DNA from: Rhizaria sp. SCN 62-66
Taxonomy: Eukaryota
Direction of reading: 5' to 3'
NCBI GenBank assembly: GCA_001724265.1
Contig: MEDY01000037.1
Coordinates: 62,001-117,979 of the forward strand
Length of the DNA: 55,979 nucleotides
The notes under the pieces were generated by a model. That model was not told where the DNA came from. It did no database searches and saw nothing but the letters and a program-made list of their open reading frames with translations. The position numbers were made by a program, and so were the translations under genes. Positions 1 through 55,979 of the stretch are shown in pieces (within the stretch, counting starts at the first letter, position 1; the number at the start of each line of letters is the position of its first letter).

Positions 1-1
1 C

Positions 2-3000
2 GGCAAGCGCGGCTGACAGCGGCAGCGGCTGGGCCCGCGACAAGGTTGGCGGCGCCGCGCAACGACGGCTCCGAACACTGGCGGTCGAGTTCAACCGCGA
101 GCGGCGCGATTGCGAGTGCACGATTGAGTGCGTCCGCGACCGCGAGGACGGCGAGATGCGGGCTTCACCAGCATCATCTTCGTCCTCGTCAGCGACCGTC
201 GCGCCGGCCTGGCGCGCAGGGGGCATCACAACGGGGGCCGGGACGCCGTCCGCGTCGTAGATAGGCACATCGTCGTCCGCGCCGCTGAGCCCCAAGGCGT
301 CGTCGCTACCGCTCAGGCTCACGCCGGCGCTGTCGCTACGGTCCGCAGCGTCCAGGTCCAGCGCGCCCAGCCGCAGCCCGCGCGACCCGCCAGCGCGCGG
401 CGAGGGCGTCAGTCTTGCCGCCTCGGCCTCGGCCTCCGCCGCAGCCTGCTGCTCCGCCTCCTGCTCCAGCCAGCCCAGACTCATCTGCGGCACCGGCGAA
501 TCGTCGCCGCTGCTGATGTCCGAGTGCTCGCCAGCGGCCTTGTCGTCGGGCTCATCTGTCATCGCGGCAACCCCAACTTCAAGAGTGAGCCCGGCCGCGG
601 GCGCCGCAGGGGGCGCAGCGGGCAACACTGCGGGCGAGGGCGCGGGGAGCGTTGTGTCAAAGCCAAAGCCGAACGCGCGACGGCGGCCGCTGAGCGGCGC
701 AGCGGGCACAGTGGCCGATGAGCGGTCCGCCGCCTCGTCATCCTGATGGTCTGCGGTAGACGCGGCAGTCGCAGCGGCCGTAGCCGCTGCCGCAGCAGAG
801 GCGGCGGCGCGGGCGAGCGCAGCAGCGAGCGACATAGGCCCACGCTCTGCGGCCGCCACAGCGTCAGACGCAATCTCGGGCTCGTTTTCATCGTAACAGC
901 CCATGCCGGCTGCAGCAGCAGCAGCAGCAGCGGCGGTGGGCGAGAAGTACGAGTTGCCGTGCGGCGACATGAGCGAGCGCGGAGGCCGCGCGCGGCGCTG
1001 GCGTGGCACAGACGAGCGCGCAGGGATCTGCAGGTGCGCGCCGGGTGGCGACAACACGAGGCGGCTGCCCGACTCGAGGTGAGGACTCTGTGTGTAGCCA
1101 AACGATGGGGTGAAGCCCCCGTCGACGGCGCTGGCACCACGTGAGCGGGTCGCCAGGGGGCTGCTAAACTCGTGCAACGTGCACTCGTCCTCGCCCACTG
1201 CGCCGTACGCGGACCCTGCAGCTGCGGTCGGCAGATGCGACAGGGACACCGACGCGCTCGCGAAGCCTGAGCCGCCGTGTGTGTGCGAGTACGTCGCGTG
1301 CGGGTCGCCCGCAATCGCGAGCGCAGCGCCGTTGCCAACGCCAGGAAGCGCGAACGGCAGAGCCACAGAGCTGTTCAAGTCGTCATCGTCGTACTCATCC
1401 TCCTCGTCACTCTCGCCTGGAGGACCGCGCCAGCCGCTGCGCGTGACGCTCTGCACGGGCGCAGGCAACGCCCAAAGCGAGTGCGAGCGTGACCGCGAGG
1501 CTGCACAGGGGGACTCAACTTCGGGGTATTGCACGGTGCGGCTCTGGCGCTGCGCGTGCGCGCGGGCTGCGGCACCGGGCGACAAAAATCGGCCTGCAGA
1601 AGAGCCAAGAGCAGACGGTGAAAGTCTAGGGTCAACTCCGTCACCGCACTCGTCGCCATCACTGCGTTGCCCAACCCCACCAGCGCAATCACCGTCGTCA
1701 GCGCTGCTGCTGTCGCCGTCACCTGCGCTCAGATTCAGAGTCAGCGCACGGGCGCGAGCGCCGGAAGCTGCGGGGCCACCTGCAGAAGCGCCGGGGACAG
1801 GGGAAAATCCAGACTGTGACAGTGAATGCTGGAGCGGCGACTTCCCAAGCGACGCCAGCGACAGCGTGGGCTCAAAGCGCATCGGCGAACCTAGTGTCGA
1901 CACTCCAGTTGAGTTTGTAGCAGTCATTAGTGCCGCAAGCGCGGTACCCGCGGAGGGATTCGGAGAGCCGCCGAAAGATGCGCCAAGCGAAGGACCGGTG
2001 CCGCCGCTCGAGCCGGTGCGGGCAGCAAAGGGGGACGCGACGGAGAAGAGCGGCGAGCGGTACTGCTGCGGCGGCAGCTGAGACTGCGGCAGCTGTTGGT
2101 GCGATTGCAGGAACGGGCGGTACACAGCTGTGCCCATTGCCGCGGCCGCAGCCGCCGCCACCGAAGCCGCGGCCGAGGTCGGCATCGCGGGACTGCCCGG
2201 CGCGCGGTCGCCCTGAGGCGGCGAAAAGGCGGGGAATGGCACGGCCTGCATGTTGTGGAGCACGGGCAGCGACGTGTGGTGCGCCTGGCCGGGCGTCGCG
2301 TAGAGCGTGCCGGCCAACAACGACTCAAAGACGGCCGCGCCAGGCGAAGCCGCAGCAGCGGCCACGCTTGACGCATCAACCCGCATCCCAGCGTCTGCGG
2401 CCGCCGCAGAAGCAGCGGTTGCGGCTGCAAGGGCGCTCGCCGCGCGCGAAAGCTGAGAGCCGCCGGGTGTGGCGGCCGTATCGCCACCGCGCGCGCGCCG
2501 CAGGGGCGTGACGGTGGGCTGCGCGAGCGGGTCCATATTCGGGTGCCACGGGGCATTGTCCGGGGCGTCCTTGCTTTCGTCCGCAACGGCCTTGGCAGCA
2601 GCGGCGGCTGAGGTGGCCACTGAGAGGAACGCCAAGTCTTCGCACTCCATTTGCTGCAGGCGCCGTGCGTTTTCACGCTGCTCCTGCAGCTCGCGTGCGC
2701 GTCCGCGCTCACGCGCAACGCTGGCGGGTGCGGATAGCAGAGCGGTAGCCGCGCTCTGCGTGCGTTGCGCGTACATTAGTGCGACAAGAGCGTGAGTAAA
2801 GTGCGCGACGAGCTCGTCGCAGCGCGCCTTGCACGCCGCAACGGCAGCGCCACGCTGCGCAAGCGCGCGCCTGCGCAGCTGCCCCAGCAAGTACTGGTAG
2901 TCGATGACTGGCGCCATCGCAACCACTTCTTCAGGCAGCGCTGCGGCAGCGTACGCCGCAGCAGCGTCTGCACCATCGGGGCCCAGGCCCAGACCGAAGA

Positions 3001-3126
3001 GCTGGGCAGCGTGCGCACACTGCGGCGAAGACGCGGCGACCGAGCCGGCAGTCACGGGCAGCTCGCCCGGGTAGAGCGAAATCCCAGCCGCGGCGGCCAG
3101 CGCAAAGGGGCCGCTGCGGTGGCGCA

Positions 3127-3157
<31 letters not shown>

Positions 3158-6100
3158 TGCCATCGCCGTCGGCACAAGCACCTTGACGACGGTATTAATC
3201 GCGTCGGCAGCCGAGTTCAAGTACAGCAACGGCGCGGGTGGCGGAGGCGCCTTGCAAGGCGGCGGAAGTTGGCATGTCGGTGTGATGACGCTCGCGCGCA
3301 CAGCAGTCTCAGATGTGGTTGTAGCAGGCGTTGAGGCGACCGACTCCTTTTCTTTGGCTTGGGTCGCTGCAGCCTCGGCAGATCCTGGGACGTCTTGTGA
3401 AGATGCGGGCGGCGCAACAATGTCAACACTGTAGACAATGCGATCGCTCGACACGCACAGACCAGAGCGCACGCCGCGGTTGTGGTGGTTCAGCTGGTTC
3501 AGCATGCGCGTGCGGTGCGCCAACAGCGCCTCGGACAAGCTGCCCGCAGCGTCAGCGTCCGCTGCAGCGGCGGATGCGGCTGCGGCCGCGGCAGCTGCGC
3601 TGGGACCTCCTTCGCGAGCGACGGCAGCCACAGTTGCAAGAGAAGAAAGCGAGTCGCGCAGCGTCTTGCGGTTCCACAGCTCCGAGAAGACGGCCTCTGT
3701 GCCAAAGTTCGGCCGCGTAAAGACAAAGTAGTCATCATAGTGTGTGGCAGCGGGCGACGTGTCGACGAATTCGAGCCGCGTGTGCGAGAGGTACAAGCGC
3801 AGCTTCATCGCCGTCATGATCGACATTATCGACGGGGATGCGCACGTGGACGCAGGGAATCGCGCCGCGCGCGCGCAGGCCAGCGAGTCCTCAAGCGCAC
3901 CTGCGGGCACGGCGCAGTATTCACGCGTGAGCGCGGCCTGGAACAGATACGTGCGCACTGAGGCGCGGTCAATGTCGTAAGCACCGCGACACGCAGTGGC
4001 ACTGAGCACGGCGGGATGCACGGCGCGCGCGGAGGTGGCGGCGTACACAGCGCTCGTATCAGCGGGCGCCACAGCAGGGTCAACCGGTAGTGCAAGCAGC
4101 GGCAGCGCAGGCGCGAAGTGCGACTCATGCGCGCATGCGAGGCCCGGCTGCGGGAGCTCTGCCGAGTCTGGTATGGGCAGAAGCGGCGGACGGCGCGCAA
4201 GGGCGTCGCTCGGGCCGGACTGCGCGTCCGACCAGCGCGTGATCCAGTCCGCGGCCGCGAGGCGCAGCACGACAAGCGGGAACGGCACGCCGCGCGACGG
4301 CAGCGGCGGCAGCGAAGGGCTGTCGCCCGCAGCAGCAGCGTCGCCGGCTCTAGCGGTTGCGCCGCCCGAAGGCGGGGCGGCAGTGTATGGCGTGGGGTGT
4401 GGCGGCAAAGCGGGGCAGAAAGGGAAGAGCAGCGTCGCGAAGAGCGGCGACAGCGTCGAGGCTGTAGAGTAGTCGGATGCGTGCGTGAGCGCTTCAGCCA
4501 ACGCGCCTGAGGGCACGGTGCCGTCACAGCCCGCAGCAGAAGGCCTCGCGTCCATCGCCGCAGCCACTTGCGTCTCAGAGAAAGTCGGCAAGCGCGGGCG
4601 CGAAACAGCCCACACGCCAGCGCTCACGTCGCTCGCCGCAGGACTCTCTGTGTTGCCCAGTGGCAGGAAACCCCCGCCAGCGCCTGCGCCCGCGCCCAAT
4701 GGCGCAAGCGGTGCAATGCCGAGCGCCAGCGCAAGCTGACTGCTGTTAGGAGCGGGGCTGCCGCCCTCTGTCGCAGTGCTGGCGGCCGCAGCGACTGGGG
4801 TGCTCGCGCCAGCGGAAACTGGAGCGCTCGCACCAGCGCCAGCAGCCGCGGCCGAGGCGGCCGCCCACCACTCCTCAGCAGCGGCCTTGGCGGACGCGGC
4901 GGCGGCAGCGACCAGCGGCGCGGGCACCGCGGTCAGCGCCGCCGAGAAGGACGCCACGTCAAACGCGGCGCGCGGCGGCGCGGGCAGCGCGGTGACAACG
5001 CTATCGTCGATCGCGGGGCCGTGGGTCGCACTGGCAGGTGTGCGGGGCGCCTTCGACAGCGGGGTGGCCGCGGCAGGCGCAGAGGCAGGCGGCGAGGAGC
5101 AAGCGGAGGGATCGGACGTGAAAGAGGGCGAGCCCAGCGACATTGAGCGGCTCACCGGCGCAGACGGCAGCGGCGACACGACTGGCGCAGCCGCGGCGCT
5201 CGCCGTCCCGGCGCCACCGGCGGGAGCGGGTGTCGTGAACGCGGGGAACACGCGCAGCGTGGTCTCGCACGACAGAGTCGCGTTGTTGAAGGGTCCCGCG
5301 ATGTCGATGTACGGGGACAACAGCAGTGCGTACGGGTCGACCGCAGTGCTAACAGTGCCGCTCGCCGCGGCAGCCGCAGCGGCAATCGTAGCAGCGGTGG
5401 CAAACGCATCAGCGGCCTCTGTACGCATCCAGTGCGTGATATGGTGATAGTGGTCGCCGGAGCCGCCGGCAGGCGCGGGCAGCCCGGACAAACACAGAGC
5501 AACACACTGAGGCAGCGTCACCGCAACTGCATCAGCAGCCTCGGATGTCGATGCTGTTGAAAGAGTACCAATGATGCCAGAATTGTTCCGACTCAATGTC
5601 TTAGCGCGATTGTAACCAGAGCCAAGCGGTGCAAGCGCGCTTGCTAGCTTGTCATAGGCGGCTGCAACGCGCTGCAATGCCCAACGCACGGGTGCGTCGC
5701 CTTCAGCAGCGGCGGCAGCAAGAGCGGCCAGTCGCGCAGCGCCGGCGGTGGCCTCTCGCCCGTCAACGATAGGCGGCAGCAGGAAGGGTGTCGACGTCGC
5801 CCGCGCAACCGCGCGAAGATACGCGGCGCCAGACGCAGGAGAAGCGCCAGCCAGCGCGACGAGAAGCGCGCGGACGGCTGCGGTCTGCGAGGCAGCACCC
5901 GAGGGGCGCAGGCCCTTGCTGTGCGCGGACAAGCGCAGCGTGCGCAGAGTGTCGCGCAGGTCAGCCACAAAGCGCGCCTCGGCGGTCTCAGTGGCGGACA
6001 CAGGCGCCGCAGCGGCCGTGGAGAGCCCTGCGGTGGACAGCGGCACGCTGCTGCTCGAGGTGGACTCTGCGTCGTCACGCACCCCAGTCTCCGGGTCCGC

Positions 6101-9100
6101 GAAACCGCGCTCGCACGCGCGCAGAAGAGCGTCCGCCGGCGCGGGTGGCGCGAGCGCGGGCGCTGCAGACGTTGGTCGCTGCCAGGTAAACGTGGATTCG
6201 ATCATGAAATGCGGGAATGCAACGAGACGACCGTGCGCCGACACAGCGCGCGGCGGCGGCAGCGGTGGCAAAGGCAGATACGTCGGCGGGAAAACCATGC
6301 GCACCGGCACCGACGCGGCGGCTGCGGCTGTTGCGGAGACGGACAAGCGCGCACGGCAAGCGCTGCCTGGGAAACTAGTGCCGGACGAGAGCGCAGCAGC
6401 AGCAATGACGGCGGCGGTAGCGGCGGCTCGCGTGGCGAAATCAGAAATGAGCGGCAGAAGAGACACGAACTCATATGTGGGCACTTCAATCGAAGATGCG
6501 GACTGGTGCATCGTGGGGCAAAGAGCCGCAGCCAGCTGCGAGCTCATCGGTGAGAAATTGAGCCGTAAAAGCTGCTGCAGCGGGAGTAACGCAGGTGTGA
6601 CGACAGGAAGCACACCAGACAGCGTCGATGAACGCGCGCCAATCGCGGACAGAGATGGCGCCGTTAACGCGGGCGCAGAGGTGGAGGCAGGGGTCTGCGC
6701 CGCGGCCGGTGCAGCACTCGCGGCGGGTTGGCGGACGTGGTCGAACGAGCCGAAGATGCCGCCAAAAGGCAAGGAACCCTTACTCTGCGAGGGGCTGGCG
6801 GCGCCGCCCGCGGCGCGCGCGGGACTAACTACGGGCTCGTAGTCGGCGTCAACGATGTCGGGCGGCGGCGCCAGCGAGCTCAGCATCAGCGCCTCTTCGG
6901 CGGTGATCTGCGCACCCGCGGCGCAGCCAGCGGCCGCGGTGGCCTTGTCCGCATCGGCAGCGGCGGCGTCCGGCGCGCTCTCACAGAGCTGCGAGATCTC
7001 GCGCATGCGGAAGAGCTCCCACTGGCGCTGGCGCTCGGCCGCGTCCGTCGCGGGGTCGTAGTCGGCCTCGATGGCGGACGGCAGAGGCGGCAGTGCGATC
7101 GACACAGCGTTGGCCGAGCTCGCGCCCGTCTCGTCCTCGTCGTCGCCGTCGTCGCAGCCGTCAGCGGTGGAGATCGAGCGCTTGCTGCGCGGCGTCTTCG
7201 CCATCGCTACAGCAACAGCCCTCTCGCCTTGGTCTGGCGCAACGACGCTCAGCACAGGCGTGAGCTCCGCCAGCGCCTTAGCCTCGCGCGAGGACACCTC
7301 GCGCGGGCCCAAGGGGACAGAGGAAGCGGCGTTCGAGGCGCTAGCGGAGGCAGCAGCGGCCGCAGCGGCGGCGGCGAGCGGGTCTGTGATGACGACGGGC
7401 ACCATGCGCAGAACGGCGGCGGCCGAGTCGATGTAGAAGACCTCGCGCAGCGCGCACGCGAATGCCACAGTGGGGTGCGCCGCGGCCGCAAGAGGGTGCT
7501 CCCAGTCATCGCCACCGCACGCCACGCCGTTCACGCTCGCTGCGTTCGTCACACCAGCACAAGCAGCGCCAGGACCAGCACTGGCCGACGTGGCAGAGGC
7601 AACAAAACCAGGCGTCGCTGACGCGCCCGCATAAGGCGGAGGCAGGTTTGAGCCACCCCAAGTGCTGCCGCCCACGGTCGCACCGGCAGCGCCAACGCTC
7701 CCGGCGCGGTAAGTGCCGTATGACGAGCCCCCAACAGTCGTGGACGGACCGAAAGTGCTACCTCCCGCGCCGGTGAGGCTACCACGGCTCCCATAGCGAG
7801 TCAAAAACGCGCTGCCGCCGCGAACGCGGTCGGCGCGGCCGTAGAGGCTGCCCGCGCCGTAGACAGTTCCGCCTTGAGCAGCGCCAGGGGCGAAGGCCGC
7901 TGCAGCAGACACTGATGCGGCCACGGCGAGCGGCAGCGGCGGCAGCGCGGGCGCGTTAGGCCAGTTGACATTGCACGCAACGATTGGCAGCTGCGGCGCC
8001 ATCTGGCGCACGCGCAGCGCGCTGCTGCGGCGGCGGCGACGCAACGTTGCTGGCGACAGCAGGAGCGAGGGGCGCGAGGGCGAGCCCACGCCTGAGCTGA
8101 CAGCTTGGGCGGCGGCAGCGGCAGCGCTGGACATTGCCGCTGCGGCCGCAGGCGTCGTGCGCAGACGCATGAGCGCGCCGAGCACAGCTGCGGCGACAGG
8201 CTCCGGGACCACCGCAGCGCCGGCACCTGCGCCGAGCGTCGGCGTAGTATACAGCGTGCGCGCCAGCAGCCAGCGAGACGCCGCGCCAGAGCCCGCGCGG
8301 CGCAGCCAAGCAGATTCGCGCTCCGTGGCGCTGCTGACGCTAACAGAGGCGGTGGGCGCGGCAGTGGTCTTCGCGGGGGCGTCGCTCGCCTCGCTCGCTG
8401 CAGCGGCGGCGGCGACGGCGGCGTTGGCGACCTCTTCCTTGGCCGCGATCACAGCCGCCGCGGCAATATCACGCAGCGGCGGCACGGCGGGACGGAACAG
8501 CACGCCATTGAGGCACAGCGGAGAGCGGCGCATCATGTTCTGAGCGGGCGCAGACGACGCCAGCGCGCGCGCAGCCGCAGCTGTAAACGGGTCCGTGCTG
8601 CTCGTGACCACGTCAGCGCCCGTGGAGGGCGCCACGCTCTCAGAGTTGTGGCTCGCAGAGGCCGTGGCCGCAAGAGCAGCGAGAAGATGCGGCGCCGTTG
8701 CGGCCGTAGCAGGCGTGACAGTGAGCAGCGGTGCAGGCGCGACAGGGGCCGCCCACGGGGGCGCGAAGATGTCAACGACAGAGCCGGCGCAGTGCAGCGC
8801 AAGCGCGCCGCGCGAAAGAAGCAGCGAGAGCGACTCCGAGGAGCCGTGCAGCGCCGAGACGTCAAAGGCGTCGGGCTCGGAGAAGAGCACCAAACGGCAG
8901 TTGGTCGCAGTCATCGCCAGCTTGCCCTGCAGCATCGCGCGCAAGTCGTCCCAGAAGCCGATCTCGGGCGGCGACGGCGGGAGGAGCTCTGTGAGCAGGG
9001 TTGGCTGCTCGCTCTTGGTCTCGCCCGCGCGCGCGCCTGGGACACGTGTGTTTGTGCGCCGAAGCCATTCTGGCAGCGTTTCGACTGCGGCAGCCGCAGC

Positions 9101-12100
9101 GCGGGTGCGCGGCATGCGCGCGGCAAGCGGGTTGGTGAAACGGTTCACGGCCGCGGAGAACGCAGCGACGGCGGCGGCAACAGAGGGCCCGTGCGCAATG
9201 TGAGCGTCGTGCACCTGCAGCGCCAAGTCGTGGAACACGCGCGTGGGCGCCGCGGGCGCAGCGGACACGCAAACCGACACGCCACGTGCGGCTGCAACGG
9301 GCGTCCAACCACTCAGCAGCGGAGGCGCGCCCAGCTCAGCCATCACAATCGTGCCGCTCGCCGTAAAGGCGGCCGCCTGCATCAGCGCCAGCGGCGAGTC
9401 AGGCAGCGTCAGCGCGGCGCGGCGCGCAGTCAACGTGATCTGGCGAGGAATCGCCTCGGCCAAGTCGAAGCTGCCCTCACACGCGCGCGACAAACGCAGA
9501 CCCAGGTAGGGCGCCAAGCGTAGCTCCAGTGACGCGAGAGACGCACGCAGGCGGCGCGGCAGACGAGGCAGTGCAGCCGGCGCGCGCCCTGACCGAGGAT
9601 TGGGGCGCTGGAAGGCATCCCATGCACGGAACACGGTGAAGGCCCAGTCATCGAGCGAAAGTGCATCGAGGCCCATGTCGGGACAAAGCGGGCGCACGGC
9701 GCGCGCCCAGTCACGCACGACGTTACGCACCAGATAGGGCGGCGTCGGAGCGGCGTCCAGCGCAGCAAGCATGCGCGTAAGTGCCTCGAAATCCTGCAGA
9801 GGGGCCGTGAGCGCGAGCTCGGCAGTCAGCGGAGCCATCTCGAGCGTGAACACGGAGCGCGCGCGCAGCTGCCGCGCGTCCAAGTCGCTCCACGCGTCCG
9901 CAGGCGGGCGGCGCGGCAGACCCGCAGCGGCGCTGGCGGGGTGGATCGACCAGAAGCGCGGGTGCTGCGCCGGCGGCGCGTTTTGCAGCAGCGGTGCAAC
10001 AAAACTATCTTGAACTGGAGTATTTTCCTGAACCGATGATAAGCTGGGGGGATATCCATCATGTGCAATGGGGTTTCCGCTCAAAGGACGTTCAATCGAC
10101 TGGCGGACTGCAACAAGACCGGCAAACGCGCCCGACATCGCAGGAGTGCTCGCATCAGTGAAGGAGGCCTCATCAGCTGCAGTCGCTCTCACGGCCGCGC
10201 CAGTGACAGCATCGTGTGCGGCGGCGAGCCAGCGGTCCCAGAGCGCCCACTGTGAGCGCGCAAACATGGCAAGCGCGTCGGGGCGCGCGCCAACAACGGG
10301 ACTGGCGGACGACGGCAGCAGCAGCGTGGAGCGCAAAGGCAGTCCGTCAAAAAGGCGCTGTGCAGGGAATGTCGCACTCGGCCCTGTGCCATCAGTCAGA
10401 TCGGCAGCAGGCAGCGCGGCAGACAGCACGGCGTTGGGACTCACACGATCATGGCGATACCACGACGAAACTGCAGCCGCGAAGGGCAACACACAAACTG
10501 TCTCTGCATCCATCGCAGCGGACGAGCTCAGTGCCGATGAGACGCGACGTGCGGCTGCGGCAGCGCGACCCAGCGGACCCGCGCGCGCAGTAGCGGCTCC
10601 CTTGGCAGCACACCGCGCACCGCTCGTGACAATGTCAAGCCCGTCAGCACCAGCGTTCGCACGGCTGCAGGGCTTGAGGTGTGCCTTGGCGTACTGTGCG
10701 TCGCGAATCGCGGAGGAACGCGCGCGCAGGAAAGGCTTTGAGTCTGACGACAGCGGGCCCAGGAACGCGAGCGAATCGAGCAGGTGCAGCACGAGTGCGC
10801 GGACGCAGTCGTCGCGACTGGCTTCCGCAGCGGCAGCATCGGCCAGCGCGGCAGGAGTCGCGGCAGCAGGCTGGCGCGGCGGGGCCGCGGCTGCGCAGGG
10901 ACGATGCCAATCCCACCCGGCGTCGGGGTCGGCGTCCGCACCAGCGGGTCCGGTGGCGGCAGCCCCGGATGAGGAGAAAACGGGCGTCGGGCCCCAGTCG
11001 TCGTCCTCATCAGAGGCCGCACGCTCATCGGTAGCGGCGTCTGAAGCCTCGGGAGACGTGGACGCAGAAGCGGACTGTGCGCAAACGGTCATGTCCGCAA
11101 CGCCCTTGAGCGCGGCGGCGCACTCGCGGCGCGCCCACTCCTGCGCGGGGCGCACGGCGTAGAGGACGCGCAGCAGCTCGCGCCGGCACAACTCGCGGAC
11201 ATCGGTACCCGCCTCGGCCTTCTGCCGCAGCATCTGCGCCACGGGCGCTTCGAGCGCGTGCAGCCGCATCGCGCCCACAGTCAGCAAGACTGAGCCCAGG
11301 TCGAGAGACGTCGGCGCCGCGGCGGGCATGAAGTAGCGGCGCAGCCCGTCCGACGCGCCCACCTTCTCGGCGCCGCGCGCGAGGAACGCCATCAGCGACG
11401 ACAGCGACGAAGACTCAGTGTAGCCCAAATCCTCATCACTCTCCGGGGCACAGTCCGCTGGAACAAGTGAACTTCCGGCGCGAGGCAGTGCAACGCGCAC
11501 GGCGTCACACGCAATGAACGCAAGGGATCCCTCACGCGCGAGCGCGCTGGCAGCGAGAGCCAGAGCGCCCGTCGTCACGTACGCCGCAGCGCGCGCGCGG
11601 CCGGCAGCGAAGGCGCGCTTGAGCACCTTGACCGCCTTCCAGCGGCGCAACGCAGCCTGCATGAAGTGCATAAAGTAGCCGTCAGGCCGCTGCACAATCA
11701 CGAGCTTGTCGATCGCCGCAGTCAGCGAGGGCTGCGGCGGCAGCGAGTGCACCAAGGGCACCGCGGCGGCATCGGTGACGCACGCATCAGCGCGCACACC
11801 GTGCGCAGCGGTCATTGCGGATAGCGCGTCGGGCACAGGCACGACGTGCGCTTGTGGGCAGGCAATAAGCTGCGCCGTGAGCAAGTTGATTCCCAGCGTA
11901 CGACGCGACTGCAGCAGCAGCGACGCATCCTCAAGTGACACTGTCAACGGCGCGGCCAGCAGTGCGCGCAGCAGCCCCGGCGCGAGCGCGATCACCTCAG
12001 GCGCAAGTGCACCGTCCTCGGCGGCCGCGGTGGCAGAGTCGGGGAAGCCGTAGGGCAGCTCGAGACTCACTTCGCGAGGGGTCGCTACGCAGATGGCGCG

Positions 12101-15100
12101 CGCGGTCACTGAAAGCGTGTTGGTCTTGACGGCATCACGGAGTTCCTCCGAAGCGCCGGGCGCAGCGTGCTCCGCGAAGGCGAATGTGAACTTGAGCGCG
12201 CTCACGGCCACGCTCACGCGGTGCGGCCATGCCGCGCTCACCGTGACCTCAGGAAGCGCCGGCGACACCAAGGGCCCGCACGGGGGCAGCCAGTTGACAA
12301 ACGGGAGCAGAAACGGCGTGTCTGGCATCGTCTTTGCAGCAGCAGCGACTGTGGCTTCATTGTCAAACCACGCACGCTGCAGCGCTGCAGTGGCGGCGGC
12401 GTCGTTGCCCTGGCCCGCGGCAGCGGCGAGCAGCGTCGTGGCCGGGCAGTCAGTGAGCTCGGGCGCAGAGCCGTTACGCGCGAGACGAAGCAGCACCGCG
12501 GCGCGCCAGCGCAGGCCGACGTGCGCGGCAAGCGCGCGCAGCGAAGGGCCCAGAACGGCGGCGGATGCGGCGGGCGCCGAGGGCGCGGCGGTGATCGCGG
12601 TCACCAGGCGCTGCGGAAGCAGAAAGAGCAGCGGGCGCGCGGTGATCTCGACCGTAGCCACCGACAGCGCCGTCACAGTCACCTCGGAGGCCGACGGCAG
12701 GTGCGCGTCGGCCACGGCGGCGCCGAGCGGCGTCAACGGCGGCACGAGCAGAGCGGGCGCCTCGGCGCCGCCGGGTGCGACGGTGAGGGCGGCGGCAGCG
12801 GTCAGCGCGAGCCCCGTCACGGAGACGGGCGTGCAGACGGCCTCGCCGCGCGACGGGGTCCATGGCGCGCCCGCGGCCGCAAGGGGCGCCGGCGCCAGCA
12901 GCGCGACGCCGCAGCGCGCGTGCTCCGCCGCGGCCAGCGCGGGGTCCAGCTCGGCGATCGTGACCGTGAGCGCCTGCAGCTCCACCGCAGGCAGCAGGTA
13001 CACCTTGCGCGCAGCGTCGGCCTCGCGCGCGGCCACAGTCGTCGGCGCGCCGTCGGCCGCGGCCACCTCGGCAGCGGCGGCGGTGGCGGTCGCGGCCAGG
13101 CCCTGCGCTGTAACCGTGATCACATGCGCGTTGGGCTCGCGGCCCACGCCCGCCAGCGGGGGCAGCAGCAGCGCTGACTCGGGCGCGCGGCCGCGGCGGG
13201 TGGTCAGCGCGGCGGCGAAGGCCGCGGCGCCCGCGCGGGCGGACGCTGCGGCGGAGTCGGCCGCGGCCTCCGGACTGGGGAGTACGATGGGCACCGGCGG
13301 GACGGTGACGGCGAGAGACAGCGTCGCCACGCGCAGCGCCAGCGTCGACGCGAGCAGCGGGCCGCGCAGCCACGCGGGCAGCTGCGGCCACGGCGCCGGC
13401 CCGCGGTCCGTGCACGAAGCACACGCGGGAGCGGGCGCGGACGCGGGCGCGGGTGCGAGCAAAGCCGCAGCGGCATCGTATAAGTCGGCAGACCACGCGG
13501 GCGCCAGCGCACCGTCGGCAGCGGAAGCCAAGCCGAACGCAGCCGCGAACATGGACGCATCAGCTGCCAACGCAGCGGGGGCCAGGGCGACCTCGACCGC
13601 CCCCAGGTCTGCAGAAACGGCCACGCCCGCGCCGCGGTCTGCGGCGGCGGAAGCATCGCAGGACACTGTGAGCGCCGAGAGGAGCAACAGGCGGTGCGGC
13701 GGCGGGCCCGGGACCGCGGATCCCGCGCCCTGCAGCCGCGCCTGCGCGACGGCGGCCGTGGCCAGCGCGGGCGCGCTCTGCTCGCTCACGTCCCAGCGCG
13801 CCGCGGCGGCTGCAGCGCCGGCACAGCGGCCGTGCAGCGTGGCCGCGTGCGGCAGGCGCAGCGCGGCAACCGTGGGCAGCGCCGCGCGGCAGCCCCAGCG
13901 CGCGCCGTCGCGCGCCGCGGAGAGGGAAAGCCCGCTCGCAAAGACCAGCAGCTTCGCACTCACATCTCCGACAGTGTTGGAGGACTGCGAGCGCAGCGGG
14001 TACGCCAGCCCACGGAACGCGTGGTCGATCACCGTCGCAACTGCGTCCGCGCCCACGTCATGGACGACGGAGACCTCCGTGGTGGCCGCGGTGGCCGCAG
14101 CGGCGAAGGGCTCTGAAAGGGGCAGCGTGTCGAACTGCCAGGGCAGCGCGGCCGCAGCTGCGGTGGCCGCAGCTGCGGTGGCCGCGGCAGCATCGGCCGC
14201 GGCGACATCAACCGCGGCCGGGTGCGCGGGCAGTGGGCTGGCGGCAGAGACCAGCGTTAGCGACACGCGGTCGACTGCGACGGCCACGGAGCGCACCAGC
14301 GCGCTCGCAGCGGCCAGCGGCAGCGGGTTCGCGGTCACGGTCCCGGTCGCGGTCGCCGCCGGCGCAGCCGCTGTGCTGACGGGCCTCGCCGCAGCAGCGG
14401 AGCCCGCGGTCGGCGCAAGGGCCATAAGCACCGCCAGCGCGACGAGCGAGCGCATTGCAGCGGGCGCCACGGCAGCGTCGAGGCTGCCCACGGCAAGCGC
14501 GGCCGCGACGCCCGCGGTGCCGGGAGCCACAGTCAAGCGCAGTCCGCGCCAGTGCAACACGGGCGTGGCAGCGGCACCGGGCGCCGTCAGCGCGACTGCG
14601 AGCGGCATCACGGCAACGGAGACCGCAAGCGCGTTGCCGAGCAGCGCCGCCAGCGCCACCGCAGCGCCGCCCTCAGTGGCGTCGGTCTGCACATTGCCGG
14701 TCTGCGCATTGCCGGTGTGCGTGGCGTCGACGTCGGTCTGCGAGGCGTCAAGCGCGAGCGACGCGGAGACGCCCTGCCAGGCCACCGCGGGCAGCTGCAG
14801 CGGCGGGGAGCCGGCCGGCGCAGCGGACGCGGAGAACACGGAGGGCGCGGTCACGCTCAGCGCGGCGGGCGCGACGGTGAGCGAGAGCTTGATTGTGACG
14901 GCGGGCAGCAGCTGCCGTAGCGCGACCGCGGCCCACGGCGCGCCCGCAGAGGCCTTCGCGGGGGCCACCGACGCCGCCGCAGCAGCTACGGGGGCCGCGC
15001 CGAGCGCTGCGACAGCGAGCTGCTGGAGCTGGGCCAGCAGCGGCAGCGGCAGCGTAGCAGTAAGCGCGCCAACCATGACCGCAGCGGACACCGAGCCTGC

Positions 15101-16354
15101 GCGCGCCACAGAGAGCGCCGGCGCGTCGGGCTGCGCGTCAGGCGGCGCGGCGGCCTGGAGCGCGGCGGCCAGCGCGCGCAGCAGCCCCGCGAGCCCAGTC
15201 ACGGCCACCTCCGCGCCCGCCGACGCGAGCGAAAGCACCTGCGTCTGCGTCTGCATCAACGGCGACGGTGCGGTGTCCGTGGTGGCCGTGACCGCGAGTC
15301 CGCGCAGGGCGACCGTGAGCGGCAGCGCGTCGATAGCCGCCAGCCCGCCCAGACTGGGGCTGAAGGACGGGGGCGCCAGCGCGAGGGCGAGGTGCTCGAC
15401 CGCGAGGGTGACAATCGTCGTGGAAGAAGCCGCCGCAGCCGCGTTGCCAAAGCGGCCGCCTGCCGGCACTGCGGAGGGAAGAACGACGCGCACGGTAGCG
15501 GCCGAGAGCGCGAGCAGCGGGGCGCACAGCAGCAGCAGCGCGCGCGCGGCGGGCACGGAGGCGGCCAGCGGCGAGAGCATCAGCGCGGTCTCCTCGCCGG
15601 CATGCGCGCGCTGCTGCACAAGCCACTCGGGCGGCAGCAGCGCCTGCGCGGCCGCCGCGGCCCACGAGGGCACGCGCAGCAGCGCCAGCGCGGGCGGGCC
15701 GCTGCGCGCGGGCTCGGCCGGCACTGTTGGCACTGATGGCGCTGCAGACGCAGATGCATCGGCGGCTCCCGCGGCGGCGGCGGCGGCGGCGTCGGCGGCG
15801 GAGCGCTGGGTGAGCGCGAGCGTAACTGTGAGCGTGGGGCTGTTGAGGGCGAGCACCCAGCCCCAGAAGCGGCCCGCCGCTGGAGCCGCCGTTGCCGTTG
15901 CAGAGCCTGCCGTTGCAGAGCCCGCCGCTGCCGCTGCTGGTGCTGCTGATGCAGGCACGGCCGTGGTCCCGAGGCTCAGACTAACTGCGCATGGCGCAGC
16001 GGCGGCGGTCGCGGAGGGAAAGCTGAGCGCAATCGTGGCAGAAAGCGCGGGCGATAGCGCGACCACGCGGGAGCCGTCAAGCAGGCGTAGGGCGGCGGGC
16101 ACAACGAGTCGCGGGACGAGCACGGAGGCTACGACGGCGGTCAGCGCGAGCCCCGCGAGGGCGAGCGCGGCCGCCAGGGAGACCGACACCGAGGCGGGCA
16201 GGAGCAGGCGCGCCGCGGCGACCCACAGCAGGCCGAGCGGGAGCAGCAGCGTCGCGAGCACACGCGCAGGCGAGCTGGACGCGCCGAGCGGGGCCGTAAG
16301 GCGCCCGGGACCGCCGTCAGCCGCGCTAGCCGGTGCAGTGGCGTGGGCAGGCAT
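2..16354 (-). CDS. BLTP2: Bridge-like lipid transfer protein family 2 (Hobbit/KIAA0100/Fmp27/SABRE-like), 3'-partial, >5,450 aa, apparently one exon
   Basis: Minus frame with codon high ends = 1 mod 3 reads cleanly wherever I translated it (16402, ~11200, ~9000, ~3700, ~2900, 2-60). The ORF track lists no stop-terminated ORF in this frame, consistent with it running off the edge. First ATG is at 16354, followed by a hydrophobic anchor (VLATLLLPLGLLWVAAARLLL...LAAALALAGLALTAVVASVLV). Family motifs: PTRVFHDLALQVHDAHIAHGPSV (~9250-9185) and PPSPPEIGFWDDLRAMLQGKLAMTATNCRLVLFSEPDAF (~8980-8865), resembling the Fmp27 GFWDK / SABRE WWDDMR / KIAA0100 WWDKSR region. Confidence 0.85.
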
Positions 16355-17677
16355 GGGGTCCCACAGTGCGGCAGGTGAAGCCGGAGATACGCCAAGTGGG
16401 CGCTAATTATACGTAGAACAACGATAAACAAGAAGAGATACAATCTAAATGCAAGTGTTGAACCAAGGGGCGCAACGCAAGGCGTGCGCGGTAAAGCAAG
16501 TCTGCGTAGAGAAATAAACAGGAGAAAATAGCATAAAACAGAGTCTTGTAATCATATGGGGCGCTGAAATTAAAATAAAGATGGATAACCCCTTATACAC
16601 CGCAAAAGATTGTGGCAGCACGATTCGCCACCTCACAGCAAGTCCATGCAAAGGATGAGAGGATTTCACAGTAATAACGCCGCTGTTGACTTAAATCAGC
16701 TTGATATTCCATGTAGATAGATAGTTTAAATCCTATAAACATAATGGTTGATCAGTTGTAAATGCGTGCTACGTGCCAACCGCATCTTTCTGACGCGCTC
16801 TGGCCTCAAATGTCCGCATAGGGTCAGGCGCGAAGCAAAAAATGGGTCCGGATATCGACAGTTGATCGACAGTTGCGGATTTAATTCAAGATACACAATT
16901 TCTATTCAAAATAAATTGTGGTTTTTCTTATTATTAATCTGGAATCTCTTGTTACAGCGTTGATATGCTGAATCTCACTCGATCGCCACTCAGCAAAGCG
17001 CTGTCATTTTTCGGTCCAGGGGAGGAATTTCGGTAATTTCGAGGAATATATTCAATCATAAGGCCTAAAATGAGTGAATTTGGATATTAAATAATAATTT
17101 AATTTCGGACAATCTGTAATTCCGCCTGATCCTTGTATATTTAGCGAGAAAATATTCCCAACGATGTGGAGAAAAGGCGGCGCGGTCAAATTTTTACATC
17201 TATCTTTTGATTAAATTTAGTTGGAGAAAATTGTTTTCTTGGAGTTAGCTAAACATTCTTCTCACCGACTTCAGAAAGAAAATCAGTATTTTCCTAAAAT
17301 CAAACTCAAAACTTAAAAATCAAATGACGCAGGGACCTCGAAGAAGAGGATATCGCGCGAAAGAAGAGACTCGGTTCGTGAAACGCCTTAAAGGAGCCGA
17401 AGAGGATGACGATTGAGTTCGTTTCGAATCGATCTTTAAGTCGCTTAATGATCGTGTGATGCGGATATTCAGCGCATAGACGGTTTTTTGTTATATTATT
17501 ATTTTGGTATACTTTTTAAAATTATTGAGATCGCATGAATTTAGACAGATCTACGCGTTTTCATGTTTGCTTGCATCACTCAGTTTGATCCCACGCCAAC
17601 GCCTGCATTTTTGACTACCCTCTCACTAATCACTCGATGATATATCATTTTTGCTTATTATATAACTACTATCCTAC

Positions 17678-19001
17678 ATGAAACGTACTATACATTGCAG
17701 CAACCCCGTCATGTCGCGTCTTCAGGCTGCACTGGTCCGCTCGCTTCAGGCCAAAGGGATTGTGAGCAGTCCGGCCGTGGCCCATGCGCTTAGCGCAATC
17801 GATCGCGTGCGCTATGTGCCTGTGGCGCTGCGCAACCAAGTTGATGTTGTATATCACGACGCTCCGCTTCCTATTGGCTATAGCGCGACCATTTCCGCGC
17901 CTCACATGCATGCCATGGTCCTCGAGGAGCTCTACCGTACGCCAAGATTCACATTGTTTACAACTCCATTTCGTACTCTGTTCATGTTCTGTTCGCTCCT
18001 AGATGTGTTGTCAATCGCATTCTTCATTGTGATTTACTGATATATTCCTTCTTTTTACATTCCAGCGTCCTTGTACCCCGGCTGCCGCGTGCTCGACGTG
18101 GGCGCGGGCTCGGGCTACCTGTGCTCTGCGCTCGCCGCTTTGATCGCGCCTACCGTTGTTGATGCGCTCACCGCGTCAACCGACACCGGCTTCGGCGCCT
18201 CCCCGGCCGAGGTTGAGGCCACGTTGCTCGCGCTTAGCCCCGCGGCCGGCGGCGCGGCGGCGGACGAAGCCAAGGCCCGCGCGGAGGCTCTGAAGCCCGC
18301 GCTGCGCGAGGAGCTGCGGCGCGAGCTGCGCGGCCGCGTCGTCGGCGTTGAACACATCGGAGAGCTGACCGACGCTGCCGCCGCCGCCGTTGCCGGAGAC
18401 CCCGTTGGCGGCGCGCTTGCGCGGCTTGGGCTCATTCAGCTGTACACCGCTGACGGACGCAAGGGTACGTGACACGTGTTGATACGCTGCTGAATGTCAA
18501 AAGTTCCTCACAACATGATATCTGACGATCACTACGAACAGGAGATCTGACAAGAGATCTGACAATAACTGTGAACACATCTTTTTCCCTCTCTTGTTTA
18601 TTTTTGTAGGTTATCCCGAGGAGGCGCCCTTCGCGGGCATCCACGTGGGCGCGGCGGCGGCGCCGGCGGTGCTGAGTACGCTGCGCGCACAGCTGCACCA
18701 GCCCGAGACGACGGCCGAGGGCGCCAAGCTCGCCGGCGGCACGCTGATGGTGCCCGTGGACCCGCACAGCACCAACGTGCTGCCGGAGCAGCGCGAGGAG
18801 AGCGCGCGGCTGCAGCGCCACGCTGCGGAGCGCGGCCACGACCACAGCCACGGCGCGCACGGCGGACAGCTGCTGGTGCGCGTGCAGCGCACTGGCGAGG
18901 ACAGCTTCAACCAGACCACGTTGTGCGCGGTGCGCTACGTGCCGCTCACGGACGAGCGGGCGCAGAAGGAGCACGCCACGCTTTGGGGCGGACGCTTCTA
19001 A
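17678..19001 (+). CDS. PCMT1: Protein-L-isoaspartate O-methyltransferase (PIMT); exons 17678-17936, 18066-18464, 18610-19001; 349 aa (alternative start 17711)
   Basis: Spliced product contains YHDAPLPIGYSATISAPHMHA, VLDVGAGSGYL (SAM motif I), VVGVEHI, DGRKGYPEEAPFAGIHVGAAA and VRYVPLT. Exon lengths sum to 1050 nt, in frame; stop is TAA. Confidence 0.95.
17937..18065 (+). other. Spliceosomal intron 1 of PCMT (129 nt, phase 1)
   Basis: GTACGC...pyrimidine tract...CAG; AT-rich; removal joins ELY-P-SLYPG in frame. Confidence 0.9.
18465..18609 (+). other. Spliceosomal intron 2 of PCMT (145 nt, phase 1)
   Basis: GTACGT...TTTTTGTAG; removal restores DGRK-G-YPEEAP. Confidence 0.9.
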
Positions 19002-19223
19002 GCAAGGCGCGCGCGCCGGACGATCAACATTTACACTCGCAACACAAAAAATATTGCGATGTCTTTGCTTTTCTACTACTACGTACTACTCACGAACAAC
19101 GTATGATCGACGCATTATTGATATTGATAATTGTTTCTGTATTGATTGAAATAAACAAGTTAAGCTAATGTAAAAATATCGAATCTCGTGTAAATATCAG
19201 TTGGACTTGTTGTTAGAACTCTC

Positions 19224-19769
19224 TTAGAACTCTCCGTTCACGTACTTTTGGTAAACAGCAGCGTCACTCACAAGCGTCACGCCGGCAATGGCGTCCATAC
19301 GCTTAGCAGACTCAAAATTAAGTCGCCAGGCCGCGGGCGTCAGCAGCCAGCCGTCGGCGTAGCGCGCGGCGTCGGCGACAGACTGCGCCAGCGGCCACTC
19401 AGAGCCGCCGCCGCCGTTGCTGGCCGAGAGGTAGAGGCGGCCGTGGGGCTCGTCCGCCGCGTTGCGCGCACTCGCCAGACCCGCGTCGACCGCGCTCGTC
19501 GGCGATCCGCCTGCAGCTGCGCCCGCGCCCGTCGTGGCGCCCTTGGCACCGCCAGCGCGGCGCATGCGGCGCACCCACGCCAGGCCGAGGGCCGCGCCCA
19601 CCGCGCCCGTCGAGTCGCGGAGCCGCGCCAGCGCAGCCGCGCCCTCCGCGGCCGCGGCCGCGTCGGCGCCCACACCGCCGGAACCAGCGCCCAGCGACGC
19701 GGCGACGGCGGCAGCGGCGGCGCGCTTGGCTGCGGCGGCCGCGCGGAGGTGGCGCCGAATCGCGGCGTC
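19224..19769 (-). CDS. In-frame 181-codon continuation of the FIG4 ORF beyond an internal TAG (putative true C-terminus)
   Basis: Same frame as FIG4 with no further stop until TAA. Same GC/Ala-rich coding composition. Ends ...SDAAVYQKYVNGEF*. The switch to AT-rich DNA occurs around this TAA, not at the TAG. Confidence 0.65.
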   Translation of the reverse strand, partial: DAAIRRHLRAAAAAKRAAAAAVAASLGAGSGGVGADAAAAAEGAAALARLRDSTGAVGAALGLAWVRRMRRAGGAKGATTGAGAAAGGSPTSAVDAGLASARNAADEPHGRLYLSASNGGGGSEWPLAQSVADAARYADGWLLTPAAWRLNFESAKRMDAIAGVTLVSDAAVYQKYVNGEF

Positions 19770-22700
19770 CTAGGCCACTGTCGCCGCAGTTGCAGCAGCA
19801 GCAGCAGCGGCAGCTGCGCGCGCTGCGGCCGGGTTCGGTGCAGCGGCGCCCGCGGCAGCTGCAGCGGCGGCGACGGCGGCGGCGTTGGAGGATGCCGAGG
19901 ACGACAACGCGGGGTTGAGCGTGAGCGGGGGGATGAAGGAGCCGACGGCGCGCGAGCTGATGCTGCTGCCCGGAGCTGCCAAGGAGCCGACGCCGCAGAG
20001 CGAGTTGGTGCGCGAGCGCTGCAGCTGCAACGGGGGCATATATCCCGAAAGCGGCGAGCCCAGCGCGGGCGACCCCGCGAGCGGCGTACCCAGCGGCGGC
20101 GTGCCGCCCGACGGGTGCGACATCAGCAGCGGCGACATGCCCGGCTGCGGCGATTCGCGCCCGCTGCCGCCGCCCAAGGACGACGTCAGCGGCCACGGGA
20201 TCTGCGCGGGGAAGCCACGCCCGCCGCCTGCGCGCGGAGACGCCATCGGAGACCCGCGCGGCGTGCCCGCCATAGCGTCCAGCGTCAGCGCGCTGGAAAC
20301 GCCCGCAGCGGAGCCACGGCGCGCAGATGCAGACAGGGCGCCGCTGCCGGAGCGGCTCAGAGACGGCGCAGGGCTGCTCCTACCGTCAGGCTGGCTGCTG
20401 GTTGCAGCCGCAGTGGCCGCAGCGGCGGCAGCGGCAGCGGCGATCTGATGCGCAGGCGGGAAAAGAGTGGGGTAGCCGAAGGGCGCGGCGGGAATCTCGG
20501 TGAGCAGACTCACATGCGGCGCAGGCGGCGCCTGCAGCGGCACAGTCACAGTGTGCGTGCTGCTAAAGCTGTGGCCCCACGCAACGGCGACTGCGCCAGC
20601 GACCGGCGCCGCGGCGGAGGACGCGGCCGAAGCGCCGTGGGAGAGCGCGAGCGGCAGGCCCGTGCCCAGCTGCGGCAAGGCCGCGGGCGCGCACGCGCCT
20701 TGCAGGATCGAGGCGACGGATTCAGCAATCATCAGCGACGTTGAGGCAGCAGCCGCGGCAGTTGCAGCTGCAGCAGCGGCCGCGGGGGTAGACATGACGG
20801 CCGACGACGACGTCGTGGAGCCGTTCAGTGCGCTCGCGGCGGCCGAGGAAGCAGCTTCTGCTGCCGCGGCCGCGGCGGGCGCAAAGGGCGCCAGAAGCTT
20901 GGCGTGGTAGAAAACAGAAGGCAGCGTGCCGCTGACGAGGCCCTGCGAGAGCTCGTAGCGCAGCGACGACGGCGCGAGCAAGCCACCAGCGATCATGTTG
21001 GCCGAGTCCGCGCGCAGCCGGTGGCGCAGCGCCGTCACGGACGAGCCCACGACCGCGGCGCCCGAGGGCGGCGGCAGCATCACAGCCACAGTCGCCGTGG
21101 CGGTTGCGACCAGCGAAGCGAGACTCCGCAAGGCAGAGGGACGGTGACCGGTGTACAGCGATGCCGTCTGCATGGTGCCGACCGACGCCAGTCCGGGGAA
21201 CAGCGCCAGCGGGTCGCCCGCCAGGGACGAGGCGGACCGCGCGGCCGCGGCTTCAGCTGCAGCTGCAACGGCGCCAATGGCAGCCACGATGGCGGATTGC
21301 ACGGGCGACACAGCGGTCTTAGGTTGCTCTGTCGGCGTCGACTCGCCGTCGTCGTCCACGTACTCCCAGTCACTAGCGTCACTGTCCTCAACCGCCACAT
21401 CATCCACGCACAGCCGCGCTGGCGCAGCCGCACTTGTTGCCGGGTTCGGCTTGGTGACAACACCTTTCACGAGGCGTAGTAGTGTCGCATCAACGCCCAA
21501 GGTTGCAAAATCGAGCCGCCGGAGCGCATGTGGTAACCCAGCCAGATTGAACACAGGTGCACGCCGCAACGCGCCGCACGCAAGCGTCGCTGACAGCGCA
21601 GCACCAGACACACTTTGTGTCAGCGCAACAGCGTCTGCGTGAGCCGAGGTATCGTCCAGAGTGGCGTTCAGCAAGTCAGACGAGGTGGTCGTGAAGCCGT
21701 AAAGGCGCGAAAGAAGCACCATCTCGCTGCGCATGAGCTCGCGCGTCGCAACAGCATCAACCGAGGCCGCCATGGTGGCAGAAATGTCGACAGAGGAGCC
21801 GGGCACGACGTGGCGCGCGCCGCCACGGCCAACATAGCTATACGAGCTAAAGTCAGCGGCGGATGCAGCCGAGAGCGCAAGCAGCGAAGCTGTGTGGATG
21901 GCATCAGCCGCGGTGCCCAAAATCCAGCCTGAGCCAGGGCCCGTGGCAGCAGGGAGCGCGGGCAGCGGCGCCAGGCGCTGGCGGGGCGCGGGCACGAGCG
22001 TGCGCACCGGATCCGCGGGCATCATGGCGATCGCGGCGGCAATAGCCGCCGAGGCAGAACGCATCTGCGGCGTGAGCCAGGGCCGCGTGACGTCTTCATT
22101 CATGACCTGTTGCTGCAACTGCATAGTTTGTGTCGTTTGCGGCGACGGCTGCGCGGGCGACTGCATGGAGGAAAAGGCGGCACCTGAGCCGACATGCTGA
22201 AGCGAAAAGGTCGGAGACGCGACAGCTGACGGGTTCGGGCTCTCAATCACGAGCGCAGACGCGGCGGCGTCAGCGACGACGGCGGGCGTTTGTGCCTGCA
22301 TTGCCAATGCCAGAGCGACAGGCAGTGAGAAGGCCGGCAGCCCAGTCGCCGCGGTCGCGTTAAGCGGGAAATCCGCAGGTGCCGTTAACGCGCGCACGAC
22401 TTGCGTGCGCGGGGACTCTGGCGCCTTCTTCATGGCCTTCGGCTGCTTCTCCACAGCAGCAGCAGCAGCAGTGGCCACTGTGAGTGCCGTAACGGGAACC
22501 TCGCTGTGCGCGGGTTGCGCAACAGAAGGCGGGAAGCAACTTTCATCAGCATCGCCGGTCTTGGCTTCGCCCGTATAGTCATCATCATCGCTCGAGTCGC
22601 GGTAGTTGTCCCAAGCCGGAATCGGAGTGAGCTGTGAGAGACACAGGCGGCGACCAAGCGCGGCCGTGTTGCGTAGAGGCAGCGCGGCGCGGTCCTTAGG

Positions 22701-25700
22701 GACAGCGACCTTCTCGGCCGCAGCAGCGGCAACGGAAGGAAAGAAAACGGTCGTAGGCGGCGGCGCCAACAAAGCAGGCGCGGGGTCAATAGTCATATCA
22801 TTCCACACCAGTGGCACCGGCACGTGCGCTGCAGCAGGCGCGGGAAGAGGCACATCTGACAAAGTAAGTGCAGACGCAATCGACGAAGAGTAGCACGGCG
22901 GAAGGACAAACTCTACACCAGACGGCTTCATCTGGCTCCCCGGTAGCGGCGCAAGATCGCCTTCGATCTCACTCGCACTACCGTCGTTTTCGTCGCTGTT
23001 TGCAGGCATGTGCGGCGCAGTGCTTCCGCCAGGCACGTCAGCACCGTCGCGCGCACGCGCGCGAAGCGCCTTCGCAACGCCGGTGCAAGGGAAAAGCGAG
23101 ACATAGGCCGCGCGCGCGACGCCCTGGCCCGCAGCAGCAGCAGAAGTGGCGGACGCGGATGCGTAGACGGATACAGCCGCGTCGATGTTTCCGCTGGCAA
23201 GTGCAGTCGCAACAGGCAGTGTCGTCAGGGAGGCGCCGCGCGGGAGTAGTGCACGAGCGCTGGCGGCCACGGCGTCCGGATCAGCGTCTTTGGCGGCGCG
23301 CCTGCGCTTGTTGCCGAGGCGCCGGCTCTTCACAGCACCAGCGGGCCCGGGCCGTCCGAACACGGCTGCGGCCGGAGCTGTCGGGGCGGACACTCCAGCA
23401 AGCGCTGCAAGCGCCTGTGGGGGCACGAGCGCAGGCAGCGCGGCCGCGGGTCCGCGGTACACAACGGCACCAGCAGTGGCCGAGACGTTGCTGAGTCGTT
23501 CCGCGGGCAGCGCCAACGCGAAGAGGTGCGCGGACGCGGCGACAGTGGGGCAGGCGCGGCTAACTGGCGTCGGAGCAACGACTGGAACATCAGACACCTT
23601 CTTGTTGGCGCCGTCCACAGGAGCGATAAACTGATCAAGAGCGCGCGTGATTGTGCGCGTGGCAAGAGTCTCAATGCCACATCCGCTGCGGCAGTCCTCA
23701 GGCACGAGGAAAGGACCCACACCAGAGCCCGTCTGCACCGGCGCCGCGGTGGCAAGCACAGAAGCACTCGTCACACCAAACGCGCGTGGGCTCCGTCCTG
23801 CGGAATAGCCGGGCATAGACTCTCCGTCTGACGATCCTGACATAGATGCTGCAGCAGCGGCAGCAGCGCCACTCGCGGTGGTCATGCGACCGTTGTGCAG
23901 AGCGTAGCTCGGGACTACAAGAGAGCGCGAAGGCTGGATGTGTCCATAGTAGGTCAGCGGACGAGAGTCGCGCAATGACGACTTGCGCACTGAGCAGGTG
24001 CAAGGGGCATTAGCAGCGGGCTTAGTCTCGGGGCGAATCGGCTTTGCACTGAGAGATGCAAAGTGCGACACAGCATCCTTGCCAGCAAGGCACTTACCCT
24101 CGCGCTTGCGCGGCGCATCACCCAAAGCCATGTCACCGGTCAACGCGAGAGTAAGATCGACAATCGAGTCTGATCCGTCGATAGGGCCAGTGCCATTGCG
24201 CGCGCCATCAATATTGAAGCCTTCGCCGATGCCGCCAAATGGTGACGGGCGTTGCTGCATCAACGGCAGAGCAGCCGGCAACGAACGCGAGGACGCAATA
24301 CCGCACCCACAGCGCGCACAGCCGGCAACGACAGGCTTTGTGCGTGCAGGCGCCATCCAGAGCGTGTCGCCGCCAAGGCCCAGCGCGCCAACGGAAGCCC
24401 CTGCAGGCCCGGTGGCGGCAAGCACCGAGAGAGTTGCGTGCGTTAGCGTGGCGCGGTAAGCCGCCGCTAAAGCCGTCGCCGATGCTCGTCCATTCAAGCG
24501 CTGCCTTGCGTGTGCAGCGGCGGCGTGCGCAAGCAGCACCGGATGAGCGGGCTCCGAGCACAGCGCCGCGAGCGCCGACACAATGCGCAGCGGCAGTGGC
24601 TGGGGGAGAAGCGACTTTCCGGCAAGCGCGGTCTGGACGCTGAACTTGTGCATCGCGCTCGCTAGAACGTTGTTGATGGCGGCAATAGCAGGGGTCTGCA
24701 GACGGCCCATTGCCGCACTGGTGGCCGTTACTGTGGCAGCAGACGGGCGCAGATAGGAGGACGGAAGCACCGACAGCGACAAATGACCTGAGGCAGAGGC
24801 GGCCATGCGCGGCAGCGCAGCCGACAGCGTCAGGTATTGTGAGAGGTAGCCTGTGAGCGTGAGCAGCGTGATCAAAGATGGAAGCTGGAAAGCACGCTTC
24901 TCACATTGGGCAACGCGATGATTGCGAGCTCCAGCCTTTGCTGTGGCGCGGCGGCGGCGCAACGCGCGGCTTTGCTTCTCGGCGTAGAGCCAATTGTTGC
25001 CAAGAGAAGCTTCCGAAGCGCGCTCACCGACCCACTGTCCGTAACCGCTCCAGCCGGCGGCGGCGCCGGGGGTGTTGGTGTGCGATGCAGCGTCGAGCCG
25101 CAGCCCCCATCCCGCAACGGCGTCCGCCGCTGCAGTAGCCGAGGGCAGCAGTGCCGCGTGCAGCGGCGCGACGTGCGGGACCGACGGCGGGAACGTTACC
25201 AGGCTCACCGTCATCGCGTTGGCAAGCTCGGAGTCAGCGGCGACGGTGAGAGCGGATGTCACAGTCGCGGGCCACACCAGCGTCGGCAGCGTCGTCGCCG
25301 TATCGGTCAGCACAGGCGTGGCCTTGGACGCTACGTGACGCAACACGTAGCCGCCTGACGAGGGTGTGACCGTGGAGACGGCCGTCGCAAGCGCGGCGTC
25401 TGCAGCGCCTTGGCGCGGCGGCGGCACGGACATGAGCGCACGCGCGGCGGCCACAGAAGCGGCAAACGTTGACGCAGCCGCGGCAGCCGCAGACGGCAGA
25501 CCCGCGCCTGCCGCGGATATAGCAGAAGGAGTCAGCGCGACCTGTGAGTAGTCACCCGAGGACGCGGTCGCTGCAGCTGCAGCAGCCACAGCAACGGCGG
25601 AGGTTGCCGCTGCAGCCGCGCTCGCGGAGCCCTGGCCGTTGGCGGCGGGGTCGGCGACGAGTGCTGAAGCGGATGACGACTGCGGGAGCGGCGGCGCAAG

Positions 25701-28700
25701 GTAGTGCGACAGCAGCTCTGTCGGTGAGGCGACCGCAAAGTCGGAGCATGCCGCGAGGGGCGTTGGTGAGCAGCTAGTGAGCATCTTCGAGGCGCGCTTG
25801 ACTGGCGACGCGAAGAGCAGCGACAAGATGCGCGACGAGTCCTCAAGCCCAGGCGCCGCAGTGGACGTGCCACCCACCGGCCAGGTGTGGGCAAAGTAAC
25901 GGAGTGAAGGCGGGAGCGTGATTTGAGCAGCGATCATGAGACGCGCGTCGGTGAAAATCGCCGTGTTCGCAGCCAGAACAGGCGCCAGCGCAGCAACTGC
26001 GGCAGTGAAGGCTGATCCACTGAGCGAGGGCGCACGGCCGTGCAACAGCGCAGCAGCTGCAACAGAAGCGGCCGGCGACGCCAGGTGGAAGCGTCCCACC
26101 GCCGCAGCGGCAGTCATCGCGGGCATCACAAGCAGAGCCATGCGCTGCGCGCGCTGCTCGCCGCCCGCAGCCGTCGCCGCGGCAGCAAAGGCAGCCTCGC
26201 GGTGCGCATGCAGCAGCGCCTGCTGGCCGCGCCGCAGCTGGTTCTGGTGCTGCTGCATGCGGCGCAGCTGCGTCCACGCGGCGTCGGCGCTGGGACCCGT
26301 GTGGCCCCACGCAGCGGCCGCGGCGTCGCCGGCAGTCAGCGGCATGACGAGCCCGTCGCCCGCGTCGGCGTCCCCGGCGCACTGCGGGCGCCCGCCGTCG
26401 GCCAGCGCGGGGAACGCAACGGAGAAGCACTGCATCAGAGGCTCAGCGGGCGGCGCGTCCAGCGGACGACTGGCGTTGCGCCGCAGGTCGATCGCAGCGG
26501 CAGTCGCGGTCGCCGCTTCCGCCGTTTGCGCGGCCGCGAGCAGCAGCAGCGCGGGGGCCAGCGCGCCAGCTCCGGGCCGGCCCGCGCTGGACGACGCGGC
26601 CACCGAGGCTGCAGCGCCCGCGGGGGCGGTCGTAGACGAAAGGAAGGCGGCGCTGGGTGACGAGTGCGCGCGCGCTGCGCGGGTGATGAGCGCGGCAGCG
26701 TGCGCCGACAGCGCGTTCAGACCAGGAACGTACGCGGTCTGCAGTGTCGGCGACGTCGCCAGCAGTGCGGGAGGTGGCGGCGGCGGTGCCTGGCACGCAG
26801 CAGGAGAAAATCGGTCACCGTGAAAGGTGCGCACACGGCCTGACTTCGCAGCGGACGCGCACGATCGTTGAGGCAGCACTGTGGGCCGCTGAAGCACCAT
26901 CGAGGCCAGGTGGGGCGCAGTCGTCGCGATTGCAGCTGCGGCGGCACGCGCGGATGCGAGAGTGCGCACGGCATCGCGCGACACAACGACCGCGGACGAC
27001 GCACCAGCGGGCGCGGTCGCAGTAGAGGCGAAGGAGCCTGCGGGCGGAAACGCGCGCGTTGCCTCTGGCAGCGCGCAAGCTAAGTCGGCCACAGGCGCGT
27101 TGGTCGCAGCCAAGTAGTGGCTATGCGCGGCAGCAGCAGCGGCAGCAAGAGGCGCATGCGTGATAGGCAGCGGCAGCATCGCGTCACCAGCACCGGCGGC
27201 GCGCCCAGCGGCGAGCAGAGCGGGCAGCGGCAGCGAGGGAAGCGCGCGGTGCAGCGGTGCAGTGGCGGCATTCGACGAGTAATACAACCGCTGCTGCGGT
27301 GCAGAGCTGTGCGCGGACGAAGAGCTCGTCGTGGTTGTTGAGAAAACGGCTGAGCTGCTGCCGTAGCCGTCGGCGTGGTTGTCGACGGCCGAGTCGTTGT
27401 CGGCGTCGTCATCAATCGCGGCGTCATCCAACGCGCGCGCACGCTTTGCGGCCGTCGCCGCGGCGGCAGCGGCATCAGCCGCAGTCACCGCGGCGCCAGC
27501 CATCGCGGCGACAACGAGTGCGACAGATTCGGAGCTAATGCCCACGCCCTGCGGAGCGAGCAGCTCGCCGGCCTTTCGGCCGCCAGTAGAGGGAAAGGCG
27601 CCCGCGCCCGCGGCAGAGAGAGCGGCGGCAGTCATCGCGGCGGCGTCGCCCAGCGCGAGCGAGTGCAGCCCCGGCATGTCGGATGAGCCCCACGCGAGCG
27701 GGTCCTCGCCCGACTCGGCCGCGGCGGCGTCGACCGCGGAGTCCGCATCAGCCGCGCCCAGCGCCTGCGACGGCGGCCGCACGACGCCCAGCGTGAGCGC
27801 CAGCGACAGCGGCGGCGTGCGCCACACGGCGCTCATCGCAGGCGCCGAGGCCGCACCGGCCACGCCGTACACGGGGACGGGCCGCGTGTGCGCGTACGGG
27901 TCGCCCACAGCGAAGCGCGCCAGAGTTGCGGCCGTGTCGAGCTGCGGCGCGAGCGGCAAGAACAGCGCCGCGGCGTGGCCCTGCGTTGCGGAGATAGGGT
28001 TGGCCGCGCTCGTGGGGATAGGCGAGCTGGCGGAGCTGCTAGAAGTGAAGCCAAGCGTGGCCGCAATCTGGGCGCCTGTGCCTGCGACGCTTGATGTGGC
28101 CGCAGAGGCAGCCTTCTGCAGGAAGGAGGCAACGGTAGTAGCAGCAGCGGCGGACGAGGTTGAGAGCGCGAGGAGGGACGACGGCACCGCGTTGTCGCCT
28201 GAATCTCTCCCAGTGCCGCCGTTGTGCGCGCCGCCCGCAGCAGAAACGGAGTTCGACCACACAGATGAGGCCGCGGCGGCGGCAGGGAAAAGCGCAGGCG
28301 CAATGATGTCAAGATAGGTCTTCGACGCGCCGCCGGTGGTCGCGTAGCCGAGACCAGAGGGCGGTGACAGCGCCGACACAAGAGTGGGAATGGGCTGGTG
28401 CATCCACATGCTCGTCACGGCAGCTGCCGCGTTCGCGTCTTCGTCGTCGCCGCCTCGTTCGTCCTCATCGCGGAAAAATCCCGCGAGCCCGTGTGCAACG
28501 CCGGCGCTGGGGGGCAGTCCGCGACTGAGCCCGAGCGTGTCGCGCACCACAGCGCGTAGGGCCGCAGTCGAGGTGAGCGACACGCCTGCGCACGCGCCCA
28601 CGCCGCTGGGGGCAAAGCTCGAGCGCGTTGCGTACATCAGCGCCGTGGGCGTGGCCTTCTGCATCGCGGTCGCCGCGCTGATCGCAACGGCGGCGGCGTC

Positions 28701-31700
28701 GGCGGCCACAGAGTCCGCCGGGTCTGGCAGCCACAGCGGCGCCACGGCCGAGGTAATCGCCGCGCTCTGCAGCGTCGCCGTCAACCTTTCGGGCCGAGGC
28801 ACTGCCGCGGCACCGCGGCGACCCGGCAGCGCCGAGGTTGCGAGGAGCAGCGGCACGCCCGTGGCGGCTGATAGCGGCGCAACCGTAGCGGCCAGCATCG
28901 CCTCGCGGTTGCGCGCGCGCTCCACGCTGTCGGCATCGCTCGTCGGCGTCAGCGCCGGAACCGAAGTGGGGAGCGTGCGCACGAGCGCGATGCGCGCGCA
29001 CGCAACGCCGACGGGCGTGAGCCCCACGAGCGACAGCGTGGAGCCAGCAGTGGCGGCAACGTCGATGAGCGCGGGAGCAGTCGGCACGTAGTACGGCGAC
29101 GGCGCCAGCGGATTCAAATGGCGGCCGCCCCAGCAGTCGGCAGCGGTGGCCGCAGCGGCGGCAGCAGCTGCAGCCGCGGGCGTGGGCACAGGCGCGTTGA
29201 TAGCGCGCGAGAGCAGCGCAGTGACAGCTGTCGCCAGCCCCGCAGGCGTGGGATCGTAGTGCGCGGGCGGCGTGTTGTCGTAGTGTTGACTGCCCATTGT
29301 GTCTGAAGTCGCTGATGCAGCTGCCAGCGCCGCCGCAGTAAATGCCGTCAGCGCACCAGGCCCCGTTGTCGACGCTGCAGCGGCCGCAGCAAGCTGGTGC
29401 GCTTGCGCCAGCGAGTTCGCCGCGGCGGGATCGAGGCACAGCACTGGGTTCGCGCGCAACAGCACCTTCGTCATATGACTGCTGTTGTTGCTTTCACGCA
29501 CCGTGAGAGAAGCGCGCTTGCCCGCAGCGGCGGTCGCCCACTGTTCCTCCCATGCGGTAACGGCAGCCGCGGGCGCGTCGCGCAGGTGACTATGCGCAAG
29601 CCGCTGCAACGCGTAGAACGGGATGACAGTCAGCTCAGACAACGCAGCACCGGTGGGGCCAAAGCCCGCGTGCACGGAGTCGGAGGAGAAAGTGAGCAGA
29701 GGCTGCGGCGCAGCGTTACCTTGCATCGAACCAGCGGGGCCGGCGGCAGCTGCCGCAGCGGCGACGTCCTGCGCGTCGCGAACAGTCGACGCAAGGCCGC
29801 CAATGACCTTGGCCGCGGCGGCAGCGGGGATCGTGACCTCAAGGTCAAGCCGCATGCCCGACACCGGCACGCCGACAGCGTGCGCGCCTGCGGGCAGAGG
29901 CACGAGCCCAGCGACTGAAACATACTCCTTGCCCATCTGCGTCGCCCCAGCGCCGGCGTGGGCCGAAGCAAGCTGCGCGTGCGCACCGTCGAAATGGTCC
30001 TGCTGCATCTGGCCCTGCGGCTGCTGCGACAGCAGCGTCTCGTGGGGGTGCGGGAAGTTGTCCAGCCCAGCGGTGGGCGCGGTCCGCCGCAGCGTGGGTG
30101 CGCCGCCGGGCGCCCCGGCAACCAGAAGTGCGTCGCCCGACATTCCCGCAAAGCGGCGCGCCGCGCTCTGCACGGCTGTCGCTGAGGGCGGAGTCGCGGC
30201 TGAGGCCATGATGGTCGTGCCGGCGGCCGCGTCAGCGTCGGCCAAGGCGACTGCCTCGCGCCAGAGACTGCCGCCGGCAACGGCGCCGGTGCCCGCGTCG
30301 TAAACCATCGCAGGGGCGGCTGGGGGCGCCTGCACGCGCTGGCACGCGTCAAAGCGCAGCTCCGCCGCCGGCGCGGCCGAGAGTACTGCTGCGGCGGCGC
30401 CGGGGACTGTGCGGTGCGTGTGCAGCCCGACGACTGTGGTGGGCGGCGGCGCGGTGGCGCCCGCAAAGGTGAGCGTGACGCCGCTGAGCTCCACCACGAC
30501 TGACTGCGACGGAGGCATCGACACGCCCGGGGGCAGCCTGCGTGCAGGCCCCTTGGCCGCGTCCACCGGCGCCGAGTCGGGCTCAAAAGCCAGTGCGTGG
30601 TGCGGCGGCAGACGGAAGGCGCCGATGCCCGTCGGCATCGCGGTCGAGACTTCAACGCGCCGTGCACTGCGCTTGCCCGCGGCAGCGGCGCCAACACGCG
30701 GCGCAACCAGCGGCAGCGCGGCCGGAGCCACGGGAGCTACGCGTTCTGTCACTGTCACCGCTTTACCCTTGCCCTTCTTGCCACTACTCGAGTCGCTCGC
30801 TACAGTCACAGATTTGACGTGACAGGAGGAGTCCTTGGAGCCGTTCGCAGCGACGGGCGAGTGCGTGATCGTGAGGAACCCCTCGCCGGCGGCGGGAGCG
30901 TCGGGCGCGGCGCTAATGTCAACGCCGAGCCCTGTGACGGGCGGCGGCGCAAAGCCCAGCGCGGCGACAGGGCCGAGCGGTCCGAGATACGCCTTGGTCG
31001 TGCGCTCATATGCAACTTGCTTGCGCGAGTACAGCGCCAGCCCGCCGCCGCCGTTGCCACTGCTGCCGGCGCCCGCAGCTGCCGCAGCCGCCGCGGCTGC
31101 TGCTGCGCCGCCCTGCGAGCCCGTCGAGGCGTGCGCAGCTGAGGCTGAGGCGGCCGCAACAGCAACGGACACGCCGCCGCGCGCGTCAAACTGCGCAGAG
31201 GCGGGACCCATCGGTGTTACAACAACGGCGTCGCCCGAGTCGCCGGTCGCGGCGCTCAGCGCGCCCGCAGCGTGCATCGGCGCAAGCGTCGAGTCGCAGC
31301 CGCCGTCGACCTCGACGGCCGCGCTGTAGCTGAACCCACCCGTGAAGGCGGCGCCGCCCATAGCTGCAGCCGCCAGCGGTGCGGCCGTTGAAGGCGCGGA
31401 CGTGATGACGGTCACGGCCTTGCCCGTCGCATTGGGCGCCAGCACGTCGTCGAAACGCGTCACCAACAATGTGCCGCTCTCCGCCAGTCGGTTCGCGCGC
31501 AGCAGCGAGCCCGCCGTGGGCGCCGGCAGCGGGGGTGCGCGCACGAGTGCGCTGACGCGCGCCGCGGCCTCCGCGGGCCCCGGCAGCGAGGCCACGGAGC
31601 GCGGCGCAAGACCCATGACGAGCGGCACAAACGGAAGGCGCAGCTCCGAGGCCGCGAGCGGGAGCGTGTACCACGAGTCGTCGTCATAGACGGGCGCGCC

Positions 31701-34700
31701 CAGCTCCCAGCCCGCTTCACGCGCGCCCACGCGTTCGGCCGCGGGCAGCGAGTGGTGGCACGTGAGGTCTGTCGCCAGCTCCCACACCGCGGGCGTCGTC
31801 AGGAACAGCCATGTGACCGTGGGCGTCACCGCCACCGCCGCTGAGGGGCCCAGCGCACCCGCGTTCGTCGCTGGCACAAGCGCCAGCGCGGGCGCCGTGG
31901 CCGCGGCCGTTGCCAGCGCCGCCTCGACCTCGTCCTCAGTCGCCAACGCGGCTGCGGAGCTCGGCTCGACAATCTCCAGCGTGCCAGGGTTCGCGCCAGC
32001 GCCGACCATGCTCAGCGTCACGGACGACGACGACGCCGGCGCCGTGGGCGCACCGGAGGGCGGACTCAGCTGCGCGAGCGCTCTGCTGCCCGCGCTGGCT
32101 CCGGACTCACGGCGCATGCGCGCGGAGGGACTGTCGCTGAGCGAGCCCATCGCCGCAACAACGGGCGAGCCGTTGAGGGTGGAGTCCGCGCGGCTGAGCA
32201 GAGAGCGGCGCCGGCCAGCGGGCGACCACAGCGCGGCGTTTTCAGCAGCCGCAGTGACTGCGGCAGCAACAACTGCGGCTGCAGCAGCGGCGAGACGGCC
32301 GCCAAGCGGGAGCGCAAAGCCGACCTGCGTGTGGCCAGCGTAGGGAGTGGGCACGCACGCGCCCAAGTAGAGGTTCATGCTATCCTGCTTCTCGCGGTCC
32401 TGAAACGAGTTCTGGTAGTGGCGCACAAGCGACACGTACAGCTCCTTGGGCTTGGACATGGACTGCTGCGCCTGGGAGCGGTACAGCACAGGCGCCATCG
32501 TGACCGTCTTCTTGCCGTCGCGCTTCATCTGGCGGTGCATCTGCGAGCCACCGTACTGGAGGGCGATGGCGTCGCCGAGCCGCTCGTAGAGGCCCAGGAA
32601 CGCGAGCAGCATGTCGCCGCCGTCGTCGGTCGGGTGCAGCGACGTGGCCAGGCCCAGCGCGGCGAGCTGCATGCTCAGTGCGCACTTGCCGACGCAGAAC
32701 TGCGACACGTTGGTGCGGTCCAGCGAGTCGATGCAGTTGGAGCGGATGATGCCGCGCTGCACGAAGCCGACGTCGGTGCGTCCGCCCGCCCGGGCCGCGG
32801 CGCGCGCAAGCGTGCCCGCGTCAGGCGTGATGCCCGCCGTGGCCGCGGGCGTGGGCTGCGCGAGCACGGCCGCCGCAGAGGGGTGCGAGTGGAAGAAGCC
32901 AGTGGTGAGCAGCGACCACTGCGAGATGAGCGCCAGCTCGTCCATCACGCTCACGTCGGCCGAGCGCACGACCTGCTTGTAGTCAAGCCGCAGGTAGCGC
33001 AGCGCAAGCGGCGGCGGCAAATTCGCGTTGACGGTCTCGACGGCGTCGGCGAAGAGGTCGCCCAGCACGCCCTCGCGCGGCCGCCGCTCATTCTGCTTGA
33101 TCAGGTTCAGCGCCATCACGGGCGCGCCGTAGCGCGCAAAGAGCCCGGAGACGGTGCGGCGCGTGGGCACAGCCACAGGGTCGACGGAGCGCACCGTGAC
33201 GTCGGGCTTGGCCACAATCGCGTTGGCTTCCTGCGTCCATAGCAGCGGAATCGACGCGCGCAGCTGCACGTGCGACGTGAACTGGCCCTCGGTCGGGTGG
33301 CCGCCCTCGCGCGTCCACAACACCTGCTCCACCTCGACCTCGTTCGCCGTGTCACCGAGGTCGTTGGAGCCGCGCTTCTTGTAGCGCGTGCCCGCAAAGC
33401 GCGCCGAGCGCCGCGCCACGAGCAGACACGTCACGGTGCGTCCGCGCACGGAGAAAGTGAGCTGCTCGACGAAGCCGTGCAGAAGAGGCGTGAACCACCG
33501 CTGCAGCGCTGCGTCCGCGCGGAAACCGCAGCGGCACGCGCACGACACGCCCGTGTACGTGCAAACGCACGGACACTGGCCCAGCGCGCAGGGCGAGCCC
33601 GCGAGTGGCGCGGGCACGTCGCCGTCGTCGCGCGGCGCGGCCCGCGGCGCCGGCGCGGGTTGGCCGAGGTCGCGCGCGACGAGTGCGTCGAGCGCGCGCT
33701 CCCACTGCAGCAGGCTCCAGAGCCCGTCGCCGCAGCCGTCCGCGTCGCAGGCGCCGGCACTCTCGCCGTCGCCGGTGCAGCAGTCTGGCGCGAGCGGCGG
33801 GAGCCCCACGAGCGCGCGCGCGGCTTCGAGCGCGTCCGCGCCCGCGGTCGCGACGGCGCGGTCGCCGTGCACCCACGGCCGCGCGCGCATCGGCCCGCGC
33901 GCGTGCGAAGGAGACAGCCGCACGATCGGCGCGGCCGCCGTGCCGGGCGTCGCGAACGCGCCCGCGTCGGCCACCACGCCGCAGCCCGCACTGCTACTGC
34001 GACAGCGCGCGGCAGAGAGAGCGCCGGCCGCGGTAGCAGCGTTGCGCGCGGAGGCCACGCGGTGCGCGGCGCGCAGCAGGCCCCAGGCGTCAAGGCGCGC
34101 GCCGGTGATGCCGCTGCCGGCGACCGCGGCGGCAACGGCGGCGGCGGGCAGCGGCGGCGCGACGCCATAGTCGGAGCCGCTGCCGTAGCCGAAGGCGCTG
34201 GGCGGCAGCGGCGGCAGGTTCGCAGCTGCGCGCGCGGCGGCGTCGTCAGAGTCTGCGGCAAACGACGCCGCGGGCTCATTCTCCGCGGCGGCAAGCGTCG
34301 CGGGCAGGAAGAGCGCGGACGCCACGCCCAGGTCGTCGATGTGCCGCGACAGCCGCTGCGCCAACGCCCACGCGCGCCGCGCGCCCGCGCAAGGACACCC
34401 GCCCAGCGCGCGCGCAGCGATCGCGTCCGCGGGCCGCGCAGAGTCGCTGTCGTGTGCGGCAGCGCCGCAGCACGCGCCACCGGAGCAGTCTTTGCGCGCG
34501 CTAGCGCCCGAGTTCGAGCTTTCGCTTTCGTGACCATGAGCGTCCGCGTCTGCCGCAGCAGGAGGCGCGGGCCCCGCGGGGTGCGGGTAAACCCAGTCTG
34601 CGTGCTTATCAGCATTCGTGACATTGGCGTCGGCGGCGTCAGACGGGAGGTGCGCGGCGGCGGCGCGCAGCAGGTGCGCGTTCCACACGAATGTCATCTG

Positions 34701-34977
34701 CGGCCGCATCGCAACGTACGCACACTCCGCACTGGCACTGGCAATAGCGTTGGTAGAAGTGCTGGCGGTGCGCGTGCGCGCCTGCTGCTCGGTGGAGTGC
34801 GCCACGACAGTCTGCAGCGCCTGCGAGAGAGGGTACGTGTAGCTCCAGTATCCCCAGGAGCGCTCCAGGTCCGAGCCCGCGACGGCCGCTAGACAGCGCG
34901 ACTCGAGCGCCTGCAGCGCCGCGGGGCGGAACACCGGCGGCGCACGCGGCCGCGCGCTCTCTTCTTCGCCGCCGCTG

Positions 34978-35019
<42 letters not shown>

Positions 35020-36035
35020 GTGTCAGCGGCGGTGGCGGTGGCAGAGGCAGGGGTAGAAGCAGTGGTAGCGGCGCTGCCGACCGGGGGCGCGCCAGCGACG
35101 GCGGCGGACGCAGTGCCGGGTGGCGTCACAGTGGGGACTCCAGCGTAGCCGCTGGAGGCGTTCGCCAGCTTGGGCGAGGAGTTCGCAGCGGACGCCGGAG
35201 TCGCAGTCATTGCCGCTGTCGCCGCCGGCGTTGCTCCCGAGGCGGCCACCGCGGCCGCAGGCGCGGTTGTGGCGGGGACGGGCACGTGCAGGGGCGCGAG
35301 CGCAGGCGGCGGCGGCGCGAGGAGCTGGTCCGTCACGGCCGCGGGGCTCCACAGCTCGACGAAGGCTGTTTGCGAGGCGCGCCACAGCTCATGCTGGCCG
35401 CCGACCATCGCCACGGCGCGCCCCGCGGTCACGATGTGCAGGTAGTAGCCGTAGTAGAAGCGCACAAAACCCAGCAGCGCAACACCCTCGGCCGCCAGCG
35501 TCGCCCCGCCGCGCGCGCGCCGCCAGACTTGCAGCAGCGCCTCGGCCTCGGCTGCGGAGTAAACTGCGGGGTCTTGAGTGAGGGGCAGCGCGTCGAGCCG
35601 CGCGGGGAAGCGCCCCACGCGCAGCACGCGGTGTGCCGTGCGTGCGGCGTTAGCGCCGACGATGTAGACCGTCGCCTCGGTCGTGTACACGCTGAAGCGC
35701 ACCAGCGGGTCCGTCGCCGCGCCCGGCGCGGGGAACGGCGGCAGCAGATAGCCCTCAGTCGGCTGCGTCAGGCGCTGCAGCGGGGAGAAGAACGAGGGCT
35801 TCGGCTCAAACACCGAGGATCGCGACGCCGTGGTGCGGTCCAGGAAGCGCTGCAGCGCGGGAGTCGTCGCCGCCGCGGTCGCTGGCGAGGCCGAGGCGGC
35901 CGACGCGGTCGGCGTCGCCGCGGGCATTGGCCCGCGGGCGAGGCTCTCCGGCGCGGCGACATGCGCCTCAGAGCTTTGAGACACAGCAGAGTGCAGGCGT
36001 GCCGGAGACGGCAGGCTGTTTAGTGACGCCTGCAT
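19770..36035 (-). CDS. FIG4: FIG4/Sac3-type polyphosphoinositide phosphatase, giant single exon (5,421 aa from ATG 36035 to TAG 19772-19770; ~5,603 aa if read through to TAA 19226-19224)
   Basis: FIG4-type N-terminus FSVYTTEATVYIVGANAARTAHRVLRVGR and LLGFVRFYYGYYLHIVT; FVWNAHLL; WFTPLLHGFVEQ; ARRSARFAGTRYKKRGSNDLGDTANEVEVEQV; FTSHVQLRASIPLLWTQ; CX5RT loop SNCIDSLDRTNVSQF (32735-32712); GDAIALQYGGSQMH; HYQNSFQDREKQDSMNLYLG. The ORF-track start at 36332 is a non-ATG codon in AT-richer DNA. Confidence 0.92.
34981..35010. repeat. (GCA)10 microsatellite encoding poly-Ala in FIG4
   Basis: gcagcagcag cagcagcagc agcagcagca read directly. Confidence 0.9.
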
Positions 36036-36668
36036 GTGGTAAGCAGGCTTAAGCCTTCGAGTAGACCTCGGATGGATGCGTCCGGCACGTTTAGGGAGAG
36101 GTCCTCGTGGGCGACGTCTGCTTTTGGAGAGATCCCGATATGAAGTCCTATACTGCAGAGATACAAAAGTAGAGGTAGTATAGTGTAATAAACTGAATAA
36201 AACCCCCGCATGCGGTGAGTATATGCTGTTAACGGACACTGCGACGCATGATATCCTTCCCGAAGTTGGCCTCCGAGACGTGCCCTGGCCCGCCACAAAA
36301 TCTTGGCCTGACAGCGAGGCTGACTGTGTCAACTCTTCTAAGTCATAGCTCTCAGCATTCTGGCCGTCGTTAGATCTAAGACCTTGTCTGATAGTATTTA
36401 ACTATTGTGAATTATATAATACTATATTCATGTACGCAAATCTTCTTAATGTCATCCTGTGCACTCAGGTTTCTCACATCTCGTTTTCTGCCGTCATCAT
36501 TATTGTGCTTGGCTCCTTCTTTTCGCTTATCCACGAAGGCAGGTGGACGTTCCGCAGCACAGCGTTACTACGGGCTTGAGTTACCCCGTTTAGCATTTGT
36601 GCCCGGGCGTTTTATCCCAGCTTCTGCGTGTCTTTTGGCCTCCGCGTTCTTTATCGCGCGCCAACCAC

Positions 36669-38813
36669 ATGTCTCCTTCTCCCTCGCGCTCCGCCCCCGC
36701 GGCGCGCAGCCAGAGGGCTTTCCTGCGTCTGACGCGGCTCCTCGTCTTCGTGGCGGCGTCGTTGCTTGTAGCATCACTCGCGGCCGCTGACCCGTTCTCT
36801 CTCGATGTTGCTGCGGGCACCGCGTCGTTCCTGGAGTTGGAGACTTCAGCAGCGGTTTCCTCCTCTGTCGCTGCTTCCGCATCCGCATCTGTCTCTGGCT
36901 CTGTGTCTGAGATCGACGTTGACGCCGCGATCCGCTCCATTACGGGCGAGATTGACGCCGCGAACGCGCACGCCGCCGCGCGCGCGCGCCCCGGCTTCTC
37001 GCTGCCCGCCCTGCGCGCCGCGCCAGGGTCTTCGTTATCCTCTGGCGGCGGCGGGGGAGCTGGGGGCAGCGACGCGCACCGGCGCGACGTGCTCGAGGGC
37101 CGCATTGCAGCGCAGCTCCAACTCCAGCAACAGCAGCAGCTGCAAGAGCAGCAGCAAGAGCAACAACAGCAGTCTGGCGAGCAGTCCAACCCGAACAACA
37201 ACAACAACAACGGCAGTAATGGCAGTCGCAGTGAGAGCGAAGACTCGTTCGAGGACGCGCATGTGGTCGCGCTGGCGCTATACAACCACCGCGACACGCA
37301 GTACATGGGGCGCATTGGCGTCGGCTCCCCGCCGCAGTACTTCTGGGTCATCTTTGACACGGGTTCCTCGAACCTGTGGGTGTCGTCCGCGCAATGCCGC
37401 AGCCCCGGGTGCCTGCAAAAGCCGCTGTACGACAACACGGCGTCGTCGACGGCCGTGCCGCTGGGCTTCGACATTCAGGTCCGCTTCGGCACGGGGCTCA
37501 TCAAGGGCTTCCTGGTGCGCGACAAGTTCACTCTGGGCCCGCTCCAGGTCTCGGGGCAGACCTTCGCAGAGATCACCGAAGAAGTCGGCCGCGTCTTCCA
37601 CTCGGCGCGCTTCTCGGGCATCCTCGGCCTCGGCTTCCCGTCGCCGGGTTCCGAGCACGCCATCACGCCCGTGTTCGACAACATCGTCGCGCAGCAGCTG
37701 CTCTCAGTCGACCTCTTCTCCTTCTACCTCACTGCCTACCCACGCCAGGAGTCGGCGCTCTTCTTCGGGCCCCCGCACCCTGGCTGCTTCCGCGGCGAGC
37801 TCGTCTGGCTCCCCGTGCCGGCCCCGCACCTCTACTGGCAGGTCCCCGTCACGGCCGTCTCGCTCGTCTTCCGCGCCGGCCAGCCCGGCGCCCCGCCCGC
37901 CGTCGCCGCGGGCGCCGCCGCCGCCGCGGGCGCATTCAACTCCGACATCGACTCGCCCGACTCCTCCCAGGACCCCACCGGCTCTGGCTCTGGCGCTGGA
38001 CTGAATAGCGAGTACGCGTCGGTGCGCAACATGGGCACGTGCACGGTGTCTGGCGGCGGACGCTGCCACGGGGTCGTCGACACGGGCACGAGTCTCATCA
38101 CGGGGCCCGCCGCAGTGGTCAAACACCTGCTGGCGTCGATCGCGCTGGCGGACCACGCCTGCGACGACCTCTCGGCGCTGCCCGACGTCGTCTTCTCGCT
38201 CGCCGGCCGCGACTTTCCGCTCTCTCCGCGCGACTATGTCGTGCTGGTGCGCGACGCGCTGACGGACGCGGTCGTCTCGTGCAAGATTGGCATCGTCCCG
38301 CTCGACGTGCCGGCGCCGCGCGGCCCGCTCTGGATCCTCGGAGACGTCTTCCTGCGCCGCTACTACGCAGTCTTCGACCGCAAGAACGCTAAGGTTGCGC
38401 TCGCGGAGGCCGCGCCCTCCTGCGCCTCCGTCGCCGCCGCGGCCGCCGCAGCCAATGGCTCTGGAGCTGGCAGTGCGGCGTCGTCCTCTGCGTCGGCTGC
38501 GGCGTTTGTGGAGCTCGGGCTCGAGTTCTCGGCCAGTGACTCGCCCACGGTCCCCTTCGGCGTCTCGCGGCCCTCCGACGCGCCCTCTAACGCGCCCAGC
38601 GCCGGTGCGCGTCGGTTGTTTTCCCTCGCAGATAGCGGTGCGGCGATGAGCGCGGTGGACGCGCCTCTGCTCGAGGGCGCCGTGGACCCCTCCGACGAGC
38701 GGCTCTTCCGCCTCGGCGCGGCCTTCGCGGGGGACCTGCGCGCGCAGCGTCTGCGCGACGCCGACGAAGCGGCGGCTGCGGCCGCGACCGTGGGCGGCGA
38801 CGTCAGCGGTTGA
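36669..38813 (+). CDS. A1 (pepsin-family) aspartic protease preproenzyme, 714 aa, plasmepsin IX/X / TgASP3-like features
   Basis: Signal/anchor LLVFVAASLLVASLAAA; long pro-region with polyQ/polyN; LYNHRDTQYMGRIGVGSPPQ; catalytic VIFDTGSSNLWV (DTG 37356-37364) and VVDTGTSLITGP (DTG 38079-38087); FSGILGLGFP; GPLWILGDVFLRRYYAVFD; stop TGA. Confidence 0.95.
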   Translation: MSPSPSRSAPAARSQRAFLRLTRLLVFVAASLLVASLAAADPFSLDVAAGTASFLELETSAAVSSSVAASASASVSGSVSEIDVDAAIRSITGEIDAANAHAAARARPGFSLPALRAAPGSSLSSGGGGGAGGSDAHRRDVLEGRIAAQLQLQQQQQLQEQQQEQQQQSGEQSNPNNNNNNGSNGSRSESEDSFEDAHVVALALYNHRDTQYMGRIGVGSPPQYFWVIFDTGSSNLWVSSAQCRSPGCLQKPLYDNTASSTAVPLGFDIQVRFGTGLIKGFLVRDKFTLGPLQVSGQTFAEITEEVGRVFHSARFSGILGLGFPSPGSEHAITPVFDNIVAQQLLSVDLFSFYLTAYPRQESALFFGPPHPGCFRGELVWLPVPAPHLYWQVPVTAVSLVFRAGQPGAPPAVAAGAAAAAGAFNSDIDSPDSSQDPTGSGSGAGLNSEYASVRNMGTCTVSGGGRCHGVVDTGTSLITGPAAVVKHLLASIALADHACDDLSALPDVVFSLAGRDFPLSPRDYVVLVRDALTDAVVSCKIGIVPLDVPAPRGPLWILGDVFLRRYYAVFDRKNAKVALAEAAPSCASVAAAAAAANGSGAGSAASSSASAAAFVELGLEFSASDSPTVPFGVSRPSDAPSNAPSAGARRLFSLADSGAAMSAVDAPLLEGAVDPSDERLFRLGAAFAGDLRAQRLRDADEAAAAAATVGGDVSG

Positions 38814-39275
38814 GTGAGAAAGCTGGATGCAAGCAAATGGGAATTGATGTGCATGTGGGAGCACAACACAGGACGGGGCTATATAGTGTGACTGTGACGA
38901 GTTATATAATGCGAGTGAATGTGGAGTCGCAGTATCTCAAGTTGGGCCGATAAGTGAACTGGCCAATCCAAATTTTGACTATTTGTGAGTGAGTACCGAT
39001 TGTGTACAGAAGCAATACAAAAGTATTTAAAGATTTAATGACAGCAGATAAGAGTACATTGAGATTGGAGAATGACAAAACTAAACTATGTAACAGTGTA
39101 TTCCTCTTATGAACAACAAGCCACATATCGGTGGTGATCCACAACAGGTGCTTAACGCATTGGCCCTCTGGCCTCCAGTGCAAACAGTCCATGCACTCTC
39201 GCACGCTGATAGCACCCAGTTGTACTCCATAAACGTGTCGTCTTTGTTTCTGTTTCTACGCTCCTGCCGCGTTTC

Positions 39276-40030
39276 TCAGAGCTTCTTCTTGGCCTTTGAG
39301 AGCCAGCGCTTGGAGTGCTCCTCGCAGAGCGCGTGGATCACGTCCGCGCCGCGGTTGTTGGTCTTGTACTCGAGGTAGATGTCGTGCTCCATGCCGCACG
39401 AGATGTGAAACGTCTTGCCGCAGCCCGAGTTGGAGCACACCATGCACGCGCCACAGGTCTTGCCGCAGAAGGTGCACGCCAGGTTCCAGCGGTGCGCAGG
39501 GATCTGCAGGTAGTCGATCGGGTCGCGCCCGTCGGGCTGACGGAAAAACACCTCGGGAATCCACATCGCGCACGAGAGGTGGGCCCACTTCCAGTCCGTG
39601 GTGCGCTTCATCGCGCCCGTCGTCGAGGGGCACAGCGCACACGACGCGCCAGAGCAGCCCGCGGCGCACTTGTCACACAGCCACTCGTTCTCGGGGATCT
39701 TGACCACTGCGCAGAGCAGAGATCGGAGGTCGAACGAAGACAAAAAGAATGAATGCAGAGCAAAAAATTAGCGAACGAAGTCAAGAAGGGTACGAGAGAT
39801 GACTTAGGCAGGATGGGAAGGGAAGGGGACGTACACAGAGGATTGCCGTAGCATTCGCGATGCACGCAGGCGTTGCAGCCGTCGCAGATGATCAGGGGGT
39901 TGTGCTCATCGGACTCATCGGAGCGGCACACAGAGCAAATCCACTCTTCGTCGGCCACTCCCATGGTCATGCCGTCCGTCTCCTCGTCGGCAGGCGGCGG
40001 CGGCGCGGGGACGTTCTCCTCGGAAGACAT
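39276..40030 (-). CDS. PZP-module (PHD - zinc knuckle - extended PHD) chromatin protein; exons 40030-39835 and 39706-39276; 208 aa
   Basis: CSVC...NPLIICDGCNACVHRECYG...IPENEWLCDKC (PHD1); CALCPSTTGAMKRT..WAHLSCAMWIPEV (Zn knuckle); RWNLACTFC..GACMVC...CGKTFHISC...CEEH (PHD2), as in BRPF/JADE/AF10/PHF14. Exons total 627 nt; stop TGA. Confidence 0.9.
39707..39834 (-). other. Spliceosomal intron of PZP gene (128 nt, phase 1)
   Basis: Minus strand GTACGT...GCTAAT (branch-like)...GCGCAG; joins CYGNPL-L-VKIPENEW. Confidence 0.88.
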
Positions 40031-40519
40031 CCTTTGCAGGCAAGAGGGGGGAAAGGGCGATGAAAAAGTGGCGCATTCGAAACAAATAAACATGGTTGAG
40101 CGGTGCTATAATAAGATGGAAGAATAGAGCGAGATTTATATTTAGAACAAATATCGGCTTTATTATATGACGACGGAGAGTTTCAGTATTATCGCTCAAA
40201 GTTTTCCGCTTTTCGGCGCCAAAAGACTAAAAGGATTACTTCGACCGCTGGCAACCCAACGGCCACACGCTCGCCTTTGAATGTGGACCTTCTTATCCCC
40301 TGCCTGTGTGCATCATTCTGATCGTCTATGGAGATATAAAGGATATTTATATAATTAAACTTGACGTTCTATAAAATTTTACGAGTAAATATTTCACTGT
40401 TGTGCAGACTGGAGTAGTATACGCACCATTAAAATATTTGGTCTAACCTGTTGCTGTTTAACACAACGTTCTTGTATTTTTTCTCCCTTGCCTTGCTTGT
40501 TTTGTCCCTCTTAGTTCCC

Positions 40520-42786
40520 ATGTCGGCTTCGACAATGGGTTACGCCTCCAACACGGGCTCGCACACGCTGTCGAACGCGGCGCTGCAGACTGCGGACGCG
40601 CGCCGGAGCCGCATGGAGCAGGTCCGTAACGTCTACGCCGAGCGCCGCCGCGACCGCTTCTACCTGGCGCCCACGCAGCAGTCCTGCGGCGCCGTCTTCG
40701 TCAGCGACGCCGAGGCCTCGCAGATGGCGTCCTCACCCGCGCCGGCCGTGCCCTCTGGCTCCGCGGGCTTTATGCCTCCGCAGCCGATCGTGCCCCCCGG
40801 CGCTTCGCCGCTGACGCCCTTCTCCACGCTGGGCCAGTCCTCCGCCGCCGCCTCCGCCGACGCTACCACGGGCTCCTCCGCGGCGGCCCCCGACGCGACT
40901 CCGCGCGCGCCCGCGGCCGCCGCGGCGCCGACCGTGGCGTCGGGCTCCGCGCTGCCGTTCGCGGCGCCGCCCACGCCCGCGCGCCCAGTCCGCGGCGGCG
41001 GCGCGGGCCCAATCGTTAACGACGGCGGCTCGGGCGACCCCGCGCTGGACGAGGTGCACGCGCGCCTCATGTCGCTCGGCCTGCAGTCGACCTTCGACCC
41101 CGCGGACGAGCCTGGCGCCGCCGTCGCCGGCCAAGCGGGCGGCGCGGGCGCGGGCGCGGGGGCAGTGTCGCTAGGCGCGGCGGTGGGGGCGACGGCTGGC
41201 GCCGGCGTCATGGGCGGCATGGCGGGCGCCAGCGACGCCGCTGCTGCCGCGGGCGCCGGTGCCGCCGGGAGCGAGGAGGCCGCGTCGACCGTCAACGGGG
41301 GCGGGCAGCAGAACGACCCCTCGTCGGGCGCCGTCATGGGCAAACACGTGGTGCAGATCCAGAACTCAAACGCGCCCGGCGTGTCGACTATCGACCTGTC
41401 GGACCCGGTTTCGTTTGTGTACCGACCCGTGCCCAAGAACGCGACCGTGCAGTGCTATATCGTCCGCAGCAAGGGCAGCATCACAAACATGTTCCACTCG
41501 AGGTACGCAACAAGGCGACACGCTCAAGACTATATTGCCATTCACTTATTATTAAATTTAACGCAGCTGATGTTTAACGAGAAAGAACGGCCTTGCTCTT
41601 ACTTCATATTTTGTTGTTCCCCACGTGTTGTATACAATTCTGCGCAGTTACGAGTGCTTTTTGCAGGCGGACGACACGTTCATGCTCGGCTGCCGCAAGC
41701 AGACATCGTCCAAGACCCCGCAGTACCTGTTCACGACGGCGCGCAAGACATTCGACAAGCGCTCAGTGCACTACATCGGCAAGCTGCGGTCGAATTTCAT
41801 GGGCACCGAGTTCATGGCCTACGACTACGGCCTCAACCCTATCAAGATGGAGCCCCATGCACTCCACCGCACGCAGGAGCAGGCCTGTACGTCTTTCTTA
41901 CCACTTCAAGCGCTGTCACGATGTTTTTGTCGACGTTGCCACTTCGATTTGCGTGTATATGATATGATCTTAATGTCTGCTTTTAAATACTCAAATACTC
42001 CCTCTATATCATGTCGCTTACCCATCTCTCTGTCTATGCTTTTCTCTTCTGCGCTTTTCGCATTCCCCGCCCCACAGTGGCTGGCGAGTACAAGGACACG
42101 GTGCGGCGCACGACGCCCGAGTCTGAGACGCCGGCGCGGCGCGAGATCTGCGGCATCGCGTACGAGTCCAACGTGCTCTCAGCCAAGGGCCCGCGCAAGA
42201 TGACCGTGGTGCTGCCCAAGGTCACGCAGCGGCCCGCGCGCGGCGCCCAGGCCGGCGGCTCCAACAGCCTCGTCAACGTCTGGCGGCCCGTGCGCCCCAC
42301 GGAGACGCTGTTCGCGAACTACCGCGCGACGTGCACGGACTCGATGCTCGTGCTGCAGAACAAGGCGCCCAAGTGGAACGAGCAGGTCGGCGCCTACGTG
42401 CTCAACTTCGGCGGCCGCGTCACCATGGCCAGTGTTAAAAACTTCCAGCTCATGTCGCCCGACGACCCAGACACGGTGGTGCTGCAGTTCGGACGCACAG
42501 GTACGCACTCTACGCATTCATCACTCGATTCTCTTGACTCATGTTCTTTGTCCTGTCCACATTGTTTGATGGACATTTTATCCTACTTTGATCACAACGA
42601 ACAGTGAAAGATGGCATACCATATTATTCTAATGTCTCTAATTCTTGGTGTTTCCGCTTGATTCATCGCTCGCTTCGCTTCACAGGCAAGGACCACTTCA
42701 CGATGGACTTCACGTGGCCGTTGAACCCGTTCCAGGCCTTCTGTATCTGCATCTCTTCACTCGACAACAAGCTTGCCTGCGAGTGA
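40520..42786 (+). CDS. TULP: Tubby-like protein; exons 40520-41502, 41648-41886, 42078-42500, 42686-42786; 581 aa
   Basis: [32 protein letters not shown] (phosphoinositide-binding K/R); [88 protein letters not shown]. Exons total 1746 nt, in frame. Confidence 0.96.
41503..41647 (+). other. Tubby intron 1 (145 nt, phase 2)
   Basis: GTACGC...GCGCAG; frame restored. Confidence 0.88.
41887..42077 (+). other. Tubby intron 2 (191 nt, phase 1)
   Basis: GTACGT...CCACAG; frame restored. Confidence 0.85.
42501..42685 (+). other. Tubby intron 3 (185 nt, phase 1)
   Basis: GTACGC...TCACAG; restores [14 protein letters not shown]. Confidence 0.92.
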
Positions 42787-43503
42787 GCGCATTTTTGCCG
42801 CAAACACTGTTACATCTATGCGCACTCACTGCTATCACGGTGACGATGCGCGCGCGCAACATAAACGCTTTCGCGTGGTGTGAGCGCACCGGGCCACCTC
42901 AGCAGCGCAAGTAAACGCGAGCGAGGAGTTGCGCGAACAATTATCTGTATCAAAGAAGGTTATGCAAACACGTTCTTTGTCAGTGCATGATTCATGATCC
43001 TTTTTATTGCTGGATATCGACATAAAATACACTCATCAAAGTTTCTGCATGTTACGTTCGTTTCAAAAGTGGCGATATTCTGACTATGATAAGACGCAAC
43101 AAGTTTTAATGAGAACATCATTTTAGTTTGATGATAAATTATTGCAATCAACACAGTTTGAATCAAGGTCAGAGTTGTTATCAACATACTATCACCTAAA
43201 AACATCGCGAGTTCCAGTCATTTTTGTGTTCGTGGTTGACAAAAGGCTGGCGGCACCTTAGAGAACTCGCGAACGCCGAGCAAGCGCAAACAGACAACGG
43301 TGGCTCAGCACATCCGTTATTCTAAATTTATCAGTAATTTATGAGATTAAACGTAATAGTTAAATATGAATGTTATTCTAAATGTCATTCATTTGACCAA
43401 ATCATATCATATCAACGATTTTCCTTCCGCTCTTTCGCCTCTCTGCAGCCCCCACCTTTTACTTTGACAAACTGCCTTCAAGGAAGGATAAACGAGCAAG
43501 CAG

Positions 43504-46500
43504 ATGTACCGCGGTCTGGCCTCGAAAGCGGGGTCGCGCACAAGCCTTCTGAGCGCGCAACGCAAGCCTGTGTTGACCGCAACCCTCCCCGAGCGGGGTT
43601 TGCGCTCGGCACCATCTGCTGCCAGCACCAGCGCCAGTATTAGCACTCCGTTGCCGCTCGGAGCCCCTTTCACAGTCCCGCGGCGCGGCTTTTTTGGAAT
43701 TTTTAAGCGCAAGAAGGACCAAATGACGTCTTCCCTGCGCGACAAGGCCGCAACCGCGTCGGCCGCCCTGGGCGTTCTGGATGCCGCGCGCAAGCCCACC
43801 GCGCTGCCCGCGTCGACGTCGGCCAACAGCGGCAGCGAGTTTTTGCTGTCGCTGCCGCCGCGGCGCCGCGACGCGTTTGTGACGCAGACGCTGCGCAACA
43901 TCCCACCCGTGCGGCTGGAGCAGGTACGCGACTGGTCGCTGCCGCTGCCGCTGCCGGGCGCGGAGCCGTCGGACTTGCCCCCGCACCTGGAGTACCACGT
44001 TGTCTCCTCGGGTGCGCTCGCGCTCGCCGCGGGGCCGCCCGACCTGTCGCTTGTCCCGCCCGTGCAGGCGCGCTTCCGCGAGCGCGCGGCGACTGAGGCT
44101 GCGCAGCACACCGCGCGCCGGCGCCAGCTGCAGGACCCCGCGCTGCCCGAGGCCACTGCGCGCTCGCTGCGGGCCGCCGTCGCGTCGCCGCCGCCGGGCA
44201 TCTTCGCCAAGGACCAGTACGACGCGCTGAGCGTGGTGTCGCAGCGCTCCGTGGACTACTTCTCGGGCACCTTCACGAACGCGCCGCCGCCGAACTTCGT
44301 GCCGCTGCCGGACGAGTTCCGCGGCCAGGGCCCGCCAGCCCACACGCTCTACATGCGCCATGGTGACGTCGACGTCTTCCTGCTGCCCGTGGACCCCGAC
44401 TACCTGGTCATGGGCGTTAAGGACGTCGACGCGCTGCTGTCTTGGCGCCGGCCCGATGTCGTCGTTTCGCAGCTCGCGCCGCCGCCGCGCACGCGCCCGC
44501 CCGTGGACGGCGTCGCGGGCCCCGTCCCGCGGCCGCCGCTCATGCTCGGCAACGAGGCGCTGCCCGCGGCCGCCGTGATTCCCGACATGTACGTCTCCCC
44601 GCAGGCGCTCACGCGCGCCGAGTTCGAGGCCGTGGCGGGCGCCAAGCTTAACGCGCACTGGTTCGCCGCGCTGGCCACCGAGGCCATGGGCGTGCCGGGC
44701 CGCGACGCGCTCGTGGGCCGCCGCCGCGCCCGCGAGGACCCGCTCGCCGAGCTGGCTTACGCAGAGCAGCGCAGCAAGCTGGGGCTCGAGGCGCGCCTCA
44801 AGATCATGCGCTTTGAGGCCGACGCGCGTGTCGCCGCCGTGGCTGCGGCAGCGGGCGAGGCCGCCGCGCGCGCCGCGGCGGGCAAAGAAACCTTCATGGG
44901 CCAAGCGCTGTATGAGGCCGAGTTCGGACCCTGGGTACCACCGACGCGCGAGGCCGCCGTGGCCGCGGCCGAGGCGCGCGCGCGCGAGGAGAAGGCCGAG
45001 ATCGAGCAGGCACTCGAGCGCGCGCACAAGGAGGCCGAAGCCTCCAGTCGCGGCGAAGGCGAGGATGAGAATGACGCCGATGGCGCGGTGAAGGAGAAGC
45101 ACGAGGAGGACGAGGACGACGAGGAGATGCAGCTGCTGGGCCCGCCCTCGCAGTACGCCTCGCTGCTGCGCCGCAAGTACTACCTCCCCATCGCCGCCGA
45201 CCCGCTGCCCTCCCAGGGCCCCGCCTCCGCCGCTGCAGCCGAGTCATCTTTGCACTCACAGTCGCCGTCTTCGCCGACCCAGTCTGAGCCCAAGTCTATG
45301 CGCGCGCCGCGGCTGGTGCTGGCGGGCCGCGCGCGCGCCGTGACACAGAGCAACCTGTCGTTCCGCTACCTGATGGAGCCCACGGAGCGCGCGCGCCAGA
45401 ACCGCGCCTCCGCGCGGCTGCTGCCGTGGGAGCAGCCGACCGGCGCCGCGTACCCGCGCTACCACGGCTCCGGCTCCTCGGGCCGCACGCCCGGCTCGGG
45501 CACCGCGCAGGCCGTCGCCGAGCGCTTTATCGCCGCGCACGCGCCGCAGAACGCCGTGTCGACGACGACGAACAACAACCGATTCTTCTCCCCGGCGTCA
45601 GTGACGGCCGAGCTGTTCAATACCGAGGCGCCCGCGCCCGACGCGGCGGCGGCGTCGCTGGCCGCGCTGCGCGGCGCCAAGGAGGCCGGCGTCGGCGCGC
45701 AAGCGGGCACCGCGCTGCACGAGTGCGTCGAGGTCTTCGAGCCCGCGCTGCTGCTGGCCAACACGCTGCGCAGGGCCATCGAAGAGCTCGGTCGCGAACC
45801 CCGCGCCCCGGGCGCGCGCAAGACGGTTGTGGCCGTGGTGGACCACCCGCTGGTGGACCACGTGCGCTGGGCCTTCGACGTCGTGCCCGCGCTCTCCACC
45901 GCGGACCTATCGTACCTCAGTGAGGGCTACGCGGCGGCCTTCTTCGCGCTCACGGGCCGCGACGTCTCGGACCCGCACCTCCAGGCCTCTGGCCGCGCCA
46001 TGCGCGAGGTCATCACGGGGCTGCGCACCGCGTGGACGCCGCCCGCCGCGCCCGCGGGGCCTTCGGGCGACCGCTCCGCCGACAAGGCCGCCGCGGCCGC
46101 CGCAGCCCGCAAGACTGAGCTGGCTGCCGCGCTGGACCCGTCGCTGGATCCCGTGGTGCGCGCCGCGGACGAGGCCGCCGCGGCCGCCGAGGAGGCCGCC
46201 GCTGTGGCCGCCGCGGCGCCCGCGACGCCTCCCGCCAAGGGTCTGCGCGGGTTGCTAAGCCGTCTGCTGCCGGGGCGCAACAATACCGCCGCCGAGGAGG
46301 CCGAGGCCGCCGAGCGCAAGTCCGAGGAGAAGGCGCGCGCCACAGCCCGCGAGCGCGGGATGCTCGAGGCGACGCTGGACCCGCGCAAATTCGGGCTGCC
46401 CGCCGTGTCGCCCGCGGCGCCGGGGACCGTGGCGCACCAGGCGCCCGCGGGCGACGACATCGAGGACGAGGTGTTCCTGGCCGCCGTCGTGCGCGAGCAG

Positions 46501-48075
46501 CAGCGCCGCCTCGCCGGCGCGCCGCGGGCCATCGCGCGCGCGACGCGGGACCGCGCGCAGTTCGTGTCGGCCGAGCCGGGCCAGTGGGGCGTGGCCTACG
46601 CCATGTCGCAGTTCTCCGCGGAGATCGCGCCGCGCGACAGCGACGCGCCCGCGCTGCGCGCGCTGCTGAAGCAGGCCACCAAGCCGCAGACGTTTGACTT
46701 CTTCCGTACGTTCCACCTGGACCCGGCTAACGCGGCGCCCTGGCGCAAGGTCACGCGGCTCTTCGCGCAGATCTACGGCCCCTACGCCTCGCGCTACCCC
46801 ACGTGCGGCAACTGCGAGATCTCCGAGGACGTCAACGGGTTCTACTTCCCGCGTTGCCGCCGGCCGTCCAAGACGCCCTACATTGCCGCCACGTTCCGCA
46901 AGGCGTGGCGCGCGCCGCCCGGCGCGTACCCGGCGTGCGAGGTCACGGTGTCGTCCTACGGGCCCGAGCAGTCGCTGTCGCGCTTCCGCCCCGCGGGCGA
47001 CCTGCCGCAGCCCAGCCAGGTCAAGACGCTGCGCCAGCGCGAGGTGACCGAGCTTAACGAGGTCGCCAGCCACATGCTGTCCTCGCTCGCGGGCGCGCCG
47101 CTTGTGTTCGCCAACCTGGCCGGCTTCACGCCCGCGCCCAGCGCGAAGCTGACGGCGCAGGTCGAGGCCGCCACGCGCGTGCGCCGCCGCATAGACGAGC
47201 GCGAGCGCGCCGCGGCGCTGGCTGCGCTCAAGGCCGAGCCCGAGCCGGAGGTGTTTGACGCCGTGACGGGCGCGCGCGTGACGCCACCTCTGAAGCCCGC
47301 GCCAGAGACGGCCGAGGGCGCTGCGCTGCGGCGCGCCGAGGCCGACGGGTCGGGCACGGTGACAACGCTGCACGCGGCGCCCGGGCTGCGCGGCGCTGCC
47401 GACGCGCTGCTGCAGGCCAAAGTCGTGGGCGACGAGGCGTCCGCGGCGGCGCAGACGGCGGAGCTGGGCGCGCGCGCGAGCGCGGCCGCGATGCCTTTCG
47501 ACGACTTCGACGCCGTGGTGGCGCGCTTCCCCCCCGTACCCGGCGACGAGGCCGAGCTCGCGCGCTACGAGCGCTGGGCGCTGAAGCTGGACCCTTACGA
47601 GCTCCTCAGCGAGATCCGTCTGCGGCCCGCGCCGTCTGCGGCGCCGCACACGCTGGAGCAGGCGTTCCCATTCGCCGAAGTGATCGCGAACCGCGTGTGG
47701 TACCACCCCGTGCTGCAGTTCCGCACCGCGGCAGAGCAGGCACTGCTGACGTCGGTGCTCTCGCGCGACCTGGCTGACCGCTCCGGGTGGCCCGAGGAGG
47801 CGCAGGAGCTCGTCGCCGCCGCGCTGCTGCGCGTCATGGAGGGTGAGCGCGACGGACTTCTGGCCACGGCCGCGGCATACGTGCGCGGCGTGCGCTGGAT
47901 TATGCGCGGCCGCAAGCAGGCGCGCGCCAACGCAAAGGCGCGCGAAGCCGCCGCTGCGGCGGCCGCCGCTGCGCAGCGCGCCAAGGAAGATGCCGCGCTT
48001 CGCAAGTTTGAAGACAAGGCGAAGGAGACGGATGCGCAGCGGGAGCAAGGCGCTGACGGTGATGCCAAGAAGTAA
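43504..48075 (+). CDS. 1,523-aa protein, probably mitochondrion-targeted, with a possible degenerate TraB/TRABD-like domain
   Basis: Long ORF with strong GC3 bias bounded by AT-rich DNA; stop TAA. N-terminus is R/S/L/A-rich and acid-poor, ending RRGFFGIFKRKK. Faint TraB-like motifs occur in the expected order (see findings). The CDS is well supported; the product call is tentative. Confidence 0.8.
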   Translation: MYRGLASKAGSRTSLLSAQRKPVLTATLPERGLRSAPSAASTSASISTPLPLGAPFTVPRRGFFGIFKRKKDQMTSSLRDKAATASAALGVLDAARKPTALPASTSANSGSEFLLSLPPRRRDAFVTQTLRNIPPVRLEQVRDWSLPLPLPGAEPSDLPPHLEYHVVSSGALALAAGPPDLSLVPPVQARFRERAATEAAQHTARRRQLQDPALPEATARSLRAAVASPPPGIFAKDQYDALSVVSQRSVDYFSGTFTNAPPPNFVPLPDEFRGQGPPAHTLYMRHGDVDVFLLPVDPDYLVMGVKDVDALLSWRRPDVVVSQLAPPPRTRPPVDGVAGPVPRPPLMLGNEALPAAAVIPDMYVSPQALTRAEFEAVAGAKLNAHWFAALATEAMGVPGRDALVGRRRAREDPLAELAYAEQRSKLGLEARLKIMRFEADARVAAVAAAAGEAAARAAAGKETFMGQALYEAEFGPWVPPTREAAVAAAEARAREEKAEIEQALERAHKEAEASSRGEGEDENDADGAVKEKHEEDEDDEEMQLLGPPSQYASLLRRKYYLPIAADPLPSQGPASAAAAESSLHSQSPSSPTQSEPKSMRAPRLVLAGRARAVTQSNLSFRYLMEPTERARQNRASARLLPWEQPTGAAYPRYHGSGSSGRTPGSGTAQAVAERFIAAHAPQNAVSTTTNNNRFFSPASVTAELFNTEAPAPDAAAASLAALRGAKEAGVGAQAGTALHECVEVFEPALLLANTLRRAIEELGREPRAPGARKTVVAVVDHPLVDHVRWAFDVVPALSTADLSYLSEGYAAAFFALTGRDVSDPHLQASGRAMREVITGLRTAWTPPAAPAGPSGDRSADKAAAAAAARKTELAAALDPSLDPVVRAADEAAAAAEEAAAVAAAAPATPPAKGLRGLLSRLLPGRNNTAAEEAEAAERKSEEKARATARERGMLEATLDPRKFGLPAVSPAAPGTVAHQAPAGDDIEDEVFLAAVVREQQRRLAGAPRAIARATRDRAQFVSAEPGQWGVAYAMSQFSAEIAPRDSDAPALRALLKQATKPQTFDFFRTFHLDPANAAPWRKVTRLFAQIYGPYASRYPTCGNCEISEDVNGFYFPRCRRPSKTPYIAATFRKAWRAPPGAYPACEVTVSSYGPEQSLSRFRPAGDLPQPSQVKTLRQREVTELNEVASHMLSSLAGAPLVFANLAGFTPAPSAKLTAQVEAATRVRRRIDERERAAALAALKAEPEPEVFDAVTGARVTPPLKPAPETAEGAALRRAEADGSGTVTTLHAAPGLRGAADALLQAKVVGDEASAAAQTAELGARASAAAMPFDDFDAVVARFPPVPGDEAELARYERWALKLDPYELLSEIRLRPAPSAAPHTLEQAFPFAEVIANRVWYHPVLQFRTAAEQALLTSVLSRDLADRSGWPEEAQELVAAALLRVMEGERDGLLATAAAYVRGVRWIMRGRKQARANAKAREAAAAAAAAAQRAKEDAALRKFEDKAKETDAQREQGADGDAKK

Positions 48076-48871
48076 AGTTGCACTCGCGACATTGCAGGAC
48101 ACAGACGTCATAATCTAGTCATAGGCTTATTTATTAACACAATAAATATATTGTGGGGTAGTTTTGATGAATTTCACAACCACATAAAATTTCTGCTTTA
48201 CTCGAAATAACTTTTCAAATCAAAGTGGCTTTGACACAAGTCACCGTCGTCGCATATCTTCCATTCTTGGGAAGCGTTTTTGATGATTACAATGTTCAAT
48301 GACGCTGTCGAGCGTTCGCTGCAAAAGCAGGCGACTCTGGGCGGATGAGGAGCAGTTGGTGCTGCTGGGAATAGCCGCGAAAACAGCACTCGCACAAGTA
48401 TTAGCACGCGTATCAGTGTGAGTGTTCATGCTTTTCTCATGTTGTTTTTATTTCTCCGCTCCGTGGGATAAAGTCACTCTGCAAAGTATCGATGCCCTTA
48501 TAGGCAACCTTGGTGATAGATGCTTTCTTCCTCACGTGTCAACGTACTTCGGTCAGATGCTTCGGTAAGAGCACCATGCGCAAAAGCTGCAAAACTTGAT
48601 GTGACAGTGCCTTGCGTGCTACGATCAGTGAGAGTCATAATTTAGTCAAACGCTTATTTATTAACTTTTAGTACACAATAAAATATCATAACATCTTATA
48701 CAAGTTGAATTCTATCTTGATATGATAATAGTACGTGTTTCCCAAATGATGTACATGTACATGTAATTTCACTTAAGGCCGTTTTGAAAGTAGGCCTGAC
48801 AAAGCCAAAGACCGTGATGCAATGTTGTGATTCTGATTCACACTGCTGTAACTTGGGTCCTGAAACCTCCT

Positions 48872-51800
48872 TCACACGTTGGCGGCGCGCCGGCTGCTGC
48901 GGCGCGCGCTGGTGCCGGCGCCGGCCCCGGCAGTGAGCAGCTCCGCGGAGGTGGACTCGCCGTCGTCGCCGTCGTCGTCATCACTGCTGCCCGCGGCGAC
49001 CCCCGTGTCGCGCGGCCACTTGGGCAGCGACTTGCCGACCCCAGGACTCGGCAGCGCGGCGGCAGCGGCCGACGGCAGCGGCGGGCGCCAGTCCGAGAGC
49101 GGTAGGTCGTCGAAGTTGCTCACGCGCGCCCAGAAGAGCCAGAGCATGACCAGCCCCAGCGCGGCGAAGAGCGCTGTCTCGACCAGGTACCCGTCGAGCA
49201 GCACCTCGCACGCGCCGCCCGCGGCCGCGCACGCCGCGCGCCCAGCCTCGGCGTGCGCGGCGTCGGCGCCGTGCAGCCCCGCGCCGCACTGCGCGTAAAG
49301 CCCCACGCTGCGCGCGGCGCCTGCGTGCGCGGAGATGTGCGCGCCGACCGTGGCGCCGCCCGCGGCCGCCGCGCGCAGCCAAGCGGGCATGACGGACAGC
49401 GCGCTCGCCACCACGGCGCCGTACGCGTCCGCGGCCCAACCGCCCGCAATGTCGCTCGCAGCGGCACCGGCACTCGAAGCAGCAGCGCCAGCAACACCAG
49501 CAGCAGCAGCGGCGCCAGCATCAACGGCTGTGTCGGCAGCGGTAGCAGCGGCAGCGGTGGTAGAGGCAGCAGTCGCGGCAGCGGCAGCGGCGGTGGAAAA
49601 AGCGGAAACTGCAGGGACGCTGCAGTGTGCAACCGTGAGCGGCTTGACGAGAGCAAGCGCGGCGGCGCGCGTCCAGGCCGCGGAAAGGTTGCCCGCGGTG
49701 TTGAGCATGGTCATGAACGTGCCACCGATGGACCGGTCGGCAACGCGCGCGAAAAGCCCCATGCCGCAGAGCATCTGGATCGAGACAGTGGTTGATTGCA
49801 CGACAGTGAGCAGCAGCAGCGCGGGGTAAACCCACCAGACGTCGCCCACGCTCGCGTCCGCGCCGGCCGCGGCCGTGGCGGCGGGGATGGCAACAGTGAG
49901 CGCCGCAGCGAAGAAACACAGCACGATGCGCGCGGGGATGGCCCAGAGCGTGACGCGCCACGCGCGGCGGCTGGCGGCAAGGCCGGCGGCGAGCACGGGG
50001 ACCAGGATGCCCACGGGCGCGGCCGCGGCCGAGACGGCGGCGATGGTGGTCTTGCTGACACCGCCCTCGAGCAGCTTGAGCGACGCCACCGACTCGCCGG
50101 GCGCGGAGCCGGTGCGTGAGACGAGGATGAGGAACAAGACCGTCAGCCGCACCACGGGCACGCGGAACGACGCCGCCAGCGCCGAGACAGTCTCGCTCAC
50201 CGTGCTGGGCATCTCGGCATCGTCTTCGTGCGCGTCTTCCTCGGCGAAGGCGTCGGCGCCCTCGTCGTCGGTGAGTCCCTCGGCGACTGTGATGGCGCGC
50301 GCGGCAGCGGCGTCGCCGGCCCTGCGCGCGGCGGTGCGGCGCGCGGCGGCGGCGTCGAGCGGGTGCACATCCCACTCCCGTTGGTAGAGCGCCACGGCCA
50401 CGGTCACGCACGCGTACGCGAGCCCCGTGAAGCGGAAGAAGGTCGGCAGCGTCACCATGCCGCCCGCGCCCGCGCCGACGCCCGCGAGCCAGGGCGCGAG
50501 CCCCAGCGCGTCGCCCAGCACGGCCGTCACGGCGCGGGCCGCGGCGGCAAAGAGCGGGCGTACCCAGCCATCGCAAGCCTCGGCTGAGGCGAGCACCATG
50601 TAGCCGACGTGCGTGGCGTGCGCGCCGAGCGTCTGTCCCACGGCGTTGACCGACGCGGCGAGCGGCGTGTTGCGGCGCCGCAGCAGCGTGAGCGCCCAGC
50701 CGTCGACCGCGATGTCCTGCGTCGCCATCAGTGTGTACAGAAACAGGAAGTAGATCGTCAGCGCGCCCACGTTGACCGCCGCGGCGCCCTCGGCGGCGGC
50801 GTCCAGGGCGGTCCCCACAGCCGCAGCGCCGTGGCCGCCCAGCCAGTGGTCGACGTCAGCGGCCCAGAAGAGCATCGCGGCGCCGCACAGCAGCTGCACG
50901 GGTACGACCCACGTCTTGCGGCGGCCCACCGCGGGCGCGTAGAGCGCGTCGACCAGCGGCGCCCACAGCAGCTTGAACGAAAACGGCAGCGACACGAGCG
51001 AGAAGATGGCCTGCGCGGCGTAGTCGCCGCCCGCGGGGCCCGCCGCGCCCGCCGCCGTGGCCGCCGCGGTGCGCTCCTGCAGGATCAGCGGAATCGTCAT
51101 CGAGAGCCCCATGGGGACGCCCTGGAGAGTGTAGAGCAGCAGAAGCACCAGCACGTTGCTCCAGTCGCCGCGCAGGGACTGGAACAACGACCGCGTCCGT
51201 TTCGGCTTATCGGCGCCCGCAGAGGCGATGACGGATCCGGACTCGTCGTCGTCGTCGTCAGTGCTACCGGCGGAGGCGGCGTGCGCGCGCGCGGCGGACC
51301 GGCGGGCGCGGGCCGCGCTCTTGTCGCCCCTGCCACTGGCGCTGGCGCCGCGGGGCAGCAGCGGCACGTCACCAGCAGGAGACGTCGCGCCCGCATCAGA
51401 GCCGGCGGTGTGTTTAGAGAAGAGCTCGCGCACGGCGGCGGTGGCGCGCGCGGCGGCGGCGCCCACCGAGGCCAGCAGACCGCCGCTGCTTCCCGAGGCA
51501 GCAGCGGCGGCGGATGCGGACGAAGATGAAGACAGCATCGCAGTGTCGTTGTCGCTGTTCGCAAGCGTAGTTGCGTGCTTTGAGGACCGGGAGCGCGTGG
51601 TACGCGTAACGCCAGCGGTACTCGCGGCACTAACCGCGGCGGTCTGGCGCGTGCGCGAGTGCGCGGGCGACGCGAAGCCCGAGCGCGAGGACCCGTCGGC
51701 TCTCTGGAACGCGGTGCGGCGGTGCAGCGGCGGAAGTCTCGCACCAGCGGCAGCGGCGGGGAGCGGTGACTGGACGGCGTAGAGAGCGCGCGCGCTGATG

Positions 51801-52456
51801 GACGGCGGCGAGAGCGGGTACGCGGGCGCGGCGACGGCGGCGCTCGCGGCGGCCGAAGACGGCGAAAGGAGCGCGCGCGACAACCCGGCGCGCTGCTGCA
51901 CCTGTGCCTGAGTCGGGGAGCGGGCGGGCGAGCGCGAGGTCGAGCGCGAGCGCGAGCGCGAGCGGGAGCGGGACGGTGAGTTGCTGACTGGGCGTGCGCG
52001 CGAGCGGCCCGAAGCAGCGGAGGCTGAAGCGGGAGCCGGGGCGCGGGCGCGCGAGCGAGCGCGGGCGGGAGACTTGCTGGCCTGGCGTGACTGCTGGCGT
52101 GACTGCTGGCGGGACGCGGGGCCGGCCTTGGCCGCGGCGCGGGTGCGGCGGGCGCGGAGGGGACTGGCGGTCTTGGCCTCTGTCCCGCTATCGCTGGCGC
52201 TGTCGTTGGACGCGCTGTCCTCGTCCTCGGAGTCGGAGTCGGGAACCTGGAGCGGCGCGGGCGCGGCGGCGTGGCTGGCGCGGCTGCGCGCGTTGCTGCG
52301 CTGGTTCAGGCGAGGCGGCGGGAGCGGCGAAGGGAGCTTGTGGTGACGGGAGTCAGCCGCGGAGGAGGGTGACGCTCGCGAAGGGGTTGACGGGGTGGCG
52401 TCGGCGGAGGGGGAGATCAAAGTGCGGCGCCGGGGAGTAGCAACCACCGTGGACAT
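48872..52456 (-). CDS. SLC33A1: Acetyl-CoA transporter AT-1 (MFS, AmpG/SLC33 family), 1,194 aa with a long S/R/A-rich N-terminal extension
   Basis: DWSNVLVLLLLYTLQGVPMGL; QAIFSLVSLPFSFKLLWAPLVDALY..GRRKTWVVPVQ; MATQDIAVDGWALTLL; FARVADRSIGGTFMTMLNTAGNL; CEVLLDGYLVE. First in-frame ATG 52456; stop TGA. Confidence 0.95.
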   Translation of the reverse strand: MSTVVATPRRRTLISPSADATPSTPSRASPSSAADSRHHKLPSPLPPPRLNQRSNARSRASHAAAPAPLQVPDSDSEDEDSASNDSASDSGTEAKTASPLRARRTRAAAKAGPASRQQSRQQSRQASKSPARARSRARAPAPASASAASGRSRARPVSNSPSRSRSRSRSRSTSRSPARSPTQAQVQQRAGLSRALLSPSSAAASAAVAAPAYPLSPPSISARALYAVQSPLPAAAAGARLPPLHRRTAFQRADGSSRSGFASPAHSRTRQTAAVSAASTAGVTRTTRSRSSKHATTLANSDNDTAMLSSSSSASAAAAASGSSGGLLASVGAAAARATAAVRELFSKHTAGSDAGATSPAGDVPLLPRGASASGRGDKSAARARRSAARAHAASAGSTDDDDDESGSVIASAGADKPKRTRSLFQSLRGDWSNVLVLLLLYTLQGVPMGLSMTIPLILQERTAAATAAGAAGPAGGDYAAQAIFSLVSLPFSFKLLWAPLVDALYAPAVGRRKTWVVPVQLLCGAAMLFWAADVDHWLGGHGAAAVGTALDAAAEGAAAVNVGALTIYFLFLYTLMATQDIAVDGWALTLLRRRNTPLAASVNAVGQTLGAHATHVGYMVLASAEACDGWVRPLFAAAARAVTAVLGDALGLAPWLAGVGAGAGGMVTLPTFFRFTGLAYACVTVAVALYQREWDVHPLDAAAARRTAARRAGDAAAARAITVAEGLTDDEGADAFAEEDAHEDDAEMPSTVSETVSALAASFRVPVVRLTVLFLILVSRTGSAPGESVASLKLLEGGVSKTTIAAVSAAAAPVGILVPVLAAGLAASRRAWRVTLWAIPARIVLCFFAAALTVAIPAATAAAGADASVGDVWWVYPALLLLTVVQSTTVSIQMLCGMGLFARVADRSIGGTFMTMLNTAGNLSAAWTRAAALALVKPLTVAHCSVPAVSAFSTAAAAAATAASTTAAAATAADTAVDAGAAAAAGVAGAAASSAGAAASDIAGGWAADAYGAVVASALSVMPAWLRAAAAGGATVGAHISAHAGAARSVGLYAQCGAGLHGADAAHAEAGRAACAAAGGACEVLLDGYLVETALFAALGLVMLWLFWARVSNFDDLPLSDWRPPLPSAAAAALPSPGVGKSLPKWPRDTGVAAGSSDDDDGDDGESTSAELLTAGAGAGTSARRSSRRAANV

Positions 52457-53752
52457 TGGGTCACCGGGTTGAGCGGTGGACAAACACGATTGCGTGCGCA
52501 GGTCAGCAAGGAGCAAGTCAGTCGGCCGATTGGAGAACTTAGGGCGACAACGAGGACTGTTACAAGAGGAGGTCTGTGGGGATGAGTAAAGCAATGTTCA
52601 AAAGAAAGATTAGATGAAATACGTTCTAAATCTACGAATATAGTGTTATCAGAAGGTGCGTTTCTTTGCTGCATCGATGATACACCGATACTTTACAGAC
52701 TGTGTTCTTGGTCGTCATCGTCGAGGCTCGAATCCTCCTTGACTTGCACAACAGACAGGATATCACTAGTGAAATGAGCACCCCAAGAAGTACACAAACA
52801 GATTTATACAAGGCAACACAAAATATATGCTGTTGCGTGTGATTTTCTTCCTTATGATGATACCTCGCTGAGCTTGCTCACATCGACATGATCCTCGCAC
52901 GAGCGCTCTCGAAAGCCGCGAAGCAACGGCCTATCTTTCAAATTAGGATATTGACATATGAACACATAATTAGAGAATACATCGACTAAATTTGGGTTTC
53001 AAAGCGCGCTTTGAGTATTATTGTTTTTTTTAATGACTATTAACAGTGATTTAATCTCAACAGTTGCAATGGTCGCGTGACTTAAGGGAGGCGGGCAACG
53101 CTTGCAAAACAACTCGCGATGATACTCGCCAAGGAACATTACTCGGCTTAATCACACTTCTCAAGCAACAGACGGGGTGGCTAAAAGCTTAGTGATAACA
53201 TGTTTATTTATGATATTGATCGGACGCTGGGACGACGTTTAAGACGGGATATTCCACCCTTTTTTGCCTGTATTGGCTGACGTGGCAGGCCTTAGAAGAG
53301 GGTTTCTGATGACTACAAAAGGCCGAAGGCAATTAAATCTACTTATGTTGAATTGCATACCACAAAGAATTAAGTAGTCAAGATTTAAGTTTAATAAACA
53401 GTCATTGTCACTCTGTACTGTTAAAAGTCAGGTCCCACCATGTCGGTCACCACAAACGACTTTTTGGTCTCTCGATGGTTACTGTAGCACACCGACGCAA
53501 TCCATATCAGGACCATTTTGTGTTTTGTGCGACTCAGAGAGAGGATCGAATTTGCGAAAAACAGAATGACAACGCGTATGTGTATGTGTAATTTTCTCAA
53601 AATCCCGTCCTCACTTCCGAAATAACGCTCTATACCGGGCCGACTGGTGCCACTCCTCTATGTATCTCGTGCCCTCCTTAGGTTTTCTTTCGCATCGCTT
53701 GTAGCACCGTCGAGAGCAATTTGGGTTAAAAGTATCTTTCTGAAGGTTTGCT

Positions 53753-55979
53753 ATGTCCACAGGAACCTCCTTGCAACAGCGTGCCGGGGATGAGACGCTC
53801 AATGCCTTAGGAGACATCTCTGACTCCAAGATTGATGCTCAAACCTTGTTAAAAGATAAGATTCTCACGTCCTCCGTGGTTTTCCCCTTCTCAAGTGAGG
53901 ATGCCGAGGAGTTCTTGACGCTTTTCCCCGAGATTCCTGCCGAGCCTACTACTGAGTCTGATCTGCGCGCCGCCACAATTGTTGCTGCCGCGGACCAGGC
54001 GGCGACGGCCGCGAAGCCCCGCACCCATGGCACAGGGCCTGTCAGCGCTGCCGCCGCGCTCGACGCTTCCATCTCTGCGCTCATGGGCTGGACCGGCGCC
54101 GCCACGCCCGGCCTGCACGAACCCCGGACGGAGACGGGGATGCCAGACCCGCGGACCGCGCTGTCGACCGCGGAGGCGCTCAAGGCGCTGGCTCTGCGCG
54201 CGCAGCTGCTGCTGGCCACACACCGCGCCGCGCACGCCGCCGCGGGCGGGAGCGCCGCGGGCGCCGCCGCCTCGGCCGCCGCCACCGCCGCCACCGCGGG
54301 CCTTGGTGCCGGCCTTGACGTCACCCTCATGCTCGCAGTTGGCGAAGCCCTGCTTAACCCCGACTCGGACACCGCGGGTGCGAACAACGTTAACGCTAAG
54401 AGCACCCCCAAGGCCCCGCGCGTGCCGCCCGTGTTGGTGCCCGTGCACGCCGCGGCCGTGTCGCTCGCGTCGCCCGTTTTCGCCGACACGCTTGCGCGCG
54501 CCTACGCGCCCCGCCCCGCCGCCGGCACGCGGACTGCTACTGCTGCGACAGAGCGCCCCGCCGGCGTGCCCCCGCGCGCGGTGGCGTGGGGCGGCGCGCT
54601 ACCGCAGCGCGACAAGTACGCACGCGTGCTGTCGCTGGTGTCGCCCGCGGACAGGCTGGCGTACTCGTCCGTGGACACGACCGTGGCGCGCGCAGAGGAC
54701 CCCGCGCGCGAGGGCTTCACAGTCACCGTCAACGTGCGCACAGTCACCTCGCTGCCCGCCGCCGCTGCCGCCGGACACGCCGCCGACGCCGCCGCCGTCG
54801 CGCTTGCGCGCCCGCGCGTCCCGGTTGCCTCTGCGGCGACTGGACGGGCGCCGGAGCCCGCAGACGAGGCCGCCGCCGCCGCCACAGAGGCCGCCGTAGC
54901 CGCCGCCACAGAGGCCGCCGTAGCTGCCTCGCTGGCTGCCGAAGAGCTCGCGGCTGAGGGCACGCTTGCCGCCGCCAATGCCGCCGCCGCCGCCGTGGCC
55001 GCCGCTGCAGCAGGCGCTGCGGCCGGCGCCGACCCAGCCTCTGCGATGGCGGCGGCGGTGGCGGCGGGCGCGGACCCGGTGGGCGAGCTGTGGGCGCCGC
55101 TGCCATCGTGGTCGCGCTTCGACGCGCAGTCTCTGCGCCTCGCCGAGCACTTCGTCACTTTGCACTCCGCGGAGCACGCGGGGCAACTGACCGGTGTTGG
55201 CGACGACTGGTGGGCCGCGGGGCTGCCCGCCCCGCTTGCGCGGCTGCCGCGGCTGCACTTGCCGTTCCTGCCGCCGCACCTGCTGCCCGCGCTGCTGGCT
55301 ACGGTGTACCCGGCCGAGCCGCCGCGCGCCGCCGCGCTGCCGCCGGGCGCCTCGGCCGCCGAGCTGGCCGCCGCCGACGCCGCGGACCAAGGCGCCACCG
55401 CGCTTGCTGCCATCGCACTCAGCCCCGCGCTGCTGCTTCAACAGCAGCAGAAGCCGCGGCCCATCGCGACCAGCGCCGCGGCCGCGCGGCTGGGGCTCCA
55501 GTCGCCGTCGTTGCTAATGCCGCCGTGCCCCTACGCGCCCTTCGCACTGCCGCTGTCGGCATACTCGTCCGCCGCGGCGCCCGCACTGCGCGTGGCGCTG
55601 CCGTCGACCGCCGCGCGCGACGCCGCGCTGCCGCCGCTGGCCGCTGTGGCTGCCGCCGAGGCCGCGGGCGTGCCCTTCGTCAACACCGCACGGCTGTCGG
55701 CGCCCATCAACGCCGACTCCACGGCCGTCTTCGGCGTCGTGCTGCCGCTCGCGCCCGCAGTCGCCTTCGCCGACGCGCACCCCGCCCACGCCACACGCGC
55801 GGCCGCCGCCTTCGCTGGCTTCGTGCGCGCCATCACACCCGGTGCCCCCAGCAGCAGCACTAGCAGCGGCGGCGACGTCCCCGAGAGCTCCAGCCTGAGC
55901 GGCAACGCGCGGCTGCAGCCGGAGCAGGCCGCGACGTCGAACCTGCTGCTGTTGCCGTCCCCGCTGGCCGCGCTGCCCG
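53753..55979 (+). CDS. Hypothetical protein, 3'-partial (>740 aa), not in the ORF track
   Basis: ATG at 53753 just after an in-frame TGA; MSTGTSLQQRAGDETLNALGDISDSKIDAQTLLKDKILTSSVVFPFSSEDAEEFLTLFPEIP... The track lists no terminated ORF in this frame, and the codon bias matches the other genes. No family recognised. Confidence 0.75.
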   Translation, partial: MSTGTSLQQRAGDETLNALGDISDSKIDAQTLLKDKILTSSVVFPFSSEDAEEFLTLFPEIPAEPTTESDLRAATIVAAADQAATAAKPRTHGTGPVSAAAALDASISALMGWTGAATPGLHEPRTETGMPDPRTALSTAEALKALALRAQLLLATHRAAHAAAGGSAAGAAASAAATAATAGLGAGLDVTLMLAVGEALLNPDSDTAGANNVNAKSTPKAPRVPPVLVPVHAAAVSLASPVFADTLARAYAPRPAAGTRTATAATERPAGVPPRAVAWGGALPQRDKYARVLSLVSPADRLAYSSVDTTVARAEDPAREGFTVTVNVRTVTSLPAAAAAGHAADAAAVALARPRVPVASAATGRAPEPADEAAAAATEAAVAAATEAAVAASLAAEELAAEGTLAAANAAAAAVAAAAAGAAAGADPASAMAAAVAAGADPVGELWAPLPSWSRFDAQSLRLAEHFVTLHSAEHAGQLTGVGDDWWAAGLPAPLARLPRLHLPFLPPHLLPALLATVYPAEPPRAAALPPGASAAELAAADAADQGATALAAIALSPALLLQQQQKPRPIATSAAAARLGLQSPSLLMPPCPYAPFALPLSAYSSAAAPALRVALPSTAARDAALPPLAAVAAAEAAGVPFVNTARLSAPINADSTAVFGVVLPLAPAVAFADAHPAHATRAAAAFAGFVRAITPGAPSSSTSSGGDVPESSSLSGNARLQPEQAATSNLLLLPSPLAALP
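54875..54924 (+). repeat. 24-bp in-frame tandem duplication (AAATEAAV x2)
   Basis: gccgccgccacagaggccgccgta occurs twice in tandem within the last ORF. Confidence 0.8.

Follow-up and report, generated by a model that had tools for sequence, protein, structure and literature searches.

An in-frame TAG ahead of the C-terminal tail of a FIG4-like gene from Rhizaria sp. SCN 62-66: a probable recent nonsense mutation or read-through stop rather than a changed genetic code

Introduction

Stop codons differ in how strictly they are obeyed. Leaky contexts are found where UAG is followed by CAR-YYA or where a stop codon carries a C at position +4. Programmed UAG read-through is used by tobamoviruses, with the UAG-CAR-YYA context, and at the gag-pol junction of MuLV, where the UAG is combined with a pseudoknot.

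In-frame UAGs are also found where the codon itself has changed its meaning. PMC5304391 describes UAG as a leucine codon in the rhizarian exLh, with 384 in-frame UAGs in 71 genes, and as a glutamine codon in Iotanema spirale. FIG4, the protein family of interest here, is characterized in PMC9293831 as a PI(3,5)P2 5-phosphatase in a complex with Vac14/Fab1.

Here we analysed a stretch of 55,979 nucleotides (in the following called the window) of Rhizaria sp. SCN 62-66, a GC-rich protist that is uncultured, the minus strand of which carries a giant FIG4-like gene with one in-frame TAG. An earlier, sequence-only reading had offered four explanations for this triplet, namely a base-call error, a rare sense use of UAG, a nonsense allele and programmed read-through. 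The error is unlikely and a common reassignment is rejected, while an even chance is left for the nonsense allele and a clearly smaller one for read-through. The likeliest readings of the TAG are a recent nonsense mutation and a stop that is read through, rather than a changed genetic code.

Results

The minus-strand stop-to-stop frame from 36401 to 19773 comprises 5543 codons and ends at the TAG at 19772-19770. Counted from its first ATG at 36035-36033, the putative start, to the codon before the TAG, the FIG4-like main ORF (19773..36035, minus strand) has 5421 codons. It is rich in alanine and carries no AT-rich intron, AT-rich islands being absent from 19261 to 36131. It encodes a SAC (Syja_N) phosphoinositide phosphatase domain (32334..35705, minus strand; Pfam PF02383, SacI homology domain, E 2.3e-51; 175 bits, with the cutoff at 27), which is broken by long low-complexity insertions. 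The catalytic CX5R(T/S) motif was found with a regular expression on the translation as CIDSLDRT (32712..32735, minus strand). The best solved relative of the domain is Fig4 (7k1w_F, E 2.4e-69), compared to E 6.9e-19 and 2.4e-18 for matches to Sac1. The named best matches come from stramenopiles and are called 'phosphatidylinositol-3,5-bisphosphate 5-phosphatase' and 'polyphosphoinositide phosphatase' (36-39% identity); the nearest relatives are metagenomic proteins with about 50% identity in the SAC core, some of them with PH domains. A homologue search with a 900-aa query returned only three proteins, as it was swamped by low-complexity words. Judged by these similarities, the gene belongs to the FIG4-type SAC phosphatases and is nearer to Fig4 than to other SAC proteins.

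Around the TAG (19770..19772, minus strand, context GCC TAG G) the minus strand reads GCG ACA GTG GCC TAG GAC GCC GCG ATT, the same letters from which the triplet had originally been noticed. The TAG is present in contig X1 (19 kb, depth 33.5) and in contig X2 (1187 nt, 19274-20460, depth 6.1), both of which showed zero differences; no other letter occurred at 19770-19772. Furthermore, an ORF of 149 aa that begins at the first GTG after the TAG was called in five contigs of Logan and ENA assemblies: four of them, up to 248 kb long, carry it as P0077, and a 6.8-kb contig carries the one-residue variant P0002. The window may itself derive from X1, and X3 looks like the data of X2, such that two data sets and, in addition, the ENA variant contig count as independent support. 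The triplet truly exists in the genome and is no assembly slip. Each of the few variants seen in the sequence beyond it replaces an amino acid (A>T and G>S in X4, G>V in P0002), as do the two variants upstream of the TAG.

An alanine-codon repeat, (GCT/GCA)n, of 23 nt (19792..19814, minus strand) lies 20 nt upstream of the TAG and shows a depth spike and loose ends: metagenome contigs from elsewhere pile up on it, and RNA contigs break there. The polyA RNA run X4 provided organism-like contigs at 19341-19599 and at 19794-20262, with none bridging 19600-19793. In the many contig joints the two sides measure 18-25 letters and fall within GCN repeats; these were read as other loci.

Beyond the TAG the frame remains open for 181 codons (19227..19769, minus strand) and ends in ...SDAAVYQKYVNGEF, followed by a TAA (19224..19226, minus strand). 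This confirms the earlier description, including the start of AT-rich DNA, which we place at about 19260. With this GC-to-AT transition (GC 0.32 over the next 200 nt) the TAA is likely the original stop. For the 200 nt after the TAG the GC content is 0.84, as against 0.32-0.55 after six other ORF-ending stops. A GC-rich 3' UTR occurs in no other gene of the window, GC-richness being otherwise confined to coding DNA. The codon score was best in the frame of the extension among all six frames (-3.576 against -3.661 nats per codon), with a similar margin in the 543 nt upstream of the TAG. GC3 by itself failed to tell the frames apart, since alanine codons dominate. From the off-frame stop density in the main ORF (97 and 112 per 5543 codons) the chance for an unconstrained frame to run through 181 codons without a stop was calculated as about 0.03. 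A six-frame survey yielded 65 stops that have 100 or more open codons to either side. Their own frame was the best coding frame on both sides in two cases only: the TAG at 19770-19772 and a TGA in an AT-rich intron of the neighbouring gene. The extension, part of which is covered by the RNA contig at 19341-19599, looks like coding sequence in its composition and codon usage.

The end of the extension resembles the tails of FIG4-family proteins. Over 37 columns (19236..19346, minus strand) an hhalign match of 88% probability and P 3.1e-6 was obtained to a template of 21 out of 72 homologue tails, which had been picked since the motif was visible in them. Its score of 25.5 compares to maxima of 11.1 for 200 shuffles and 14.6 for the tails of 648 other ORFs, giving rank 1 of 649 in the window. 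The terminal motif DAAVYQKYV (19239..19265, minus strand) is located four residues before the stop and ranked 5th of 90,697 six-frame positions with a PSSM; the motif as a regular expression was found at two places in 97,681 residues. We defined it as [DE]-x-x-hydrophobic-[YF]-x-x-[YFW]-[VILC], about 1-11 residues from the end, from 26 of the 72 homologue tails; it is no curated family feature, and no Pfam model covers it in the FIG4-like protein. In human Fig4 (PDB 7k1w_F, 918 aa) the stretch ...KEDSSMYREYI ends with residue 913, five short of the C-terminus, such that DSSMYREYI is the counterpart of DAAVYQKYV, both a few residues before the end. The human ending D-x-x-hydrophobic-Y-x-x-Y-[IV], which had been cited in the sequence-only reading, agrees with the sequence of this chain. 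Alignment of the C-termini also bore out the claim that a conserved FIG4 C-terminus lies beyond the TAG, and the family tail is present only there.

Other sequence searches with the extension were negative. Pfam found no family in the 181-aa extension at E up to 1, and phmmer against the PDB sequences found no match at E up to 10, Fig4 included. For the last 100 aa, phmmer against 1.84 billion representatives returned P0002, which is near-identical, and otherwise just two repeat proteins, which are taken as chance matches. An HMM from the 75-aa tails of six related homologues placed the extension at E 11 (rank 16), and a 16-column HMM iterated on the 72 tails at E 18. In two scans of metagenome contigs no related locus was found, the relatives of the extension being near-identical haplotypes only. 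The tail match thus stems from the ungapped PSSM and from hhalign against the 21 selected tails. Together with the coding-like GC content and codon usage, it places the original C-terminus downstream of the TAG.

The six long ORFs of the window (15,322 codons) contain one in-frame TAG, no TAA and no TGA. From the position-specific base composition about 126 TAGs would be expected, and even ATA, the rarest sense codon tallied, occurs four times. The earlier count of a single in-frame TAG therefore holds. General reassignment of UAG is rejected on these numbers. In this organism UAG is avoided in frame and behaves as a stop.

As a reference for introns and stop codons we used the convergent neighbour (17679..19001, plus strand), which was named protein-L-isoaspartate methyltransferase-like by eye from its translation and has two AT-rich GTACG introns. 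Each of the six introns that could be recognised in the window has a GTACG donor, a length of about 120-150 nt and 36-44% GC. The six other genes had been said to end in TAA or TGA, never in TAG. This was verified for five of them, with TAA for PCMT and the gene at 43492-48075 and TGA for the aspartyl protease, the acetyl-CoA transporter and the Tubby-like gene; the sixth end, a TGA at 41960-41962, is probably intronic, given the GTACG donor that precedes it at 41887. Searches of the window returned no tRNA of any kind and no Rfam family.

Discussion

With even chances, the TAG acts as a premature stop that arose by a recent single-base nonsense substitution 181 codons before the original TAA. 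Such a substitution would have struck a giant intronless FIG4-type gene within the last 3% of its codons. Translation from the first ATG would mainly yield a protein of about 5421 residues, without the last 181 including the conserved FIG4-family tail. The downstream 546 nt would be former coding sequence that now serves as an unusually GC-rich 3' UTR, and full-length protein would be made only by ordinary low-level near-cognate decoding of UAG. We infer that most ribosomes terminate at the TAG and that it arose recently. The former fits a site that bears no leaky mark, given the G after the stop and the unexceptional downstream fold (see below), the latter a frame, a GC content, a codon usage and a tail motif that are all intact. 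However, functional read-through would likewise predict that the 181-codon frame is intact and the family motif perfect. The TAG is moreover present in at least two slightly different haplotypes (P0002 and the window) and is therefore no private mutation of one sample, and the GC-rich 3' UTR would be the only one in the window. To lose a tail motif that animals, plants and protists have conserved might be costly, and this speaks for a route by which it is still produced. It should also be considered that all runs compared consisted of contigs, which drop minority alleles, such that a wild-type allele may exist in the same population.

Functional read-through, in which a near-cognate tRNA decodes the UAG and a short and a full-length isoform are produced, the latter with the FIG4 tail, is possible but considerably less probable. 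It would account for the frame that stays open past the TAG despite a chance probability of about 0.03, for the coding-like codon usage that goes on after it, for a conserved motif exactly at the end of the extension, for GC-richness that is elsewhere restricted to coding DNA, and for a TAG common to several assemblies and a variant haplotype. The extension is also found in the polyA RNA run X4, as any 3' UTR would be. On the other hand, the site GCC UAG GAC did not match the leaky contexts with which we compared it (UAG-CAR-YYA, C at +4); the base following the TAG is a G as at three of the five verified gene ends. For the downstream 133 nt a pseudoknot-free model gave an MFE of -85.2 kcal/mol, no better than the -83.5 kcal/mol of shuffled sequences on average (z -0.42). 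Neither the 1.84 billion representatives nor the metagenome contigs provided relatives in which stop and extension are conserved together, and the variants in the extension, like the two upstream, all change amino acids. We regard it as a tentative proposal that selection keeps the TAG as a read-through or context-dependent stop, yielding tail-less and full-length FIG4 with the terminal motif in the latter only. If true, a core endolysosomal lipid phosphatase would be subject to a cellular switch by UAG read-through that operates without a known leaky context.

The TAG might instead be removed from or changed in the mRNA by an unconventional GC-rich intron or by RNA editing, which we consider improbable. 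With a GT (GTGGCC) six bases ahead of the TAG and an AG 45 bases beyond it, 54 nt would be removed and the frame kept, and the unbridged region at 19600-19793 between the organism-like RNA contigs would leave room for either process. An intron at this place is nonetheless unlikely, given that AT-richness and a GTACG donor mark all six introns seen, while the surroundings of the TAG have 84% GC. There is no GTACG between 19773 and 19793, and the nearest one upstream (20085-20089) is read through by the X4 RNA contig 28 (19794-20262).

Even less credit is due to UAG as a rare sense codon, reassigned or ambiguous in a context-dependent manner, which would leave the gene uninterrupted. The protist precedents named in the sequence-only reading are correct according to PMC5304391, and TAG is used at none of six gene ends when the TAA of the FIG4-like gene is included, although such a count is not significant. 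Yet UAG falls below every tallied sense codon in the window, far from the hundreds of in-frame UAGs reported for exLh in the same source, and the window holds no tRNA.

Two further readings are hardly credible. A sequencing or assembly error that hides a sense codon could be suspected from the short GCN repeat with its many foreign contigs 20 nt away, but the repeat (23 nt) is shorter than the 31-letter words of the contig index, the letters are identical in X1 and X2, and the ORF just past the TAG was called on five contigs. That the gene always ended at the TAG and the extension never was coding, for which one may point to the long open stretches of every frame in DNA of 70-84% GC and to four sequence searches without a FIG4 relative, is largely refuted by the first rank of the tail among 649 ORF tails, by the poly-alanine end of the ORF at the TAG (...AATAATVA), which lacks the family motif, and by a GC-to-AT boundary that coincides with the TAA and not with the TAG.

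For annotation this means that the gene model should reach 19224 with the TAG flagged and should not end at 19770; prokaryote-style gene callers have already turned the tail into a separate 149-aa 'protein' in public collections. The short terminal motif, which FIG4-family proteins of different kingdoms share, is of use in assessing the completeness of FIG4 gene models. To a new genetic code the window lends no support. Read-through, if shown, would provide a clean cellular example from a little-studied lineage.

With human FIG4, yeast Fig4 and the plant SAC1-5 group (FIG4/Sac3) the predicted protein shares the SAC domain, the CX5R(T/S) motif and the C-terminal tail motif a few residues before the end. 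In contrast to these proteins of about 900 residues it would comprise about 5600, i.e. be about six times longer, it contains thousands of alanine-rich low-complexity residues that match no family, and an in-frame TAG separates its tail from its body. As in the programmed UAG read-through of tobamoviruses and MuLV, an in-frame UAG is followed by a long frame and a functional-looking C-terminal part, whereas a known leaky hexanucleotide and an exceptional downstream structure (z -0.42) are absent here. The in-frame UAG and the TAA or TGA at gene ends recall the UAG-only reassignments of exLh and Iotanema spirale; these show several in-frame UAGs per gene, compared to one per 15,322 codons here. 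Natural nonsense variants near the 3' end of long genes resemble the locus in the single in-frame stop, the intact former coding sequence downstream and the ordinary termination context. The stop described here differs from them in being common to several assemblies and a variant haplotype and in removing a conserved terminal motif.

The FIG4-like gene

Coding DNA in the window has a GC content of 66-78%, compared to 31-44% for intergenic DNA and introns; the source is a GC-rich eukaryote. On the minus strand an open frame of 5543 codons runs from 36401 to 19773, stops at a TAG (19772-19770) and continues in frame for 181 codons to a TAA (19226-19224), which confirms the in-frame TAG described in the sequence-only reading. 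A Pfam search found a SAC domain in the ORF (PF02383, E 2.3e-51), in which the catalytic motif CIDSLDRT is present. Among solved structures Fig4 (7k1w_F, E 2.4e-69) is a much nearer relative than Sac1 (E 6.9e-19), and the named homologues of the SAC core are FIG4 orthologues with 36-39% identity. The closest homologues, at about 50% identity, are unnamed metagenomic proteins. Several of these (P0005, P0010 and P0012; 48-50% identity) combine the FIG4-like SAC with PH domains (PF00169, PF15413), a combination that was not detected in the window protein. The rest of the ORF, about 4000 Ala-rich residues, matched no Pfam family. This gene (19224-36035) and the adjacent minus-strand gene (2-16402) each encode more than 5400 residues, mostly Ala-rich and of low complexity, without AT-rich introns. 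The adjacent gene runs off the window; a Pfam scan of 4000 of its residues, with 2-4402 excluded, gave no family.

The reading frame beyond the TAG

The extension is coding now or was so recently, as seen from its composition, openness, codon usage and tail homology. In the 200 nt past the TAG the GC content is 0.84, versus 0.32-0.55 past six other ORF-ending stops and 0.32 past the TAA of the FIG4-like gene; the AT-rich island begins at about 19260. In the extension the remaining two frames contain 4 and 5 stops. From the off-frame stop density of the main ORF (1.75-2.0% per codon) the chance of 181 open codons was calculated to be about 0.03. With a codon-usage table trained on the long ORFs of the window, the extension's own frame scored highest of six (-3.576 vs -3.661 nats per codon), a margin like that of the 543 nt upstream of the TAG (-3.607 vs -3.669). 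Over all frames there are 65 stops flanked on either side by 100 or more open codons; the own frame was best on both sides for only two, this TAG and an intronic TGA in the convergent neighbouring gene (17679-19001, plus strand).

Searches of the extension with Pfam, with phmmer against PDB and 1.84 billion representatives and with two small HMMs returned nothing significant. An unsupervised Gibbs search over the final 30 residues of 72 FIG4-family homologues found a terminal motif, approximately [DE]-x-[YF]-x-x-[YFW]-[VILC], in 26 of the 72 tails. With the motif PSSM, AVYQKYVNG of the extension came 5th when all 90,697 six-frame positions were scored, and 3rd when only the 18,333 near ORF ends were considered; its score of 6.5 nats lies below the leave-one-out median of the motif members (8.3). 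When the final 45 residues were aligned using hhalign to 21 motif-bearing tails, which we hand-chose from the 72, a probability of 88% and a P of 3.1e-6 over 37 columns were obtained; the score of 25.5 compares to a maximum of 11.1 over 200 shuffles of the same residues. The proposed conserved C-terminus beyond the stop is thus supported, and the human ending given in the sequence-only reading was correct: ...KEDSSMYREYI stands five residues short of the end of the human Fig4 chain. The ORF stopping at the TAG ends in ...AATAATVA, without the motif. Since all four lines mark the extension as coding, the original C-terminus of the FIG4-like gene is at 19227.

Among FIG4-family tails of animals, fungi, plants and protists (P0008-P0076; 7k1w_F) the motif recurs in the form [DE]-x-x-hydrophobic-[YF]-x-x-[YFW]-[VILC], in most cases with 1-11 residues left before the terminus; human and insect FIG4 have additional copies further upstream.

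Nonsense mutation or read-through

Since frame, composition and motif are intact, the data leave two options, a recent mutation or ongoing translation of the extension. The TAG would be a recent nonsense mutation ahead of the original TAA, a reading in which we have about even confidence. Functional read-through, which the intact extension would also fit, appears rather doubtful: the context is GCC-UAG-GAC, with a G following the stop as at 3/5 verified gene ends, and the downstream fold (133 nt from the TAG on) was no better than shuffles (z -0.42). Because context and fold are unexceptional, the site looks like an ordinary terminator.

Contigs from a polyA RNA run (X4) lie over 19341-19599 within the extension and over the adjoining upstream ORF, with none over the TAG itself. 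This strain differs at four positions, two on either side of the TAG: 2 in 259 nt of the extension vs 2 in about 980 nt of the upstream ORF pieces (19794-22000), too few for a test of relaxed constraint. All four are amino-acid-changing first-codon-position differences among Ala, Thr, Ser, Gly and Cys. Among the 1.84 billion representatives and the metagenome contigs no related species with the extension was found.

Splicing and editing

All six recognisable introns in the window (starting at 17937, 18465, 41503, 41887 and 42501 on the plus and 48547 on the minus strand) have a GTACG donor, a length of about 120-150 nt and 36-44% GC. Their flanking exons have 66-80% GC, such that the composition contrast is sharp and the 5' splice site very uniform. 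A normal intron over the TAG was rejected: the surrounding DNA is 84% GC, and an RNA contig over 19794-20262 runs uninterrupted across the sole upstream GTACG (20085-20089). An intron or RNA editing at the TAG is improbable. GTACG occurs at chance frequency (75 observed vs 78 expected).

The extension's final codons (AAG TAC GTG A) hold a donor-like GTACGTGA (19238-19245, minus strand), the same eight bases as the intron 2 donor of the neighbouring gene, with AT-rich DNA next and a possible acceptor at about 19137. We take it as chance, because splicing there would swap out the conserved ...YV tail.

Three GTACG introns lie in a multi-exon plus-strand gene (40433-42786, final TGA 42784-42786), in which a Tubby-like C-terminal domain was recognised by eye (...FGRxxxDxFTMDFxxPLxxFQAFxICxSSxDxKLACE); its first exon had no Pfam match.

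UAG as a sense codon

The six long ORFs contain one TAG and neither TAA nor TGA in 15,322 codons. Position-specific base frequencies give an unconstrained expectation of about 126 TAGs and predict comparable codons well (TAC 173 observed/136 expected; TGG 153/139). TAG is rarer even than ATA, the rarest sense codon (4 occurrences). These counts reject a general code change, against which the sequence-only reading had already argued. Use of UAG as a rare sense codon is very improbable as well. Stramenopiles predominate among the named best matches of the SAC core and the acetyl-CoA transporter (the latter at about 32-36% identity), a weak indication of the organism's lineage. UAG recoding is not known to us from this group.

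Reality of the TAG

Contigs from four public runs were aligned to 17500-22000. A single 19-kb contig (depth 33.5) of the metagenome run X1, possibly the same data as the window itself, spans the whole compared stretch with zero differences. A 1187-nt contig of X2, a different sample from the same study, spans 19274-20460 at depth 6.1 and is likewise identical. At the locus X3 has the contig sizes and depths of X2, such that both were counted once; with differing studies and filing years, the two runs look like a single data set deposited twice. Public gene calls include a 149-aa protein from the first GTG past the TAG, identical to the window on four contigs (P0077; the longest 248 kb) and with one residue changed on a 6.8-kb contig (P0002). 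As an open upstream frame would not prompt a start at that GTG, we infer the stop in these assemblies too. A sequencing, base-call or assembly error, which had been considered before, is thus highly improbable. Heterozygosity may exist at the site, since contigs conceal minority alleles. Hardly credible is also that the TAG is the original stop and the extension was never coding, given the hhalign score of 25.5 vs at most 14.6 over the final 45 residues of 648 other window ORFs.

The event is of a type already known, a stop that is premature or possibly one that is read through, and only evidence of translation beyond the TAG would make it more than modestly interesting. It differs from UAG-reassigned protists, in which a gene has several UAGs (the rhizarian exLh has 384 across 71 genes; PMC5304391), by its single TAG in the codons counted here.
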